64,000 bases of DNA from positions 704,001 through 768,000 of the forward strand of contig CAVZZO010000001.1 of NCBI GenBank assembly GCA_963779755.1. Reading direction: 5' to 3'. A program made the position numbers and the translations under genes. Shown here one piece after another: positions 1 through 64,000 of this stretch. How positions within the stretch are numbered: the first letter of the stretch is position 1; each line of letters opens with the position of its first letter. The notes under the pieces were generated by a model. That model searched no databases. It was given only the letters and a program-made list of their open reading frames with translations, and was not told the DNA's origin. The stretch is from an uncultured Gemmatimonadales bacterium. Its GTDB lineage: Bacteria; Gemmatimonadota; Gemmatimonadetes; Gemmatimonadales; GWC2-71-9.

Positions 1-244
1 CGGGTGGCGTATAGGCGCGGAGCGGCGGGGCCTCGACCTGGATCCAGGTGGGGGGCGCACGGAACTCCACCCCCGGGGCGGCGCCGGCGCCGGTGCCACC
101 CTGGACCAGGAGGAGCAAGGCGAGGGAAGGATCATTGGGGCTGTCCCCGGTGGAAGGTTCTCCCCCTCGCTGCCCCCATATACCAGGCTCCAATCTGGGG
201 TATTGCACCCCAGGACGCGAGGTCCGGCGTCCGGGGCAGGTCTC

Positions 245-1114
245 CTATTGCTGCCGGGTGTCCGCGAGGAACTTCAGCAGCGCCGCGTTGAACAGCGCCG
301 GTTCGTCCAGGTGCACCCCGTGGCCGCCGCCGGGGATGATCACCTTGCCGGCATGCGGCATCCAGCGGACCAGCGAGTCGGCCACCAGGTTCCAGCGGGG
401 TCGTTCCCACGCGCCGGAGATGAACAGCACGGGGAAGCTCCACCGGCGCACCACGTCGGTGGAGGGGCGGGGAAACCGGCCCGACTCCGGATGGGGATCG
501 AGCAGGTCGAGTGCGTTGTAGCCGGCCAGGATGGTGTCGAGCCGGGCGGTCATCACCGCGGTTCGGTGGGGTCCCGGCCGGAACATCGGCATGCTCGCCA
601 CCAGTTTCCAGAGCGAGTCCGTGCCGTAATGTCGCACGATCGGGGCCAGCATCATCAGGCTGATCTTCGAGGTATCCGGTACCGGGAATGCCGCGGGTTC
701 GCCGCCGCCGTAGAGCACCAGCCCGTTCACCCGGTCCGGCATGGCCGCGGCGAAACGGATCACCACATCCGCCCCGGCCGAGTGCCCGACCAGCACCGCC
801 GAGTGGATGTGCAGGGTATCGAGCAGCGTCTGCAGGTCGCCGGGATCGGCCGACGGATCGGCGTAGCCGGTGGACTTGCCGTAGCCCCGGCGATCGTAGG
901 CCACCACCCGGTAGCGGGGTGCCAGGGCCGCGATCTGGTCGTCCCACTCATGGAGGTTCAGCGCCCAGCCGTGGACCAGGATCACCGCGGGCCCGCTGCC
1001 GGCCACGGTGCAGTTGATGGTCGCGTCGCCGACGTTGAGTGTCGATTGGCCGGCGGCTGGGCGGTTCGCCAGCACCAGGCTTGGCAGGAGGGCGACCGTC
1101 ATGAGGGTTCGCAT
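245..1114 (-). CDS. Secreted alpha/beta hydrolase
   Basis: ILVHGW oxyanion motif, YDRRGYG, nucleophile elbow GHSAG, C-terminal GHGVH. Start moved to ATG 1114 (GGAGG RBS, signal peptide MRTLMTVALL). Confidence 0.85.
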   Translation of the reverse strand: MRTLMTVALLPSLVLANRPAAGQSTLNVGDATINCTVAGSGPAVILVHGWALNLHEWDDQIAALAPRYRVVAYDRRGYGKSTGYADPSADPGDLQTLLDTLHIHSAVLVGHSAGADVVIRFAAAMPDRVNGLVLYGGGEPAAFPVPDTSKISLMMLAPIVRHYGTDSLWKLVASMPMFRPGPHRTAVMTARLDTILAGYNALDLLDPHPESGRFPRPSTDVVRRWSFPVLFISGAWERPRWNLVADSLVRWMPHAGKVIIPGGGHGVHLDEPALFNAALLKFLADTRQQ

Positions 1115-1229
1115 GAGCCACCTCCGGTCAATAGGGTCTCCCGCTGGGATCGGCTCGTTGCAGGGGTACGAGCGTCCGGTGTCAGGCATTTTTCTGGCCC
1201 GCTGCGGTGCCGTGTGCTAGTTTGGCCCC

Positions 1230-4178
1230 ATGTGGTCCGTGCCCGAGGCGCTCCAGAACGCACTGGCCGACCGCTACACCATTGTAGCCGAGTTGGGCCG
1301 CGGGGGCATGGCGATCGTCTACCAGGCGCTGGACGAGCGGCACCAACGTACCGTCGCGCTCAAGGTCTTGGCGGATGAAGGCGCCGCTGCGATCGGAGCG
1401 GACCGTTTCCTGCGCGAGATCGCCATCGCCGCCGGCCTGTCCCATCCGCACATCCTTCCCCTGTACGACTCCGGCGAGGCCGGGGGCTTCCTCTATTATG
1501 CCATGCCGCTGGCCGAAGGCGAGTCGCTCCGGACCCGCCTGGATCGGGAAGGCCAGCTGCCTCTGGATGACGTGCTCCGGCTCACGCGCGAGGTGGCGGA
1601 CGCCCTCACCTACGCCCACGCGCACAACGTGGTCCACCGCGACATCAAGCCGGAAAATATTCTGCTGCACGACGGCCACGCGCTGGTGGCGGATTTCGGC
1701 ATTGCCCGTGCCATCGAGGCCGCCGGCGTCGAGCGCCTGACCCGCACCGGCGTGGTGGTGGGAACCCCGGCCTACATGAGTCCGGAGCAGGCCACCGGCG
1801 GGACGCACCTGGATGGGCGCACCGACGTGTACTCGCTGGGCTGTGTCGTCTATGAGATGGTGAGCGGCGAGCCGCCCTACACCGGGCCGACGCCGCAGGC
1901 CATCCTCGCCCGGCAGCTGAGCGAAGAGGCGCGTCCCCTCCGCCATGTCCGCCCAAGCGTGAGCCCCGCGTTCGACGCGGCAGTCCGCCGCGCCCTGGCG
2001 CCGACGCCGGCCGACCGGTTTCAGCCGCCGGCCGAGTTCGCCGACGCCCTGACCCGGGCAACGGAGGCGGCGGTGCGCCCGGGGCGGTGGGCCGTGTCAC
2101 GCAAACGGATCTACCAGCTGGTGGGCCTGGCCCTGGCCCTGCTGGCGGCGCTCCTGCTGTACCGGCACGGGTCGCGTGCCGGCGAGGCCGACCCGCGTCT
2201 GGGTGTCGCGGTTTTTCCTTTCCGCGCAGCCGGGTCCGCCACGGAATGGACCGAACGGCTGGCGGACTATGTAGCCACGGCGCTGGACGGGACTCCCGGA
2301 ATCCGGGTGGCGGATCCCTGGTCCTTGTGGCGGACGTTGCGCCCGACCCGGGAGGAGGCGGCGGAGAGCCCGGACCCGGTCCAGGCCGCCCGGCTGGCGT
2401 CCGCAGCCGGCGTCGCGTACTTCGTGCTGGGTGCCCTGGCCCAGAGCGGGGAGCAGCTCGATCTCACCATGCGGGTCTATCGGGTGGGCCGGCGGGATCC
2501 CATCGAGACGTTGAGAGACACCGCCTCCCTGAACAGCCTCCCGGCGCTGGTGCAGCGGCTGGCGGTGGCCGTGATCGGGCGCCTGGGACTGGGCGGGGCG
2601 CCTTCCTACCTCTCCCGGGCCACCCAGTCGGCGGATGCGCTCAAGGCCTACCTCGCCGCGCGGGAAGCCATGCGGCGCGGCCAGGTGGATTCCGCCGACA
2701 TCGCCATTGATCGGGCCCTCGCCCTGGATTCCAACTTCGCCCTCGCCCTGGTCGCGGCGGTCAACATCAAATCGTGGAAGCAGTTCAACTCGGCCCAGCC
2801 CTATGCCGGATTGCAGTCCCTGGCGGAGCGGGCGGTGCGCGCCAGCGACTCCCTGGGCGAGCGGGAGCAACTGCGTGCCCGTGCCATGCTCGCGATGGTG
2901 CGCACCGACGGCCCCCCCGCGGCAGTCGCGCTGAAGCGCATCGTTCAGCTGGACAGCACCGATCTCCTGGCCTGGGGGCTTCTGTCCTATTGCGACCTGG
3001 TGTACGGGTGGCAGTACGGCGCGGGCCCCGCCGCGGCGGCGGAGGCAAATGACCATGTCCTGCGCCTCGATCCCGAAAGCGTCCCGGCCCTGCTGCGGCA
3101 GGCCCACCTGATCTCGATAGGGGGAGACACCGCGGAAGGATGGGCGGAGATAGCCCGTCTGAGCCGCGCCGACACCACCAACCCCCTGATACTGGGCGCC
3201 CTGCTCAGTCTCCGGGCGCTCCGGGCTCCGGAGGACAGCGCCGGGCCGCTGCTGGATTCTGTCGCCGCGCGGCCGATGGCGCTGTGGCTCTCGGTGTTCC
3301 GTACGCTGCGCTCCACTGTACCGGCCCGCGCGCGGCGGCTGGTCGAACGGGTGCTGGCGACGGTGGGCTTCGGCTACCCGCAGCGGGTCGCGTTCGGGGC
3401 GCGTCTGCAGCTCGCCGTGGCCCAGGGCCGGATCCGGGAGGTGGATTCCATCATCCGGGAGCCGGGCTTCAAGGGCCTGCCGGGATTCGACAAGCAGGTG
3501 GCCGCCTTTCTGCTGGGGAGTGCCATCGCCGGCCTGGGCGACAGCGCGCTTACCCAGCGGGTGGTCGCCGATCTGAGTCGCTACGTGCCGCGGGACTCGG
3601 CACCCGCCTATTTCGAGACCCGGCCGGTCTGGTGGATGGGCTGGGAGCTGGCCGCCTGGCACGCGACCTTCGGCGACACGGCCGAGGCCCGGCAGTGGCG
3701 GTCGGTGTTCGGCCGGCTGCCGGCGGGAGGACCCTCCGAGGACTATCGCGGCTCGCTGCAGGCGGACATTGACGCCCGGCTGGCGATCCGGCGGGGGGAT
3801 CTGGCGTCTGGCCTGACGCTGGAAAAACGCGCATACGACCTCTGGGCCATCCACTCCGAGAACGTCCTGGAGGCGCAGCCGGAACCGGCCATGCGGTTCC
3901 AGCTGGCGCTCCTGCTCCGGGCCAGGGGCATGCCCGACAGCGCGGTCGCGATCCTGCGCTCCCTCATTCCGCCGACTACCTGGATGGGGTTCTACTCGGG
4001 CCGGGCCTGGCTCGAACTGGGGGAGATTGCCGAGGGCCGGGGAGATCGGGCGGACGCCGCACGATCATATGGCCTGGCCGCCGCGCTCTGGCGAGACGGC
4101 GGGAAAGAGATCTCTCCCTGGCGGGATCGTGCGTTTGCCGGACTGCGGCGGACGCTGGAGGAACTGCTGAGCCCCTGA
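1230..4178 (+). CDS. Hanks-type Ser/Thr protein kinase with TM helix and TPR-like C-terminal region
   Basis: GRGGMA, VALK, HRDIKPEN, DFG and GTPAYMSPE motifs; hydrophobic helix near residue 297; helical repeats. Confidence 0.9.
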   Translation: MWSVPEALQNALADRYTIVAELGRGGMAIVYQALDERHQRTVALKVLADEGAAAIGADRFLREIAIAAGLSHPHILPLYDSGEAGGFLYYAMPLAEGESLRTRLDREGQLPLDDVLRLTREVADALTYAHAHNVVHRDIKPENILLHDGHALVADFGIARAIEAAGVERLTRTGVVVGTPAYMSPEQATGGTHLDGRTDVYSLGCVVYEMVSGEPPYTGPTPQAILARQLSEEARPLRHVRPSVSPAFDAAVRRALAPTPADRFQPPAEFADALTRATEAAVRPGRWAVSRKRIYQLVGLALALLAALLLYRHGSRAGEADPRLGVAVFPFRAAGSATEWTERLADYVATALDGTPGIRVADPWSLWRTLRPTREEAAESPDPVQAARLASAAGVAYFVLGALAQSGEQLDLTMRVYRVGRRDPIETLRDTASLNSLPALVQRLAVAVIGRLGLGGAPSYLSRATQSADALKAYLAAREAMRRGQVDSADIAIDRALALDSNFALALVAAVNIKSWKQFNSAQPYAGLQSLAERAVRASDSLGEREQLRARAMLAMVRTDGPPAAVALKRIVQLDSTDLLAWGLLSYCDLVYGWQYGAGPAAAAEANDHVLRLDPESVPALLRQAHLISIGGDTAEGWAEIARLSRADTTNPLILGALLSLRALRAPEDSAGPLLDSVAARPMALWLSVFRTLRSTVPARARRLVERVLATVGFGYPQRVAFGARLQLAVAQGRIREVDSIIREPGFKGLPGFDKQVAAFLLGSAIAGLGDSALTQRVVADLSRYVPRDSAPAYFETRPVWWMGWELAAWHATFGDTAEARQWRSVFGRLPAGGPSEDYRGSLQADIDARLAIRRGDLASGLTLEKRAYDLWAIHSENVLEAQPEPAMRFQLALLLRARGMPDSAVAILRSLIPPTTWMGFYSGRAWLELGEIAEGRGDRADAARSYGLAAALWRDGGKEISPWRDRAFAGLRRTLEELLSP

Positions 4179-4207
4179 TGCTTCTTGCCATGCGCGGTGA
4201 TGCCTCC

Positions 4208-4695
4208 TTCGCGGCGGATAACTCCCGGAGGGGGAACACAGATTACGCAGATCAAAAAGGGATTACACAGATTTGCCCCGATCGACGGCGCAGCTTCGCG
4301 GAGCGTTGCCGAGATCCCCAACATACAAGAATCAGATTCTTTTGGGGTGCGCCGGCATGCTCTGGCGGAGCCTCACCCAGGGAACGGAGACCAATCTGCG
4401 TCACTCTGCGTAATCTGCGGTTGCAGTTTGCTCGATCCAACCTTTTCAGGAACACCTCCGGGTCCTACGCGGTGGCGGCTCCTTCCCGGCGGATAACTCC
4501 CGGAGGAGGAACACAGATTACGCAGATTAAAAAGGGATTACGCAGATTTGCTCCGATCCGCCGCGCAGCTCCATGGAGCTGCGCCGGGGATTCACACTAC
4601 TGATTCTTTGTTGTTGTTCTTGAGTGGGCGGGATCTGGATCGGAGGGCTGACCCGGCACGGGATCAATCCGTGTAATCTGTGTAATCTGTGGATT
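4208..4695. repeat. Array A: two diverged ~275-bp units of the CAGATTACG inverted-arm family
   Basis: GGATAACTCCCGGAG at 4216 and 4491 (period 275), each followed by CAGATTAC arms and closed by AATCTG arms. Confidence 0.8.
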
Positions 4696-4803
4696 CACGA
4701 TGAACAGCTTTCCGGGCGCGTGAACTCCTGGCGCCCATGTAGTCCGTGCCCGAGCCGCTCCAGGAGTCCAGGCGCAGCGCCGAGCGTCGCCGGCCCGCCC
4801 GAC

Positions 4804-5106
4804 TCAGAGCGCTGCCCCGAAGTACAGCCACCAGATGCCCGCCAGCAGGATGGCCGCGCACGCCGTCACGATGAACGGCCAGGTCTGCCAGCCCGCCCAG
4901 GGGCGCGGCTCCGTGACCAGCCCCCACGCCGATCCGGCCAGCGAGAGCAGGGCCGCCAGGAGCAGGACGGCGCCCAGATGACTGGAAAGCCCGCTGGCGC
5001 CACCACTGCCCTCGGAGAGCGAGCCGGCCAACGAGATCAAAGGGCCGACCACCAGAAGCGGCGCCAGAGCGAGCAGAAGGGGAAGGGCACGGGAACGGGC
5101 GCGCAC
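4804..5106 (-). CDS. Small membrane protein (100 aa, ~3 TM)
   Basis: AGGAGG RBS before GTG 5106; three hydrophobic segments. The longer ORF-track start lies inside repeat DNA. Confidence 0.65.
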   Translation of the reverse strand: MRARSRALPLLLALAPLLVVGPLISLAGSLSEGSGGASGLSSHLGAVLLLAALLSLAGSAWGLVTEPRPWAGWQTWPFIVTACAAILLAGIWWLYFGAAL

Positions 5107-5136
5107 GGCGAGCACCTCCTGGGTCCACAGGGTACG

Positions 5137-6939
5137 TGATCCACAGATTACGCTGCGGACCCTGACGGCAGCCCTGGTACCTGACGGCCGGCGCAGGTCC
5201 GTTTGTGATCCGCAGATTGCGCAGATTGCGCAGATTTTGCTCCAATGCTTGCAGCACTCCGCAGAGCGTTGCCGGGCGACGTACAACGAACAACTGGTTC
5301 TTCTTTTTGTGGGTGCCTGGGCCGGCATCGGAGCACGGCCCGCGCCGGGAACCATCTGCGTAATCTGCGTAATCTGTGGATCAACAATTCGGATCTGTCC
5401 CGATCACCGAGCCCGAGGGACCGGCTGTGGAGCCCTGCCGGCAGGTGCCTGGGCCGGCATCGGAGCACGGCCCGCGCCGGGAACCATCTGCGTAATCTGC
5501 GGATCAACAATTCGGATCTGTCCCGATCACCGAGCCCGAGGGACCGGCTGTGGAGCCCTGCCGGCAGCCTTGGCACAGGGGGGTCAGCGCAGGTCCGTTT
5601 ATGTGATCCGCAGATTGCGCAGATTACGCAGATTTTGTTCCAATGCTTGCAGCACTCCGCAGAGCGTTGCCGGGCGACGTACAACGAACAACCGGTTCTT
5701 CTTTTTGTGGGCGCCTGGGCCGGCATCGGAGCGCCACCCGGTCTGGGAAGCCATCCGTGTAATCTGTGTAATCTGTGGATCAACAATTCGGATCTGTCCC
5801 GATCACGGAGCCCGAGGGACCGGCTGTGGAGCCCTGCCGGCAGCCTTGGCACAGGGGGGTCAGCGCAGGTCCGTTTATGTGATCCGCAGATTACGCAGAT
5901 TACGCAGATTTTGTTCCAATGCTTGCAGCACTCCGCAGAGCGTTGCCGGGCGACGTACAACGAACAACCGGTTCTTCTTTTTGTGGGCGCCTGGGCCGGC
6001 ATCGGAGCGCCACCCGGTCTGGGAAGCCATCCGTGTAATCTGTGTAATCTGTGGATCAACAATTCGGATCTGTCCCGATCACGGAGCCCGAGGGACCGGC
6101 CGTGGAGCCCTGCCGGCAGCCCTGGTACAGCGGGGTCACCGCAGGTCCGTTGATGTGATCCGCAGATTACGCAGATTTTGTTCCAATGCTTGCAGCACTC
6201 CGCAGAGCGTTGCCGGGCGACGTACAACGAACAACCGGTTCTTCTTTTTGTGGGTGCCTGGGCTGCATCGGAGCGCCACCCGGTCAGGGAAGCGATCCGT
6301 GTAATCTGTGTAATCTGTGGATCAACAATTCGGATCTGTCCCGATCACGGAACTCGAGGGACCGGCCGTGGAGCCCTGCGGGCAGCCCTGGTACAGCGGG
6401 GTCACCGCAGGTCCGTTTATGTGATCCGCAGATTACGCAGATTGTGCTCCAATGCTTGCAGCACTCCGCAGAGCGTTGCCGGGCGACGTACAACGAACAA
6501 CCGGTTCTTCTTTTTGTGGGTGCCTGGGCTGCATCGGAGCGCCACCCGGTCAGGGAAGCGATCCGTGTAATCTGTGTAATCTGTGGATCAACAATTCGGA
6601 TCTGTCCCGATCACGGAACTCGAGGGACCGGCCGTGGAGCCCTGCGGGCAGCCCTGGTACAGGGGGGTCACCGCAGGTCCGTTTATGTGATCCGCAGATT
6701 ACGCAGATTACGCAGATTTTGCTCCAATGCTTGCAGCACTCCGCAGAGCGTTGCCGGGCGACGTACAACGAACAACCGGTTCTTCTTTTTGTGGGTGCCT
6801 GGGCTGCATCGGAGCGCGGCCCGGTCGTTGAATCAATCCTCGTAATCTGCGTAATCTGCGGTTGCACCACACACAACCGACCCTTTCACGGATCCGTGCG
6901 ACCGAGCTCGCGGAGCCGATCTGCGTAATCTGCGGATCA
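5137..6939. repeat. Array B: six tandem units of ~266-276 bp with inverted 9-mer arms
   Basis: Anchor CAATGCTTGCAGCACTCCGCAGAGCG at 5243, 5641, 5917, 6184, 6450, 6725. Confidence 0.95.
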
Positions 6940-7335
6940 GATAGACGTCGCCGCCCGCCGGCCGATCCAGGCGCCCATGGCAGATCCCGCCAGGCCGAGC
7001 ACGGCGCCCAGCATCCCCAGCAGCAGCACCGTCATCAGGCGGGCTTCGACGGATGTCGTGGCGTATAGCTCCGCCATCCCGGCCGACCCGAGCAGGGCCG
7101 ACAGCGGCCAGCCCACGGCCGCCTCGATCGCCCCGGTAGTGGCGCCGACCACGGCACCGGCCCACCAGCCCACCCGGTATCCCGCCAGCAGGCCGGCCGC
7201 GAAGTAGAGTACATAGGAACCGGGAGCCAGCAGGCTGTAGTTGAAGCCCAGAGCTCTTGCCCCCAGGGCGCCCAGCGCGTCGAAGACCAGGATGACGGCC
7301 GCGGCTTGCAGGATGGTGAAAAGCACGGATCGCAT
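6937..7335 (-). CDS. Small membrane protein (132 aa, ~4 TM)
   Basis: GGAGG RBS before ATG 7335; Gly/Ala-rich hydrophobic helices. Confidence 0.7.
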   Translation of the reverse strand: MRSVLFTILQAAAVILVFDALGALGARALGFNYSLLAPGSYVLYFAAGLLAGYRVGWWAGAVVGATTGAIEAAVGWPLSALLGSAGMAELYATTSVEARLMTVLLLGMLGAVLGLAGSAMGAWIGRRAATSI

Positions 7336-7481
7336 GGCATACCTCCGCGGTGAGACGGAGCGTGCGGGCGCCGGGCGGGCGGGGGGGAGGCGGCGCGTGC
7401 TGGCTCTCCAAGCTATGGTGCTGCGCCCCCGCCGCCAGATACCCGGCCGCTCTTCGACGGCCTCCGCCATGCCGGAGCGCC

Positions 7482-7528
7482 GTGAAACTACCTTCAGCAA
7501 ATATTCGTGAATCCTTCATGATCGGTTC
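7482..7528 (+). promoter_or_regulatory. Putative operator, 11-bp-phased TTC direct repeats (copy 1)
   Basis: GTGAA-N5-CTTCA-N7-TTCGTGAA-N-CCTTC; same spacing upstream of the napA-like gene and feoA. Confidence 0.6.
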
Positions 7529-7570
7529 CCTACGGTTCCTTCAAATTCCCTTCACAGGTCGGGGGTACCG

Positions 7571-9238
7571 ATGAGCGCTATCCGCGTCAGGGCTTGCTCC
7601 GGAATTCTCACCGTCGCGCTGCTGCTGGGCCTGAGCGCGTGCACCGATGTGGTGTACCGCGACCGGCTGACCTATAACTCGCCGCCCGATACCTCCAGCG
7701 GCTTTCTGGGATACTTCACCGCGTCCACCAGGCAGACCACCTGCGGCAACTGCCACGTGGGCCAGCAGGCCGACTGGATCCAGACTAAGCACTCCAATGC
7801 CTGGGCCGATCTCCAGGCCAACCCCTCGGCGCAGCCCTTCTGCGAGAATTGTCACTCGGTGAACTCGCGCGGCAATCAGCCGCCCGCCATCGTCGGCTAC
7901 GAGAAGGTGAAGGACGAGGCCTACCACGACGTGCAATGCGAGAGCTGCCACGGGCCCGGATTCGAGCACGTGCAGAATCCCACCACCGTCGCCACCCGGC
8001 CGATCCCCAGTATTCAGGTCTATCCGAACGACGCCCCCGTGAGCGATACCGCGGCGGTGGTCAACAGCAGTTGCGGCGCCTGCCACCAGGGTGCCGGCCC
8101 GTCCCAGAATCACAATTACCTGAAGGAATGGCTCTCCTCGCGCCATGGACAGCTGAATACACACGCGGCACCCAACCCAAGCTGCCAGCCCTGCCACGAA
8201 GCCAAGGGCGCGCTGCTGGCCTTCGGCGTGAACACCGTGTACCAGCAGCTGGGCAGCAGCACCCTGATGCCGCAGAACTGCGTCGTCTGCCACGATCCGC
8301 ACGGGACCGCCAAGGACGCCAACGGGCAGCCGCTGCCGGGGCAGCTCCGCTTCGCCATCAACACGCCGGTGCTGGACCAGAACCTCTGCACCCGCTGCCA
8401 TAACCGGATTCCCCAGCCGTCGGCCGCCAACTTCCGCGGACCGCACGGGACCCAGGGGCCGGTGCTGTTCGGGTCGGCGGGCTACTTCCCGCCGGGAAGC
8501 TCCTACGACACCACGGAGATCCTGACCACCCACGGGTCCACGGCCAATCCCCGGCTGTGCGCCGGGTGCCATGTGAACGAGCTCAACGGGGTGGATGCCG
8601 GGGGCAATCCGACGTCGTTCACCGGCCACACCTTCCATCCGCTTCCCTGCCTGTCGCAGAAGAGCCCGCCGGTGGTGGACACCACCTACTCCAATACCTG
8701 TGCTTACGACGAGCCCAGCCGGTCCTGGGGCGCGTGCACGGCGTCGGGCTGCCACGGGACCGAGGCGGTCGCCGTCCAGCGGCTCACCAGTATCTGGGCC
8801 GAACGGGACGGGTACGTGGATGTGCTATGGAAGGACATGAACGGCAACCAGGCGGTGGATTCCTTCCCGACCGACAGCGGGTACCTGGCCCTGATCAAGC
8901 TGAATGCACCCAACGATCTCGACTTCACCAACGCGCCCTATAATACCATCCTCACACCGGCCAAGGGCGCCCTGTTTAACGCCCAGATGCTGGGCGAGGA
9001 TCTGACCGGCCATCCCGACGGCTCGCACGGGGTCCACAATCCGTTCCTCTACCGGGCCCTGCTGCAGGCGTCCATCGCCGATCTGGAGGCAAACTACAGC
9101 AGCTTCCTGCCGGCGCCGCCGGCCCCGGTCCTGAGCGAAATCCAGAACGCGCTGCGGAGCGGTGCTCTCAAGGTGGCGCCCGCCACGGCGCGGGTGATGA
9201 TGAGCCTGACGCCGGGAGGTCGGGTAGCCTCCCACTGA
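7571..9238 (+). CDS. Multiheme c-type cytochrome lipoprotein (8 CxxCH + 1 CX4CH)
   Basis: Lipobox LSAC; CGNCH, CENCH, CESCH, CGACH, CQPCH, CVVCH, CTRCH, CAGCH, CTASGCH; C-terminal DGSHGVHNP. Confidence 0.9.
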   Translation: MSAIRVRACSGILTVALLLGLSACTDVVYRDRLTYNSPPDTSSGFLGYFTASTRQTTCGNCHVGQQADWIQTKHSNAWADLQANPSAQPFCENCHSVNSRGNQPPAIVGYEKVKDEAYHDVQCESCHGPGFEHVQNPTTVATRPIPSIQVYPNDAPVSDTAAVVNSSCGACHQGAGPSQNHNYLKEWLSSRHGQLNTHAAPNPSCQPCHEAKGALLAFGVNTVYQQLGSSTLMPQNCVVCHDPHGTAKDANGQPLPGQLRFAINTPVLDQNLCTRCHNRIPQPSAANFRGPHGTQGPVLFGSAGYFPPGSSYDTTEILTTHGSTANPRLCAGCHVNELNGVDAGGNPTSFTGHTFHPLPCLSQKSPPVVDTTYSNTCAYDEPSRSWGACTASGCHGTEAVAVQRLTSIWAERDGYVDVLWKDMNGNQAVDSFPTDSGYLALIKLNAPNDLDFTNAPYNTILTPAKGALFNAQMLGEDLTGHPDGSHGVHNPFLYRALLQASIADLEANYSSFLPAPPAPVLSEIQNALRSGALKVAPATARVMMSLTPGGRVASH

Positions 9239-9249
9239 GGGGCATCGCC

Positions 9250-9980
9250 GTGCGTCACTGGATCGCGTTCGCTCTCCTGGCGGGCGCCGTCACTGCCGCG
9301 AAACCGCGGCCGGTGGCGGCGCCCCCCCGTTTCCATCGACGGCCATCGCGCCGCCCCAGGCGGCGCGCGACACCTTTCCGCATGCCCGGCACACCAGGTT
9401 CTCCTGCCTGACCTGCCACCTGAGCACGTCGCAGTCCATGCTCACCTTCAAACGGCCCGACGGGTGCCGGACCTGCCATCACGCCGACCCGGCCCGGGCG
9501 GAATGCTCCCACTGCCACCAGCCGGACAGCCTGCCGGCGACGATCGAGCGGCACCTTACCATCGCCGCGGCGGGCCGGCCGCCGCATGACCGGGTGGTAG
9601 CCTTCCCCCACGCGCGCCACACCCGCCTGGGCTGCACCACCTGCCACGGCGAGGCGGAGAGCCTGGCGCCGGTCGACTCCGCCGCCACCTGTCAGGGCTG
9701 CCACGACCAGCACCACCGGGCGGGACGGGCCTGCGCCACCTGTCATGCCAACCCATCCATTCTCTCGATCCACGCGCCGCCCGTGCGGGTCCACGTCGCC
9801 TGCGACGCGTGCCACGCCACCGTGGCCATCGCCGCCCTGACCCCGACCCGTTCGTTCTGTCTGGTCTGCCACCGGACCCAAGCGGATCACCAACCGGGCG
9901 GGGAGTGCACCGAGTGCCACTTCCAGGCCAGTCCGGAGGAGTATCGCGCCCGTCTGTTGCGGCGGAGGAAGACCGGATGA
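9250..9980 (+). CDS. Nonaheme c-type cytochrome with an apparent 1-nt frameshift near the 5' end
   Basis: Signal-like MRHWIAFALLAGAV from GTG 9250 is in a different frame from the heme domain (FPHARH..CLTCH upstream of ATG 9438, plus 8 more CxxCH). Confidence 0.8.
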
Positions 9981-11461
9981 GAACGGGCCTCCGGCTGGCG
10001 CTCCTCGCGCTCCTCGCGACACCCGCGGCGGCTACGGCGCAACAGTATCTGCTCCGGCTCGACAGCCGCATGCAGCGGGTGGACTTCCGCGGCCTGGTGA
10101 AGGACAGCATCCCCGCCTCCCAGGTGGTGACCGGCGCCAACGGCCGCCCCGAAACCACTGATGGCTACGCCGTCACCTGCGGCGGCCAGTCCACCTGCAT
10201 CTTCTACCGCCCCGGGCCGGTGCTCCGGGGAGCGCCGATGGTGAACGGCGCCGACCTCACCGTCTGGGGCTTCGGCCTTCCCGGCCTGCGCCTGCGGGCC
10301 AACGGGCGGGTGGGCTTCGACCTGGGGAACAGCGAGGTCTGGCCCGGGACAAATCCGGCGCTGCAGGTGAACGAGGCCTATATCGAGTACGCTCCCGATC
10401 GCCTGGTCGCCCGCCTGGGCCGCCAGATCGAACACACGCGCCTCGGCTCCTACGGTTACGACGGCCCGCGCCTGGCCTGGGGGTTCCCCTCCCTGGGGCT
10501 CACCGTCATCGGCTATGGCGGGCTCGGGCTGGCGCGCGCGGTGGCCCTGCCGGTGACCAGCGACGCGCTCAATCCGCTGGATGAGTTTCAGCCCCGGCGG
10601 CGCCAGCTGCTCGCCGCCGGGGCCGTCGAATGGCAGCGCCCCATGGTGGACGCCCGGCTGGATTACGAGCGGGAGGTGGACCGGGAGACGCGCAACTTCG
10701 TCTCCGAACGGATGGCGCTCTCGGCCACCTTCCGTCCCTACGGGGGATGGAGCCTCTCCGGCGGCGCGGATTACGACCTGGCGTGGGGCTGGTGGGGCAG
10801 CGCCGACCTGACCGTCCGCTACGGCGGCACCCGCTACGGCGGGGCGGCGGGGGTGCGCCGCTATCGCCCCTATTTCGATCTCTGGACCCTGTGGGGCGCG
10901 TTCAGTCCGCTGCCCTATTCGGCCGTCAACGGGTCCGCCTGGGTGTCGCCCATGCAGGGCCTCACTCTGCATGCCTGGGGGGAGCGCTACTGGTACCCGG
11001 ACGCCGAGGCGGATACCCCGCTCCTCACGGTCGAGACCCGGGGTTGGCGCTGGAACGCCGGCGGCAGCTACGCCGTTTCGCCCAGCGTCAGCGTGGATGC
11101 CGGCTATCAGGCGGCGTACGGCCCTGGCGCGTCATCCCGCGGGGTGGACGGCAGTCTGGACTACCGGGTGAACCCCCGGCTCACGCTCACGGCGGAGGGC
11201 GGTTACCAGATCCGGCCGCTGGAGTACCGGCTGGAAGACCCGGCCCTGACCTGGTACGGGCTGGCGGTGAATTTCCGGCCTACCGAACGGCTGCGGCTGG
11301 ACCTGCGGGCCACCCGGTACCAGGAGAATCGCCGCCGCCCCGATGCCGGGGGAATTGACTGGTCGAATACCCGTTTCAGCCTGAGCTTCGCCTGGCTGCT
11401 GGGCTCGAGCATTGACCGCCTTCCCCTGCCGCCGGCGGTTCGCCGGGAGGGCCGGCGATGA
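9977..11461 (+). CDS. Putative outer-membrane beta-barrel (porin) of a porin-cytochrome conduit
   Basis: ATGA overlap with the upstream stop; signal peptide; alternating aromatic/Gly-rich beta-strand pattern; no CxxCH; lies between multiheme genes. Confidence 0.75.
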   Translation: MRTGLRLALLALLATPAAATAQQYLLRLDSRMQRVDFRGLVKDSIPASQVVTGANGRPETTDGYAVTCGGQSTCIFYRPGPVLRGAPMVNGADLTVWGFGLPGLRLRANGRVGFDLGNSEVWPGTNPALQVNEAYIEYAPDRLVARLGRQIEHTRLGSYGYDGPRLAWGFPSLGLTVIGYGGLGLARAVALPVTSDALNPLDEFQPRRRQLLAAGAVEWQRPMVDARLDYEREVDRETRNFVSERMALSATFRPYGGWSLSGGADYDLAWGWWGSADLTVRYGGTRYGGAAGVRRYRPYFDLWTLWGAFSPLPYSAVNGSAWVSPMQGLTLHAWGERYWYPDAEADTPLLTVETRGWRWNAGGSYAVSPSVSVDAGYQAAYGPGASSRGVDGSLDYRVNPRLTLTAEGGYQIRPLEYRLEDPALTWYGLAVNFRPTERLRLDLRATRYQENRRRPDAGGIDWSNTRFSLSFAWLLGSSIDRLPLPPAVRREGRR

Positions 11462-12885
11462 CCGTCACCCGTTTCTCCCTCATTGCTGGCCTCGGGCTCA
11501 TGCTCGCCGGCTTCGGCGGGCGGGCCGTCCGTCGGCAGCAGGACACGTTCGATCACGCCCGGCATCGCAAGGTGTTCCCGGAATGCGAGGGCTGCCATGC
11601 CGGCATCCGGCAGGCCGGACGCCCGGTATTCCCGGCGCCGGAGGTGTGCGCCAGATGTCATGATGGGACGGTGGAACGGAAGGTGGACTACACTCCACCG
11701 GAGCCGTCCATCCGGACCAACCTCCGCTTCCGTCACGCGGAGCACGACGCGCGGTCCGGCCGGCGGCTGCCGGGCGATTCCATTCTTGCCTGCAGCCAGT
11801 GCCACATCCCCCAGGGCGCGCCCTGGCTCACCGTCCGGCGCACTAATCCGCGCAACTGTCTCGACTGCCACGGAGTGACCGCGCCGCATCTTTCCGCTCC
11901 GGATACCGCCTGCGCCACCTGCCATCTCCCGCTGCCTCAGGCCGCGGCCTGGTCTCCGGAGCGGATTGCCCGACTGCCCCATCCGCCCTCACACGACCAG
12001 GCGAACTTCCCGAGCGCCGAGGGGCATGGCGCGCTGGCCCGGCAGAGTGAGCGGAACTGCGCCGTCTGCCACGCGCGCGATTTCTGTATCCGGTGCCATG
12101 TCAACGCGCCCGAGGTGAAGGCCATCCAGGCGCTGGCGCCCGATCCCCGCTCCCTGGCCATCAAGGTCGCGCTGGAGGCTCCCCAGTCGCACCGTGAAGC
12201 GGGCTGGCTGGACGAACATGGCGGGGTGGCGAAGCGCGAGGCGGCGAAGAGCTGCGCCTTCTGCCACACGCGGCAGAGCTGCATGGTCTGCCATCGGACC
12301 CGGCCGGCGCTGGCGCTGTCGCTGCCCGACAGCGGAGCGGGACGCGGGATCGGGGCGCGCATCCCGCGGAAGGCGGGGGGATACCACGGACCTGACTGGG
12401 TGGATCAGCATCCGGGGCCAGCCCGGTCGGCGCCCGAAACCTGCGAGACCTGCCACGCGCGGACGGAGTGCCTGGAGTGCCACCGTCCCAATCCCGGCGC
12501 GGCGGGGAACTATCACCCGGCGGGCTTCCTGACCCGGCATCCCGCGCTGGCCTTTAACCGGCAGGTGGACTGCACCGACTGCCACAGCCAGAGCCAGTTC
12601 TGCGTCACCTGCCACCAGGAGGCCGGCCTGGTGTCAACGGCTCCGCTGCGGCAGGGCTTCCATGACGCCAACGGCGCTTTTGCGCTCAACCACGGAGTGG
12701 CGGCACGGCAGAATCTCGAGTCCTGCGTCTCCTGTCATGCCGAGCGCGACTGCCTGACCTGCCATTCGGCGCAGGGCGGACGCCGCTTCAATCCCCACGG
12801 GCCGGGCTTCGACCCGGACCGCTTGCGGCAGCGCAATCCTCAGATGTGCGCCGGGTGTCACGGGAGAAATATTCCGACCAGGTGA
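11458..12885 (+). CDS. Hexadecaheme c-type cytochrome
   Basis: 16 CxxCH motifs counted (CEGCH to CAGCH); FxHxxH distal-ligand motifs; N-terminal hydrophobic signal. Confidence 0.9.
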   Translation: MTVTRFSLIAGLGLMLAGFGGRAVRRQQDTFDHARHRKVFPECEGCHAGIRQAGRPVFPAPEVCARCHDGTVERKVDYTPPEPSIRTNLRFRHAEHDARSGRRLPGDSILACSQCHIPQGAPWLTVRRTNPRNCLDCHGVTAPHLSAPDTACATCHLPLPQAAAWSPERIARLPHPPSHDQANFPSAEGHGALARQSERNCAVCHARDFCIRCHVNAPEVKAIQALAPDPRSLAIKVALEAPQSHREAGWLDEHGGVAKREAAKSCAFCHTRQSCMVCHRTRPALALSLPDSGAGRGIGARIPRKAGGYHGPDWVDQHPGPARSAPETCETCHARTECLECHRPNPGAAGNYHPAGFLTRHPALAFNRQVDCTDCHSQSQFCVTCHQEAGLVSTAPLRQGFHDANGAFALNHGVAARQNLESCVSCHAERDCLTCHSAQGGRRFNPHGPGFDPDRLRQRNPQMCAGCHGRNIPTR

Positions 12886-12915
12886 GCGGTGAGCGGTGAG
12901 CGGTGAGCGGTGAGC
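12881..12915. repeat. Heptamer tandem repeat (GGTGAGC)x5
   Basis: Five perfect copies; the first overlaps the stop codon of the 16-heme gene. Confidence 0.9.
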
Positions 12916-13015
12916 GGTGCCGAAGGTAACACTGTCATTGCGAGCCGCGGAGCTGCGAAGCAATCCCCCTGGGCTGCGCCGGGAGCCCCTGCGCCTCGCA
13001 GGGCTGTTCATCAGG

Positions 13016-14457
13016 AATCCACAGATTTCACAGATTGCGCAGATTGGCTCGGTGCGCTTGCGGCGCTTCGCCAAGGCCTGCCAGTATCCCCAGAAGAAAC
13101 TCGTTGTCTTTGTTGGGAGCGCAGGGCAACGCTCCATACGCCTGGTTCCCGGGCGTCGTGGCGCGGGGAAGGCTACCGGATCACGGGGGAACCGCAGATT
13201 ACGCAGATGTACGCAGATTTGGCTCCGTTCGCCTGCAGCGATCCGCCAAGCCTCGCCTCACGCCAACAAAACAGAAGATTCGTTGTTTGCTGGGAGCGCA
13301 GGCAAGGCTCCATGGAGCTGCGCCGACAGACGAGGCAATCTGCGTACATCTGCGTTCAATCTGCGTAATCTGTGTTCCCCCTCCGGGAACCCAGCCGTGC
13401 AAGGAGCCCGGGACGTAACCGACGCTTCGCCCTGGTTGGCCGACCTGGCCGATTGATTGAGACCGCAGATTACGCAGATTACGCAGATTTGGCTCCGTTC
13501 GCCTGCAGCGCTCCGCCAAGCCTCGCCTCACGCCAACAAAACAGAAGATTCGTTGTTTGCTGGGAGCGCGGGCAACGCTCCATGGAGCTGCGCCGGCAGA
13601 CGAGGCAATCTGCGTACATCTGCGTTCAATCTGCGTAATCTGTGTTCCCCCTCCGGGAACCCAGCCGTGCAAGGAGCCCGGGACGTAACCGACGCTTCGC
13701 CCTGGTTGGCCGACCTGGCCGATTGATTGAGTCCACAGATTTCACAGATTACGCAGTTTTGGCTCGGTTTGCCTGCAGCGATCCGCCAGGCCTCACCTCA
13801 CGCCAACAAAACAGAAGATTCGTTGTTTGCTGGGAGCGCAGGCAACGCCCCATGGAGCTGCGCCGGCAGACGAGGCAATCTGCGTACATCTGCGTTCAAT
13901 CTGCGTAATCTGTGTTCCCCCTCCGGGAACCCAGCCGTGCAAGGAGCCCGGGACGTAACCGACGCTTCGCCCTGGTTGGCCGACCTGGCCGATTGATTGA
14001 GTCCACAGATTTCACAGATTACGCAGTTTTGGCTCGGTTTGCCTCAAGCGATCCGCCAAGCCTCACCTCACGCCAACAAAACAGAAGATTCGTTGTTTGC
14101 TGGGAGCGCAGGCAACGCCCCATGGAGCTGCGCCGACAGACAGGGCAATCTGTGTACATCTGCGTTCAATCTGCGTAATCTGTGTTCCCCCTCCGGGAAC
14201 CCAGCCGTGCAAGGAGCCCGAGACGTAACCGACGCTTCGCCCTGGTTGGCCGACCTGGCCGATTGATTGAGTCCACAGATTTCACAGATTACGCAGTTTT
14301 GGCTCGGTTTGCCTGCAGCGATCCGCCAAGCCTCGCCTCACGCCAACAAAACAGAAGATTCGTTGTTTGCTGGGAGCGCAGGCAACGCCCCATGGAGCTG
14401 CGCCGGCAGACGAGGCAATCTGCGTACATCTGCGTTCAATCTGCGTAATCTGCGGTT
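13016..14457. repeat. Array C: five 270-bp units plus one degenerate leading unit
   Basis: Anchor CGCCAACAAAACAGAAGATT at 13261, 13531, 13801, 14071, 14341 (exact period 270). Confidence 0.95.
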
Positions 14458-14518
14458 CCCTCTTGGTAGCCGCCGCGGCCCAAGGGCCCGAGGTCGCGAT
14501 GGCCCCGGCGCCCCGGGC

Positions 14519-15496
14519 TCAGTGGTCCTCTGGTGTCTCTTTCCTGGTGCCTGCCTCCTTCTTGCCGGCCGCCCTGGCGGGCCCTTCCCCGGCCGTCATG
14601 GACGTATCGGGGCCCTCTTTCGATATCAGGCGGCCGCCTCCCGCCATCCCCAGCAGCGACGGCACATTGAGCGAGTCGGCCAGGCCCGACGGCACCACCA
14701 TGAGCGAGCCCCGCTTGACGATACTCTCGTACAGCATGTTCATCGCCCGCAGCTGCATGGCGTCGGGGTGATTGCGGTAGGAGTCGGCCGCGTCCACGAA
14801 CTTGTGGGCGATTTCGGTCTCGGCGGTACCCAGGATGATGCGCGCCTGCCGTTCCCGTTCCGCCTGGGCCTGGCGGGACATGGCGTCTTCCAGCCCGGCG
14901 GGGATGATGACATCCCGGATCTCCACCGACTGCACCTGGATGCCCCAGGTCGCCATCTTCTCCTCCAGGGCCAGCTTGAGCCCGTGGCCCAGCTCGACCC
15001 GCGACTGGATCAGCTCCGCCAGGTCGTGCTTGCCGATGGCGTCCCGCAGCTGCGTCTGCGCCGAGAGGATGACCGCCTCGTCGTAGTCCTGTACCTCCAG
15101 GGCGGCGCGCTCGGCGTCTCGGACGATCCAGAACGCAATGGCATCCACGTTCACCGGCACCGTGTCGCGGGTGAGGCACGATTCGGCTCCGAACGCGGCG
15201 GTCCGGATCCGCTGGTCGATGGTGTAGGCCACCCGGTCCAGGATGGGGATGATGACGAAGTAGCCGGGCCCGCGGAGGCCCCGGTAACTGCCCAGCCGCA
15301 GGAGGACGGCCTTCTCCCACTGGTCGGTGTACTTGATGGCGGAGGCGATCAGCACCCCCAGCGCCAGGCCGGCCAGGCCGGCCAGCGGCGGCGCCACGCC
15401 GGCAAGGAACAGCGCGCCGGCCAGACCGGCCCCGACGATCAGCCCTGCTGAGAGCGCGGCGAAGGAGTATCGCGTGTCATTCGGCCTGTGTCTCAT
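14519..15496 (-). CDS. SPFH/slipin (stomatin-like) membrane protein
   Basis: AVLLRLG..GPG..IIPILD, LTRDTVPVNVDA, AMSRQAQAERERQA; start at ATG 15496 after GAGG. Confidence 0.9.
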   Translation of the reverse strand: MRHRPNDTRYSFAALSAGLIVGAGLAGALFLAGVAPPLAGLAGLALGVLIASAIKYTDQWEKAVLLRLGSYRGLRGPGYFVIIPILDRVAYTIDQRIRTAAFGAESCLTRDTVPVNVDAIAFWIVRDAERAALEVQDYDEAVILSAQTQLRDAIGKHDLAELIQSRVELGHGLKLALEEKMATWGIQVQSVEIRDVIIPAGLEDAMSRQAQAERERQARIILGTAETEIAHKFVDAADSYRNHPDAMQLRAMNMLYESIVKRGSLMVVPSGLADSLNVPSLLGMAGGGRLISKEGPDTSMTAGEGPARAAGKKEAGTRKETPEDH

Positions 15497-15547
15497 GACC
15501 CTCACCTCGCAAAAGAAAAAGCTGGTAGCGCGGTTGCCACCGGTGCT

Positions 15548-16837
15548 TCATCGTGTCCGGACCGGGCGTACGTCCTCATGCCGCGGCCGGGTGCTTCGCG
15601 GCCGGACCATCCGGGCCAGCGGTTCCTGCTTCAGGTACGGACTGCGGACGCTGCCCAGCTCGATGGGGAGCGCCACCTTCACCAGCACGGTCAGGACGAA
15701 CATGCCCATCGCCCAGATGCCGGCCGTGACGCTCAGCTCCACCCAGGTCGGCCGGTACTCGACCATCTCGCCCAGCGGGGAGGGGATGAATCCGGGGATC
15801 ACCAGGCCCATGCCCTTTTCGATCCAGATGGCGACGAAGAGCATGGCACAGGCCAGCATCAGCAGGTAGGTGTTGCGCCTGATTGCATGCACCATGAGCG
15901 AACCCGTCGCCAGCACGTTCATCCCGATCGCCGTCCAGATCCACGGCACCAGGGCGTGGTGGCCCCGCAGGCCGAAGAAGAGATAGACGGCGCTGGTGCC
16001 GTGTTCCGTGGGCCAGTAGAACTCGTAGAACAACTCCGAGAACAGCATGATGAGGTTGATCTGGGCCGTCACCGTGGTGATCAGCGCCAGCTTGGTAAAG
16101 GCCCGGTCGGCCACCGGGTACTCGGTGTTCTTCCGCACCACGTAGAGCATCAGGATCATGAACGCCGGGCCCGCGGTGAAGGCGGAAGCCAGGAAGCGCG
16201 GCCCCAGCAGCCCGCTGTTCCAGAACGGCCGCGCCGGCAGCCCGGCGAGCAGGAATGCCGTCACCAGGTGGATGCTCACCGCCCACATGACCGAGATGTA
16301 CATGAAGGGCAGGTATTTCCGTTTGGGCGGCGGGGTGCCCTTGTAGCGGTTGTAGAGGATGTAGAACGGGATGGCCAGGTTCAGCGCCAGGTAGCCGTTC
16401 AGCACCAGCACGTCCCAGGAGAGAAGCGAGCGGGGCCAGTTGAGGTACCCCAGCCCGGGAATGAGATGCCAGAACCGCTGGGGGCCGCCAAGATCGACCG
16501 TCACGAATCCCAGGCACATCACCAGCGCCGCCACCGCGACCCCTTCGGCCAGCAGCACCGCCTTGCCGAAGTCCACGTCCTCCAGGATGTAGGCCGGCAG
16601 CACCAGCATCATGGCGGCCGCCGCCAGCCCCACCAGGAAGGTGAAGTTCGAGATGTAGAGTCCCCAGCTCACATGGTCGCTCATCCCGGTGACGCCGAGG
16701 CCGAAGCGCACCTGCTGGGAATAGGCGTAGGCGCCCAGCAGCATGATCGCCGTCAGGCTGCCCATCCACAGGTGGTAGCGGCGGCCCCCGGAGGTGGCCG
16801 ACCGCAGCGCGGTACGCAGGAAGGCTCCCAGATGCAC
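15548..16837 (-). CDS. NrfD/PsrC-family quinone-interacting membrane subunit
   Basis: GLGVTGMSDHVSWGLYISNF, DLGGPQRF; about 10 TM helices. Confidence 0.9.
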   Translation of the reverse strand: MHLGAFLRTALRSATSGGRRYHLWMGSLTAIMLLGAYAYSQQVRFGLGVTGMSDHVSWGLYISNFTFLVGLAAAAMMLVLPAYILEDVDFGKAVLLAEGVAVAALVMCLGFVTVDLGGPQRFWHLIPGLGYLNWPRSLLSWDVLVLNGYLALNLAIPFYILYNRYKGTPPPKRKYLPFMYISVMWAVSIHLVTAFLLAGLPARPFWNSGLLGPRFLASAFTAGPAFMILMLYVVRKNTEYPVADRAFTKLALITTVTAQINLIMLFSELFYEFYWPTEHGTSAVYLFFGLRGHHALVPWIWTAIGMNVLATGSLMVHAIRRNTYLLMLACAMLFVAIWIEKGMGLVIPGFIPSPLGEMVEYRPTWVELSVTAGIWAMGMFVLTVLVKVALPIELGSVRSPYLKQEPLARMVRPRSTRPRHEDVRPVRTR

Positions 16838-16844
16838 GGTTGCC

Positions 16845-17822
16845 TCAGTCGGTGAAGTACCAGAATCGCGGATCCGTCTGCAGGTCTTCCTTCAGACGGA
16901 ACACGTGCTTGTTGGCCAGCACCCAGCGGATCTCGGAATCCGGGTCCAGCAGGTTGCCGAAGACCCGAGCCCCGGTGGGACAGGCCTCGGCACAGGCCGG
17001 CAGCCGGCCCAGGCGGGTCCGGTGGATGCAGAAGGTGCACTTCTCCACCACCCCGCGCCGGCGCGCCCGGTTACCCAGGTAGTGCTGGTTGGGGTTCAGC
17101 TCCGCCGCGGGCACCTCGGGGTCGCTCCAGTTGAAGCGGCGCGCCCAGTAAGGGCAGGCGGCCATGCAGTAACGGCACCCGATGCACCAGTTGTAGTCGA
17201 TGACCACGATGCCGTCCGGCTCCTGCCAGGTGGCCCCGACGGGGCAGACCCGGGTGCAGGGAGGATCGCCGCACTGGAAGCACTGGGTCCCCAGATAGAA
17301 GTGGCCTTCGGCCGGCACCTCGTGCTGGAAGGTCGCGTCGGCCTCGGCGAAATCCACCTCGCCGTCTTCCATCTCGAAGATGCGGATGTACTGCGTCGCC
17401 GCCCGCCGGTCGAGGTTGTTCTCGTTGATGCAGGCCTGGACGCAGTTCCGGAACCCCTGGCACTTCGAGATGTTGAAGGCGTAGCCGAAGATCACCCCCG
17501 GCTGCGCGGCGGTGGAATGGATGGCCACGTCCTCGCCGCGCTCCAGCTTCGCCAGCCGCTCCAGCCGGGCGATGGTCTCCGCCCGTTCCTCCTCCGTCAT
17601 GAACCGGTAGTTGCCCTTGATGTACTCCCGCCATTTGAGCAGCCGGATCTCGCGCTCCTTGGGCGTCTCCGCGCTCAACGGCGTGCAGGCATTGAGCGCC
17701 GCGGCGCCGGCCACCGCCCCGGCGACCATCATCCCCACCGCTGCGCGCCGGTCCACCCGCTTCTGCAGCAGGGTCGCGTTTTCCTGGGCCTCCGGGCTCT
17801 GGCGGTCGCGATCGTTGCTCAT
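16845..17822 (-). CDS. NrfC/DsrO-like 4Fe-4S protein with Tat-like signal
   Basis: DRRAAV N-terminus; CFQCGDPPC, CIGCRYCMAACP, KCTFC, CAEACP; first cluster motif degenerate (CQGFRNCVQAC). Confidence 0.9.
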   Translation of the reverse strand: MSNDRDRQSPEAQENATLLQKRVDRRAAVGMMVAGAVAGAAALNACTPLSAETPKEREIRLLKWREYIKGNYRFMTEEERAETIARLERLAKLERGEDVAIHSTAAQPGVIFGYAFNISKCQGFRNCVQACINENNLDRRAATQYIRIFEMEDGEVDFAEADATFQHEVPAEGHFYLGTQCFQCGDPPCTRVCPVGATWQEPDGIVVIDYNWCIGCRYCMAACPYWARRFNWSDPEVPAAELNPNQHYLGNRARRRGVVEKCTFCIHRTRLGRLPACAEACPTGARVFGNLLDPDSEIRWVLANKHVFRLKEDLQTDPRFWYFTD

Positions 17823-18529
17823 GGCTGGCTCGTGGTCGGAGTTCTGGCGATCCGCGGCGCGCGGAACGGGATCCGCGGCTGAAGCGCGGGCCGGTGCGGG
17901 TCATGGCAATCCGGGCAGGCCATCACCACCCGCCGCCCCTGCCAGCCGTCCAGCCGTTTCCCGTGCGCGCCGTTGGCCCACGCCGTGGCCTGGGGGATGT
18001 GGCACTGGGCGCAGAGCTGGTAGCTCTCATCCAGGCTGACCCGCTTGCCATTGAGCAGGACCAGCGTCCCCACGTCCTCCGGCGCATGGCAGGTGGAGCA
18101 GAGCGCCCCGGTCCGGCTGGGGTGCACCGGCTGGATATTCTGGTGCGCGTCGGCGACCCGCCTGGCCTGCATGACCAGCTTCCGGCCCTGGTGGCAGGAG
18201 GTACAGGGATACTGGCTCAGCGCGGCGGAACGGTTGCGTAGCGCGATGGACAGATTGATCTGGCCGAACTGGCGCGCCTGCCCGGCCTCTGCCTCGGTGG
18301 TCCGGCGGGCCACTTCGAACGGCTGGCCGCCCGGTCCCGTCCATCCTTCCACCGCTATCGCCTCCACCGTCCCCAGCACCCCCGGCTCCCGCGCCGCATT
18401 GCGGGCGCGGGTGGCGGAATCGAGCGGCGCCATCATCTCGGCCGCCTGCTCGCTCCGCGCCAGGGAGCCGTTCCGGCACCCGACGACGATCCCCGCCGCC
18501 AGCAACAAGAGACCGATTCCGCGGGTCAC
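17819..18529 (-). CDS. Tetraheme c-type cytochrome, probable lipoprotein
   Basis: Lipobox VVGC; CTSCH, CSTCH, CAQCH, CPDCH. Confidence 0.85.
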   Translation of the reverse strand: MTRGIGLLLLAAGIVVGCRNGSLARSEQAAEMMAPLDSATRARNAAREPGVLGTVEAIAVEGWTGPGGQPFEVARRTTEAEAGQARQFGQINLSIALRNRSAALSQYPCTSCHQGRKLVMQARRVADAHQNIQPVHPSRTGALCSTCHAPEDVGTLVLLNGKRVSLDESYQLCAQCHIPQATAWANGAHGKRLDGWQGRRVVMACPDCHDPHRPALQPRIPFRAPRIARTPTTSQP

Positions 18530-19344
18530 GGGGCGGCTCCGGTGCTGTCAGCCGGAGTCCACGGCTGGTGCGCGAATGCCTGGGTTTCCCCGCCCGCCTG
18601 TACGTGGCATTGCCGGCAATCGGCCCGGTCGGGATGGGTGGTGCGGACCTCGGCTACCGCCGCGGGCCCCGAGTGGCAGGCCAGGCAGTTCTCCCGGAAC
18701 TGGAGATCGTGCGGGATGGGGGGCGGCGCCTGGTCCCGGGTCAGCGCCGGCAGGGTGGTCCAGACCGTCGTCGGCCAGGTGTAGGACGCCTCCGGCCGGG
18801 GCGCACCGCCGGCGGGGCCGTGGCAGAGATGACAGCGGTCGCTGGGACCGGCGTCGGGGGAGGCGAAGCCCATGACGCGGTCCTCTCCGAGATGGCATTG
18901 CAGGCACATGGTGCGCTCGGGATGGGGCGTCACCGGCGCATAGGCGGCGAAGCGGCGGGAGTAGCCGCCCCGGGCGTGACAGGCGCCGCAGGAGCTCGAG
19001 CGGTACTCGTCGGCGGTAAGGCCGTGGGGAATGCGGGGCGGCGCGCCCTCGTAGGCCCGGAGAAAATGGAATGTCCGCAGGTCGCGCGGGTGCGCCGTGC
19101 GCTGGCGCGGGTCGGCCGGCTCGATGGCCAGCATCGCGGGACTGGTCCGGAAGACCTGGGCCTCGCTGGCGATGGGTTCCTCCGGGACGGCGAGCAGTGG
19201 TACCGCTGGGGCCGGCGCCCGCTCGACCCGGGCGGCATAGGCCCGGCGGACCGCCGCCACCGTTGCCGCCGCCGCCGTGGCCAGGGACGCGACCAGAAGC
19301 GCGCTCATGAGGAGGACCGCGGGCCGCGGGCCGGTGGGGTTCAC
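18526..19344 (-). CDS. NapB-like cytochrome with duplicated domain (5 CxxCH)
   Basis: Two APPxIPH motifs; CGACH, CLQCH, CHLCH, CLACH, CRQCH; GTGA overlap with the upstream stop. Confidence 0.8.
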   Translation of the reverse strand: MNPTGPRPAVLLMSALLVASLATAAAATVAAVRRAYAARVERAPAPAVPLLAVPEEPIASEAQVFRTSPAMLAIEPADPRQRTAHPRDLRTFHFLRAYEGAPPRIPHGLTADEYRSSSCGACHARGGYSRRFAAYAPVTPHPERTMCLQCHLGEDRVMGFASPDAGPSDRCHLCHGPAGGAPRPEASYTWPTTVWTTLPALTRDQAPPPIPHDLQFRENCLACHSGPAAVAEVRTTHPDRADCRQCHVQAGGETQAFAHQPWTPADSTGAAP

Positions 19345-21656
19345 GGTGCCGGCGTTCCCGCGGGCAGCCGCTCCACGCGCACGGCGCACTTGCTGCCGTC
19401 CGGCTCCCCCGACAGCGGGCAGGCCGCATCGAGCATGAGACGCTTGACCGGCAGGTTCTCGTCGAAGTCCGGCGCGAACAGGTGGCCCACCGGCGGCTGC
19501 GACCGATAGTCGATACGCGCCTCCATCACCAGCGATCCCCGGCGGCTCACCACACGGACCATCTCCCGGTTGCGGATGCCGAGGCGCCGCGCGTCTTCCC
19601 GATTGATCTCCACGTAGGCGTGCGGCAGCGCCCGGTGCAGTGCCGGGATCCGCTGGGTGAGTGTCCCCGTGCCCTGATGCTCGAGCACCGCGCCGGTGGT
19701 GAGCCAGAACGGGTAGGCATGATCAGGAGCTTCTGCCGGCGGCTCATAGGGGCGCAGCCAGATCCAGGCCCGGTGGTCCGGGTGGCCGTAGAAGTCGTAC
19801 TCCCCCTTGCCGGCCTCTGCGGCGGGATCGTGGGCCGTGCTGTAGCGCCACTGGACTCCCCGATCGGTGGGGTAGGGCCAGTACGGCCACTGCACGCCCG
19901 GCTGGGAGCGCAGCGCGCTCAGGAGCGGGAGCCGGTCGGGAGCCTCGTCGTGGAAGTGGCGGTATTCCTCCCAGATCTGCTCCACGTGGCGGCTGGGGTC
20001 ATAAGGGAAGAGCTTCGCAAAGCCCAGACGACGCGCGACTTCGATCGTGAGCCAGGCGTCGCCCGTGGCATCGCCCGGCGGCCCCACCAGCCGGTCGAAC
20101 TGCTGGATACGGCGTTCGACGTTGGCGTAGAGGCCCTCCCGCTCAAACCAGAGGGCCGCGGGGAGCACCACATCGGCTACGTCGGTGCTCGCCGTGGGAT
20201 AGGCCGCCGAGACCACGAGGAAGCGGTCCGGCCGGGCCGCGGCGCGGCGGTACCGGTCCAGATCCGGCAGGCTCACCATCGGGTCAGTGGACTGGATCCA
20301 GAGCAGGCGGATGTCTCCAGACTCCAGCCGGCGGAACATCCCCAGCACCGGGGCCGCTGGCCGGAGATCGATCCGCTCCAACGGCACGCCCCAGATTTCG
20401 GCGGCGCGGCGGCGGTCGGCCTTGTTCCGTACCGTTCCACGGGGCAGCGCGTCGGTCAGGCTGCCGGCGTCATGCACCGCGCACCCGCCACTAGGCTGTT
20501 CGCTGAGTCCCAGGGCCCCGTTGCCGGGGCTGGCGATCTTGCCCACCAGCAGATGGAGATTGTACAGCGCGTTGTTGGCCCAGGTCCCTCGGATATCCTG
20601 ATTCACGCCTCGGCCCCAGACGGACATCACCCGCCGCAGCGGATCCCCATAGAGCGAGGCCAGCCAGCGGATGTCCGCCACCTGCATGCCGGAGAGGGCC
20701 TGGACCCGCTCGGGCCGGTAGTCCGAGAGGAACGCCACGTAGTCGTCCCACGTGGCGTCGGCCGGCTGCTCCAGGGCCAGGGTGTCGCCGGCGTCCGCTC
20801 CGAAATCGGTGCGCCCGCGCTGGAACGCGACATGCCGGTCGAGAAAGGCGTTGTCGGCCCAGTTGCGGGCGACGATCTCCTGGCAGATCCCATGGGCGAT
20901 GGCCAGCGTGGCGTGCGGCTGGTACAGCAGGACCTGATCGGCGGCGTAGCTGGTGCGGGTGGCGCGGGTGGCGAGACAGACGATCCGGACGGCCGGATCG
21001 CGCCGCTTCCGCTCCAGCATGCGGGAGAACAGCACCGGGTCGGTCTCGGCCAGGTTGATGTCCCAGAGGACGATGACGTCCGCGTGGTCGATGTCCTCGT
21101 AGCAGCCTGGGGCGCCGTCCTGGCCGAAGCTGCTCCGGAGACCGGCGCTGATGCTGCCGGCGTACAGCCGCGAGCTGGTCTCGATGTTGTTCGTACCCAG
21201 GGCCCCTTTGAACAGCTTGGCCGCGACGTAGGCGTCGGGAATGCTCCAACCGGCCGAGCCGTACATCGCGACGCTGTCCTTGCCGTGCTCCCGCACGGTG
21301 TCCCGGATCCGCTGCGCCACCAGGTCCAGCGCCTCGCCCAGCGGGACCGACACCAGGCCTCCTCCGCGCCGCACCATCGCCTGCCGGATCCGGTCGCGGC
21401 CGTAGAGCGCCTCGACGGAGTTGTAGCCTTTGGCGCAGGCGGACCCCTGGCTCACCGGCGAATCCGGATCGCTCCTGACTGCCACCGCGCGGCCGTTCTG
21501 GATCCCCACCAGCAAACCGCACCCCACACCGCACAATTCGCAGGGTGCTCGTTTCCAGGCCGGTCCGAGAACCGGCAAGACAATCCGGGGGGCGACGACT
21601 GCGGCGGAGGCAAGACCGGCGCTCCCGAGAAACGTCCTGCGGGTGACTCGTCTCAT
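19341..21656 (-). CDS. NapA-like molybdopterin oxidoreductase-family protein, atypical active site
   Basis: Tat TRRTFL; CELCGVGC..CAKG Fe-S motif; NapA-like blocks throughout, but SRLYAGS replaces ARHCMAS. Confidence 0.85.
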   Translation of the reverse strand: MRRVTRRTFLGSAGLASAAVVAPRIVLPVLGPAWKRAPCELCGVGCGLLVGIQNGRAVAVRSDPDSPVSQGSACAKGYNSVEALYGRDRIRQAMVRRGGGLVSVPLGEALDLVAQRIRDTVREHGKDSVAMYGSAGWSIPDAYVAAKLFKGALGTNNIETSSRLYAGSISAGLRSSFGQDGAPGCYEDIDHADVIVLWDINLAETDPVLFSRMLERKRRDPAVRIVCLATRATRTSYAADQVLLYQPHATLAIAHGICQEIVARNWADNAFLDRHVAFQRGRTDFGADAGDTLALEQPADATWDDYVAFLSDYRPERVQALSGMQVADIRWLASLYGDPLRRVMSVWGRGVNQDIRGTWANNALYNLHLLVGKIASPGNGALGLSEQPSGGCAVHDAGSLTDALPRGTVRNKADRRRAAEIWGVPLERIDLRPAAPVLGMFRRLESGDIRLLWIQSTDPMVSLPDLDRYRRAAARPDRFLVVSAAYPTASTDVADVVLPAALWFEREGLYANVERRIQQFDRLVGPPGDATGDAWLTIEVARRLGFAKLFPYDPSRHVEQIWEEYRHFHDEAPDRLPLLSALRSQPGVQWPYWPYPTDRGVQWRYSTAHDPAAEAGKGEYDFYGHPDHRAWIWLRPYEPPAEAPDHAYPFWLTTGAVLEHQGTGTLTQRIPALHRALPHAYVEINREDARRLGIRNREMVRVVSRRGSLVMEARIDYRSQPPVGHLFAPDFDENLPVKRLMLDAACPLSGEPDGSKCAVRVERLPAGTPAP

Positions 21657-21717
21657 GGATTCCTGACGGGGACTCTAGGGATGCCGCGAAGCCCGACTGC
21701 GGTCATCCAAGACTTAT

Positions 21718-21764
21718 TAAGAGAGATTAAAGGTTTCAGGAAGGCGCGATGAAGGCTCCTTAAA
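21718..21764 (-). promoter_or_regulatory. Putative operator, 11-bp-phased repeats (copy 2)
   Basis: Minus strand TTTAA-GGAGC-CTTCA-TCGCGCC-TTCCTGAA-A-CCTTT; same spacing as copies 1 and 3. Confidence 0.55.
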
Positions 21765-21829
21765 GCCGCAGATTCGCTCCGCCGATGAACGCCGTGCTAC
21801 CAGTCGGCGGTCCGGCGGTGAAACCTGAC

Positions 21830-22630
21830 GGCGGCCCTGGTACAGCGCGGTTGGCTCAGGTCAGTTTATGGAACCGCAGATTACACAGATTACACAGATT
21901 ACGCAGATTGGCTCCGATGCCTGCGGCGCACTCCATGGCGCGTTGCCGGGCGACTCATAGAAAACATTCTGTTCACTTTTTTGGTGGGTGACTGGGTTGG
22001 ATCGGCGTGCCACCCGGGTCTGCGTAATCTGCGGCTACCTCAACGGATCCGTCCTGCTCGCCATGGTCGGCGGACCGGTTGTGGATCCTGACGGCGGCCC
22101 TGGTACAGCGCGGTTGGCTCAGGTCAGTTTATGGAACCGCAGATTACACAGATTACGCAGATTGGCTCCGATGCCTGCGGCGCACTCCATGGCGCGTTGC
22201 CGGGCGACTCATAGAAAACATTCTGTTCTCTTTTTTGGTGGGTGACTGGATTGGATCGGCGCGCGGCCCGGGTCTGCGTAATCTGCGGTTACCTCAACGG
22301 ATCCGTCCTGCTCGCCATGGTCGGCGGACCGGTTGTGGATCCTGACGGCGGCCTTGGTACAGCGCGGTTGGCTCAGGTCAGTTTATGGAACCGCAGATTA
22401 CACAGATTACACAGATTACGCAGATTGGCTCCGATGCCTGCGGCGCACTCCATGGCGCGTTGCCGGGCCGCCACAAAGAACAAGTGTTCTCTCTTTCTTC
22501 TGGGTGAGCGGGGCTAGGATCGGCGCGCCGCCCGCGGCGGAAGTAATCTGCGTACATCTGCGTAATCTGCGGCTAACTCAATCGATCCGTCCTGCTGGCC
22601 GGGGTCCGCCGACCGGCTGCGGACCCCGCC
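21830..22630. repeat. Array D: three units of ~254-263 bp
   Basis: Anchor GGCTCAGGTCAGTTTATGGAACCGCAGATT at 21853, 22116, 22370. Confidence 0.9.
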
Positions 22631-22839
22631 GGGACGCTGGGATCCATGCGATCCCGTGCCGGGCCCACCCTGCTCCTGCCGGCCGTCAGCGCCTCCGTCG
22701 GGAATACGGTGAGGCCGACGCCGATCTAGAAGGGGAGAGGAGGCGATATCCCCCAGAAGCGGGCTAGAAGCCAAGGAAAAGCCAAGGGGCCGGAGACGGC
22801 CGCTGTGGACTTTCTTTTCCCCCAACTAAAGGAGCGAGG

Positions 22840-23349
22840 ATGCGCGTCAGCGATCTTGAACGCCTGTACGACTATCACTACTGGGCCAACCGGCGATTGC
22901 TCGGAGCTGTCTCCTGGCTTACGCCGGAGCAATTCACCCGGTCCATCGCCGGCAGTTACGGCTCGATTCGGAATACCCTGGTCCACATTCTGAGCGCCGA
23001 GTGGGGCTGGCTCGATCGGTGTGGCGGCCACCAACGGGGCGAGCGGTTGAATCCGCGGGATTACGCGACCGTCGAAGCGGTTGCCCAGGCCTGGGCCCGG
23101 GTGGAGGGGCACGTCCGGAGCTTCCTGTCCGGCCTCGAGGATGAGGACCTGACACGCAGTATCGAATTCACCATCGGCGGTGGCCCTGAACAGTCGGCTC
23201 CGCTGGGGGATCTGCTGCAGCACGCGGCGGTGCACGCGGTGCATCATCGGGGACAAGTGGCTCTGCTGTTGCGCGTCCTGGGCTATGTGCCTGGCAATTT
23301 CGACCTGCTCCTGTACGTCGGCGAGGAACGCGACGCACCTGCCCTCTGA
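22840..23349 (+). CDS. DinB family protein
   Basis: YHYWANRR, GSIRNTLVHILSAE..W, HAVHHRGQ; AAGGAG RBS. Confidence 0.9.
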   Translation: MRVSDLERLYDYHYWANRRLLGAVSWLTPEQFTRSIAGSYGSIRNTLVHILSAEWGWLDRCGGHQRGERLNPRDYATVEAVAQAWARVEGHVRSFLSGLEDEDLTRSIEFTIGGGPEQSAPLGDLLQHAAVHAVHHRGQVALLLRVLGYVPGNFDLLLYVGEERDAPAL

Positions 23350-23394
23350 TTTTCAGGCGAATCATGGAGACTAGCGGACCCGCTGTAGACACTG

Positions 23395-24330
23395 CCGGCG
23401 GCCCTGGTACAGCGCGGTTGGCTCAGATCAGTTTATGGAACCGCAGATTACACAGATTACGCAGATTGGCTCCGATGCCTGCGGCACTCCCCGGAGCGTT
23501 GCCCGGGTGACTCATAGAAACTTGTGTTCCTGTTTCGGTGGGTGACTGGATTGGATCGGCGCGCCGCCCGGGCCGGAGGTAATCTGCGTACATCTGCGTA
23601 ATCTGCGGCCGCGGACCGGTTGTGGATCCTGACGGCAACCTTGGTGCTGACGGTTGGCCCAGGTCCGTTTAGTGATCCACAGATTACACAGATTACGCAG
23701 ATTGACTCCGATGCCAGCGGCACTCCATGGCGCGTTGCCGGGCCGCCACAAAGAACAATTGTTCTCTCTTTTTTCTGGGTGAGCGGGGCTAGGATCGGCG
23801 CGCCGCCCGGGCCGGAGGTCATCTGCGTACATCTGCGTAATCTGCGGTTACCTGAACGGATCCGTCCTGCTCGCCATGGTCCGCGGACCGGTTGTGGATC
23901 CCGGCGGCGGCCCTGATACAGCGGGGTTGGCTCAGGTCCGTTTAGTGATCCACAGATTACGCAGATTACGCAGATTGACTCCGATGCCTGCGACACTCCG
24001 TGGAGCGTTGCCGGGCCGCCACAAAGAACAATTGTTCTCTCTTTTTTCTGGGTAGTCGGGGTTAGCATCGGCGCGCCGCCCGTGGCGGAAGTAATCTGCG
24101 TACATCTGCGTAATCTGCGGCTACCTCAGCCGATCCGTCCTGCTCTTTTCATGGTCCTCGGACCGGTCGTGGATCCTGACGGCAACCTTGGTACTGACGG
24201 TTGGCCCAGGTCCGTTTGGTGATCCACAGATTACACAGATTTACGCAGATTTTGCTCCCATGCCTGCAGCGCTCCGTGAAGCGTTGCCGGGCCGTCACAA
24301 AGGGCCGCATTCTTTTCTTTGTTGTTATTA
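23395..24330. repeat. Array E: four units related to array D, the last incomplete
   Basis: CAGATTAC arms near 23444, 23680, 23953 and 24226 with homologous interiors and linkers. Confidence 0.9.
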
Positions 24331-24342
24331 CCAGCAGTTGTT

Positions 24343-24379
24343 CTTCGCGTGTCTTCGCGCTCTTGGCGTCTTCGCGGTT
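24343..24379. repeat. Lone right arm of a second 9-mer family (CTTCGCGxx)n-GGTT
   Basis: CTTCGCGTGTCTTCGCGCTCTTGGCGTCTTCGCGGTT; matches arms at 42674 and 54844. Confidence 0.7.
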
Positions 24380-24394
24380 TCATTCGTCCATGAC

Positions 24395-24853
24395 TCAGCC
24401 GTAATGCTCCGCCAGTCGCTCCAGGAACGGCATCTGACCGCTCAGGATCCTCCGGCGCGCCTCCTCCAGCCCGAACCAGGCTGCCCGGTCCACTTCGGGG
24501 AACTCCACCATCCGCCCCGACCCCTTCGGCAACTCAAGCGGAAAGGTGTTGCTCCGGAGCGCCCCCGGGTCGGCGTCACGCCCGAGAGCCCAGGCATGCA
24601 CGACTTTCCCGCCAGGCTGCTTCACCTGGCCCAGGCTGACGGCTTCGCCCTGGGTATCGAAGCCGGTCTCCTCGGCCACCTCGCGGCGGGCGGCGGTCAG
24701 CGGATCCTCACCCGGCAGAATCTCGCCCTTGGGGATGGACCACGCCCCCAGGTCCTTCCGCGCCCAGAACGGGCCACCGGGATGGACCAGTAGCACCTCG
24801 AGGCCGGCGGGCCCGCTGCGGAAGAAGAGCAGGCCGGCGCTGATCCGGGGCAT
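24395..24853 (-). CDS. NUDIX hydrolase
   Basis: SAGLL, LLVHPGGPFW, Nudix box GEILPGEDPLTAARREVAEETG, FPEVDRAAWF. Confidence 0.9.
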   Translation of the reverse strand: MPRISAGLLFFRSGPAGLEVLLVHPGGPFWARKDLGAWSIPKGEILPGEDPLTAARREVAEETGFDTQGEAVSLGQVKQPGGKVVHAWALGRDADPGALRSNTFPLELPKGSGRMVEFPEVDRAAWFGLEEARRRILSGQMPFLERLAEHYG

Positions 24854-24917
24854 GAGAATGGCAGGAACCAGGGACCAGGAATCGGGAATCAGGGCTCAGC
24901 TGGAGGCGGTCCCCTCC

Positions 24918-25226
24918 TCATCCCTGGTCCCCGACTCCCGGCCCCTCTCTCAGAGACATCACTACTTCGGCGATCCGCAGGTCCGGCTCGCCCGTGACCT
25001 GGTAGGCTTCCGGAATGGTCCGGGCCAGCTCGGAGCCGCGAAACCGATCCAGCGACTCGCGGGAATCCCAGAGGTACACCGCGCCGTGCTCTCCCCCGGC
25101 ATAGCTGAGGTAGTACTTCTGGATCAGACCGGGGACCTGGCGGTAGCGTTTCGCCCTGGTCTGGTATTGCGCGTAGACTTCGTCCGGCGAGAGCGCCGAC
25201 TTGAAGCGGACGATGTAGGCAATCAT
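24918..25226 (-). CDS. YdhR/monooxygenase-like small protein
   Basis: VPGLIQKYYL, GAVYLWDSRES; C-terminal part of the 24918..25841 ORF, ATG at 25226. Confidence 0.75.
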   Translation of the reverse strand: MIAYIVRFKSALSPDEVYAQYQTRAKRYRQVPGLIQKYYLSYAGGEHGAVYLWDSRESLDRFRGSELARTIPEAYQVTGEPDLRIAEVVMSLREGPGVGDQG

Positions 25227-25311
25227 GGCTGGTACCCATCCGGCTGTGCCCAGGCGTAGTGTTAAGGCCGCTGCCGGTCGTACGCAAGCACCCCGGAGCG
25301 CTGCGCCAGGC

Positions 25312-26961
25312 TCAGTCGGCGGACTCCGCCGGCCGGGCCGGCACATCGGCCTCCGCCCCGACGGCGCGGAACCGTTGCGCGGCCTCGGCCGCTTCGCCGT
25401 GGCGTCCCTGCGCCTCCAGCGCGAGCGCCAGCCCGTGCAACGACCAGCCGTTGTCGGGGAAGCGCTGCAGGTCCTCCCGGAACACCCGCTCCGCCGCCCG
25501 GGGCTGGTCCGCCGCCAGCAGAACCCGGCCCAACTCCTGGCGCACGGGGATGGTCCAGTCCGGCGGCTCGCCGTAGGTGAGCGCGTCCTCCCGCCGCGCC
25601 GCTTCGCGCAGGTGCGACTCGGCCGCAGGCCACTCCGCCCGCGCGGCGGCGATGTGGCCTGCGAGTACCTCGTCCGCGATGCCCAGGACGGCGCCGGAGT
25701 AGTTGAATTCCAGACGCAACGCGGCGAGGTCTGGACTGGTCGCGGCCGCATGCAGATGCGCCAGCTCGGTCTCCGCCGCGTGGGTCTTTCCCAGGGCGGC
25801 CAGCGCGCGGCCGCGCGCGTAGTGCCACATGGCGCGCGCATGCGGCAGATCCGCGGCGGGCGCCGCCGCTGCCAGAATGTCCTCCCACCGCTCGAACCGG
25901 ACCTTGAGCTGGAGGTGGCGGGTCCGGTGGTGCTGCACGAACGCCATGCCCGGCTCCCGCAGCATTTCCGGCGGCGCCAGCGTGGCCAGCCGCTCGGCCG
26001 CGCCCAGCGACTGCTCGCTGCGGCCGATCATGCTGGCGGCGAAGGCCAGGAAATCGTAGTTGTGGGGGTAATAGCCCGCGACATACACGCCGAACACGGG
26101 ATTCTGGTCCTGAATCCAGGACTCGTCCATATGCACGGCGTGCTGATTAGCGCGGATGGCCTCCGCATAGCGTCCCACCCGCACGTAGATATGGCCCGGC
26201 ATGTGGACCAGGTGCCCCGCGCCAGGCATGAGCCCGGCCAGCCGTTCGGCCGCCGCCACCGCCCGTTCGGGCTGCACCGCTTCCACCGCGTGGATATAGA
26301 AATGATTGGCGCCCGGGTGGCGGGGATCCGCCAGCATCACCGTCTCCAACTGCTCCAGCAGCTCGGTGGTGCCGGCCCGTGGCATTCCATCCCGCTGCCA
26401 GTAGTTCCAGGGACTCAGATCCATCAGGGCTTCGGCGTAGAGCGTGCGCGCTTCGGCATCGTCCGGGAAGTGGGCCACGACGTCCTTCATGCCCGCGGCG
26501 TAGGCCGAGTCCAGAGCCGCACGATGAGCCGGAGGAACGGCGAGATAGCGGCGGCTCAACGCCCCGATCAGCGCCTGCTCACCGGCGCTCGAGCGCTGCG
26601 CCACCTCCACTGCCCGCTGCAGGGCCTGGAAGGCCGCCCTGCCCGAAACCGAATCCATGGGGAGATTGATATTGGGCCCGTAAGACAGAGCCACGCCCCA
26701 GAAACACATGGCGCACCCGGGGTCGCGCCGGGCGGCTTCCTCGAATGAGCGGATGGCCTCGGCATGGTTGAAGGCGTAGTACAGCCGCAGCCCCTGGTCG
26801 AAATATTTCTGCACCAGTGAATCGTGCGTACTGACGGCGTAATGATGGTCGCCGAGATTCCCGTACAAGGGAACCGCGCGGGCGGATTCCTGTCCGTGCG
26901 CGGGCGCAGCAGTGACGGCCAGTCCGGCAAGCCAGAGCAGGGAGATGATCCGGGTTTCCAT
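25312..26961 (-). CDS. Secreted TPR-repeat protein
   Basis: Signal peptide; FDQGLRLYYAFNH, HPGANHFYIHAVE, HLVHMPGHIY; TPR-like helices; GGAGG RBS. Confidence 0.85.
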   Translation of the reverse strand: METRIISLLWLAGLAVTAAPAHGQESARAVPLYGNLGDHHYAVSTHDSLVQKYFDQGLRLYYAFNHAEAIRSFEEAARRDPGCAMCFWGVALSYGPNINLPMDSVSGRAAFQALQRAVEVAQRSSAGEQALIGALSRRYLAVPPAHRAALDSAYAAGMKDVVAHFPDDAEARTLYAEALMDLSPWNYWQRDGMPRAGTTELLEQLETVMLADPRHPGANHFYIHAVEAVQPERAVAAAERLAGLMPGAGHLVHMPGHIYVRVGRYAEAIRANQHAVHMDESWIQDQNPVFGVYVAGYYPHNYDFLAFAASMIGRSEQSLGAAERLATLAPPEMLREPGMAFVQHHRTRHLQLKVRFERWEDILAAAAPAADLPHARAMWHYARGRALAALGKTHAAETELAHLHAAATSPDLAALRLEFNYSGAVLGIADEVLAGHIAAARAEWPAAESHLREAARREDALTYGEPPDWTIPVRQELGRVLLAADQPRAAERVFREDLQRFPDNGWSLHGLALALEAQGRHGEAAEAAQRFRAVGAEADVPARPAESAD

Positions 26962-27030
26962 GGCTGTCCTCCGCAGACTCAGGGGGCGGATGGGGTGTTC
27001 CCGCTCTACGCGGGTGGGCGCGCCCGGGTG

Positions 27031-27537
27031 TCAGGGGGCACGGTGGCCCCGCGGGTGACCTGTGGAGTCCGGCCTTGCCGCCGTCCCGGTTCCCAGGGTC
27101 TGCAGCCGCGCGAGCAGAACCTCCGCATCGGCTACACTGAGCAGCACGGCATAGTCCTTCGTGGTCGGGATGTACACCACCCGCCGCCGGTCGGTGAGAT
27201 ACACCAGCGCCTTCTCGCCATTGGCCAGCCGGAACCAGCCGGCGCCATAGCCCGGCAACCCGGTGCCGAACCGGCGGCTCACCGGCATCAGGCTGTCCCG
27301 CACATCCAGATCCACCAGCTCGGCGGCGCCGCCGCGCAGCTGCGCGGCCGGGATCATCCGCCCGTAGAGCCCGCCGTGGAGCCGCAGGCCGGCGGGAGAC
27401 AGCTCGAACCAGGCGCGCTGCGAAGCCCAGCCTTCGGCGGCCAGCACGGCGAGCACCACCAGCATCAGTGCGAAGATAGGCAGGAGGAGCCAGAAGGGCC
27501 TGGCGCCGGCGGGTACGATGTGAAAAACGCTGCTCAT
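27031..27537 (-). CDS. Bacterial PH-domain membrane protein
   Basis: N-terminal TM; GTGLPGYGAGWFRLANGEKALVYLT. Confidence 0.75.
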   Translation of the reverse strand: MSSVFHIVPAGARPFWLLLPIFALMLVVLAVLAAEGWASQRAWFELSPAGLRLHGGLYGRMIPAAQLRGGAAELVDLDVRDSLMPVSRRFGTGLPGYGAGWFRLANGEKALVYLTDRRRVVYIPTTKDYAVLLSVADAEVLLARLQTLGTGTAARPDSTGHPRGHRAP

Positions 27538-27606
27538 GGCGGATGCTCCGGAAGAAGAGGCATCGAGGAGCGGCCGGTCATTCCGGCCGGCAGGCCGTTG
27601 CCGGCT

Positions 27607-28086
27607 TCAGGGTTCCTGCTGGATCAGGGGCAGCAGTCGCGAGTCCTCCACGGCCGCCTGCCGATGCCCCAGCCCGGCGAGATATGCCGTATTCGACGCG
27701 AACGCGCGAAAGGCTTCGGGGCTGTGGTGGCGGACCAGCATCGCCAGATCCCACCGCTCGTGGGGAGGGCCAATGAGATAGTCGCCCCCCGAGCCCAGGA
27801 AAAGGAGCGTGCCGCCCGATGCCTCCAGGAACGGCCGGGTATGCTCTACGTAGCGCTGGTAGGCCTCGGCCCCGGAGATGGGCTCCGCCGGCGCCAGGTC
27901 CGGTGCGGCGGAATAATCGGCCGTCGCACGGAAGCGCAGCAGGTTCAGCATCACGACCGGCCCGGTGATGCCGCGGGTGAAATACTTCCGTCCGGCTTCC
28001 TGAGTGGGTTCCTCCCTCCGCTGTCGGCGAAGTGGCCGGAATAGACCAACGGTGCCGGTGCCATGGGCGCCCCCCTCGCCTCGCAC
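27607..28086 (-). CDS. DUF1330-like protein (start uncertain)
   Basis: GPVVMLNLLRFR, SGAEAYQRY, WDLAMLVRH, HRQAAVEDSRL. Confidence 0.75.
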   Translation of the reverse strand: MRGEGGAHGTGTVGLFRPLRRQRREEPTQEAGRKYFTRGITGPVVMLNLLRFRATADYSAAPDLAPAEPISGAEAYQRYVEHTRPFLEASGGTLLFLGSGGDYLIGPPHERWDLAMLVRHHSPEAFRAFASNTAYLAGLGHRQAAVEDSRLLPLIQQEP

Positions 28087-28148
28087 TGATCGCCCGCCAC
28101 CAGAACGCGTGTGCCGTCGCGTGCGCCGCGTACCAATATATTCCCCCC

Positions 28149-30083
28149 GTGCCGGTACTCGCCTTTTCCGATGTGGCCGTCGAGTTCGGGGCCACGGCCC
28201 TGCTCCGCGACGTCAATTTCTCCGTCAGTGCGGGGGAACGCTGGGGTGTGGTGGGCCGGAACGGCGCCGGCAAGACCACACTCTTCCGGCTGGCCACTGG
28301 CGCGGTCGAGCCCAGCCGGGGCGTGGTGGTGCGGGAGCCCGGCCTGCGCGTGTCGCTGCTCGATCAGGACCGCGACCTGGGCGGCGCCGGCACCGTCTGG
28401 GAGGCGGCGGCCATCGGCTACCGGGACCTGCTGCGGCTGGAACAGCGGCTGGAGCGGGACGCCGGCCGCATCGCCGGCCTGGGCGATGCCGTCACGCCGG
28501 AAGACCTGAACGCCTACGGCCACGATCTGGAGCGTTTCCAGCATGCCGGCGGCTACGAGTTTCATGCCCGGGTGGATGCGGTGCTGCAGGGTGTCGGCTT
28601 CGACCCCGAGGAGGCCCGGCTCCGGCGGCTCGAGACCCTCTCCGGCGGCGAACGCGGGCGGGTGGGGCTGGCCGCGCAGCTGGCCGCGCCGGCCGACCTG
28701 GTCCTGCTGGATGAGCCCACCAATCATCTCGACCTCGCCACCATCGACTGGCTCACCCGCTATCTGGGACAGCTGGGAGAGACCGTTCTGGTGATCAGCC
28801 ACGACCGCGCGTTCCTCGACGAAACGGTTGACCATGTGCTGCACGTGGCGGAGGGAACGGCGACCCCCTACCGGGGCGGCTACTCCGGCTTTGTCAGGCA
28901 GCGGGCCGAACGGGTGCTGGCGCTGGAGCGCCAGGTGAACGAGCAGCGGCGGATGATCGCGCGGGAAGAGGACTACATCCGCCGCAATATCGCGGGCGGC
29001 AACAGCGCGCAGGCGAAAGGACGCCGCGCCCGGCTGGCGCGCCTGCCTCGCCTCTCGGCGCCGCCGGCCGACGCCGACGCCATGGCCCTGCGCCTCACCC
29101 CTGCCGAGCGGGGCGGCGACCAGGTCATGGTGATCGACCGCCTGGGCGTGCAGGCCGGGGAACGCCGGCTGGTGCGGGACTTCAGCGCCGTCGTGCGTCG
29201 GGGCGACATCATCGCCCTGGTGGGGGCCAATGGGGCCGGGAAGACTACCCTCCTGGCGACGCTCCTGGGCGAGCGGCCGCCCGAATCCGGCAGTGTCCGC
29301 CTCGGCGCGGGGGTTTCTACCGCGTGGTTCCGGCAGGATCTGGCCCAGGTGCCCGACCACGGCACGCTGTATGACAGCATTGCCGAGCTGCGGCCTGCCT
29401 GGGGACGCGGCCCCGTCCAGGCGCTGCTGGGCCGGTTCGGTTTCACCGGCGCTGCGGTGCAGCGAATGGTTCCCACCCTGAGTGGGGGCGAGCGGGCCCG
29501 GCTGGCCCTGGCCCTGCTCACGCTCTCGCGCGCCAACCTCCTGGTGCTGGACGAGCCCACCAATCACCTGGATGTCGAGTCCATCGAAGCGCTGGAGGAT
29601 GCGCTGGACGAGTACGACGGCAGCGTGATCGTGGTGAGCCACGATCGCGCCTTCCTGCGGGAGCTGGCCCGGCGGGTCTGGGCGCTGGAAGAGGGGCGCA
29701 TCCTGGACTACGGGGGCACCTTCGCGGAATGGGAAGCCCATGCGGCCGCGCGGGACGCCGACCGTGCCGGGAAAGCGGCGGAAGCCTCCGCGGCGAAGCG
29801 GGTCTCGGACCGGGCGGAGCGGAAGGATGCTGCCGCCGCCCGCCGGGCCGAAGCCGAAGCCGGGCGTCTGGCGCGCCGGGAAGTGAAGGCGCTGGAGGCC
29901 GAGGCCCACCAGTGGCAGGAGAGGGTGGCCGGTCTCCAGTCCGCCCTGGCCGATCCCGCGCTCTATGCTGGAAGCCCGGAGGGCGCCCGCGAAGCGGGAC
30001 GGCTCAATCAGGCGCTGAGAGCTGCCCGGGAGGAGCTGGACCAGGCACTGGCCCGGTGGGCCAGCGCCGCGGAGCGACTATAA
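28149..30083 (+). CDS. ABC-F family ATPase
   Basis: Two NBDs (GRNGAGKT, GANGAGKT), two LSGGE, two LDEPTNHLD, no TM, C-terminal coiled coil; GTG 28149. Confidence 0.92.
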   Translation: MPVLAFSDVAVEFGATALLRDVNFSVSAGERWGVVGRNGAGKTTLFRLATGAVEPSRGVVVREPGLRVSLLDQDRDLGGAGTVWEAAAIGYRDLLRLEQRLERDAGRIAGLGDAVTPEDLNAYGHDLERFQHAGGYEFHARVDAVLQGVGFDPEEARLRRLETLSGGERGRVGLAAQLAAPADLVLLDEPTNHLDLATIDWLTRYLGQLGETVLVISHDRAFLDETVDHVLHVAEGTATPYRGGYSGFVRQRAERVLALERQVNEQRRMIAREEDYIRRNIAGGNSAQAKGRRARLARLPRLSAPPADADAMALRLTPAERGGDQVMVIDRLGVQAGERRLVRDFSAVVRRGDIIALVGANGAGKTTLLATLLGERPPESGSVRLGAGVSTAWFRQDLAQVPDHGTLYDSIAELRPAWGRGPVQALLGRFGFTGAAVQRMVPTLSGGERARLALALLTLSRANLLVLDEPTNHLDVESIEALEDALDEYDGSVIVVSHDRAFLRELARRVWALEEGRILDYGGTFAEWEAHAAARDADRAGKAAEASAAKRVSDRAERKDAAAARRAEAEAGRLARREVKALEAEAHQWQERVAGLQSALADPALYAGSPEGAREAGRLNQALRAAREELDQALARWASAAERL

Positions 30084-30156
30084 GTATTAGCGAGGAGTCA
30101 GGAGCCGGTCGTCAGAGCCCCCCCGGGTCCTGAATCCTGACCTGTCTCCTCCTCCC

Positions 30157-30693
30157 TCAGGCCTCCGGCGCCGCTCCCTGCCAGGCCGGCCGCACCTCGC
30201 CCGTCTGATCCTTCTGGTAGAATCCCAGATCCTGGCCGGTGAACTGCTTCACCAGAAGCAGAATCTGCCCGGTGTGGGTGGCAAAGTGCTCCACGGCGTG
30301 ATACACCGCCCGCATGATCATGACCTCGCGGCCCTGGATCTGCCTTCGCTCGAGGAGACTCGCCGGGTCGAGGCTTTGCAGGACCTTGGCCGCCTCCTCC
30401 ACCGCCGAGGAGAGGCGAGTGAGCAGTTCCTCGCCTGGGGGGCCACCTCGAGCATCGAATTCCTCCTGCCGTGCTCGCCGGTCGGTCTCGCCACCCAGGC
30501 CGCTCAGCACCCACTGCCGCAGATTGCCGGTGAGGTGGAGCAGGAGATTCCCGATGCTGTTGGAGGCTTCGTGGGGCCTCCACCAGATCTCCTCTTCGCT
30601 GAGATCCGCGACGGCACGGCGGATCTTGGGCAGGTATTCGTCGGTCAGGTAATACCTGGAGAGGTCCAGGAACTGGCGGCCGGTCTCAGGCAT
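30157..30693 (-). CDS. DinB/DUF1572-like protein
   Basis: SNSIGNLLLHLTGN, R.RQEEF, HFATHTGQI; GGAGG RBS before ATG 30693. Confidence 0.85.
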   Translation of the reverse strand: MPETGRQFLDLSRYYLTDEYLPKIRRAVADLSEEEIWWRPHEASNSIGNLLLHLTGNLRQWVLSGLGGETDRRARQEEFDARGGPPGEELLTRLSSAVEEAAKVLQSLDPASLLERRQIQGREVMIMRAVYHAVEHFATHTGQILLLVKQFTGQDLGFYQKDQTGEVRPAWQGAAPEA

Positions 30694-30737
30694 GGCGCGT
30701 CCCTCCGAATGGTTTCTCGTCTGCACTAATGCCGCAT

Positions 30738-31376
30738 TCAGCGGCGATAGGCAACCAGCAGCCCATCACGAATCGGTACCAGCGAGCCAATCCAGTTCGG
30801 CGAGTCCATGACGGCGCGTGTGAGCGCCCGCACACCTTCCGTAGCTGGCGAGTGGTCGCTCTCATCAAAGATTCGTCCGCTCCAGAGCAGGTTGTCGACG
30901 ACCAGCACGCCACCCGGGCGCAGCTTTTCTTCGATCACCGGCAGGGAGTCAGGGTAGCCTTCCTTATTGATGTCGTTGAAGACCAGGTCCCAGGGGCCGG
31001 TGCTCTGGCGCAGGGCCTCGACCGCCTCGCCTACGTGGTAGCGGACGAAGGCTCCCAGCCCCAGGGCCTCGAGGTGTCCCCGGGCTTCCCGCGAAAGCTC
31101 CTCGTCCCAGACCACGTGGTGGACCACGCCGCCCCCGTTCTCCCGGACCGCCCGGGCGAACCAGGCGGTGGAATAGCCGAAACCGGAGCCCAGCTCATAG
31201 ATCCGGCGGGCACTCGCCATCCGGGCAATCAGGTAGCAGAGGTGGCCGCACGCGGGGCCGATGATGGGAAAGTCGGTCGTCCGGGCGCGCTCCTCCATCC
31301 GGACCATCTCCGGCGGACGAGGCGGCACCAGTCCATCCAGGTAATCGCGCAGCCGGTCGGGCAGCAGGTCTTCCAT
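30738..31376 (-). CDS. O-methyltransferase
   Basis: ELGSGFGYS, DLVFNDINK, LRPGGVLVVDN; ATG 31376. Confidence 0.88.
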   Translation of the reverse strand: MEDLLPDRLRDYLDGLVPPRPPEMVRMEERARTTDFPIIGPACGHLCYLIARMASARRIYELGSGFGYSTAWFARAVRENGGGVVHHVVWDEELSREARGHLEALGLGAFVRYHVGEAVEALRQSTGPWDLVFNDINKEGYPDSLPVIEEKLRPGGVLVVDNLLWSGRIFDESDHSPATEGVRALTRAVMDSPNWIGSLVPIRDGLLVAYRR

Positions 31377-31828
31377 TGCCGGCAACCTCCATCCATTCCA
31401 CGGGCAAATGCCCCGGGCCCCACTGGTGACCCGGTTATCGGGGCAATGACTCCCAACAAGTGGCCGATCCGGTAATCCAGCACAAGGGGCTCAGGTTCTC
31501 AGGTGGTGGCTTCAGATGACTCGGATTTCGTGCAGCCAACTGCATGCTGCAAATAAGTGCGCCAGGTGCCACGCCGACGCCCAATCTGCTGGCCTCCTGC
31601 AACAGAAGCCGGTCTCCTGCTGTGCTCTTGAGGCCACATGCCATGCTCGACGACGGAGCTGAAGGAACCTTAACGAACAAGTCATTCTTCCACAACATCT
31701 TACATGAGATGGACACGCTCAATGTTGTGCCGCAGCCCGGCCCGATCCCTGCACCTCGCATCGGACGGCCCCTGCTCGTGACGCAATCACGCTGTTAGAT
31801 TCTGCTGCGGTGTAGAACGGAGAACCGT

Positions 31829-34633
31829 ATGAATTTTAGAGGTCTTGCGATCCTGGCTTCTCTTGCCCTGGCCGTCGGCCTGCTCAACAGTTGCTCCGGG
31901 GCCGCTCCGACGAGCCCTGCCAACGGCACCATCCACTATGCCATCGTATCCGGCGACGGGCAGACGGGCGGTGCGGGGCTTCCCCTGTCCCAGCAACTGG
32001 TGGTCTCCGCCACCGACGAGGGGGGGAAAGCCGTTTCCGGCAAATCGGTGAACTTCACGGTGACCGCCGGCGGGGGCCAGTTGAGTCTGGCTCAGGCGGT
32101 CACGGATGTGGCCGGCCGGGCCAAGGTCACCTGGACCCTCGGCTCCACCGCCGGCAGTCCCCAGACGGCCGAAGCCCACGCGGCTAGCGACGGGCACCTC
32201 ATCGGGCAGTTCAGCGCCACCGTAACAGCGGGCCCTCCTGCGAGCATCACCGCCCTTCAGGGCGACAGTCAGTCGGTTACCGCTGGCCTCCCCGTCGCTC
32301 TGGCGCTCAAGGTGAAGGTCGCCGATCAATTCGGAAACCCGGTCACTGGTCGCGGGGTCACCCTTCAGGTTACTGCCGGCGGCGGCAGCCTGACCGGCAG
32401 CTCGGCCACGACGGATGCCGCCGGTACCGCCACGCTTGCCGGCTGGACGCTGGGGGACTCGGCCGGCACCAACACCTGTACCGCGACCGTCGCCGGAACG
32501 CCGCTCACGAGGAAGTTCACCGCCACGGGGCTCCGCCCCGTGCTGGCGCTGAGCACTCCGCCCTCTTCCACCGCGCAAAGCGGGGTCCCCCTGGCGCAGC
32601 AGCCGGTGGTGCAGGTGACCGATGGCCAGGGCAACAGCGTGCCGCTGCGAAGCCGGCTTGTCACGGCCTTCATCACCGGGGGAAGCGACTCGGTACTCGG
32701 TACCAGTACGGTGGCCACCGATTCCACCGGCCGTGCCACCTTTACGGACCTCGCGGTGGCCGGCTCCGTCGGCTCCCCGACCCTGGGCTTCAGCTCTTCC
32801 GGCATGCAGAGCGTAACTCCCCTGCCCATTGCCCTGAGCGCCGGCCCCGCCGCCGTGGTCAATGTCTACGAAGGCAACAACCAGACGACTGTGGCCGGCT
32901 TCCCGGTGTCGATTCCCCCGGCTGTCCAACTCACTGACCAGCAAGGGAACCCGATTCCCGGCCAGGGGGTCACCTTCGCAGTGACGCTTGGCGGGGGGTC
33001 AATCACCGGGGCCTCGCAGACCACCGATGCGCAGGGCATTGCCCGGGTGGGCAGCTGGATGCTGGGGCCGAACAACGGCACCAACCAGCTGACGGCGACG
33101 GTTGCCGATCCCGGCATCGCCGGAAACCCGGTGACCTTTACTGCCACCGCGGCTCCGCCCGTGCTGGGGCTCGCCACCCCGCCGCCGTCGTGGACTCTGA
33201 GCGGGGCGACACTTTCGCCGCAGCCGGTGATACAGATTCAGGATGAGACCGGGAGTTCCATCGCTCTTTCCGGCAAGGTGGTCACCGTCAGCCTGACGTC
33301 CGGATCCGGTAGCCTGGGCGGTACCACCACGGCCACTACCGACGCCACCGGCAAGGCGGTCTGGACGGACCTGGCCCTGACCGGGCCGGTCGGTCCCTAC
33401 ACCCTCTCTTTCTCCGCGACCGGGATGCAGACGATAACCGCCGCGATTTCGATTACTACCGGCCCACCCACCACCCTGGCGCTCAACGGAGGCAGCGGCC
33501 AGAGCGCGCAGGCGGGAACCACGCTGCCGGTGGCGCCTTCGGTGAAGGTGACCGATGCCAACGGCAATCCGGTCGGGGGAGTTCCGGTATCCTTTCAGGT
33601 CACCACCGGCGGCGGCAGTGTGACCGGCGGCAGTGCCACTACGGATGGAACCGGGGTGGCTACCGTGGGTTCCTGGACGCTGGGGCCGCAGAGCGGCACC
33701 AATACGCTGACCGTCACCTCCACCGATCCCGGCCTGGGCGGCCAGCAGGTTCTGATCTCCGCCACTGCGACGGGCAACTTCTGGCGTTCGCTGGCCGGCG
33801 AGCCTGTCGGTCTCCTCTACTCGGCATCGGGGATCAGCAACGGACTCCTCTACGTGGCGGGCGGCAAGGACAGCACGCTCGCCATCAGGCCGTTGCTGGA
33901 GGTTTATGACCCGGCCACCAACACCTGGGCCACGCGCGCCACCATGCCGACGGCCCGGGCTGCCGGCGCGGGCGGCTTCCTCAACGGGGTCTTCTATCTC
34001 AGCGGGGGCGTGCTCTCCGACAGCACTGGCTCCAACGCGATGGAGGCGTACAACCCCCAGACCAACACCTGGACCGCCGGCCTGGCGCCGCAGCCCTTCG
34101 TCGGCGGTTACTCGGCCAGCGCGGTGCTGAACGGAAAACTCTATGTTGCCGGCGGCGGCGCGCCCACCGGCGCCCAGGAATCCGGTCTGGAGGTGTACGA
34201 TCCCGCGACTGATTCCTGGTCCAGCAAAGCGCCCCTGCCGGCGAGTCGCAAGTATGCCTCGGGCGTGGTTCTGAACGGGAAACTCTATGTGGTGGGCGGA
34301 TTGCAGGGCACGCTGCTGGACGGTGCGCTCCTGGTGTACGACCCGCAGACCGATTCCTGGTCCAGCGGGGCCTCCATGCCCACGCCGCGCTACCTCGCGA
34401 ACGCGGCAGCCATCAACGGGAAGATCTATGTTGCCGGCGGGCTGCTCAGTGTGAGTTCCAATACCCCGGTCGTGGAGGTATATGACCCCACCACCGATTC
34501 GTGGAGCACGGTAGCTCCCATGCCCATGGGTCGGGACGGGTCGGCCACGGCGGCTATCAACGGACTCCTCTACGTGGCTGGAGGGAAGCCTACAGACAAC
34601 ATTACGGGGCGCACCTCGGTGTACGTCCCCTGA
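31829..34633 (+). CDS. Lipoprotein with Ig-like (Big_1-type) repeats and Kelch propeller
   Basis: Lipobox LNSC; repeated GDxQ..V.D..GNP..V.F.VT.GGG..TD..G.A..WTLG units; six LYVxGG..YDP.T..W Kelch repeats. Confidence 0.85.
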   Translation: MNFRGLAILASLALAVGLLNSCSGAAPTSPANGTIHYAIVSGDGQTGGAGLPLSQQLVVSATDEGGKAVSGKSVNFTVTAGGGQLSLAQAVTDVAGRAKVTWTLGSTAGSPQTAEAHAASDGHLIGQFSATVTAGPPASITALQGDSQSVTAGLPVALALKVKVADQFGNPVTGRGVTLQVTAGGGSLTGSSATTDAAGTATLAGWTLGDSAGTNTCTATVAGTPLTRKFTATGLRPVLALSTPPSSTAQSGVPLAQQPVVQVTDGQGNSVPLRSRLVTAFITGGSDSVLGTSTVATDSTGRATFTDLAVAGSVGSPTLGFSSSGMQSVTPLPIALSAGPAAVVNVYEGNNQTTVAGFPVSIPPAVQLTDQQGNPIPGQGVTFAVTLGGGSITGASQTTDAQGIARVGSWMLGPNNGTNQLTATVADPGIAGNPVTFTATAAPPVLGLATPPPSWTLSGATLSPQPVIQIQDETGSSIALSGKVVTVSLTSGSGSLGGTTTATTDATGKAVWTDLALTGPVGPYTLSFSATGMQTITAAISITTGPPTTLALNGGSGQSAQAGTTLPVAPSVKVTDANGNPVGGVPVSFQVTTGGGSVTGGSATTDGTGVATVGSWTLGPQSGTNTLTVTSTDPGLGGQQVLISATATGNFWRSLAGEPVGLLYSASGISNGLLYVAGGKDSTLAIRPLLEVYDPATNTWATRATMPTARAAGAGGFLNGVFYLSGGVLSDSTGSNAMEAYNPQTNTWTAGLAPQPFVGGYSASAVLNGKLYVAGGGAPTGAQESGLEVYDPATDSWSSKAPLPASRKYASGVVLNGKLYVVGGLQGTLLDGALLVYDPQTDSWSSGASMPTPRYLANAAAINGKIYVAGGLLSVSSNTPVVEVYDPTTDSWSTVAPMPMGRDGSATAAINGLLYVAGGKPTDNITGRTSVYVP

Positions 34634-34653
34634 TTCGAAGCGCCTCGCAGTAC

Positions 34654-34688
34654 GAAGCCGGCGGCCCCCCTGGGAGTCGCCGGTCTTC
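34654..34688. terminator. GC-rich hairpin between convergent genes
   Basis: GAAGCCGGCGGC...GTCGCCGGTCTTC; no clear U tract. Confidence 0.3.
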
Positions 34689-34707
34689 GCTGCTGGCCTG
34701 TCACGCC

Positions 34708-35808
34708 TCAGAAGAACTCCCGGGCCAGCCGCCACGCGATGCCGACGAACGGCTGGTCCGTGTTGGTGAGCAGCGCGACGATGAGGCGCTGCTCGGGGTA
34801 GATCAGCAGCATGGCGGTGCCGCCGACCGAGCCGCCGCTGTGGGAGATCACCCGGCGGCCGGCGGAATCGGTGCCCACCGCCCAGCCGATGCCGTATCCC
34901 GTCGCCTTGCCGTCGCGGGTGTGCTGCGAGCTCCAGAGCAGCTGTATGGTCTCCGGCTTCAGGAACCCGGGCTCAAGGTACGCCTCGGCATAACGGACCA
35001 GGTCTTCCGTGGTGGAGACGAAGCCGCCCCCCGCCCACTTGTAGCTGTTGTCCACCCAGGCGGCGTTGACTTCCGGCCCGCTGGAGTCGCGGGTATAGAA
35101 GCGCGCCCGCCAGGGAATCAGGCTGTCGGGAAACTCGGCGACGGTGTGGGTCATTCCCAGGGGAAGAAAGACCTGTTCCCGCATGTAGCGGAGATAAGGC
35201 TCGCCCGAGGCTCCTTCCACCACGGCGCTCACCAGCGCGTATCCGTAGGTGCTGTAGTAATACCGGGTGCCGGGCTCGAACAGCAGGGTGTCGTTCTCGA
35301 AAATCGAGAGGCCGGCGGTGACGGAGTTGTAGTGCCGGGCGCTGTAGAACTCCTCACCCCGGTAGTGCCGGATACCGGCCAGGTGGCCGGCCACCTGGCG
35401 CGTGGTGATGGGCCACCGCTTAACCGGAAACGACGGCACATAGCGCTGGACCGGCGCATCCAGGTCCAGCCGGCCGCGTTCCCACAACTGGCCCACCGCG
35501 GCGGCGGTGAGTGACTTGGAGATGCTCCCCACCCGAAAGCGCGTGAGCGCCGTGGCCGGCACCCGCTGCTCCAGATCGGCGTAGCCGAATCCCTCGCTCC
35601 AGATCACTGCGCCGTCTTTCATGACGGTCACCGATACCCCGGGGATATCCGCCCTTCGCATACTGTCGACCAGCAGCCGTCGCGCGGCGGCCACCCGGGC
35701 AGCCCAGGCGGCCGGGGTGGGCGAGAGCACGTAGCCGCTGTCCTGCGCGGCTCCGGGGGCGGGGACCAGGAGCAGCATGCCGGCCAGAACGAGGAGAGAT
35801 TTGCGCAT
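34708..35808 (-). CDS. Beta-lactamase-like serine hydrolase
   Basis: Signal peptide; SISK (SxxK), YYYSTYGY, HSGG. Confidence 0.88.
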   Translation of the reverse strand: MRKSLLVLAGMLLLVPAPGAAQDSGYVLSPTPAAWAARVAAARRLLVDSMRRADIPGVSVTVMKDGAVIWSEGFGYADLEQRVPATALTRFRVGSISKSLTAAAVGQLWERGRLDLDAPVQRYVPSFPVKRWPITTRQVAGHLAGIRHYRGEEFYSARHYNSVTAGLSIFENDTLLFEPGTRYYYSTYGYALVSAVVEGASGEPYLRYMREQVFLPLGMTHTVAEFPDSLIPWRARFYTRDSSGPEVNAAWVDNSYKWAGGGFVSTTEDLVRYAEAYLEPGFLKPETIQLLWSSQHTRDGKATGYGIGWAVGTDSAGRRVISHSGGSVGGTAMLLIYPEQRLIVALLTNTDQPFVGIAWRLAREFF

Positions 35809-35848
35809 GGGAACCGGGAAGCGGGAAAGGGGAAACGCGGCGCCGGAA

Positions 35849-36607
35849 TCAGGTGACCCGTCCGGCGCGCAGCGCGAGTGGCCAGGTTACCCGGCGTGGG
35901 GCGTCCGGACGGTCCCAGAGCGGCAGCAGCTGGCGCTCCAGCCCGGTTACGGGATCGTCGCCGCGCTCGGCCCGGTAGCGGACCACCGCCGACCAGGTCC
36001 GCACGTAACCCAGAAAGTGGTCCAGCGTCCAGTCGCAGGCGATCTCCAACGCAGGGGCCGGCAGTTCGGGGAAGGGGAAGGGCACCCCCGCGTAGCCGCT
36101 ATCCACCATGTGTCGCTCCGGAGGCCACCAGGGGCCGATGGTCTGGTCGTAGAAGACGCCCATGCAGCGGTCGATCGCGGAGGTCACCCGCGCCCGTCCG
36201 TAGGTCCAGACCGCGAGCACGCCGCCCGGCTTGAGCACCCGCCGCGCTTCGGCAAAGAACGGCTCCAGCGGAAACCAGTGCAGCGCCTGCGCGACGCTGA
36301 CCAGGTCGGCCGATCCATCCGCCAGCGCGCTCCGCTGGGCCAGCGCCAGGTGATAGTGGATGCCCGGACGCCGGACGGCGTGGGCCAGCTGCCGCCGGCT
36401 GGCATCGCTGGCGGCCACGCGGTCGAAATGGTCCACCAGGGCGGCGGCGGCCTGCCCCGTTCCGGTGCCGCAGTCCCACGCCAGCCGCCGCGCCGGAGCC
36501 ATGCCGGCGAGGAACTCGAACAGCGCCGCCGGATAGCCCGGGCGGCAGGCCGCATAGCTGCCGGAGACCGCCTGGAACCGGTCGCGAAAATGGGCCGGGC
36601 CGCTCAT
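35849..36607 (-). CDS. Class I SAM-dependent methyltransferase
   Basis: WDCGTGTGQ, VAQALHWF, LKPGG. Confidence 0.88.
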   Translation of the reverse strand: MSGPAHFRDRFQAVSGSYAACRPGYPAALFEFLAGMAPARRLAWDCGTGTGQAAAALVDHFDRVAASDASRRQLAHAVRRPGIHYHLALAQRSALADGSADLVSVAQALHWFPLEPFFAEARRVLKPGGVLAVWTYGRARVTSAIDRCMGVFYDQTIGPWWPPERHMVDSGYAGVPFPFPELPAPALEIACDWTLDHFLGYVRTWSAVVRYRAERGDDPVTGLERQLLPLWDRPDAPRRVTWPLALRAGRVT

Positions 36608-37248
36608 ACCGACCGGGCGATGAGATACTGGGCCAGCCAGTACGTCACCAGAATGACGACCTGGCTGTGGCGCAGCGGCCGGCGGAAGCGATCCAGCGCC
36701 AGCACGGTATCGGATATCAGGAAGAGCACCGCGCCGGCCAGTGCGAGCAGCGCCGGCTGGCTCCGCATCTGCAGCCAGCGTTCATCCGCCTGCCATACCA
36801 TGAGGAGGATAGCGGCGACATACACCAGGACCGGGCCGCGCATGCGCCCCAGGGTGGGCCAGAGCGTGCTCAGCACCAGTGCGCCTGAGCCGACCAGCAG
36901 AGCGGCAGGCAGCAGGCTCAGGCGCCATCCCGCGGCCGCGCCGAAGGCCGCGGCATAGCAGAGGTGCGTCACCAGGAAGCTGCCGAGTCCCGCGAGAAAG
37001 CGCTCGCGCGGCAGCATGAGCAGGACGTCGCCGAGCAGCGAGGCGCCCAGCCCCAGGACGATGAGTGGCCGGTAGGGGGCGGCGACCGAGCCGGGGAGCA
37101 CCAGCGCCAGGACCAGGATGAGCGCGGTGGTGAGCGGTTTGAAGATGTAGACCAGGAGCCGCGGGCCGGCGGCCGCTCCCTGGATGGCCGCCAGCGCGGC
37201 GAGGAGGATCGCCGCGCTCAGCGGGAGCGTCAGCGCCGCGCCATTCAC
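36604..37248 (-). CDS. YhhN/lysoplasmalogenase-family membrane protein
   Basis: FKPL, SLLGDVLL, FLAGLGSFLVTH, FLISD, TYWLAQ; GTG 37248 overlaps the upstream stop. Confidence 0.85.
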   Translation of the reverse strand: MNGAALTLPLSAAILLAALAAIQGAAAGPRLLVYIFKPLTTALILVLALVLPGSVAAPYRPLIVLGLGASLLGDVLLMLPRERFLAGLGSFLVTHLCYAAAFGAAAGWRLSLLPAALLVGSGALVLSTLWPTLGRMRGPVLVYVAAILLMVWQADERWLQMRSQPALLALAGAVLFLISDTVLALDRFRRPLRHSQVVILVTYWLAQYLIARSV

Positions 37249-37406
37249 GCGCCCCAGTGCTCCGCCAGCCGGCGGCCGAAGTACATGCCGAATCCGGAAG
37301 CGATGGTGCTCACAAAGAAGGCGGTCATGATGCCGAAGTGCGCCGCCGCCCACCAGCCGACGGAGCCCAGCACGGATGCGCCGGTAAACCCGAGGAGGCC
37401 CTTCAT
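37245..37406 (-). CDS. Small 2-TM protein (53 aa)
   Basis: MKGLLGFTGASVLGSVGWW...; stop overlaps the yhhN-like start. Confidence 0.65.
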   Translation of the reverse strand: MKGLLGFTGASVLGSVGWWAAAHFGIMTAFFVSTIASGFGMYFGRRLAEHWGA

Positions 37407-37509
37407 CGCTTTCCAACCTAAGGAGAAGGCGGCAGTGGGGAAAGCACTTGCGGCCGGGGAGCCGGCAGGGACAAGATGGTCCAGGCATCCCCGGAAAGCG
37501 GAGCATACC

Positions 37510-37725
37510 ATGGCTTCAGTTAATCAGGCCGCCAGGATCGCCGAAGCGGTTCGGCAGAGCTGCATCCAGGCCGCGCTGGACGGCTATGAAGACGCCGGCC
37601 AGCGGGGCCTCTGCCACGAGGGCGCGTGGGAAGCGGCGGTCGACGCCATCCGGAGGCTGGATCTGGCCCCATTGCTCCGAATGGCCGGCGATCCCGCGGA
37701 GGACACCGGGGCCGGTCCTCACTAG
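37510..37725 (+). CDS. Small hypothetical protein (71 aa)
   Basis: GGAG RBS; AEAVRQSCIQAAL..YEDAG..GLCHEGAWE pattern recalled from a conserved small family. Confidence 0.65.
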   Translation: MASVNQAARIAEAVRQSCIQAALDGYEDAGQRGLCHEGAWEAAVDAIRRLDLAPLLRMAGDPAEDTGAGPH

Positions 37726-37733
37726 AATTCGGT

Positions 37734-38810
37734 ATGCCCATCTCCGCCAGCCGCGTAGAGGAGCGGGTTCCGCTCGCGCCCTATACCACGCTCCGCCTGG
37801 GCGGCGCCGCCCGCTACTTCATGGAGGCCCGCAGCGAAGGGGAACTGCGCGACGCCCTTGCCTGGGCGGCGCAGCAGCGCCTGCCCGTCTGGATTCTGGG
37901 TGGCGGGAGCAATCTCATTGTGCCCGACGCCGGCCTGCCGGGACTGGTCATCCGGATCGCTATCGCCGGCGTGGAGTTCGCCCTGGCGGGGAGCGAGACC
38001 ATCCTCCGGGCCGGCGCCGGCGTGGACTGGGATGAGGTCGTCCGCCAGGCGGTCGAGCGCGGGCTGGCCGGCATCGAATGCCTCTCCGGCATTCCGGGGC
38101 TGGCCGGTGCCACGCCCATTCAGAACGTCGGCGCGTATGGGCAGGAGGTCGCCGACACGCTGGTCTCGGTGACCTGCCTCGACCGCGCCACGCTCGAGCC
38201 GGTGGAGTTCGGGGCGGCGGAATGCGACTTCGGCTACCGCCAGAGCCGGTTCAAGGGCCGCGACCGGGACCGCTTCGTGGTGACGGGTGTGACCTTTCGC
38301 CTGGGCGAACGGCGCCCCGAGCCGCGGTACCCCGAATTGCGCCGCGCGGTCGAGTCCAGCCCGGGCTACGCCGCCCTTCCCGACGCACGCGCGGTGGAGG
38401 CCGTCCGCGAGACCGTGCTGGGGCTGCGGCGCCGCAAGAGCATGGTACTGGATCCTGAGGATCCCAATACCCGGTCGGTCGGATCGTTCTTCACCAACCC
38501 GGTGCTGAGCGGCGACCAGCTGGAGCGGCTGGTCGAGCGCTGTCGCGGGCTGGAAGGTGGCGCCGTCATCCCCACCTTTCCGGCGGAGGACGGCCGGCTC
38601 AAAGTCCCGGCGGCGTGGCTGGTGGAGCAGGCCGGGTTCCGGCGGGGCTACCGCCGCGGCGGCGCCGGCATCTCCACCCGCCATGCCCTGGCGCTGGTGA
38701 ACCTCGGCGGCAGCACGGCGGAGCTGCTGGCGCTGGCGGCGGAAATCGAGCAGGGCGTGGCCGAGCGCTTCGGGGTCCGGCTGGAGCGCGAACCGGTGGA
38801 ACTGTCGTGA
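37734..38810 (+). CDS. murB: UDP-N-acetylenolpyruvoylglucosamine reductase
   Basis: LGGGSN, GIPG..GATPIQNVGAYGQE, FGYRQSRFK, GSFFTNP, HALALVN. Confidence 0.95.
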   Translation: MPISASRVEERVPLAPYTTLRLGGAARYFMEARSEGELRDALAWAAQQRLPVWILGGGSNLIVPDAGLPGLVIRIAIAGVEFALAGSETILRAGAGVDWDEVVRQAVERGLAGIECLSGIPGLAGATPIQNVGAYGQEVADTLVSVTCLDRATLEPVEFGAAECDFGYRQSRFKGRDRDRFVVTGVTFRLGERRPEPRYPELRRAVESSPGYAALPDARAVEAVRETVLGLRRRKSMVLDPEDPNTRSVGSFFTNPVLSGDQLERLVERCRGLEGGAVIPTFPAEDGRLKVPAAWLVEQAGFRRGYRRGGAGISTRHALALVNLGGSTAELLALAAEIEQGVAERFGVRLEREPVELS

Positions 38811-38827
38811 GTGGCGATGCTCACGTT

Positions 38828-39166
38828 TCACACGTTATACCACACCCCATAGCCCTCCGCCCGCAGCTCCAGAGCCAGCTCCCGCTCGGTGAGTTCCGCC
38901 TCTTCCCGGGTCATGGGCGGATACATGTGATAGAAATCCGGCCGCAGGCGCACCCCGTACCGATAAACGAAGCGGTTCCCCTTCCGGCCCGTCAGGTGCC
39001 GGCCCAGTCGTTCTTCGGGAGAGAGGCAGGTGGAGCCGACGTAGAGGCAGAGCCGGCCTCGTTTGTATCCGGGATTCTCCCGGAGAAAGGCCCGCTCCTT
39101 CAGGACCTCGCGGTCCAGCTCGACCACATACACCCGGCAGTGGGCCGGAGGGTCCGGGGAAGACAT
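38828..39166 (-). CDS. GIY-YIG-like small protein
   Basis: VYVVEL...LYVGST..PEERL..H, late conserved Glu helix. Confidence 0.65.
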   Translation of the reverse strand: MSSPDPPAHCRVYVVELDREVLKERAFLRENPGYKRGRLCLYVGSTCLSPEERLGRHLTGRKGNRFVYRYGVRLRPDFYHMYPPMTREEAELTERELALELRAEGYGVWYNV

Positions 39167-39261
39167 CGCGCCCGGAGCATAGCAGCACCCCAACGAAAGA
39201 GGGAAGCGAGCCTGCCCGCTTCCCTCTCCCCTCTCTCTCCACGGTTCTCGTGTCTGAGGTT

Positions 39262-40383
39262 TTATCGGCTTGCCACCGCGTTGGGCCGGATCAACAGGTC
39301 GGCGAACAACCCCGCGTGGTCCGAGGGCCAGATGGGGAACGCCGGTCCCTGGATGCGATCGGAAGGCAGATACCCGGTTCGTGTGATCCGTCCCTGGAAT
39401 TTCGCGGCCGGGTCGGGATAGCGGGCCAGCACGTAATCGATCCGCTGGTCGAATTCCGACTGCGCCAGGAGGTTGGAAAGATCATCCGCATGACAGCAGG
39501 TCAGGCCCTCCACGCCGGGTCGCATGGCCAGCCACAGGTCGGTGAACCCCGCCCCCGCCCCGGTGAGCACCTGGTACATGGGCGAGCCGGGCAGGCCATT
39601 GAGGTCGCCCATCAGTACCACCGGAAGGGCGGTCTGGGTCGCCGCCACCAGCTCGGTGGCCTGAGCCGCCCGCAGCAGGTCGAGCCCGGGCTGCTGGCCC
39701 GAGGCCAGGTGGGTATTCACTACCAGGAAGACCCCCGCCGTCGTCGCCACCTGGGCCATGACATACCCGTCGACCAGGCTTACCCCCGGCGCGATGGTGC
39801 CGATGACTGCGGCGAAATCCTGCTCCACGGGCGTGCCGACCACGCTCGCCTGATCGGCATCGATCAGCAGCGCGTTATGGTCCGTCAGGCTGACGCCGGG
39901 CAGGGGATTGGCGGTGGTGGTCACAACCTGCGCTCCCACCTGATAATGCAGGCCGCGCTGGGCCAGGTCCTGCATCAGCACCGGCAGAAAGTCGAGGTGC
40001 TGCACGATCGGGATTCCCAGGCCGGTGAGGTCGATATCGAGCTTGGTGACTTCCTGCAGTCCGACCACCGCCGGCCGCAGCTTCGCGATTTCCGCCGCCA
40101 TAGCCTGGGCCCGCGTCGGATAATCGGTTTCCTGCAGCGCCTGGATGGCGGTAAGCAGAGCCGGGAGATCGTCGTTGGGGTCGGGGCTCACCAGGGCGGT
40201 AATGACGGCGTCGGCGTCGGCGCCGATGTACATGTTGCGGCTGAGGAAGCCGGTGTGGCTCGCTCCCTCGGCCATGGCGGGCAGGGCAGCGGAACCCGCC
40301 GACGGTCCCATCGGAGAATCGTCAGAACAGGCTGCCAGCAGTCCGAGAGCCAGGACCGCTGACGGCAGGAGCAGGGGTCGCAT
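39262..40383 (-). CDS. Endonuclease/exonuclease/phosphatase-family lipoprotein
   Basis: Lipobox LAAC; GLQEV, NTHL, MGDLN, RIDY, SDH. Confidence 0.88.
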   Translation of the reverse strand: MRPLLLPSAVLALGLLAACSDDSPMGPSAGSAALPAMAEGASHTGFLSRNMYIGADADAVITALVSPDPNDDLPALLTAIQALQETDYPTRAQAMAAEIAKLRPAVVGLQEVTKLDIDLTGLGIPIVQHLDFLPVLMQDLAQRGLHYQVGAQVVTTTANPLPGVSLTDHNALLIDADQASVVGTPVEQDFAAVIGTIAPGVSLVDGYVMAQVATTAGVFLVVNTHLASGQQPGLDLLRAAQATELVAATQTALPVVLMGDLNGLPGSPMYQVLTGAGAGFTDLWLAMRPGVEGLTCCHADDLSNLLAQSEFDQRIDYVLARYPDPAAKFQGRITRTGYLPSDRIQGPAFPIWPSDHAGLFADLLIRPNAVASR

Positions 40384-40463
40384 CGGTGTCTCCGGATTGA
40401 GGGTGCGCGCGGCAATCGGCCCTAACTTGGCGGAAGGCAGTCAAGCGACGGTCAAGTCCCTGT

Positions 40464-40510
40464 GTGAAGGCATCTTCATGCCCGCTTCGTGAAGCCTTCT
40501 CGGGCTTTTC
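40464..40510 (+). promoter_or_regulatory. Putative operator, 11-bp-phased TTC repeats (copy 3)
   Basis: GTGAA-GGCAT-CTTCA-TGCCCGC-TTCGTGAA-G-CCTTC; TTC at 40475, 40486, 40497, 40508. Confidence 0.6.
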
Positions 40511-40524
40511 CCACCTTTCTGGTC

Positions 40525-40758
40525 ATGATTTCCACCCTGGCCGATCTGCCCGCCGGCACCGAGGCAACGCTGGAGCGGCTGGAGCTCGAGCCCGATGCGT
40601 CGATCCGCCTGATGGAGCTGGGCTTCTATCCCGGCGCGACGGTGCTGGCGGTTGGCGCGGCTCCAGGCGGCGATCCGCGGGTATTCCGGGTGGACGGGGC
40701 CGATGTAGCCCTGCGGCGGGAAACCGCCCGCCGGGTCCTGCTGCGGGACACGGCGTGA
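40525..40758 (+). CDS. feoA: Ferrous iron transport protein A
   Basis: RLMELGFYPG, APGGDP, VALRR; directly upstream of feoB. Confidence 0.9.
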   Translation: MISTLADLPAGTEATLERLELEPDASIRLMELGFYPGATVLAVGAAPGGDPRVFRVDGADVALRRETARRVLLRDTA

Positions 40759-42650
40759 GTTCCTGCCACGGCGGCGCCGCCACCCTGCGCCTCGAGCCTT
40801 CCGCTGCGGCGGCCACCCAGAGCGTGACGGTGGCCCTGGTGGGGCCTCCCAACGCCGGCAAGTCCACCCTGTTCAACCGGCTGACCGGGCTGCGGCAGAC
40901 GGTCGCCAACTACCCCGGCGTGACAGTCGAAGTCCGCCGGGGCCGGCTCAGGATGGGTCGGGGTCGGGACGTGGAGCTGCTCGACCTGCCGGGCACCTAC
41001 AGCCTGCAGCCCCGCAGCGAGGACGAGCAGGTGACCGACGATGTCCTGCGCGGGCGGATGCCGGGCGCCGGAAAGCCCGATGCCGTCCTGCTGGTGCTGG
41101 ATGCGACCAATCTGGGCCGGCACCTGGTGCTGGCGGCGCCGGTCCTGGCGCTGGGGATCCCCACCCTGGTGGTCCTGAACCTGGTGGACGATCTGGAGCG
41201 GCGCGGCGGAACGGTCGATGCCGCGGCGCTGGCCCGGCAGCTTGGCGCCCCGGTGACCCTGGCCAGCGCAGCCACGGGACGCGGGCTGGAGACCATCCAC
41301 CAGTTCCTCGCCGGCCGGTTCGCGGTCCCCGCGCGGATTCCGCTGCCGGTGATCCAGAACATGCCGGCCTGCCGCGAGTGGGCGGGCCGGCTGGCGCGGG
41401 GTTCCGATTACCGGCCGCCCCTTGCCTCGGCCTGGACCAGGCGGCTGGACCGGGTGTTCCTCCACCCGGTGGCGGGGCCGCTGATCTTTCTGGCGGTGGT
41501 GGTTGCGGTGTTCCAGGCGATGTTCAGCGCCGCTGCCCCTCTCTCGGATGCCATGGAGACGGCAATCACCGGGATGGGGGGCATCCTGGTGGCGCTGCTG
41601 CCGGCCGGCTGGGTCCGCGATCTCCTGGCCCAGGGGGTGGTCGCCGGGGTTGGCTCGGTGCTGGTCTTCCTCCCCCAGATCGCGGTGCTGTTCCTGTTCA
41701 TCGGCGTGCTGGAGGACTCCGGCTATCTGGCCCGCGCGGCCCTTATCGCCGACCGCACCCTGGCCCGGGTGGGATTGCAGGGGAAGTCGTTCATCCCCCT
41801 CCTGTCGGCCTATGCCTGTGCAGTGCCCGCGGTGCTGGCGGCGCGGACGATCGAGAGCCGGCGCGACCGGCTGGCGACCATCCTGATCGCGCCGTTCATG
41901 ACATGCGCGGCCCGGCTGCCGGTGTACACCCTGATCATCGCCGCCTTCCTGCCCAACCGATCGCTCCTGGGTCCGGTGTTCGGCGTCCGGGCCGCCGCGC
42001 TGCTGGGCCTCTATGTGTTGGGGCTGCTGGCGGCAATCGGCACGGCCCGGCTGCTCAAGTCCACCATCCTGAAGAGCGACCGGACGCCCTTCGTGCTGGA
42101 GCTGCCGCCCTACCGCTGGCCTACGCTGCGCTCGCTGGGGCTGCGGCTGGTGGATCGCTCCCGCGCCTTTCTCGCCCGGGCGGGCACGGTGATCCTGGCC
42201 GTGACCGTGGGCCTCTGGGTGCTCTGCCATGTGCCGCGGGTGAACGGGAACGATCCCGACCTGAGCCGCAGCGTGGCCGGCACCCTGGGCCGGGCCATCG
42301 AGCCGGCCATCCGGCCGCTGGGCTTCGACTGGAAGGTGGGGGTGGGCCTGGTGACCTCGCTGGCCGCACGCGAGGTGATCGTGGGGACGCTGGGTACCAT
42401 CAACGGCATTCAGGGCGATGACTCACCCGAAGGGCTGCAGCGGGCGCTGCGGCGCGATCTCTCACCGGCCGGCGCGGCGGCCCTGCTGGTGTTCTTCGCC
42501 TTCGCGATGCAGTGCATCTCGACCATCGCGGTGGTCCGCCGCGAGACGGGCAGCTGGCGGCTGCCGGCGCTGCAGTTCGGCTACATGCTCACCCTGGCGT
42601 GGACCGGCGCCTGGGTGGCGCATTTCCTGGTGACAAGATTGATCGGCTGA
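40755..42650 (+). CDS. feoB: Ferrous iron transporter B
   Basis: GPPNAGKS, NYPGVT, DLPGTYS, EDSGYLARAA, CAARLPVY, FVLELPPY. Confidence 0.95.
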   Translation: MSSCHGGAATLRLEPSAAAATQSVTVALVGPPNAGKSTLFNRLTGLRQTVANYPGVTVEVRRGRLRMGRGRDVELLDLPGTYSLQPRSEDEQVTDDVLRGRMPGAGKPDAVLLVLDATNLGRHLVLAAPVLALGIPTLVVLNLVDDLERRGGTVDAAALARQLGAPVTLASAATGRGLETIHQFLAGRFAVPARIPLPVIQNMPACREWAGRLARGSDYRPPLASAWTRRLDRVFLHPVAGPLIFLAVVVAVFQAMFSAAAPLSDAMETAITGMGGILVALLPAGWVRDLLAQGVVAGVGSVLVFLPQIAVLFLFIGVLEDSGYLARAALIADRTLARVGLQGKSFIPLLSAYACAVPAVLAARTIESRRDRLATILIAPFMTCAARLPVYTLIIAAFLPNRSLLGPVFGVRAAALLGLYVLGLLAAIGTARLLKSTILKSDRTPFVLELPPYRWPTLRSLGLRLVDRSRAFLARAGTVILAVTVGLWVLCHVPRVNGNDPDLSRSVAGTLGRAIEPAIRPLGFDWKVGVGLVTSLAAREVIVGTLGTINGIQGDDSPEGLQRALRRDLSPAGAAALLVFFAFAMQCISTIAVVRRETGSWRLPALQFGYMLTLAWTGAWVAHFLVTRLIG

Positions 42651-42673
42651 TTTCCAGATAGCTTTACCGCGCC

Positions 42674-42701
42674 CTTCGCGACTCTTCGCGTCTTCGCGGT
42701 T
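42674..42701. repeat. Lone arm of the second 9-mer family between convergent genes
   Basis: CTTCGCGACTCTTCGCGTCTTCGCGGTT abutting the stop at 42703. Confidence 0.65.
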
Positions 42702-42702
42702 C

Positions 42703-44019
42703 TCAGTTCCCGATCTCCTGCACCACCTCGCTCCCTGCCTCCGCGCCCTTGCGCAGCTCGAAATGCGCCGGGGCGCCCAAGCGCAGCCAGACGTTCCCGT
42801 TCTTGCGGGTAAGGGTGGAATCGCCCGGGAAGAGAAACAGCCCGGTCGCATCCACGGTGTCGAAGGCCACCTCCTCCCGCAGGTCGCCCACATCGGCAAC
42901 ATGGGGCTCCCTCTGCGCCACCGGATCGCCGTAGTTCAGCGCCACATCCGCGCGGAGCGGGGCCTTGCCCGGCAGCACCAGGTCGCCGCCCCGGATCAGC
43001 ACGTCGTGGGCGCCCCCGGTATTGTAGGGCAGCCGGGTGTAATCGGCCGAATCGGCTTGCCGGTAGGAGCCGGTGCCGATGGCGTCCAGCGCCCCCAGGA
43101 TACCGGCTACGTTGATGGCGCGGAGCCGCTGCTTCCCGGGGTCGTGGGGCAGCGCGCCGCTCTCGATCAGTACGGTGCTGGTGCCCCAGGTCTGTACCAG
43201 GTCGCCGAAGGCGCGCGGGTTGAAGGTGTCGTCGTACTTGGCGATATGGCCGGGAATGTCATGTCCCAGGAGCCGGGCCAGCACCGCCGCCACCAGCCGG
43301 GCGCGGGAGCGCACCGCGTTCCAGGTCCCGGCGGTATCGGTGGCGGGCGCCAGCAGCGCGATGGCCGAGCGGTGGCCGTCTATGCCCACCCGGGTGCGGG
43401 CTCCCTGGTCGTGCAGGTTGAAGCCGAAATCGGGCACCAGGCTGTCGCGCAGGCCCTTGAGCGCCCGTGCCTCGGGCGTCGCCAGCCGCCGGGCGTCGCG
43501 GTTGATGTCAATCCCGGCGGCGTTCTGCCGCTGGAAGAGCTGGGCTCCGTCCGGATTCAGCATGGGCACAAAGACGATGGTCAGGTTGCGGCGCAGCCGC
43601 TCCCGGAGGGAGTCGCCCCGGGCCTGGGCCAGGAAGCGGAAGATGTCGGCCAGGGCCATGGTGGCGGTGGATTCATCACCGTGCATCTGCGACCACAGCA
43701 ATACCTTGACGGGCCCGGTCCCGTAGGTCACCGCCCGGATGCCGCGTCCCTGGAGGGATTGCCCGATCTCGGCCGAGTGGAGGTCGGTGCCGGCGGTGAA
43801 GGGTGCCACCGCCTGCCAGAACTCGTCGTGGGTGAACCGCCGGGTGGCGATAGCCGCCACGTGGTAGCTGTCCGCCACCCGCAGGCCTTTGGTGAGCACG
43901 TCGAGCGTGCAGCAGCCGGCCGGCGAGTCGGACGTCCCTCCCCGAGCCGGCATCTGGGCGGCGGCGGGGAGGGAGAGGGACAGGGACAGCGCCAGAAGCG
44001 CCGCGACTGGACGACTCAT
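42703..44019 (-). CDS. M14-family zinc carboxypeptidase
   Basis: SQMHGDE, NPDG, DINRD, NLHDQ, LIESG; signal peptide. Confidence 0.88.
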   Translation of the reverse strand: MSRPVAALLALSLSLSLPAAAQMPARGGTSDSPAGCCTLDVLTKGLRVADSYHVAAIATRRFTHDEFWQAVAPFTAGTDLHSAEIGQSLQGRGIRAVTYGTGPVKVLLWSQMHGDESTATMALADIFRFLAQARGDSLRERLRRNLTIVFVPMLNPDGAQLFQRQNAAGIDINRDARRLATPEARALKGLRDSLVPDFGFNLHDQGARTRVGIDGHRSAIALLAPATDTAGTWNAVRSRARLVAAVLARLLGHDIPGHIAKYDDTFNPRAFGDLVQTWGTSTVLIESGALPHDPGKQRLRAINVAGILGALDAIGTGSYRQADSADYTRLPYNTGGAHDVLIRGGDLVLPGKAPLRADVALNYGDPVAQREPHVADVGDLREEVAFDTVDATGLFLFPGDSTLTRKNGNVWLRLGAPAHFELRKGAEAGSEVVQEIGN

Positions 44020-44097
44020 GGGCAGGGCTCGTTGGTGTGGGAACTCTCGCAAGATATCGTTTCGCAGTTTATCTCTGCCCGGCCGACGGCGGAATCG

Positions 44098-44229
44098 TCA
44101 GTCGCCGGAATCTCGGTTCCGGCCGCGCCACGCCGCGACGGCGATGGCGGTGCAGACCACGATGGAGGGCAGCACCAGGATCACCATGCCGCTCAGCATG
44201 GCATGGACGAAGCGTTCCATGGTGCTCAT
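44098..44229 (-). CDS. 43-aa single-TM protein at the end of the oxidase operon (not in ORF track)
   Basis: AGGAGG RBS; MSTMERFVHAMLSGMVILVLPSIVVCTAIAVAAWRGRNRDSGD. Confidence 0.65.
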   Translation of the reverse strand: MSTMERFVHAMLSGMVILVLPSIVVCTAIAVAAWRGRNRDSGD

Positions 44230-44254
44230 GGGGCGGCCCTCCTGGGGCGTTGGC

Positions 44255-44557
44255 TCACGGCAGGGGGAGCCGGTGGGAGAAGAGCCGGAAGGCGTCGGGC
44301 CAGAGGTGGTCCATCATGATCAGCACGAATACCAGGGCGGGGATCAGGGCCCAGGCCAGCCGCCGCTCGTAACGGAGGTGCATGAAGAACATGAGGGCGA
44401 TGGCGGCCTCAATCACGGCCAGCCCCAGCAGCGCCGCCAGCCGCTCGTGGACCGTGAGCCCGGCGTAGGTCAGGGCCACCTCGACCGCCACGATGGCGAT
44501 GAGCGCGATCCAGACGATGATATGGGTGCGGAAGCGCGGCTCGGCGTGTTCGGTCAT
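44255..44557 (-). CDS. Cytochrome c oxidase subunit IV family
   Basis: 3 TM; FFMHLRYE motif; operon context. Confidence 0.85.
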   Translation of the reverse strand: MTEHAEPRFRTHIIVWIALIAIVAVEVALTYAGLTVHERLAALLGLAVIEAAIALMFFMHLRYERRLAWALIPALVFVLIMMDHLWPDAFRLFSHRLPLP

Positions 44558-44572
44558 GGGTGGACTCGTGGT

Positions 44573-44688
44573 TCGAAGTTCAGGTCAGGGTCACAAGGGC
44601 CAGGGTCAAAGGTCGAAAGTCAAAGTCCGGCGCCGGCCAGTTTCTCGCGCCCGGGTTCGACCTTCGACCTTGGACCTTGGTCCTCTGG
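44573..44688. repeat. Inverted heptamer-run element inside the cox operon
   Basis: AGGGTC/AAGGTCG-like run followed by TTCGACC TTCGACC TTGGACC TTGGTCC. Confidence 0.65.
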
Positions 44689-44713
44689 AGCCATGCATGG
44701 GGGCCATTCCTCG

Positions 44714-45358
44714 CTACCGGGCCGCGTTCATCAGGTAGACCAGCGGGAACACGAACATCCACACCAGGTCTACGAAGTGCCAGTACAGTCCCAGCGTTTC
44801 GATATGGCCATCATTGAGGCGGCCGCGGCGGAACATCAGAGCGATGGTGCCGATGGCAATGACCCCGCAGATCACGTGGGCCAGGTGCAGCCCGGTAATG
44901 CCGAAGAACGACGCGCCGAAGATCGCCGAGCCGCCCAGGGGATTATGCGACGGGCTCCAGCCCTCATGAAACATGCTGAACCACTCGCGCAGATGCAGCG
45001 CGGCGAAGAGGATCCCCAGCAGCGCGGTAACCCAGAGCCAGCCGGTGCTCGCCGCCCGCCGCCCGGCCCTGGCCGCGGCGACCGCCGCCAGCATGCTGAG
45101 GCTGCTGGTGAGCAGGATCAGGGTCATCACCATGCCGTTGATGATGGTCGGGCTGAACTTGAAGGGCGTGGTCCAGTTGGGGCTGCCCAGGCGCAGGAAG
45201 CCGTAGGCGAACAGAATGGCGCCGAAGGTGGCCGCGTCGGCGATGATGAACAACCAGATGACCAGCTTCTTCGACTCGATCCGGAAGGGAGATTCCTCCT
45301 GTGCGCCGGCGTGGGCGTGCGCGCCGGCGGCCGGCATGGTCGTATCGGTATGAGTCAC
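44714..45358 (-). CDS. Heme-copper oxidase subunit III
   Basis: KLVIWLFI, FFGITGLHLAHV, GLYWHFVDLVW. Confidence 0.9.
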   Translation of the reverse strand: MTHTDTTMPAAGAHAHAGAQEESPFRIESKKLVIWLFIIADAATFGAILFAYGFLRLGSPNWTTPFKFSPTIINGMVMTLILLTSSLSMLAAVAAARAGRRAASTGWLWVTALLGILFAALHLREWFSMFHEGWSPSHNPLGGSAIFGASFFGITGLHLAHVICGVIAIGTIALMFRRGRLNDGHIETLGLYWHFVDLVWMFVFPLVYLMNAAR

Positions 45359-45395
45359 GGGTCCTCCGGAAGAAGGTCGGTCGCTCGCCCGGGGT

Positions 45396-45992
45396 TCAGA
45401 TCCTGAACACCAGCACCACGAACACGTACAGCCACAGCGCCGTCATGAAATGCCAGTAGAGCGCCGCGCCGCGCAGCGCGCCGGCCGGTGAGGGGCCGGT
45501 CATCCGCCCCAGCTTCGCCCGGACATACTGCAGTGCCACCAGCCCGCCGGTGAGGTGCAGCGCGTGCAGCACCGTCAGCAGATAGAAGAACGCGCTGCTG
45601 GGGCTGCTGCTCAGCGAGAGACCCTGGGCCACCAGCTGCCGCCAGGCGATGATCTGGCCCGCCAGGAAGAGCAGCCCCAGCACCAGGGTCAGGGTGATCC
45701 AGCGGAGCGCGTTGGGCGCCACCACCAGGTCGGCCCGGTTCTGCTGGCCCGGCAGGCCCGCCGTGGTTGCCTGCCGCGCGCCGGACAGTTCCAGCGTCAC
45801 GCTGCTCAGCAGGACGATGGCCGAGTTGAGAAACAGGATGGGCGGGAGACGGAAGTGCAGCCAGTCTGCCGCGGCCCCCTCGCGGACCACCATGGCGCTG
45901 GTGTAGGCCGCGAAGGACATGGCGATGGTCGCGATCCCGACCCAGACACCGGTACGGGTCGCTCGGGGAGGCGCGGGTCGCACGGCGGTCAC
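45396..45992 (-). CDS. Second subunit III-family protein
   Basis: FFYLLTVLHALH, YWHFM; ~5 TM. Confidence 0.85.
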   Translation of the reverse strand: MTAVRPAPPRATRTGVWVGIATIAMSFAAYTSAMVVREGAAADWLHFRLPPILFLNSAIVLLSSVTLELSGARQATTAGLPGQQNRADLVVAPNALRWITLTLVLGLLFLAGQIIAWRQLVAQGLSLSSSPSSAFFYLLTVLHALHLTGGLVALQYVRAKLGRMTGPSPAGALRGAALYWHFMTALWLYVFVVLVFRI

Positions 45993-47803
45993 ACGGCCTC
46001 CCCGGGCACGGTCTCGGGCGAGGTCTGCATGACATAGTCGCCCTGCGAGCCGGCCACGCCGTAGACGTCAGGCAGGTGATGCACCACGGGGTGGCGGCCG
46101 CCGAAGTTGTCGACCGGCGGCGGCGAGGTGGTGCTCCACTCCAGCGTGGTGGCTTCCCACGGGTTGTCCGGGGCCACCGGGCCGCGGCGCTTGCTCCAGA
46201 AGAAGTTCCACAGGAAGATCAGCTGCACCGCGCCGGTGAAGAGCGCCGCCACCGTGATGAACCGGTGCAGCGGGATCGACCCCTTCATGTACTCGTCGGT
46301 GAACGCGGAGTAGCGGCGGACGTTGCCCGCCAGGCCCAGGTAGTGCATCGGCATGAAGATGCAGTACACCCCGATGAAGGTCAGCGCGAAGTGGATCTTG
46401 CCCAGCTTTTCGCTCATCATCCGGCCGTAGATCTTGGGGAACCAGAAATAGGTCCCCGCGAACATGGCAAAGATGGCGGCGACCGCCATGACGAAGTGGA
46501 AATGCGCCACGACGAAGTAGGTCCCGTGCAGGTAGGTGTCGATGGACGGCTGCGCCAGGAAGAAGCCGCTGATGCCGCCGCTCACGAACACCGAGATGAA
46601 GCCGAGGCAGAAGAGCGCGGCCGCGGTGAAGCGGATCTTGCCGCCGTACACGGTGCCGATCCACAGCAGGGTCGCGATCGTCGCCGGGATGGTAATAATC
46701 AGGGTCGGAATGGAGAACAGCGTTGCCGAGAAGGGGTTCATCCCGCTCAGAAACATGTGGTGGCCCCACACGGTGTAGCTCAGGAAGCCCACGGCCACCA
46801 TGCAGCCGATGATCACGCGGGGGCCCAGCAGGGGCTTACGCACGAATGTCGGCAGGATGTGGGAGATGATCCCGAACGCCGGCAGGATGGCGATGTACAC
46901 CTCGGGATGGCCGAAGAACCAGAAGAGATGCTGCCACAGGAGCGGGGAGCCCCCGGCGTGGTCCTGCAGCCGGTCGCTCACCACCAGCCCGGCCGGAATA
47001 AAGAAGCTGGTACCGGCCAGCCGGTCGAGCAGCAGCAGGATGCAGGCGGGGAGCAGGACCGAAAAGGCGATCAGGCCGATCACCGAGGTGATGAACCAGG
47101 CCCAGGTGGTGTAGGGCATCCGGCGCAGCTTCATGCCCTTGGTCCGCAGGTCCAGCGTGGTGGAGATGAAGTTGAGCGAGCCCAGCAGCTGGCCGATGCA
47201 GAAGATCCCGATGGATACCACCCAGAGCGTCTGCCCCAGCCCCTGGCCCGGGCCGGCGTCCTGGCCCACGGCGCTGAGCGGGGCGTAAGCGGTCCAGCCG
47301 GAGAGGGCCGGCCCCTGGGGCACGAAGAACGACGCCACCAGCACCAGGAACGCGAGGCAGGTCACCCAGAACGACATCATGTTGAACCGGGGAAACGCCA
47401 TGTCCTCGGCGCCGATCTGGATCGGCAGCATGTAGTTGCCGAAACCGGCGAAGGGAGCGGTGGTCAGTACGAAGAAGACCATGATGGTCCCGTGCATGGT
47501 CATGAGCGAGAGATACATCTCGGGGGTCATGACCCCGCCGGCGGCACCGGTGGGCGCCAGGGTACTCAGGCCGGGAATGGCGAACTTGGGCCATGCCAGG
47601 TGCAGCCGCATGAGCCACGACAGCACCATCCCCGTCACCACCGCCACCAGGGCCAGATCGAGATATTGCTTCCCGATCACCTTGTGGTCGAGGCTGAAGA
47701 TGTGCGTCCGGATAAAGCCGTGCGGGGGTTCGTGCTTGATCTGGCTGATCTTCGCAGCGGTTTCCCGGCGACGGGGTGCGGCGGGCGCTGGGGTGTCGTC
47801 CAT
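45989..47803 (-). CDS. coxA: Cytochrome c oxidase subunit I, A1-type motif, atypical K-channel
   Basis: TMHG, DMAFPR, FGHPEVY, WGHH, HFH, RRY. Confidence 0.93.
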   Translation of the reverse strand: MDDTPAPAAPRRRETAAKISQIKHEPPHGFIRTHIFSLDHKVIGKQYLDLALVAVVTGMVLSWLMRLHLAWPKFAIPGLSTLAPTGAAGGVMTPEMYLSLMTMHGTIMVFFVLTTAPFAGFGNYMLPIQIGAEDMAFPRFNMMSFWVTCLAFLVLVASFFVPQGPALSGWTAYAPLSAVGQDAGPGQGLGQTLWVVSIGIFCIGQLLGSLNFISTTLDLRTKGMKLRRMPYTTWAWFITSVIGLIAFSVLLPACILLLLDRLAGTSFFIPAGLVVSDRLQDHAGGSPLLWQHLFWFFGHPEVYIAILPAFGIISHILPTFVRKPLLGPRVIIGCMVAVGFLSYTVWGHHMFLSGMNPFSATLFSIPTLIITIPATIATLLWIGTVYGGKIRFTAAALFCLGFISVFVSGGISGFFLAQPSIDTYLHGTYFVVAHFHFVMAVAAIFAMFAGTYFWFPKIYGRMMSEKLGKIHFALTFIGVYCIFMPMHYLGLAGNVRRYSAFTDEYMKGSIPLHRFITVAALFTGAVQLIFLWNFFWSKRRGPVAPDNPWEATTLEWSTTSPPPVDNFGGRHPVVHHLPDVYGVAGSQGDYVMQTSPETVPGEAV

Positions 47804-47856
47804 GAGCCTGCCCTTTCAGGGAAGAGAGTGCGCCGGCCAGAGGCCGGGCTCGGGAA

Positions 47857-48657
47857 TCAGTAGCCGGCCTGCTCCTGAAGCCAGGCATCGAACTTGTCCG
47901 GCGCCATGACATCCAGGTATGCCCGCATGTTGTAGTGCCCCAGCCCGCAGAGCTGGGTACAGACGATCTCGGTGTGCGCCGTCTGCGTGGCGGTGAAATG
48001 GACCGGGATCACCAGGCCGGGCACGAAGTCCTGCTGCAGCCGCAACGCGGGCACAAAGAAATTGTGGCTCACGTCCTTGGCATGCAGGGTCAGCAGCACC
48101 GGTTTGTTCACGGGCACGCCGAGGGAGGCCGTGACGATATCGTCCCGGGCCGCCACGTCGTTGGCCGGATCGAGCCCGAAGAAGTTGTAGTTGCCCTCGT
48201 CGATCAGCTCGGGATGAATGGTGCCGAACTTTCCATCGGGGCCGGGGTAGCGAAAGTAGAAGGCGAACTGTTCCGCCTGGACGTCGATCTGGAGCGCGTC
48301 GGCCGGGGCCGGCGAGAGGTAGATCTGGCTCCAGATCCGGGTGCCGACCAGCGACAGCACGATGATCTCCACGCCGACCAGCGCCGAGGCCAGCACCACC
48401 AGCGGGGTGGCTCCGCCGGGGAAGGTCTTGACCGGCCGGTCGTCCCGTTTGTCGCCATAGCGCCAGACGAACGTGGCCAGCGCCAGCTGGGCCAGCACAA
48501 ACAGCACGCCGGAGGCGATGAGGGTCTCGGTGAGCTGATGGTCGATGCCGGCCCCGGTCGTGGAAATGTCCGGCGGCAGCCACCAGATCCGCGCAATGAA
48601 AATGCCGGTGGATACGACGGTGATGATCGCCAGAACCACCGCGAACAGCTTGCCCAT
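47857..48657 (-). CDS. coxB: Cytochrome c oxidase subunit II (CuA)
   Basis: 2 TM; DVSH...CTQLCGLGHYNM. Confidence 0.92.
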   Translation of the reverse strand: MGKLFAVVLAIITVVSTGIFIARIWWLPPDISTTGAGIDHQLTETLIASGVLFVLAQLALATFVWRYGDKRDDRPVKTFPGGATPLVVLASALVGVEIIVLSLVGTRIWSQIYLSPAPADALQIDVQAEQFAFYFRYPGPDGKFGTIHPELIDEGNYNFFGLDPANDVAARDDIVTASLGVPVNKPVLLTLHAKDVSHNFFVPALRLQQDFVPGLVIPVHFTATQTAHTEIVCTQLCGLGHYNMRAYLDVMAPDKFDAWLQEQAGY

Positions 48658-48688
48658 CAGTCCTCCTCGTCGCAGAGAACCCAGGCGA

Positions 48689-48860
48689 ATCCGCGGACTG
48701 CGCAGATTGCGCGGATATCAGATCGAGGATGTGTCCGTGTCGTGAAACCGCTGAGGCCTGTCCCCGGGCCCATCGAAGATGTCCCGCGCAGGCTACGCAG
48801 ACCGGCGCCCGGCGGGGTGCCAATCTGCGTAGTCTGCGCGATCTGCGTGATCTGCGGATC
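48689..48860. repeat. Single diverged CAGATT-family inverted element inside the operon
   Basis: ATCCGCGGACTGCGCAGATTGCGCGGAT ... ATCTGCGCGATCTGCGTGATCTGCGGATC-type arms. Confidence 0.75.
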
Positions 48861-49578
48861 AGTAGGGCAGTGCCTTGAAGACGAAGTCCGCCGTCGCCGC
48901 GCCGCTGGCCGGGACGGTCACTTCCGCGGTCTGCCGGCCGAACCGCTCATGCCACGCGGTGACGGTGTACTTCCCGGCCGGCAGGCCTTCCAACGAGAAC
49001 TTCCCATCCTTGTCGGTGACCGCGTAGTGCCCGTTGTCGAGCACCACGAAGTAGCCGTGCATCCAGGGATGGATGTTGCATTTCACCGGGATGAACTCCG
49101 GCTTGGCATAGCTGGTCTCGATGGGCGGCGCCCCGGACGGCTGCGACTTGTTCCATTCGGGGTTGGTCTTGGCCAACGGATGGATGTTATGCGACGTCTT
49201 GTCGTTATTCCGGATCTCGAGCGGTTGATTGACCTGCATGACCGCGACGTGGGGGACATACTGGCAGCCCTTCTGGTCGTAGTCGACCTTCTGCGTCGCG
49301 GCCTTGCCGCCGGCGGGGGCGCCGGCCGAGATGTACACTACCACGTTGGCCAGCGTGTTACCCTCGCCCTTCACCACTGTTTCGGTCACGACAGGGGAGG
49401 AGTGCTGGGCCGCGCAGCTGGGCTCCTTGGCCATATCGATCGGATGCATCTTGGGCGGCGTGCCGGTAAAGGTCACCGTCCCGGTAATGGAACCGGCCGC
49501 GGGTGCCGGTGCCGCCGGCGCGCCCAGGGTGGCGGTGAAGAGAATCAGAATGGGTGCAGCAACCTGAAGTGTACGCAT
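48859..49578 (-). CDS. Secreted cupredoxin-like / carboxypeptidase-regulatory-like domain protein
   Basis: Signal peptide; DQKGCQYVPHV, HNIH and CNIHPWM (possible type-1 Cu ligands). Confidence 0.8.
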   Translation of the reverse strand: MRTLQVAAPILILFTATLGAPAAPAPAAGSITGTVTFTGTPPKMHPIDMAKEPSCAAQHSSPVVTETVVKGEGNTLANVVVYISAGAPAGGKAATQKVDYDQKGCQYVPHVAVMQVNQPLEIRNNDKTSHNIHPLAKTNPEWNKSQPSGAPPIETSYAKPEFIPVKCNIHPWMHGYFVVLDNGHYAVTDKDGKFSLEGLPAGKYTVTAWHERFGRQTAEVTVPASGAATADFVFKALPY

Positions 49579-49611
49579 CGTTTGACGTCCCTCGACAGAA
49601 AGTCCGGACTG

Positions 49612-50469
49612 TTAGCGGGTGCCAGCCGACTCCGGTCCGATCGGAGCCAGCTCGTTCTGATGTTGCGGCAGCCAGGCGTGCCAGACCGCGGCCTCAGGCG
49701 TCTGCAGCGGCTGCAGGGTGCGGAGGAAGTGCACCAGATCCCAGGCGTCGGCCGGCTGGATGTAGTCGGCGAACGACGGCATGGGGGTGCCGTCCAGCCC
49801 CGTCATGAAGATCCTGTAGATGTCGCGGTTGGTCGAGCCGCACTTGAAGCGCGGCACACCGGCGGCAAAGTTGTACGGCCGGATCGGCTGGTCCTTGCTG
49901 TCGGTCAGCGTGGAGGCCGAGGGGCCGTCGCCGTGGCCCGCGGGGCCGTGGCACTTCCAGCACTCCAGCTTCTGGAACAGTTCCCGCCCGTGCAGGATGC
50001 TCTCGATCGTCACCGGCGGCTCGGGCGGGATATTGATGGGCGTCCCCGCCGACTCGTGCTGCCAGCGGGGCGAGAAGGTCTTGATGTAGGCGATCAGATC
50101 CACCCGCTTCTGCGAAGGCAGCGGCCGCCACTGGGGCATGTTGGTGGTGACGAAGCCGCGGGTGATCGCGTCGTACAGGTCCTGATCGGTGGGCAGCGTG
50201 CCGCTCGGCGTGGACCGGCACTTGAACGTGGCCTGGGTGAAATCCCGCGGCTTGGGGTCGATCCACATGGCGTTCTCACCCTGGCCGTCGCCATTGGGGC
50301 CGTGACAGCCGATGCAGAACCGCCGGTAATACTTCTTGCCGGCCGCGGCGCTGCCGGTCATGCCGTCTACCTTCGTGACCGCCTGGGCCCGGGCCGCCGT
50401 GGCGCCGGCGGTGGTCAGCACCAGGCCGAGCGCGGCGGTGCAGGCCAGCGTGGAGTACAAGCGACGCAT
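49612..50469 (-). CDS. Diheme c-type cytochrome
   Basis: Signal peptide; CIGCH and CWKCH, each with downstream PR/PY.F and MP axial Met motifs. Confidence 0.88.
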   Translation of the reverse strand: MRRLYSTLACTAALGLVLTTAGATAARAQAVTKVDGMTGSAAAGKKYYRRFCIGCHGPNGDGQGENAMWIDPKPRDFTQATFKCRSTPSGTLPTDQDLYDAITRGFVTTNMPQWRPLPSQKRVDLIAYIKTFSPRWQHESAGTPINIPPEPPVTIESILHGRELFQKLECWKCHGPAGHGDGPSASTLTDSKDQPIRPYNFAAGVPRFKCGSTNRDIYRIFMTGLDGTPMPSFADYIQPADAWDLVHFLRTLQPLQTPEAAVWHAWLPQHQNELAPIGPESAGTR

Positions 50470-50487
50470 CTCAAACCTCCCGGGTGG

Positions 50488-51948
50488 TCAGAAGTCGAAG
50501 TCGAGCCCGAGGAAGACGCTGGTGCTCTTCACCGGCGTCGTGGGCGTCAGGGGGTCGACCCCGGCGCCGTCTCCGCTTAGCGGCATGGTTCCGATCGTCT
50601 TGGTGAAGGAGATCTCACCGATCCAGGCCAGGCCCGCCCGGCTGAACATGATGGGATACCAGCGGTACCCCAGCGTGTAGGCGTCCACGTTGCCCATCTT
50701 GTCGGGGATGCCGGGATCCACCTGCTGCGACATCCGCACCAGCTCGCCCCGCCCGATGAAGACGAACTGCGGGTTCACGTAGTAGTGCGCCTCCAGCAGG
50801 TAGTCGTTCCACTTGGAAGCCTGCGTCCCGGCGCCCAGCGCCGCGTCCGAATGGGCGTGCATGAAGAAGGGGATGAACTCGAGCTGGCCGAGGAAGAGAT
50901 CGCCCACGGCGCCCAGCCGGTAGAAGGTCTTGCCGTCGCTGCCGGTCCCCGGAATCGGCTCGCCGCCCACCGTGATGAACGAGGTCGGCCGCTGGCCCAG
51001 GTACCCGAACACCCCGATCCGGGACACGCCCAGCCGCCCGGCGTCGAAGGCCTGGTCGAAGGTGCCGAAGAAGTCGTAGCCCTGGCTGGTGGTCAGCCCG
51101 GCCTCGCCGTTGGACTGCTCCAGCACGGCGACGCTGGCCCGGGTATAGCTGTTGATCGAATGGCCCAGCCATTCGGCGCCGATCTGGTTCTCGCCCAGGT
51201 CGAACCCGGTGCCGTCGCCCACCGGCGCGAAGTGATAGCCCTGATAGAACCCGCCGTTGTTGGACAGCGTCATGCCGCGCTTCTCGGAGAGCATGTTGTT
51301 CAACTCGAACTTGCCCACCTTGAGGTTGGCCCAGGGCGACTTGAACAGGTTGTTGAAACGGACGAACACGGCCTCGAGCGCCGCGCCCCCGTCTTCGAAG
51401 ACCGGGACGAAACCAAAGGAAATGTTCTTGTAGAGGGTGCCCAGCATGAGGAGGTCTGCCCCGCCGATATCGAAACCCGACTGGGTGACGGTCCGCTCGA
51501 TGGTGCCGCCGGTGCCGTCGTCCACCGGCTGGTTGGTGGTGCGCTCCATGCGCCACTGCGGCGTGGTGCGCACCGCCGCGGGCCAGTAGGCCGGGTTGGT
51601 CCAGATGGGCGAATCCCGCTCGTTGCCCATCTGATACCCGTTGTCCTTGAAGGTCTGCCCGAACTCGTTGAGCTCCGGCCACGCCGTGTGGCAGGCCGAA
51701 CAGGGCAGCCCGTATTTGCGGGCAAAGGCCGGAATGGCGGCATTGCGGTGCACCGCATTCAGTCGGGAAGCGATGTACGCGCGGACCGCGGGGGCGGTGG
51801 CGGACAGCGCTACCGGGGCGGCCACGACGGCCCGCGCCGGAGTGGCGGCGGGAGCGGGGGCAGCAGCGAGTGGGGGGACGGCCGGCGACGCCAGTGCCAG
51901 CGTGCCGAGCAGTCCGAGCGAAAGGCCCTTCGTGAACCACGCCATCAT
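50488..51948 (-). CDS. cyc2: Cyc2-like fused monoheme cytochrome-porin
   Basis: AIPAFARKYGLPCSACHTAWPELNEFGQTFKDNGY signature, then a beta-barrel ending in DFDF; AGGAGG RBS before ATG 51948. Confidence 0.82.
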   Translation of the reverse strand: MMAWFTKGLSLGLLGTLALASPAVPPLAAAPAPAATPARAVVAAPVALSATAPAVRAYIASRLNAVHRNAAIPAFARKYGLPCSACHTAWPELNEFGQTFKDNGYQMGNERDSPIWTNPAYWPAAVRTTPQWRMERTTNQPVDDGTGGTIERTVTQSGFDIGGADLLMLGTLYKNISFGFVPVFEDGGAALEAVFVRFNNLFKSPWANLKVGKFELNNMLSEKRGMTLSNNGGFYQGYHFAPVGDGTGFDLGENQIGAEWLGHSINSYTRASVAVLEQSNGEAGLTTSQGYDFFGTFDQAFDAGRLGVSRIGVFGYLGQRPTSFITVGGEPIPGTGSDGKTFYRLGAVGDLFLGQLEFIPFFMHAHSDAALGAGTQASKWNDYLLEAHYYVNPQFVFIGRGELVRMSQQVDPGIPDKMGNVDAYTLGYRWYPIMFSRAGLAWIGEISFTKTIGTMPLSGDGAGVDPLTPTTPVKSTSVFLGLDFDF

Positions 51949-52192
51949 ACCGCCTCCTGGTGGAAGTACGGCAGGCCGGGACGGGTGCGGAGGACACCGG
52001 AACCCACGGGCAAACCAGCAGCGGCGAAACAGCGCCGCGGTGACGCCAAAAAGCTGACCCGGCGGCAGCTGCGACCAGCCAGGGATCAGGAGGAAACGCC
52101 GAATTGCCTCGACGCGTTGCTCGATATGCTCGGTCTGATCGGAGAGCGGCACGGCGATCAGGGGGGATCGCCGGTCGGAATTATCCAGCGAT

Positions 52193-52221
52193 GAAATACA
52201 AACTGGCGGATTTCTTGTCAA
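52193..52221 (-). promoter_or_regulatory. Candidate sigma70 promoter for the cyc2-cox operon
   Basis: TTGACA-17 nt-TATTTC on the minus strand in an AT-rich patch. Confidence 0.5.
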
Positions 52222-52567
52222 GCAGAAGCTTTACAGCAACCAGCTTGTAACAAATGGTGCAAGGCGACTGAATGGCCGGGAAACAGCGCGTTCCTCTCCC
52301 TGTGGCCGCACGGTCGGGACAGTATCCCCGCACTTCCCGATCGACCTTCTTGCCCGGCTGTCCCCTGACAGGTCCGTAGCCGCGCCGCGAGATCGCCGCC
52401 GCCGGGGATCGACATCGGCCGCGGTAACCACCGGCCCCCCGCGGCTCCCTGCTCCCCATGTCCCGGGACTGGTTCCCATGACTCTTCCTGGGTATTTCTC
52501 AGGTCCGGGCCGCGATGCCTGCCGCAGATGTACGGTCCTTCCTCCACCCGCCTGATCCGGGGGTATT

Positions 52568-54607
52568 ATGCGATTTGCGCCTGTCCTGATGCTTGCCGTT
52601 CTCGCCGCGCCGGCTGCGGCGCAGCAGTCCTCCTCCTGGCCCGCCCGTCCCATCCACCACGACATCCCGATGACCGACATGATCCAGCGGGCGTTCGCCG
52701 CCGGCACGCGGGATTCCAGCGGGAAACCGGGCCCCCACTACTGGCAACTGCACACCGACTATGCCATCCAGGCCAGGTTCGACCCGGCCACCGGGCTGGT
52801 CACCGGCAGCGAGCATGTGACGGTGCAGAACCCGAGCGACAGCGCGCTCAACGCGATCGTGCTGCGCCTGGACCAGAACCTCTTCACGGCCAACGTTCCG
52901 CGGGCCGAGGTGGTCACCCAGATCACCGGCGGTATGCAGCTCAGCCGGTTGCAGGTGAACGGCCAGCCGGTGGATCTCAACCCGCCGCCGCGGCGGCGCC
53001 GGTTCGGCGGCCAGGCGCCCCAGGTAACGCTGGCGGCGTACGATACGTCGCAGACCGTCTCGGTCATCACCCTGCCCGAGCCGGTCGCGGCCCACGGCAG
53101 CTTCACCCTGGACGCCGACTGGACCTTCACCGTGCCCAAGGTGGACTCGGGGACGCGGGGGGTGCGCATGGGCGCCTGGGGCGATTCGCTCTACCAGGTG
53201 GGCCAGTGGTACCCGCGGGTCGCGGTCTACGACGATCTGCGCGGCTGGGACACCGATCCCTACCTCGGCCCCTCGGAGTTCTATAACAACTTCGGCCATT
53301 TCGACGTGAAGCTCGACCTGCCGGCCGGCTGGATCGTCGGCGCCACCGGCACACTCCAGAACCCCGGGGAGGTGCTGACGCCGGCGGTGCGGCAGCGGCT
53401 GTCGCAGGTGCTGGCGGCCGACTCGACCATCCGCATTCTGGGACCCGACGAGTTCGGCCCCGGCAAGGCGACCGCCGCGGGCGAGCGGCTGGTGTGGCAC
53501 TTCACCGCCGACACGGTGGGCGACGTCGCCTGGGCGGCCTCCAACCAGTTCGTGTGGGATGCGACCAATGCCGCCATTCCCGGCGGCTCGAAGATCCCCG
53601 TCTACATCATGTATCTCCCCGGCCACGAGAAACAGTACGCCGCCGCCGGCCCCATCGCGCGGCACGCCCTCGAGTTCTACTCCGGGCTGTGGATGCCCTA
53701 CAGTTTTCCCTCGCTCACCATCGTGGACGGCCCCGAGCTGGGGATGGAATATCCCATGTTCATCATGTCCAGCGCCGGCGCGGCCGATCATGAAATCGGG
53801 CATCAGTGGTGGCCCATGATGGTGGGCACCAACGAGACCTGGTACGGCTTCATGGACGAGGGTTTCAACCAGTACATGAACATCCTGTCCCGCGACGACC
53901 GGATGAGCCGGCCCGCCAATCTCGACGGCTACGGCCAGGCCTACGGCCAGATCAGCGGTAACGAGCGGGAGGCGCCGCTCATGTGGGATGCCAACTACGG
54001 CGGCCCCATGTACTCCTTTCAGGCGTACGGCAAGGCGCCCATGATGCTGTCGATGCTGGGAGGGATCGTGGGAGACACGGCGGTGTGGCGCGCCATGAGC
54101 GGCTACGCCAAAGCCTGGAAATTCAAACACCCCAGCCCCTGGGATTACGCGTTCTATATGGATACCGCGCTGCACCGGGACCTGGGCTGGTTCTGGTACT
54201 ACTGGCTCTTCACCACGGACGCGGTAGACGGCTCGATCCAGGGGGTGAAGACCAGCGGCGGCCGCACCACGGTGACGGTGCGGCAGGCGGGCGAGATGCC
54301 CTCACCGGTAGTGCTGGCGGTGCATTTTGCGCCCCAGGGGCCGGCCATTCGCGCGATGCGCAACGCCACCGTGGTCGATGACTCGACCGCCGTCGTGCGC
54401 TGGCCCGCGAGCGTCTGGTGGAACGGCAGCCGGACCTTCGACGCGACGCTCGATTTCGGGCCCCGGAAGATTGACCGCATCGTGTTCGATCCCCACTGCC
54501 GGTTCCCCGACAACAACGTGGACGACAACACCTGGCCCCGCCAGGCGGCGCCGGCGGATACGGCCCAGGCAAGGGGCCGCTTTGCCGGGCCACAGTGCCG
54601 GGGGTAG
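52568..54607 (+). CDS. M1-family metalloaminopeptidase
   Basis: Signal peptide; GMEYP, HEIGHQWW, MDEG. Confidence 0.88.
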   Translation: MRFAPVLMLAVLAAPAAAQQSSSWPARPIHHDIPMTDMIQRAFAAGTRDSSGKPGPHYWQLHTDYAIQARFDPATGLVTGSEHVTVQNPSDSALNAIVLRLDQNLFTANVPRAEVVTQITGGMQLSRLQVNGQPVDLNPPPRRRRFGGQAPQVTLAAYDTSQTVSVITLPEPVAAHGSFTLDADWTFTVPKVDSGTRGVRMGAWGDSLYQVGQWYPRVAVYDDLRGWDTDPYLGPSEFYNNFGHFDVKLDLPAGWIVGATGTLQNPGEVLTPAVRQRLSQVLAADSTIRILGPDEFGPGKATAAGERLVWHFTADTVGDVAWAASNQFVWDATNAAIPGGSKIPVYIMYLPGHEKQYAAAGPIARHALEFYSGLWMPYSFPSLTIVDGPELGMEYPMFIMSSAGAADHEIGHQWWPMMVGTNETWYGFMDEGFNQYMNILSRDDRMSRPANLDGYGQAYGQISGNEREAPLMWDANYGGPMYSFQAYGKAPMMLSMLGGIVGDTAVWRAMSGYAKAWKFKHPSPWDYAFYMDTALHRDLGWFWYYWLFTTDAVDGSIQGVKTSGGRTTVTVRQAGEMPSPVVLAVHFAPQGPAIRAMRNATVVDDSTAVVRWPASVWWNGSRTFDATLDFGPRKIDRIVFDPHCRFPDNNVDDNTWPRQAAPADTAQARGRFAGPQCRG

Positions 54608-54617
54608 AATGCTCTTT

Positions 54618-54870
54618 AACCGCGAAGACGCCAAGAACGCCAAGGTCTGTTTGTGGAGGAGCGCCTTTAACGCCTCGCCCGCGTCCGGCGTGCCGTTACC
54701 CTGAACCCGCTTTGCGCGCCTCGCGCGTCCCGCCTAAGTGGAAATGCCACCGCATGGACGTCGCGCAATACGTTGGTGGGAGGAGTTTCGTGTCTTGTGC
54801 GACAGGCGAGGGATCGAACGCATTCCCCGCCCATAGGCGCCTTCTTCGCGTGCTTTGCGTCTTCGCGGTT
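54618..54870. repeat. Complete element of the second inverted 9-mer family (~253 bp)
   Basis: AACCGCGAAGACGCCAAGAACGCCAAG ... CTTCGCGTGCTTTGCGTCTTCGCGGTT. Confidence 0.8.
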
Positions 54871-54895
54871 TCATTTCCCTTCCAGAGGAGGCTTG

Positions 54896-56289
54896 ATGCG
54901 CAGATCTGTCTTGGTGTCCGCTATCGTCCCTGGGCTCGTTGCGGCGGCGCTTCACGCCCAGGACCCGGGCGTCGCCGTGCGCCCTTCGACCAGAAGCACG
55001 GCGGCAGCAAGTCGGTACAGCTGGTGGCCCACGTGGTGACCCATCCCGGCGCCTGGAAGGCTGCGGACATCGAGATGGAGCAGGATCCCGGCCGTCCCTA
55101 CGTGTACATCTCCGGCTTCGTCAACAACGACGCGCAGATCTACGACGTGCGCGATCCGGCCCACCCGAAAAAGGTCTTCGACTGGACCATCGAGAACCCC
55201 GAGCTGCACCGCGGCATCGGGGCCATGGACGGGAAGTACTTCAAGGTGGGGAACCGCTATTACTACGCCCAGTCCTGGCAGTTCATGCAGGGAAGCCCCG
55301 ACACCGATCTCGGCGCCATCATCTGGGACGTGACCGGGCTGCCCGATTCCTCGAAGGTGAAAGAGGTGGCGCGGATCCGCTATCCCCAGTCGCCGGGCGG
55401 CTTCCATAATACCTTTGCCTACAAGCACTCCGACGGGCGGGTGCTGTACTTCGCCACCGTCAACCAGCCCTACGCGCTGATCTATGATCTGGGCAAGATC
55501 GTGAGCGGAGCGGATACCAGCACCTGGCTGGTCGGCAAGGTCCCCAACCCCACGCCCTTCCGCCAGATCGGGGCCGGCGGATACCACGACTTCTACGTGG
55601 GCTACGACCCGGCCACCCATCAGGACAAGTTCTACGGCGCCGGGCTGGGCGGCTATTCGGTGTGGGATGTTACCCACCCCGAGCAGCCCACGGCGATGTT
55701 CACCATCACCGGGCTGGGCATGGACATCGCCCATACGTTTACCCCCTCGCCCGACGGGCGCTACGCCGTCACCGAGACGGAATACCAGTACACCCCGCTG
55801 CGGATCTGGGACCTCCAGCCCGGGCAGACGGGCAAGCAGCAGAACCTGGATATCGCCATGAGCGCCTGGGCCGCCGACTGGCGCGACCTCTCCCATAATC
55901 ACGAGGTCCGCTGGCCCTACGTGTTCGTCTCAGCGTACGAGGACGGCTTCCAGGTGTTCGATCTGAAAGACCCCGCAAACCCGAAGACCGACGGCTGGTA
56001 CTTCACCTGCGAATGCCAGCACGAGCACGGCTTCGGCGGGACGCCGGATAACGGCTGGCAGAGCACCACCAGTGTGGAGCAGGGGGCCTTCGGGGTGGAC
56101 GTGCGCAACTCCGACGGGCTCATCGCGCTGTCCGACATGCGCACCGGCCTCTGGCTGTTCCGCCTCAACGGCTTCAAGGGGTGGAACGGAAAGGACGTGG
56201 GCATGCCCAACATCTCCAGCGTGCAGGACTGGGACCACGGCCCGGCGGCCGCCATGACGCCGGCCGGCTCGCCGGGCGGCGGCCGGTGA
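54896..56289 (+). CDS. Secreted LVIVD-repeat-like beta-propeller protein, apparent 1-nt frameshift near 54980
   Basis: GGAGG RBS and signal MRRSVLVSAIV..ALHAQ in one frame; body PFDQKHGG.. with IYDVRDP/VWDVTHP/VFDLKDP repeats in another. Confidence 0.75.
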
Positions 56290-56777
56290 AGCTGTTGGGG
56301 CTCTGGGCGGCGGGACTCCTGGCGTGCGCGCCGGGAGCCGCCGCCGCGCAGAGCGGCCCGTTCGACATTCCGCTCTTCGCCGCCGCACCGGCGCCGGCGG
56401 CGCAGGGCCAGGCGAGGCTGGTCTACGCCGACTCGCCCTTCGGCGTGGCGGTCACCGAGGACGGCCGCGCCAGGTTCGACGTGCAGCTCACCGCCCGCGG
56501 CCTGCCCGATCCGGCCTTCCTCGGCCCCTACCACACCTATGTCGCCTGGGCGGCCACGCCGGACCTGGCCCAGTGGGTGCGGCTGGGGCCCGTCACCAAC
56601 GGCCGCACCACGGTCGGCCCGGTTGAGTTCAACAAGTTTCTCTTCGTCGTGACTGCCGAGCCCGATACCGCGGCCGCCGGCAAGCGGGGGCCGACGGTGC
56701 TGCACGGAACCTCCCCCAGCGGCTGGCTGCAATCCTTCCTCACGCACCCGCTCTTCCGCGGCGTGTCGGCGTACTGA
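56286..56777 (+). CDS. Secreted hypothetical protein
   Basis: GTGA overlap with the upstream stop; signal peptide; SPFGVAVT.DG, YVAWA, VTAE. Confidence 0.75.
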   Translation: MKLLGLWAAGLLACAPGAAAAQSGPFDIPLFAAAPAPAAQGQARLVYADSPFGVAVTEDGRARFDVQLTARGLPDPAFLGPYHTYVAWAATPDLAQWVRLGPVTNGRTTVGPVEFNKFLFVVTAEPDTAAAGKRGPTVLHGTSPSGWLQSFLTHPLFRGVSAY

Positions 56778-56811
56778 TGGTTCCGCTCGCCGTGTGAGCT
56801 CTCCGAAATAG

Positions 56812-56955
56812 AATCCACAGATTACACAGATTACGCAGATTACTGGTGATTGATTTCCGTGATTACTTCAACCCGCAAGCCATCTGGTCGTCGATGCTGG
56901 GAACCCCGCTCAGGGAAGGGGTTAATCTGTATAAATCTGTGTAATCTGTGGATTC
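56812..56955. repeat. Single CAGATTAC-family inverted element
   Basis: AATCCACAGATTACACAGATTACGCAGATT ... AATCTGTATAAATCTGTGTAATCTGTGGATT. Confidence 0.85.
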
Positions 56956-56984
56956 CTCCTCGCGCTCTCGGCGTCCTCGGACTC

Positions 56985-58619
56985 ATGGTCGTGCTGCTAT
57001 GGCCGCGGTATGCCCTTGCGCAGGAGCCCATGCACGGCATGCAGGGCGGTCACACGATGCCCATCCCCATGCCGCCCGGCATGCCCATGATCCCGGGCCT
57101 GGTGGGCATCACGCCGCCGGTGACCCCGTTCCTGCCGGGGCAGGGAGTGGATCCCGCCACCCTGCCCCTGGCAAAACCGGGGACAGTGGTGCGGCTGGCC
57201 GACGGCGATACGCTGGACCTCACCGCCATGCTGGTGCGCCGCACCATCCGGGGACGCACCTTCACCATGTACGGCTTCAATGGGCAGGTGCCCGGCCCGT
57301 TGCTGCGGGTTCCGCAGAATGCCACCATCATCATCCGCTACCGCAACCGGATCGACCTGCCGGGCACGGTGCACTGGCACGGGGTGCGGCTGGATAACCG
57401 CTTCGACGGCGTCCCCGGGGTGACGCAGGCGCCGGTGGCCCCGGGCGACAGCTTCACCTACCGGGTGCATTTTCCCGATGCCGGCATCTACTGGTACCAC
57501 CCGCACGTGCGGGAGGATATCGAGCAGTCCATGGGGCTCTACGGCAACATGCTGGTGGACTCCCCGGACCGGGACTATTACTCCCCCGCCAACCGGGAGG
57601 AGGCGCTGGTCCTGAGCGATCTCCTGATCAACGGCGACAGTCTCATCCCCTTCGGCCGGGAGGGCCCGGATTTCGCGCTGATGGGTCGGCTGGGTAACGT
57701 GCTGCTGGTGAACGGCGAGCCCGCCTACCGCCTGCGGGTGCACCAGGGCGAGGTGGTGCGGTTCTACCTCACCGACGTGTCCAGTTCGCGTACCTGGAAC
57801 CTGTCCTTCGGCGGGGCGCCCATGAAGGTGGTCGCGTCCGATGTGAGCCGGTTCGAGCACGAGGCGCGGGTCCAAAGCGTGGTGCTGGCGCCCGCCGAGC
57901 GCTATGTGGTCGAGGTCCGCTTCGAGCGGCCGGGGACGTACACCGTGGTGAACTCGGTGCAGGCCATCAATCACTACCGCGGCGAGTTCGAACCCGAGGT
58001 GGACACGCTGGGCACCGTCACCGTAGACTCCACGCCGGCCGCGCCCGATTATGCCGCAGCCTTCGACTCCCTGCGGGCCTACTCCGCGGTGACGCGGGAG
58101 ATCGACCGCTACCGTCCCGACTTCGACCGGCCGCCGGACAAGACGCTCACCCTGACGGTGCGGACCACCGCGCTGCCGCTCGCCACCGTGCAGTTCATGA
58201 GCATCGACACCGCCTATTACGCGCCGGTCGAGTGGGTGGACGGGATGCCGATAATGAACTGGCTCTCGACCAGCAAGCAGGTACGCTGGATCCTGCGGGA
58301 CGAGGCCGGGCGGGAGAACGACGACATCGACTGGCACGTCAGGCGCGGCTCGGTGGTGAAGCTCCGGCTGTTCAACGACCCGAAATCGTTTCACCCCATG
58401 CAGCACCCCATCCACCTTCACGGTCAGCGGATGCTGGTGGTGGCCCGCGACGGCGTGGCCACCACAAACCTGGTGTGGAAGGACACGGTGCTGGTGCCGG
58501 TGGGGTCGACGGTGGACGTGCTGATCGACGCCTCGAACCCCGGCAACTGGATGCTGCACTGCCATATCGCCGAGCACCTGGGCTCGGGGATGATGACCGT
58601 GCTGCACGTGGATCCCTGA
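56985..58619 (+). CDS. Multicopper oxidase (start uncertain)
   Basis: HWHG, WYHPH, HPIHLHG, HCHIAEH..GM; Met/His-rich N-terminus. Confidence 0.92.
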   Translation: MVVLLWPRYALAQEPMHGMQGGHTMPIPMPPGMPMIPGLVGITPPVTPFLPGQGVDPATLPLAKPGTVVRLADGDTLDLTAMLVRRTIRGRTFTMYGFNGQVPGPLLRVPQNATIIIRYRNRIDLPGTVHWHGVRLDNRFDGVPGVTQAPVAPGDSFTYRVHFPDAGIYWYHPHVREDIEQSMGLYGNMLVDSPDRDYYSPANREEALVLSDLLINGDSLIPFGREGPDFALMGRLGNVLLVNGEPAYRLRVHQGEVVRFYLTDVSSSRTWNLSFGGAPMKVVASDVSRFEHEARVQSVVLAPAERYVVEVRFERPGTYTVVNSVQAINHYRGEFEPEVDTLGTVTVDSTPAAPDYAAAFDSLRAYSAVTREIDRYRPDFDRPPDKTLTLTVRTTALPLATVQFMSIDTAYYAPVEWVDGMPIMNWLSTSKQVRWILRDEAGRENDDIDWHVRRGSVVKLRLFNDPKSFHPMQHPIHLHGQRMLVVARDGVATTNLVWKDTVLVPVGSTVDVLIDASNPGNWMLHCHIAEHLGSGMMTVLHVDP

Positions 58620-58668
58620 CTACCGCGGGCAGATTGCCCGGGTGCGGCCCCGGAGTTCTATTGTCCCC

Positions 58669-60618
58669 ATGCAGCCTGATCGCTGGGAGCGCCTCAAGCG
58701 CCTTTTTCACGAGGCCCTGAACCTGGGCGATGCGCGCGAGGCGTTCGTCACCCGCGCGACCGCCGGCGATCTGGACCTGGCCGAGGACGTCCTTTCCCTG
58801 CTCGCCGCCAACGACAACCGCAGGCCGGCCGGCACGCCGCCGCCAAGGGTGCCCGCGCAGCAGGGGACCCGGCTGCTCGAGCTGCTGGAGGTAGAGGAGG
58901 AGCTGGCCCGGGCCCTCCATGATCGCTACACCTTCGAAGGTCCGGTCGGCCAGGGGGGCATGGCCATCGTACTCCAGGCCACCGACCTGCGCCACGAGCG
59001 GCCCGTGGCGGTCAAGGTGCTGGCTGCCGGGACCGCCGGCGGCATCGACACCCGGCGCTTCCTGGCGGAGATCCGGGTAACCGCGAAGCTCCACCACCCG
59101 CACATCCTGCCGCTGTTCGACTCCGGCGAAGCCGGCGGATACTTCTACTATGTCATGCCGCTGGTGGCCGGCGAATCCCTGCAGCAGCGGCTGGCCCGCG
59201 AAGGGCCGCTTCCGCTGGAGACCGCCGCCAGAATCGTCGGGGATGTGGCCTCCGCCCTGGACTACGCCCATGCGCAGGGTGTGGTCCACCGCGACATCAA
59301 GCCGGGGAACATCCTCCTGGCCGGCGGCGAGGTCTTCGTGGCCGATTTCGGCATCGCTCGCGCCCTGGGCAGCGACAGCACCAGGCGGATCACCGAGCCG
59401 GGTGGGGCGATCGGCACGCCGACCTACATGAGCCCGGAGCAGATTGGCGGGAAGGCCGATCCCGACTCCCGGGCCGACGTGTATGCCCTGGGGTGCGTGG
59501 CCTACGAGATGCTCACGGGTGACCCGCCGTTCGGCGGAGGAGAGGCCACCAGCGTGATGCGACGCCACCTGGCCAGCCCGGTGCCGCCCGCCTCGGCGCT
59601 GCGGGAGCAGCTGGGACCGACAGTGGACGCGGTGCTGGCCCGCGCTCTGGCCAAGGCGCCGGCCGACCGCTGGACCCGGGCGGGGGAATTCGCCGGGCAG
59701 CTGGCGACGGTCCTGGCCGGAACTCCCGCCCCCGCCGGCGCGAGCGGTGCCGCGACGCCTGCGGGAGCGTGGCGTCTGGACCAGGAAATTCGTTTCTGCG
59801 TCGCGCCCGACGGCGTTCGCCTGGCCTATGCCGTGAGCGGCGACGGGCCGCCACTGGTCAAGGCCTCCAACTGGCTCAGTCACCTCGAGTTCGACGCCGC
59901 GAGCCCGCTCTGGCGCCACTGGTGGGCCGGCCTCTCCGGTTCGTTCCGCATGATTCGCTACGATGAGCGGCTCAACGGTCTCTCCGACTGGGAGGCCGCG
60001 GACGTCTCCCTGGAGGCCTGGGTCGGCGACCTGGAAGCGGTGGTAGATGCCGCAGGCCTCGAGCGGTTCGTCCTCCTCGGGATCTCGAAGGGTGGGGCGA
60101 TCGCCACGGCCTATGCGGCGCGGCATCCCGAGCGGGTGAGCCATCTTGTGCTTCACGGCGCCTTCAGCGTCGGAGCCCTGGCCGGCCGGCCGACCGATGA
60201 ACGGCGCCACCGGGTGGGCATCGAGGCCGACATGATGCGGGTGGGCTGGGGGCGGGAGAACCCGGCGTTCCGGCAGGCGTTTACCACCATGTTCTTTCCC
60301 GAGGCCAGCGCCGAGCAGGCGAACTGGTTCAACCAGCTGCAGCGGGTGTCGGCCTCAGCGGAGAATGCCGCGAGAATGCTGGAGGCGACCTATACGATCG
60401 ATGTGCGTGCGGAGGCGCCACGAGTCACCACGCCGACGCTGGTGCTGCACTGCAGCGGCGATGCGCGGGTACCCTTCGAGGAGGGCCGCAGGCTGGCCGG
60501 CCTCATCCCCGGCGCTCGCTTCGTGCCGCTGCCCAGCCCCAATCACATCCCGCTGGAGCATGAACCTGCCTGGCAGCGGTTCATGGACGAACTAAAGGCG
60601 TTTACCGGGGTAACCTGA
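58669..60618 (+). CDS. Ser/Thr kinase fused to an alpha/beta-hydrolase domain
   Basis: GQGGMA, HRDIKPGN, DFG, SPE; then NWLSHLE, RYDER, GISKGG, D and H catalytic positions. Confidence 0.9.
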   Translation: MQPDRWERLKRLFHEALNLGDAREAFVTRATAGDLDLAEDVLSLLAANDNRRPAGTPPPRVPAQQGTRLLELLEVEEELARALHDRYTFEGPVGQGGMAIVLQATDLRHERPVAVKVLAAGTAGGIDTRRFLAEIRVTAKLHHPHILPLFDSGEAGGYFYYVMPLVAGESLQQRLAREGPLPLETAARIVGDVASALDYAHAQGVVHRDIKPGNILLAGGEVFVADFGIARALGSDSTRRITEPGGAIGTPTYMSPEQIGGKADPDSRADVYALGCVAYEMLTGDPPFGGGEATSVMRRHLASPVPPASALREQLGPTVDAVLARALAKAPADRWTRAGEFAGQLATVLAGTPAPAGASGAATPAGAWRLDQEIRFCVAPDGVRLAYAVSGDGPPLVKASNWLSHLEFDAASPLWRHWWAGLSGSFRMIRYDERLNGLSDWEAADVSLEAWVGDLEAVVDAAGLERFVLLGISKGGAIATAYAARHPERVSHLVLHGAFSVGALAGRPTDERRHRVGIEADMMRVGWGRENPAFRQAFTTMFFPEASAEQANWFNQLQRVSASAENAARMLEATYTIDVRAEAPRVTTPTLVLHCSGDARVPFEEGRRLAGLIPGARFVPLPSPNHIPLEHEPAWQRFMDELKAFTGVT

Positions 60619-60776
60619 CGGAACGATCCGGCATGCCCCGGCCGTCGGCCGAGGAGAGCCCGGAGCCGGGCATGGCGTTTCCCACATAATCTGTTTGCTT
60701 TGCTGCGTGCCGTCGCTGCCGCGGTCCGCCGGAAGGGAGCCGGCGCCCGGTGAACTCGAGCCGATCTGGAGTCTCC

Positions 60777-62846
60777 ATGCGCTTTCCCGTCGTTGTCGGT
60801 CTGATCCTCGCCGCCGTTGGCGGTGCCCCCGCCGTCCATGCCCAGAGTCTCGCCAGCGTCCTGCCCGACAGCATCAAGCCCCTCAAGGTGGTGGACCTGG
60901 CCTACATGGACACCACGGTGAGCGCCTGTACCGACTTCTTCCAGTTTGCCAACGGCGGCTGGCTGGAACACGATACCATCCCGCCGGACTACTCCAGCAG
61001 CGGCGTGGGCCGGGAGATGCAGGACCGCAACGAGCTGGTCGTCCGGTCGGTGCTGGAGGACGCCCAGGCCCGGCGCGACAGCCTGCCGGCGGGCCATACC
61101 ATCCGCAAGCTGGGTACCTTCTACGCCACCTGCATGGATTCCGCGGCGGCGCAGCAGGCGGGCATCGCCCCCATCCGGCCCTGGCTCTCGGCGATCGATT
61201 CGGTTGCCACCCGGTCGAAGCTCATGCCGGCGGTGGCCGCCCTGCAGGTGAAGGGCGTCAACGTGCTCTTCCACTACTTTGCCCAGCCCGACCCGCACGA
61301 CGCCGCCCATTACGTCGCCTGGCTGTACCAGGGCGGCCTCGGCCTGCCCGATCGCGACTACTACACCGACTCGAGCGCCGCGGGCGACTCCACCCGCCAG
61401 GCCTATACCGGGCATATCACCCGCACTCTGATGCTGGCGGGCGAAGACACCGCCGCCGCGGCCGCCGACGCGCAACGGGTGCTGACGCTGGAAACCGCTC
61501 TGGCCCGCGCCTCGCTGACGCGGGTGGCCCAGCGCGATCCGGCCGCCACCGACCACCCGATGACCCTGGCGCAGATCGGCAAGCTCACGCCCAACCTGGC
61601 GTGGCCCGGGTATTTCCGGAGCATCGGCATTCTGGAGCCGCTGGGCAAGGTGAACGCGGCCATGCCGAAGTTCCTGCAGGGAGTGGACAGCCTGCTGGCG
61701 CATGCGCCCCTGGCCGCGTGGCGGGCGTATCTGCGCTATCACACCGTGGCCATGGCGTCGCCCTGGCTCAGCACCCCGTTCGTCAACGAGAACTTCGCCT
61801 TTTCTTCCCGCTTCACCGGCGCCAAAGCGCTGCTCCCCCGCTGGAAACGCTGTCTGCGCGAGGCCGACGGCGATCTGGGTGAGGCGCTGGGGCAGGCCTA
61901 CGTCGAGCAGACCTTCCCCCCGGAGGCGCGGGCGCGCGCCAAGGCAGTGATCGACGACATCCGGGCCGCTTTTGGCCAGCGGCTGCAGCAGCTCTCCTGG
62001 ATGTCGGACAGCACCCGGGCCCAGGCACTGGACAAGCTGGCCCGGATGAACGAAAAGGTGGGCTACCCGGAGCACTGGCGCGATTATTCGAAACTGCAGG
62101 TGGAGCCGGGTTCCTTTGTTCTCAATGTCGCACGGGCCAACGCGTTCGAATGGAACCGTACGGTCAACCGGCCCGGCATGCCGGTGGATACCACCGAGTG
62201 GGGCATGACGGTCCCGACGGTGAACGCCTATTACGATCCATCGAAAAATGAGATGGTCTTCCCGGCGGGCGCGCTGATGCCGCAGACCTTCGACGCTTCG
62301 GCCGATGACGGCGCCAATTACGGCGCGCTGGGCGGGAGCTGGGCGGGGCACGAGCTGACCCACGGCTTCGACGATGAAGGGCGGCACTACGATGCCGAGG
62401 GCAACCTGCGGGACTGGTGGACCCCGTCGGACTCGGTGCAGTTCACCCGCCAGGCCGATCTGGTGGTGGACCAGTTCGACCATTACATCCAGGTGGACAC
62501 CTTCCACGTGAACGGCCGGCTGACGCTGGGCGAGAACATCGCCGACTTCGGCGGCGTGCTTACCGGCTACGATGCGCTGCAGCGTGCCCTGGAGCGCAAC
62601 GGCCGGCCCGGCCTGATCGACGGGTTTACGCCGGAGCAGCGGTTCTATCTGGGCTTCGCCCAGAGCTGGCGCATCCACAACCGGCCCGAACGGCTGCGCA
62701 CCCGGGTCCGCACCGATCCGCACGCGCCGGAGCGCTGGCGCGTGAACGGACCGCTGTCGGACGATCCGAATTTTGTGAAGGCGTTCGGCTGCAAGCCCGG
62801 CGATGCCATGGTCCGGCCGGCGGACCAGATCCCGCATATCTGGTAA
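60777..62846 (+). CDS. M13-family (neprilysin/PepO-like) metallopeptidase
   Basis: CTDFFQFANGGW, VNAYY, HELTHGFD, GENIAD; signal peptide. Confidence 0.93.
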   Translation: MRFPVVVGLILAAVGGAPAVHAQSLASVLPDSIKPLKVVDLAYMDTTVSACTDFFQFANGGWLEHDTIPPDYSSSGVGREMQDRNELVVRSVLEDAQARRDSLPAGHTIRKLGTFYATCMDSAAAQQAGIAPIRPWLSAIDSVATRSKLMPAVAALQVKGVNVLFHYFAQPDPHDAAHYVAWLYQGGLGLPDRDYYTDSSAAGDSTRQAYTGHITRTLMLAGEDTAAAAADAQRVLTLETALARASLTRVAQRDPAATDHPMTLAQIGKLTPNLAWPGYFRSIGILEPLGKVNAAMPKFLQGVDSLLAHAPLAAWRAYLRYHTVAMASPWLSTPFVNENFAFSSRFTGAKALLPRWKRCLREADGDLGEALGQAYVEQTFPPEARARAKAVIDDIRAAFGQRLQQLSWMSDSTRAQALDKLARMNEKVGYPEHWRDYSKLQVEPGSFVLNVARANAFEWNRTVNRPGMPVDTTEWGMTVPTVNAYYDPSKNEMVFPAGALMPQTFDASADDGANYGALGGSWAGHELTHGFDDEGRHYDAEGNLRDWWTPSDSVQFTRQADLVVDQFDHYIQVDTFHVNGRLTLGENIADFGGVLTGYDALQRALERNGRPGLIDGFTPEQRFYLGFAQSWRIHNRPERLRTRVRTDPHAPERWRVNGPLSDDPNFVKAFGCKPGDAMVRPADQIPHIW

Positions 62847-62897
62847 CCTCGACCCTCTCGATCCTCTGGACCGTCGAGAGGGTCGAGGGGATCGAGA
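62847..62897. repeat. Short inverted 9-mer-run element directly after a stop codon
   Basis: CTCGACCCT CTCGATCCT CTGGACC followed by GTCGAGAGG GTCGAGGGG ATCGAG. Confidence 0.6.
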
Positions 62898-62980
62898 ACC
62901 CGGCGCCTGGTGCTATCGCTGGTCCGGAGCGGCCGAGCCCCGCACCTTGACGAAGCCTGGGGCCGCTAGCTTTCTACGTC

Positions 62981-64000
62981 ATGTACGACGTCATCCTGAT
63001 CCACCCTCCCTCGATTTACGATTTCCGTAAACGGCCGGTCTTCTACGGCCCCATTGCGGACGTCGTACCCTCCTCGCCCGTCTTCGAGATGTACCCCATG
63101 GGGTTCGCCACCCTGGCCTCCCATCTGCGGCGGGCGGGCTACCGGGTGCGCATCGTGAATCTGGCACTGCTCATGATGCGCGACCGCAACCTGGACGTGG
63201 ATCGCTACCTGGGGCGGCTCCAGGCCCGGCTCTTCGGCGTCGACCTGCACTGGCTACCGCACGTGCACGGCAGCCTGGCGGTGGCCCAGCGGCTGAAAGC
63301 GTTGCATCCGGGCACTCCGGTCGTCTTCGGGGGGATTTCCTCTACCTACTTCTACCGGGAGCTGATCGAACGGCCCGAGGTCGATTTCGTCTTGCGGGGG
63401 AGCCTCTGCGAGCCCGCGCTGGCGGCGCTGGTGCGGGAGCTCCGCGGGCAGCGCGACTACGCCGCCGTGCCGAATCTGGCCTGGAAAGCGCAGGGCGAGG
63501 TCCGCGCCAATCCGATCGCCGCCCCGGAGCACGGGATGGACGCCTTCGACATCGATCTGGGCATGATGATCCGGCAGGTGGTGGGCCGCCTCGATTTCTG
63601 GAGCAACGTGCCCTTCCACGCCTGGTGGCGCCACCCCATCACGGCGGTCTTCACCGTACGCGGATGCGGCCATGGCTGTGTCACCTGTGGCGCGGCCGAC
63701 GCGGCCTTCCGCCGGTTCATGATCGGCCACCACCCCATGTATCGAAGCCCCGACGCCATCGCCGCGCTAGTGCGGAAATTTGCGCTGCTCACCCGGGCGC
63801 CGGTCTTCCTGGTGGGCGACCTGCAGGACGGCGGCCCGGAGTACGCCAATGCCGTGGTGGACGCGCTGGGCCGCACCGGCGTCGGCAACAGCATCGGATT
63901 CGAATTTTTCACCCCACCGCCGCCGGAGCTCATCAACCGGATCGACCGCGCCCTTCCGGTCTGGTTCGCCGAGCTGTCTCCCGAAAGCCACGATGAGACG
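62981..64000 (+). CDS. B12-binding domain / radical SAM protein (TIGR04190-like), truncated by window end
   Basis: Own translation: MYDVILIHPPSIYDFRK..VPSSPVFEMYPMG, DLHWLPH, VFGGISS, RGCGHGCVTC (CxxxCxxC). Confidence 0.85.
   Translation, partial: MYDVILIHPPSIYDFRKRPVFYGPIADVVPSSPVFEMYPMGFATLASHLRRAGYRVRIVNLALLMMRDRNLDVDRYLGRLQARLFGVDLHWLPHVHGSLAVAQRLKALHPGTPVVFGGISSTYFYRELIERPEVDFVLRGSLCEPALAALVRELRGQRDYAAVPNLAWKAQGEVRANPIAAPEHGMDAFDIDLGMMIRQVVGRLDFWSNVPFHAWWRHPITAVFTVRGCGHGCVTCGAADAAFRRFMIGHHPMYRSPDAIAALVRKFALLTRAPVFLVGDLQDGGPEYANAVVDALGRTGVGNSIGFEFFTPPPPELINRIDRALPVWFAELSPESHDET

Follow-up and report, generated by a model that had tools for sequence, protein, structure and literature searches.

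A clade of NapA-fold proteins in Gemmatimonadales lacks the molybdenum-ligating cysteine and is probably a structural part of a quinol-cytochrome complex

In the periplasmic nitrate reductase NapA, a cysteine ligates Mo in all five solved structures, two patches of residues contact the pterins (Gly213/Asn215/Glu218 and Arg720/Val721/His724/Trp725/His726 in Escherichia coli), and Arg354 of Desulfovibrio desulfuricans serves in the nitrate funnel (PMC13223375). Relatives in the MopB family have departed from this plan. For instance, QrcB has no redox cofactors (PMC13059093), ActB is without Mo/W-bisPGD (PMC10100899), the N7 cluster of NuoG is vestigial and lies off the electron path (PMC10212512), and FhcB is a scaffold in which the Cys is replaced by Ser (PMC6926001). 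AioA and IdrA, on the other hand, hold Mo without an amino-acid ligand (PMC10100899), and therefore loss of the Cys alone is no proof of Mo loss.

The window analyzed here, a 64,000-nucleotide stretch of a contig from an uncultured Gemmatimonadales bacterium, encodes a NapA-fold protein without the Mo-ligand Cys, referred to as NapA*. The gene and its sites are as follows.

19341..21656, minus strand: NapA*, a 771-aa open frame
21627..21644, minus strand: Tat (twin-arginine) motif, residues 5 to 10, read in the translation
21423..21542, minus strand: 4Fe-4S (FS0) motif, Cys39/42/46/74 with Lys76 and Tyr78, from codons and alignment
21162..21164, minus strand: Tyr165 (codon TAC) where NapA has the Mo-ligating Cys, from structure-sequence alignments
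21039..21062, minus strand: pterin patch 1, G199D and H206D (equivalent of E. coli Gly213 lost, Asn and Glu kept), from alignment
20472..20474, minus strand: His395, replacing the nitrate-funnel Arg (D. desulfuricans Arg354), from alignment
19671..19691, minus strand: pterin patch 2, R656A, W661Q, and H662G (equivalents of E. coli Arg720, Trp725, and His726), from alignment

NapA* has the four-domain MopB fold, with domain IV whole, and is nearest to NapA. It matched PF04879, PF00384, and PF01568, its AF2 model (pLDDT 89.6) superimposed on 3O5A with a Z score of 52.6 and an rmsd of 1.6 over 723 residues, and its best family and structure matches were all NapA. However, it scored under threshold with both the NCBIfam NapA model (625.6 bits, cut-off 904) and a second curated NapA model (612.9, cut-off 930.55), a gap that lineage may explain in part. 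A sequence-only reading had described the Tat motif, the 4Fe-4S motif with its Lys, and the full-length frame as intact, which the translation and codons confirmed; judging from the motif, NapA* would be exported by Tat. The same reading saw Tyr in place of the Mo-Cys (NARHCMAS to SSRLYAGS), and the codon and the NapA structures agree: Tyr165 aligned gap-free to the Cys that ligates Mo in E. coli 2NYA, Cupriavidus necator 3ML1, and Rhodobacter sphaeroides 1OGY and also paired with D. desulfuricans Cys140 (2JIO). The other changes that it listed (GxNMAEMHP to DINLAETDP, TMGFNQH to GRGVNQD, TGQPSA to SEQPSG, and TGRVLEHWH to TGAVLEHQG) were all found at the aligned positions. Four of the eight pterin-patch residues (Gly, Arg, Trp, and His726) are gone from this copy. 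In the funnel, Arg354 is changed to His and Glu156 to Gly, with Asp155 and Asp355 kept. Gln136, Glu484, and Trp661 were also lost through multi-base codon changes, and Asn738 is missing as well. Selenocysteine or recoding was considered and rejected; the flagged TGA triplets were stop codons at the gene ends.

Loss of the Cys is a clade trait of a Gemmatimonadales lineage. Among the 120 best-scoring homologs, picked by score and independently of the Cys trait, the residue at the Mo-Cys site was Tyr in 109, His in 5, Phe in 5, and Thr in 1. Because none of the 120 carries Cys, sequencing error is excluded; the sequence-only reading had argued against a single such error from the several coordinated changes. 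Residues were counted in 145 non-Cys proteins (139 distinct) and 42 Cys-type sisters. Cys165, Arg656, His662, Arg395, and Glu181 were found in 42 of 42 sisters compared to 0 of 145 non-Cys proteins, all of which miss the Cys, Arg720, His726, and the equivalents of funnel residues Arg354 and Glu156; Gly199 remained in 4. The clade-wide changes are the Cys loss, G199D, R656x, H662G, and R395H. Some changes in this copy proved largely private: few clade members have the S385/E386 pair (Gly386 in 114 of 120 homologs) or Gln661 (Trp661 in 140 of 145). Among the sites invariant in the sisters, 8 of the 19 cofactor or funnel sites named in PMC13223375 were lost compared to 38 of 344 others (Fisher P = 0.0009, the sites not being independent), and two of the eight are conservative changes. 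The four FS0 Cys were kept in every non-gapped row of the 145, with Lys in 142 and Tyr in 139. Asn201 (142), Glu204 (145), Gln387 (142), Trp661, Lys76, and, to a lesser extent, His660 (106) were also retained. In the clade, some 30 replacements have become fixed, several of them to polar residues (Asp199, Asp206, Asp354, and His395). None of the new polar pocket residues is invariant, the counts being 130 for Tyr165, 131 for His395, 135 for Asp354, and 139 for Asp199. The 301 genomes of the order contain 30 NapA-type genes, of which 22 are without Cys, and the ligand-site residue in these 22 genomes was Tyr in 17, Arg in 2, and Phe, His, and Ser in 1 each; His, Arg, or Ser occurs in deep branches. 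In three of the genomes (G136, G169, and G127) a stretch of ~33 residues that follows the funnel loop is deleted, with all four FS0 Cys kept. A description of this clade was not found in the literature searched, which was mostly open access.

The trees place the non-Cys clade inside Cys-bearing NapAs that have the same operon. Its direct sister is a Cys-bearing napA-operon group with 51 to 62% identity, and the stem branch of the clade is long (0.38). Two independent Cys losses were considered, since a 71-row quick tree set one lineage (L075) apart, but are less likely, as 30-row and 37-row quick trees made it sister to the main clade with a support of 98. The substitutions are common to a clade under purifying selection: the median dN/dS was 0.188 over 154 non-Cys pairs compared to 0.190 over 247 Cys pairs. 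The picture that would have spoken against the sequence-only reading, close homologs that keep Cys and a copy under relaxed selection, was not what we found. Even the loop-deleted G136/G169 genes gave a dN/dS of 0.16.

NapA* lies in an operon that faces a convergent cytochrome-barrel cluster.

18526..19389, minus strand: NapB-like pentaheme cytochrome c, 5 CXXCH, start uncertain, from Atlas neighbors
17819..18529, minus strand: tetraheme cytochrome c, 4 CXXCH, likely a lipoprotein, from Pfam C7/paired CXXCH
16845..17822, minus strand: NrfC/QrcC/DsrO-type 4x4Fe-4S protein (DsrO 192.7 bits, cut-off 200)
15548..16837, minus strand: NrfD/PsrC/DsrP-type quinone-reactive membrane subunit (PF03916; DsrP model above cut-off)
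14519..15505, minus strand: SPFH/band-7 membrane protein, last in the operon (PF01145)
11458..12885, plus strand: 16-heme cytochrome of the convergent cluster, from heme motifs
9809..11461, plus strand: likely outer-membrane beta-barrel, start probably at 9977, from Atlas
7571..9980, plus strand: 8-heme cytochrome (7571-9238) and a further multiheme gene (~9251-9980), from heme motifs

PF03892 (NapB) occurs in 63 to 95% of the members of the Atlas neighbors of the pentaheme protein (scores 0.94 to 0.96), and a lipobox-like signal end makes the tetraheme protein a likely lipoprotein. The barrel gene had no Pfam match; among named Atlas clusters, those nearest to it are barrels (0.92 to 0.93), a lead only. 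NapA* is accompanied by NrfC-type, NrfD-type, and multiheme cytochrome genes, as are the cofactor-less MopB subunits. Three features separate the two kinds of loci, although the counts mirror few independent events: all 18 non-Cys loci of at least 16 kb had the SPFH gene compared to 2 of 25 Cys loci, the 16-heme and barrel pair lay no more than 10 kb away in 17 of 18 compared to 4 of 25, and napD, searched with a profile built from Cys loci, adjoined napA in 0 of 33 compared to 41 of 43. Homologs of the 16-heme gene are found in 159 of the 301 genomes, mostly without NapA*, and therefore the conduit is independent of the NapA* complex. A close NapA and a close NrfD co-occur (24 of 25 genomes each), and the one NrfD without a NapA partner is located where a contig begins. 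A stand-alone NrfCD ortholog without NapA* was sought and was absent among close orthologs; a distant tetraheme-NrfC-NrfD operon without napA does exist (L154). A promoter scan gave no signal above shuffles.

The genome-wide gene content is less one-sided. Co-loss of napD cannot serve as decisive proof: napD was not found in this genome or in any of 21 non-Cys genomes, but it was found in only 1 of the 8 Cys genomes of the order. Loss of Moco synthesis was ruled out, as moaA is present in this genome and 29 of 29 others, and a Mod/Wtp-type transporter and an FdhA-type enzyme are encoded; a mobA-like gene scored below the cut-off. A canonical paralog that might complement NapA* was not found in this genome or in the 30 genomes with a NapA match, and so none of the 22 non-Cys genomes had a second, canonical napA. 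The genome encodes a clade II NosZ and had no NrfA match above the cut-off.

Taken together, we consider it probable that NapA* is a Mo-free structural subunit, similar to QrcB, ActB, or NuoG yet derived from NapA, of a quinol-cytochrome complex that likely feeds multiheme conduits. NapA* would be exported with its 4Fe-4S cluster and without Mo-bisPGD, and it would remain on the NapB-like pentaheme protein as a folding or stabilizing cap, with FS0 a dead-end or structural cluster like N7 in NuoG. Quinol would be oxidized by NrfD-NrfC and the electrons passed through the tetraheme and pentaheme proteins to a periplasmic multiheme pool. Their most likely outlet would be the adjacent cytochrome-barrel conduit, and possibly also NosZ, instead of nitrate; the direction of flow, borrowed from that of ancestral Nap, is the weakest step. 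The Mo-ligand and pterin motifs were lost under continued selection, although about half of the pterin contacts remain. The sequence-only reading had left a choice between a scaffold and new chemistry, and the evidence favors the scaffold, since Tyr is not fixed and the loop deletions occur under purifying selection. Against a Mo-free scaffold stand the many retained pterin or nucleotide contacts (Asn201, Glu204, Gln387, Trp661, His660, and Lys76), the complete fold with domain IV, unlike FhcB, the presence of Moco synthesis genes, and a napD loss that is not clade specific. The need for a scaffold is also less obvious for a subunit that terminates a wire than for QrcB or ActB. There is about an even chance that the locus shows the independent birth of a Qrc/ACIII-like complex in progress, in which an ex-nitrate reductase operon became a quinol-to-multiheme outlet for extracellular or N2O respiration.

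A bolder version would have a MopB enzyme that acquired a new metal site without Cys. It is unlikely, but has several points in its favor, that NapA* was neofunctionalized to reduce a substrate other than nitrate, with Mo/W-bisPGD lacking a protein ligand or with a new Tyr/His/Asp metal site: the fold is complete, FS0, Lys76, and Tyr78 are retained, the long stem was followed by newly fixed residues that could be a new active site, dN/dS equals that of sisters whose activity is predicted, the Moco genes are present, and AioA and IdrA set a precedent. A new Tyr ligand is argued against by the variability of the site (Tyr, His, Phe, Arg, or Ser) and by the funnel-loop deletions of some members, tolerated under selection; furthermore, each of the new polar pocket residues is missing from some proteins, and the pterin-binding Gly, Arg, and His (PMC13223375) are gone. 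The patchiness of the erosion, with Glu204, Arg231, Ser483-Glu484, and Asp533 near-invariant and Gly199, Asp250, Met349, and Lys755 lost, would fit a non-catalytic sensor or regulatory cap holding a partial ligand, for example a single pterin dinucleotide or else a guanine nucleotide or oxyanion. We regard such a cap as rather improbable, as the kept residues may be merely structural and Gln136, Glu484, Trp661, and Asn738 are also gone from this copy.

That NapA* has remained a periplasmic nitrate reductase despite its atypical residues is very improbable. Its best family and structure matches are all NapA, its operon is that of the Cys-bearing sisters, and neither narG nor another napA was found in this genome, but the residues missing from 145 of 145 proteins include the Cys that ligates Mo in every solved structure (PMC13223375), and the NapA model score is under the cut-off. 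A decaying gene or a sequencing artifact is hardly credible. This copy does deviate at 9 of the 305 positions that are nearly invariant in the clade, which ranks it 136 of 145 (the median being 3), and the multiheme gene at ~9251-9980 has an apparent frameshift near 9325; a long-read assembly is suggested because of this probable homopolymer frameshift near the locus. However, the frame is full, the homologs lack Cys, the codon changes are multi-base, and dN/dS was 0.164 between this copy and its nearest relative and 0.11 to 0.23 across the ten closest pairs.

Automatic annotation as nitrate reductase had been expected to be wrong, and JGI does label many clade proteins "nitrate reductase NapA" or "nitrate reductase (cytochrome)." In N-cycle surveys, napA is assigned by similarity, with DIAMOND for Gemmatimonadota in PMC11316326. 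The non-Cys genes would inflate counts of nitrate reduction in such surveys, as they make up the majority of "napA" in the sampled Gemmatimonadales genomes (22 of 30). Since only 1 of the 22 non-Cys genomes has narG, most would be mis-scored as nitrate respirers. If the Mo-free reading is true, the clade represents a recent loss of Mo-bisPGD on a new MopB branch. Its close sisters, which retain Cys within the same operon, make the origin and retention of cofactor-less subunits like QrcB or ActB directly testable, and if a complex is being born here, living catalytic sisters and graded intermediates are at hand for comparison.

Compared with known systems, the NapA* operon resembles those of QrcABCD and ACIII in combining a MopB-family subunit, cofactor-less in QrcB and ActB and probably so in NapA*, with an NrfC-type FeS protein, an NrfD-type membrane subunit, and a multiheme cytochrome (PMC13059093, PMC10100899); a separate ACIII-like operon is encoded elsewhere in this genome. 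NapA* differs in keeping the FS0 ligands, and ActB is kin to ArrA/PsrA-type subunits (PMC10100899). The QrcB model NF041783 gave NapA* 63.7 bits (cut-off 440) compared to 625.6 with NapA, and therefore its loss is separate from that in the QrcB/ActB lineage. The C-terminal region of NuoG/Nqo3 and FhcB are likewise Mo-free MopB folds, but they are cytoplasmic and descend from formate or formylmethanofuran dehydrogenases, and FhcB lost FS0 and domain IV (PMC6926001), both retained in NapA*. The main text of PMC6926001 mentions no GMP ligand for FhcB. AioA and IdrA share the missing amino-acid ligand at the Mo position (PMC10100899) but have Mo-bisPGD and a 3Fe-4S cluster where NapA* has four FS0 Cys, and they are just 20 to 22% identical to it. 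NapA(B) of E. coli (2NYA), C. necator (3ML1/3O5A), and D. desulfuricans (2NAP/2JIO) shares the fold, the Tat motif, FS0 with Lys and Tyr, and a NapB-like partner, which lies downstream of NapA*. NapA* differs from it in lacking the Mo-Cys, the funnel Arg and Glu, the pterin Gly, Arg, and His, and a detectable napD, and in a quinol link made of NrfC/NrfD and a tetraheme protein, an arrangement that is not one of the four nap operon types in PMC13223375. The direct sister group has the Cys-bearing napD-napA-pentaheme-tetraheme-nrfC-nrfD operon, which occurs in Acidobacteriota (Sulfidibacter corallicola), in Rhodothermota and Desulfobacterota records, and in other Gemmatimonadota. Its gene order is identical, whereas all catalytic and pterin residues are kept (42 of 42), napD is usual, the SPFH and cytochrome-barrel genes are rare, and nitrate activity is predicted.

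The Cys-less NapA*, encoded at the following locus, is real and conserved.

19341-21656, minus strand: NapA* open reading frame, 771 residues
21162-21164, minus strand: Tyr165 (TAC), aligned without gaps to the Mo-ligand Cys in four NapA structures
Downstream of napA*, operon members:
NapB-like pentahaem cytochrome
tetrahaem cytochrome
NrfC-type FeS protein
NrfD-type membrane protein
SPFH protein

NapA* carries three Pfam domains typical of molybdopterin oxidoreductases. Solved NapAs were its top structure-sequence matches, and NapA models were its top profile matches, with scores under the model cut-offs. The AlphaFold2 model (pLDDT 89.6; 128 sequences as input) superposes on Cupriavidus necator NapA over 723 residues (Z 52.6, rmsd 1.6). 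Every motif change listed in the sequence-only reading was found, including the Tyr at the Mo-Cys position in the NapA structure alignment.

The loss is clade-wide. Among the best 120 of 1486 homologues (66-77% identity to NapA*; among the source names are Gemmatimonadales and "nitrate reductase NapA"), the ligand-site residue was Tyr in 109, His in 5, Phe in 5, Thr in 1, and Cys in none. From a scan of species genomes, the best 80 of 478 confirmed stretches were used; 3 loci were added, and 12 partial or frameshifted rows plus 1 further row were left out. In the resulting 71-row quick tree, the non-Cys proteins, including NapA*, formed one clade (27 rows; SH-aLRT 100, stem 0.38) inside the Cys-bearing NapAs of Gemmatimonadota. 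A locus with Ser at the ligand site (L075) fell outside this clade here, yet two smaller trees put it as sister to the clade, so a single origin of the Cys loss is the simpler reading of these three quick trees, all of which have some long branches. Pairwise NG86 dN/dS (only pairs with dS of 0.05-1) had a median of 0.188 for non-Cys genes (154 of 300 pairs) versus 0.190 for Cys genes (247 pairs), estimates that are rough because of high GC; the ten closest non-Cys pairs gave 0.11-0.23. The Cys loss is shared by a clade under purifying selection, the check that the sequence-only reading had proposed, and a decaying napA* is unlikely. When 50%-identity representatives were searched by HMM, further non-Cys forms, more eroded, ranked near the top.

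The residues compared were sites named in passages of a NapA review (PMC13223375), transferred through NapA structure alignments. The comparison covered 145 non-Cys proteins (139 distinct; 25 locus-derived and grouped by ligand residue, 120 database rows not so chosen) and 42 Cys-type sisters, which share the operon's pentahaem, tetrahaem, NrfC, and NrfD genes downstream of napA. Equivalents of the Mo Cys, Arg354 and Glu156 (funnel), and Arg720 and His726 (pterin-binding) were present in 42/42 Cys-type and 0/145 non-Cys proteins, and that of Gly213 in 4/145 non-Cys proteins; the review passages give cofactor or funnel roles to Arg354, Glu156, Arg720, His726, and Gly213 (PMC13223375). Overall, the non-Cys clade lost 8 of 19 named sites, two of them by conservative changes, compared to 38 of 344 other sister-invariant sites (p 0.0009). 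Asp250, Met349, Phe730, and Lys755, which we take to be cofactor or substrate sites, were likewise lost, and these positions are variable. The four cysteines of the N-terminal 4Fe-4S motif (FS0), Lys76, Tyr78, Asn201, Glu204, and Gln387 were retained, and Trp661 and His660 mostly so. About 30 positions were exchanged and almost fixed, and among these no new polar pocket residue was invariant across the clade. Erosion of NapA* exceeds that of its clade, Gln136, Glu484, and Trp661 also being gone through multi-base codon changes. Three genomes (G136, G169, and G127) have Arg or Ser at the ligand site and a deletion of ~33 residues after the funnel loop but keep FS0; the G136/G169 pair has a dN/dS of 0.16.

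At loci of at least 16 kb, the SPFH gene was found in 18/18 non-Cys versus 2/25 Cys loci, and the pair of a 16-haem cytochrome and its likely barrel in 17/18 versus 4/25. Since both also occur at some Cys loci, this link is older than the Cys loss and not exclusive; of the 301 genomes searched in the order, 159 have a homologue of the 16-haem gene. Where at least 450 bases upstream of napA were available, napD lay directly upstream in 41/43 Cys loci versus 0/33 non-Cys loci. Genome-wide, it was found in 0/21 non-Cys genomes but in just 1/8 Cys genomes of the order, so napD, tied to Mo cofactor insertion in the portion of PMC4159696 consulted, may have gone before the Cys. The condition immediately preceding the Cys loss may be represented by L156 (G063:C1), a Cys-bearing close sister where napD was not found, SPFH lies downstream, and the cytochrome-barrel cluster is directly upstream. 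The NrfC-NrfD-SPFH block, single in the window, is tandemly duplicated at several non-Cys loci (L035, L038, L042, L049, and L051). A distant tetrahaem-NrfC-NrfD operon lacking napA and pentahaem lies at 7459-10287 of L154 (G137:C3), and one genus has comparable distant NrfD genes in several of its genomes.

Of the 301 genomes, 30 had a NapA-type match (E 1e-80, N-terminal half required), 22 non-Cys and 8 Cys, and none of the 30 had both forms. Close NapA and close NrfD co-occurred in 24/25 genomes each way. A search for narG found it in a single genome, of the non-Cys type, among the 29 other NapA-type genomes; it was not found in G000, the genome holding the window. G000 encodes moaA/moaE, a Mod/Wtp-type transporter, an FdhA-type enzyme, an ACIII-like operon, NuoG, clade II nosZ, and ~12 multihaem genes, with no NrfA match over the cut-off. 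Elsewhere in G000, an FAD/FeS gene and 23- and 19-haem cytochrome genes adjoin the nos cluster (L119, C1 248.6-261.5 kb); in other genomes, similar genes lie immediately upstream of napA*. A second large multihaem cluster (L120, C3 769-781 kb; 8, 9, 21, 11, and 16 haems) also has cytochrome b genes and a barrel paralogue. A same-family genome (L153, G097:C3) has dsrAB over the cut-off next to DsrMKJOP-like genes. Other features of the window are as follows.

5486-6858, intergenic: tandem array
13195-14460, intergenic: tandem array
21803-22468, intergenic: tandem array
23609-24302, intergenic: tandem array
about 9251-9980, plus strand: multihaem cytochrome gene, signal peptide and haem motifs in different frames
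44255-52221, minus strand: haem-copper oxidase operon, COX1, COX2, and COX3-type genes and a dihaem cytochrome c

The arrays, two of which flank the napA* operon, are REP-like, with units of 254-273 bp and a common short core motif; the 15-base core has 61 copies in the genome, 21 of them within the window. The multihaem gene has seven consecutive C near 9323-9329, and its frame break is likely a long-read homopolymer error.

Most likely, NapA* is a Mo-free structural subunit. From sequence and context, we infer that it would be exported carrying FS0 and would cap the NapB-like cytochrome, with NrfD-NrfC-tetrahaem-pentahaem forming a putative quinol:cytochrome link into a periplasmic multihaem pool. 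The main rival is new chemistry at a ligand-free Mo centre, in the manner of arsenite oxidase AioA (described in the part of PMC10100899 consulted). The whole fold, the partly retained cofactor contacts, and the Moco genes favor such an enzyme. Three points argue against it: the ligand-site residue varies, conserved pterin contacts are gone, and deletions are tolerated. That NapA* still carries out nitrate reduction is unlikely.

A literature search found no description of the non-Cys NapA clade. The lineage table in the part of PMC10100899 consulted lists Cys alone for NapA, and "tyrosine" appears nowhere in that paper's main text; a marine Gemmatimonadota survey, in the part consulted, assigns NapAB by similarity (PMC11316326). 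Precedents for a Mo-free MopB-type subunit appear in portions of the published accounts of QrcB (PMC13059093), ActB (PMC10100899), FhcB (PMC6926001, with PMC10100899), and NuoG cluster N7 (PMC10212512). Cofactor-less MopB subunits are already known, and the Cys-less NapA clade is a new variant.

Follow-up and report, generated by a model that had tools for sequence, protein, structure and literature searches.

The window (the whole 64,000-nt stretch of DNA that was analysed) carries nine consecutive minus-strand genes in the order cyc2, diheme c, cupredoxin, coxB, coxA, coxC, coxC′, coxD and an ORF of 43 aa. An earlier note had read the locus as a co-directional series of cyc2, diheme c, copper protein and coxBA/III/III/IV, comprising a Cyc2-signature cytochrome-porin, a protein with H..CxxHxxM ligands and a complete heme-copper oxidase. 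This description was confirmed: all genes lie on one strand, the motif and predicted barrel of the first protein fit the family definition, the copper ligands are present, and coxB, coxA, two COX3 genes and COX4 were identified by Pfam. From cyc2 onwards, the features are:

50488..51948, minus strand: Cyc2-family fused cytochrome-porin of 485/486 aa, with C82, C85 and H86 and a predicted 16-strand barrel
49612..50469, minus strand: Kustc0457-type diheme cytochrome c, periplasmic, with two CxxCH motifs (C52/C55/H56/M111 and C170/C173/H174/M230)
48859..49578, minus strand: cupredoxin plus beta-sandwich domain (PF13620), with an amicyanin-like C-x2-H-x2-M loop and H130, C167, H170 and M173
48689..48859, no strand: REP-like inverted repeats with a 9-nt period, hairpins in the 201-nt cup/coxB gap
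47857..48657, minus strand: CoxB, subunit II (PF00116), with CuA ligands H198, C233, C237, H241 and M244 and without heme c
45989..47803, minus strand: CoxA, A1-type subunit I (PF00115, E 2.3e-134)
45396..45992, minus strand: CoxC, first copy of subunit III (PF00510)
44714..45358, minus strand: CoxC′, second copy of subunit III (PF00510), conserved in relatives and loci
44594..44684, no strand: REP-like inverted repeat, a hairpin in the 156-nt coxC′/coxD gap
44255..44557, minus strand: CoxD, subunit IV (COX4, PF03626)
44098..44229, minus strand: 43-aa single-helix membrane ORF with a tblastn match behind coxD in relatives

Calculated from these coordinates, the successive intergenic distances from cyc2 to the 43-aa ORF are 18, 33, 201, 53, -4, 37, 156 and 25 nt. 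A promoter scan (0 sites vs 1.2 expected) and a count of terminator-like sites (6 vs 5.1 expected) were both uninformative.

Conservation of the putative operon, which the earlier note had named as a check of its reading, was found in most loci. The order cyc2, diheme, cupredoxin, coxB, coxA is kept in all 20 relatives fetched. Of 80 public loci, 63 share it, 13 do not extend far enough for judging and four carry cyc2 and the diheme gene without an oxidase; the two sets partly overlap, and every record among the 80 is a MAG. Because the five-gene order is kept in both sets, the layout is not a product of chance. The diheme gene immediately follows cyc2 in 70 of the 72 loci having at least 1 kb downstream, and the hosts are Gemmatimonadota and Acidobacteriota. 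In the host phylum, 27 of the 301 genomes sampled have close orthologues; a second phylum, sampled around an Acidobacteriota record, has them in 10 of 401. The tblastn match to the 43-aa ORF was found behind coxD in 15 of the 20 relatives (one of the 20 is incomplete at the locus), with C26 in 20/21 rows, and this ORF is likely an accessory oxidase subunit. The first coxC copy was not found in 11 acidobacterial loci spanning its place, as counted by eye. Of the flanking genes (M14, feoA, feoB, M1, LVIVD-like and multicopper oxidase), none recurs in the 20 relatives or the 80 loci except feoB, in one of the 80, and FeoAB, the multicopper oxidase and the peptidases were ruled out as parts of the system for want of such conservation.

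The cytochrome-porin and its predicted periplasmic partners

Cyc2 proteins are defined by AXPXFAR[Q/K][T/Y] upstream of a single CXXCH, with PXL four residues downstream (10.1101/228056). We found that the cassette protein (P0001) conforms to this definition, with the Cyc2 motif upstream of its only CxxCH, PxL downstream (residues 70-92) and Phe at the C-terminus; P72, F74, A75, R76, K77, Y78, C82, C85, H86 and P90 are present in 96/96 rows. Its AlphaFold2 model (mean pLDDT 84.3) contains 16 barrel strands by DSSP count, as predicted for the C-terminal outer-membrane barrel of the family, and the Foldseek matches of this model are porins (8jto, Omp32, OprP and OprO; E 5.8e-12 to 1e-9). Pfam and NCBIfam gave no match at E<=0.01, and the ESM Atlas returned hypothetical clusters only, plus a porin family assigned to 20% of members.

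The heme ligands of the diheme cytochrome are kept in 90/90 rows, together with two additional invariant cysteines, C84 and C210. Its best PDB match is 6H5L_B, homologous over the full length (E 6.4e-53), and a profile of 85 rows placed the same chain on top (E 1.6e-69, second match 2e-8). Cyc1 (1H1O) was absent among the 40 PDB matches of this profile at E<=0.1, which rules out the protein as Cyc1, a cytochrome c4. The matched protein, Kustc0457 of Kuenenia stuttgartiensis, is the diheme partner of a reductive HAO-like protein and serves this nitrite-reducing octaheme enzyme (PMC8042395), whereas the cassette diheme has the two extra cysteines and is predicted to bind Cyc2.

In the complex prediction, the Cyc2-diheme pair reached an ipSAE of 0.79, while the best of three controls reached 0.00. 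Of 157 solved complexes, 116 attain the mark, as do 2 of 215 mismatched pairs, although these rates apply to the present pair only approximately. At least 93% of contacts agreed between runs, and partner pLDDT was at least 89. The predicted interface joins Cyc2 residues 78-84 and 94-98 to diheme residues 49-55 and 105-121, which are the two heme sites; in this prediction, Cyc2 docks on the first heme of the diheme. A sequence search of the PDB found no Cyc2-like chain, and recall of a like complex by the predictor is therefore unlikely.

The copper ligands of the cupredoxin are present in 86/86 rows. In Foldseek comparisons of its model (pLDDT 88.6), a NirK domain, amicyanin and plastocyanin lead, and AcoP appears at ranks 45-46 (TMt 0.34-0.35 vs 0.68 for amicyanin). 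AcoP was also absent among the 25 sequence matches, and the protein was ruled out as Cup/AcoP on both grounds; it may be kustc0456-like.

Residue losses in the oxidase

CoxA shows the features of an A1 oxidase, namely six histidines, the active-site tyrosine and a D-channel (N123, D134, N141 and E301 in helix VI), with CuA in CoxB. H104, H299, H348, H349, H434, H436, Y303, E301, D134, N123 and N141 are kept in 76/76 rows, and the CoxB CuA ligands in 83-85 of 85 rows. The K-channel positions are different: aligned to 6adq_F, A377 stands for the lysine and A374 for the threonine. The lysine, whose loss the earlier note had passed over, is absent from all 76 CoxA rows, its position being taken by V, I, A, M, L or other residues, and the threonine is likewise replaced in 76/76 (Ala in 73, Ser in two, Met in one). 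Furthermore, G427 replaces the usual Asp of CoxA (Gly or Ala in 76/76) and Q235 the usual Glu of CoxB (83/85), two positions that we take to be the Mg site. Helix VIII contains the other invariant polar residues S364, T367 and T371, and E97 in the CoxB helix is kept in 85/85 rows.

Two sister CoxA proteins (L141 and L142) also lack the K-channel lysine, and cyc2, the diheme and the cupredoxin are absent from their loci. The lysine loss is therefore not specific to Cyc2, which weakens the idea that it is an adaptation to Cyc2 coupling. Among 61 relatives there are eight close CoxA orthologues, each located in a cyc2 cassette or in a genome with a cyc2 orthologue. The host genome encodes five heme-copper subunit I genes, one of which is a canonical lysine-bearing caa3, so the cassette oxidase is an extra one; the genome also carries ctaA, outside the cassette, and genes for cytochrome c assembly. 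Since blocking the K-channel halts turnover in model enzymes (PMC10095113), O2 reduction by the cassette oxidase would need a workaround. As a natural A1 oxidase, this CoxA bears on the old question of what makes a K-channel necessary in A-type oxidases.

Comparison with the rus operon and a published cluster type

The rus operon, cyc2-cyc1-cup-coxBACD-rus, is found in Acidithiobacillus, Acidiferrobacter and Acidihalobacter, which are proven iron oxidisers (PMC10654088). The earlier note had seen in the cassette the functional order of the A. ferrooxidans operon with different middle components. Both points hold: the order cyc2, diheme c, copper protein, cox genes is common to the two, and so is the missing K-channel lysine of subunit I (PMC8239418 Table_3). 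However, the rus operon has Cyc1, AcoP and rusticyanin, whereas the cassette has a non-Cyc1 diheme, a non-AcoP cupredoxin and two COX3 genes, and rusticyanin was not found in the 97% complete host genome with profile TIGR03095, whose control matched 1/14 genomes, below the cut-off. PMC8239418 Table_3 assigns the rus oxidases to A2, with the threonine kept and the subunit II Glu lost, in contrast to the A1 cassette oxidase (E301), which has lost both Lys and Thr and kept the subunit II Glu E97. Thus, the cassette is not a member of the rus operons, and by analogy it would likely work like one. The reading of the earlier note as a self-contained rus-like chain from surface to O2 is supported, in a host genome in which neither RuBisCO nor acetyl-CoA synthase turned up, in keeping with the presumed heterotrophic lineage of that note; in the ATP-citrate lyase search, the control matched nowhere.

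A similar cluster type is already known from a 2020 preprint, which the earlier note does not mention and which describes rus-like COX clusters in Gemmatimonadetes with cytochromes other than Cyc1, a doubled COX3 and ctaA outside the cluster. The cassette shows all three features and is probably of the same type; the available portion of the preprint does not mention a Kustc0457-type diheme, the cupredoxin type or the lysine loss for its clusters. The preprint infers transfer from ancestors of acidophilic iron oxidisers. In contrast, the cassette parts are non-orthologous to those of rus, and in a quick tree that included no rus sequence CoxA groups with Gemmatimonadota A1 oxidases.

Probable electron uptake and its possible donors

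Taken together, these results indicate that the cassette is likely a conserved electron uptake chain from the outer membrane to oxygen. A putative donor, most likely dissolved Fe(II), would pass an electron to the one heme inside the Cyc2 barrel, and the first heme of the diheme, modelled as docking at the periplasmic face of Cyc2, would take it up. The second heme may then pass it to the type-1 copper protein, a step with a precedent in A. ferrooxidans, where the corresponding diheme reduces the corresponding cupredoxin (PMC5982212). From there it would reach CuA of the dedicated A1 oxidase, in which subunit II lacks a heme c. Because the K-channel Lys and Thr are gone, we propose that the oxidase would reduce O2 by way of the D-channel or of a reconstructed path. 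For the host, the return would be proton-motive force, with carbon drawn from organics (lithoheterotrophy). We hold inward electron flow to the cassette oxidase to be probable, and give Fe(II) as the main donor of this flow about an even chance.

The same chain might instead serve mainly another donor, such as reduced humic quinones, Mn(II), mixed-valence minerals or partner cells, which we regard as possible but rather unlikely. The position of the cassette Cyc2 favours this alternative: in a quick tree without a verified Cyc2 reference it forms a separate long-stemmed clade (stem 0.8, SH-aLRT 100). The outgroup P0180 is 37% identical to the query, and its nearest named relatives among the best 120 matches are Nitrospirota (Nitrospira-type) proteins; Leptospirillum was absent among these 120. 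Neither the hosts of these Nitrospira-type relatives nor the Gemmatimonadota and Acidobacteriota that carry the cassette as MAGs are known iron oxidisers. As Nitrospirota proteins are the closest outside relatives with names, the sequence suggests Cluster 3, whose function is termed the most uncertain of the Cyc2 clusters (10.1101/228056). In Leptospirillum Cyt572 and the Nitrospirota homologues of this cluster, the N-terminal motif is similar to that of the cassette protein (PMC13741234), and Cyc572 has been linked to Acidobacteria and Nitrospira homologues (PMC10654088). The periplasmic carrier of Leptospirillum is Cyc579 (PMC10654088), whereas the cassette has the Kustc0457-type diheme. Many non-iron-oxidisers carry cyc2 (PMC5566968), and according to a 2024 survey annotation cannot tell the direction or role of Gemmatimonadota Cyc2 (PMC11316326). 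However, one verified member of each Cyc2 cluster oxidises Fe(II) (10.1101/228056), and proven iron oxidisers have the matching operon layout (PMC10654088). With Fe(II) as the donor, lineages regarded as plain heterotrophs would join in iron oxidation. The cassette also offers a complete, cloneable test of the role of the least understood Cyc2 group and of which protein accepts its electrons. A search of plasmids with Cyc2 gave nine short matches, in the motif region only, and ten distant relatives bore no informative names.

It is improbable that the lysine-less oxidase mainly reduces peroxide or acts as an uncoupled oxidant sink, the chain protecting the cell in Fe(II)/O2 chemistry with little energy gained. 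K-channel mutants do lose oxidase activity while retaining partial peroxidase activity (PMC10095113), and the uniform replacement of Lys and Thr, with the losses at the presumed Mg site, would fit such a role. However, Acidithiobacillus respires with lysine-less oxidases (PMC8239418), the D-channel, Y303 and all subunits are retained in the cassette, and the invariant S364, T367 and T371 of helix VIII may form a new route. Very unlikely, finally, is a Cyc2-diheme-cupredoxin module for metal handling or sensing (e.g. with FeoAB) next to which the oxidase is merely a neighbour: feoAB lies about 1.4 kb past the cassette end and also adjoins the sister oxidase in L141, and four loci have cyc2 and the diheme without the oxidase, but feoB recurs in 1/80 loci and 0/20 relatives and the close CoxA orthologues go with cyc2 in eight of eight cases.

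A more far-reaching reading, possible but less likely than not, is that heterotrophic Gemmatimonadales and Acidobacteriota, independently of Acidithiobacillus, built a chain from Fe(II) to O2. A Cyc2 of the Cluster 3 type would have been added to an existing diheme-cupredoxin wire, which in relatives starts at a membrane protein resembling cytochrome bd. It would also have been coupled to a natural A1 oxidase able to work with neither the K-channel Lys and Thr nor the acids of the Mg site. If true, this would give the first direct partner of Cyc2, a wild-type A1 oxidase with a single channel and a guild of heterotrophic iron oxidisers that has been overlooked. The GC content of the cassette (65-68% vs 68.5% genome-wide) gives no clear sign of recent transfer into the host genome. 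In the Cyc2 tree Acidobacteriota are nested within Gemmatimonadota, and in the CoxA tree the nesting is reversed, both being quick trees without an AU test.

A conserved nine-gene cassette

An earlier note had described co-directional genes for a Cyc2-like protein, a diheme cytochrome, a copper protein and an oxidase, and this was borne out: all lie on the minus strand, with Pfam and motif support.

window 44098-51948, minus strand: nine-gene cassette (cyc2, diheme c, cupredoxin, coxB, coxA, coxC, coxC', coxD, 43-aa ORF; gene calls)

Pfam assigned a diheme cytochrome c, COX2, COX1, two COX3 and COX4 within the cassette. The first gene product (P0001) had no family match in Pfam or NCBIfam, and the sole match of the third was a C-terminal beta-sandwich. 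The closest named homologues, among the matches listed, came from Gemmatimonadales, the probable order of the host.

The cassette is real and conserved. Across 301 genomes of the phylum, 27 encoded a close Cyc2 orthologue (E below 1e-50): the 4.23-Mb, 97% complete host genome, 23 of the 124 from its own family and 3 of the 70 from a second one, with none elsewhere; any Cyc2-like match occurred in 121 of the 301. The operon conservation that the note had proposed to check was found: the order cyc2-diheme-cup-coxB-coxA was kept in 20 of 20 relatives fetched (from 26 other genomes with a close orthologue), with the 43-aa ORF present in 15. Of 575 public loci the best 80 were scored, and the five genes stood in order in 63; 13 were too short and 4 lacked the oxidase. 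Some loci belong to both sets, and related genomes do not count as independent cases. All of these best 80 records were MAGs, and no cultured carrier was found among them. A search at E<=1e-40 of 401 genomes from the phylum of an Acidobacteriota record gave matches in 10, the centre genome counted.

The cassette in L050 (genome G215), L055, L083 and L113 carries many frameshifts, possibly reflecting long-read errors or decay. Genes recognised by eye recur near the cassette among the best 80 loci (L083, L097, L099, L106, L114, L118 and others): a response regulator in 13, a sensor kinase in 17, and in 7 a gene resembling heme O synthase.

Cyc2, diheme and cupredoxin

P0001 is a Cyc2-family protein. 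Motif comparison showed that it matches every element of the Cyc2 signature described in 10.1101/228056 (an upstream motif, a single CxxCH and PxL four residues on), and these core positions were kept in all 96 aligned rows (92 distinct). A PDB sequence search with P0001 returned no matching chain. Its AlphaFold2 model (pLDDT 84.3) combines a small heme domain made of helices with a barrel of 16 strands, and Foldseek matched it to porins, OprP and OprO among them. A quick 67-row tree was built from alternate rows of the 77 cassette sequences, 26 distant relatives and two paralogues, with no verified Cyc2 among them; in it, the cassette proteins formed one clade on a long stem. An outgroup protein 37% identical to P0001 has Nitrospirota as its named relatives; such relatives are consistent with Cyc2 Cluster 3 in PMC10654088, and the kinship of P0001 would fit that cluster. 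The genome holds two further stand-alone Cyc2-like genes, 33% and 27% identical over the N-terminal part (sequence matches):

L053:9608-11002: stand-alone Cyc2-like paralogue
L054:9659-10858: stand-alone Cyc2-like paralogue

A segment of ~15 residues before the Cyc2 motif, possibly a pro-segment, is common to P0001 and the L053 paralogue.

The best solved relative of the diheme protein was 6H5L chain B (E 6.4e-53), an entry that we take to be Kustc0457/0458; Cyc1 (1H1O) was absent from the 40 PDB matches of the diheme profile. Kustc0457 is described in PMC8042395 as the diheme partner of the anammox nitrite-reducing octaheme protein. In the third protein, H130, C167, H170 and M173 were invariant (86/86 rows), and its model was amicyanin- and plastocyanin-like in Foldseek, with AcoP, the rus copper protein, only at ranks 45-46. 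No rusticyanin was found in the 97% complete genome. Thus the middle components differ from those of the rus operon, as the note had claimed, and the cassette has the same layout built from different parts: it likely works like the rus operon but is not a member. The rus-operon-like reading stands for layout and functional order, and not for operon membership.

A single complex prediction job with Cyc2 69-485, diheme 30-262 and three hemes gave an ipSAE of 0.79, versus 0.00 for the best control. The score mark was attained by 116 of 157 solved complexes versus 2 of 215 mismatched pairs, counts that apply only roughly because our own alignments and ligands were used. At least 93% of contacts agreed between runs, and partner pLDDT was at least 89. 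In the predicted interface, the Cyc2 heme motif and the next helix lie against the diheme protein at its first heme site, and Cyc2 F95 and G96 and diheme M111, P112 and W114 are invariant. The prediction supports Cyc2-diheme binding. PMC10654088 describes the Acidithiobacillus route as passing from Cyc2 to rusticyanin first.

The cassette oxidase and its K channel

The oxidase is complete, as the note had stated, with COX2, two COX3, COX4 and an A1-type CoxA that keeps six His, Y303 and the D-channel residues in 76/76 rows (72 distinct). In alignments with a mycobacterial subunit I and the caa3 of this genome, A377 and A374 stand where the K channel has its Lys and Thr; Lys occurred in none of the 76 rows, and the Thr position was Ala in 73. 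Moreover, the Asp following H426 was Gly or Ala in 76/76 rows and the CuA-loop Glu of CoxB was Gln in 83/85, two positions that are presumably Mg-site ligands. A different subunit II Glu, the helix residue E97, was retained in 85/85 CoxB rows.

The Lys is missing from rus-operon oxidases as well, but PMC8239418 Table_3 lists these as A2, with the Thr kept and the subunit II Glu lost, whereas the cassette oxidase is A1, has lost the Thr and keeps this Glu; these sequence differences point to separate losses of the Lys. That table has no Gemmatimonadetes or Acidobacteria row without K-channel Lys.

We considered Lys loss as a Cyc2-specific adaptation. In a quick CoxA tree (31 rows, no rus sequences included), L141 and L142 formed the group next to the cassette CoxA (SH-aLRT 100) and likewise lacked the Lys, and no cyc2, diheme or cupredoxin gene was found in their fetched stretch (L142 being a 4.6-kb contig only), which weakens this reading and limits the adaptation story. 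The next CoxA group outward retains the Lys, and in 6 of its 8 loci the lysine-bearing CoxA lies downstream of diheme and cupredoxin homologues. In 4 of these 6 (L144, L146, L147 and L152; upstream examined) a cytochrome bd subunit I-like gene, Pfam-confirmed for two, leads the cluster, which also holds c-type cytochromes, an extended diheme, a cupredoxin and the lysine-bearing A1 oxidase. The diheme-cupredoxin pair thus resembles a wire that can be reused behind different front ends.

Compared with the published texts consulted, the diheme identity, the predicted Cyc2-diheme docking, the lysine-less sister and the wire shared with bd-like clusters appear to be new. A 2020 bioRxiv preprint reports rus-like clusters with doubled COX3 in Gemmatimonadetes, and its figure and supplements may already contain the details described above; 'cyc2' is absent from the main text and supplements of its published version, PMC8239418. 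Among the literature matches listed, none reports a functional test of the cassette, its Kustc0457-type diheme or its lysine loss.

Electron path and genomic surroundings

Electrons would pass from a donor to the Cyc2 heme, the diheme, the type-1 copper, CuA and the binuclear centre. Inward flow is most likely because the chain ends in an O2-reducing enzyme, and we regard an inward chain to the cassette oxidase as quite probable. Fe(II) has about an even chance of being the main donor, and other reductants are a more doubtful choice. A peroxide or oxidant sink would agree with the peroxidase activity that persists in K-channel mutants (PMC10095113), and is nevertheless improbable; metal handling is more improbable still.

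Besides CtaA, cytochrome c assembly genes and cytochrome b, the host genome (G000) encodes five heme-copper subunits I:

genome: lysine-bearing caa3 subunit I
G000:C3:1734583-1736514: A-type subunit I without helix VI Glu (Trp instead) and without K-channel Lys
window: cassette CoxA
genome: ba3-type subunit I, typed by eye
G000:C3:28279-30000: eNOR-like subunit I, typed by eye

Neither RuBisCO nor acetyl-CoA synthase was found in this 97% complete genome. Fourteen ORFs carry at least four CxxCH motifs. Multiheme ORFs of very large size, with as many as 23 CxxCH, lie at C1:249634-253532 and C3:769232-781201, one group adjoining a cytochrome b gene. Further features lie around the cassette:

window 7511-12885, plus strand: candidate porin-cytochrome conduit; multiheme cytochromes (8, 9 and 16 CxxCH) flank a Pfam-less gene, possibly a porin
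window 15548-21656, minus strand: molybdopterin oxidoreductase, small multiheme cytochromes, 4Fe-4S protein and NrfD-family membrane subunit in one string
window 56850-58619, plus strand: CueO/CopA-like multicopper oxidase, 5 kb upstream of the cassette, not found in related loci
window 52221-52193, minus strand: perfect TTGACA, 17-nt spacer and weak -10, ~270 nt upstream of cyc2, seen by eye and not called by the promoter scan
window 40489-42650, plus strand: feoA-feoB, ~1.4 kb past the cassette, not conserved there; feoAB also adjoins the L141 sister oxidase
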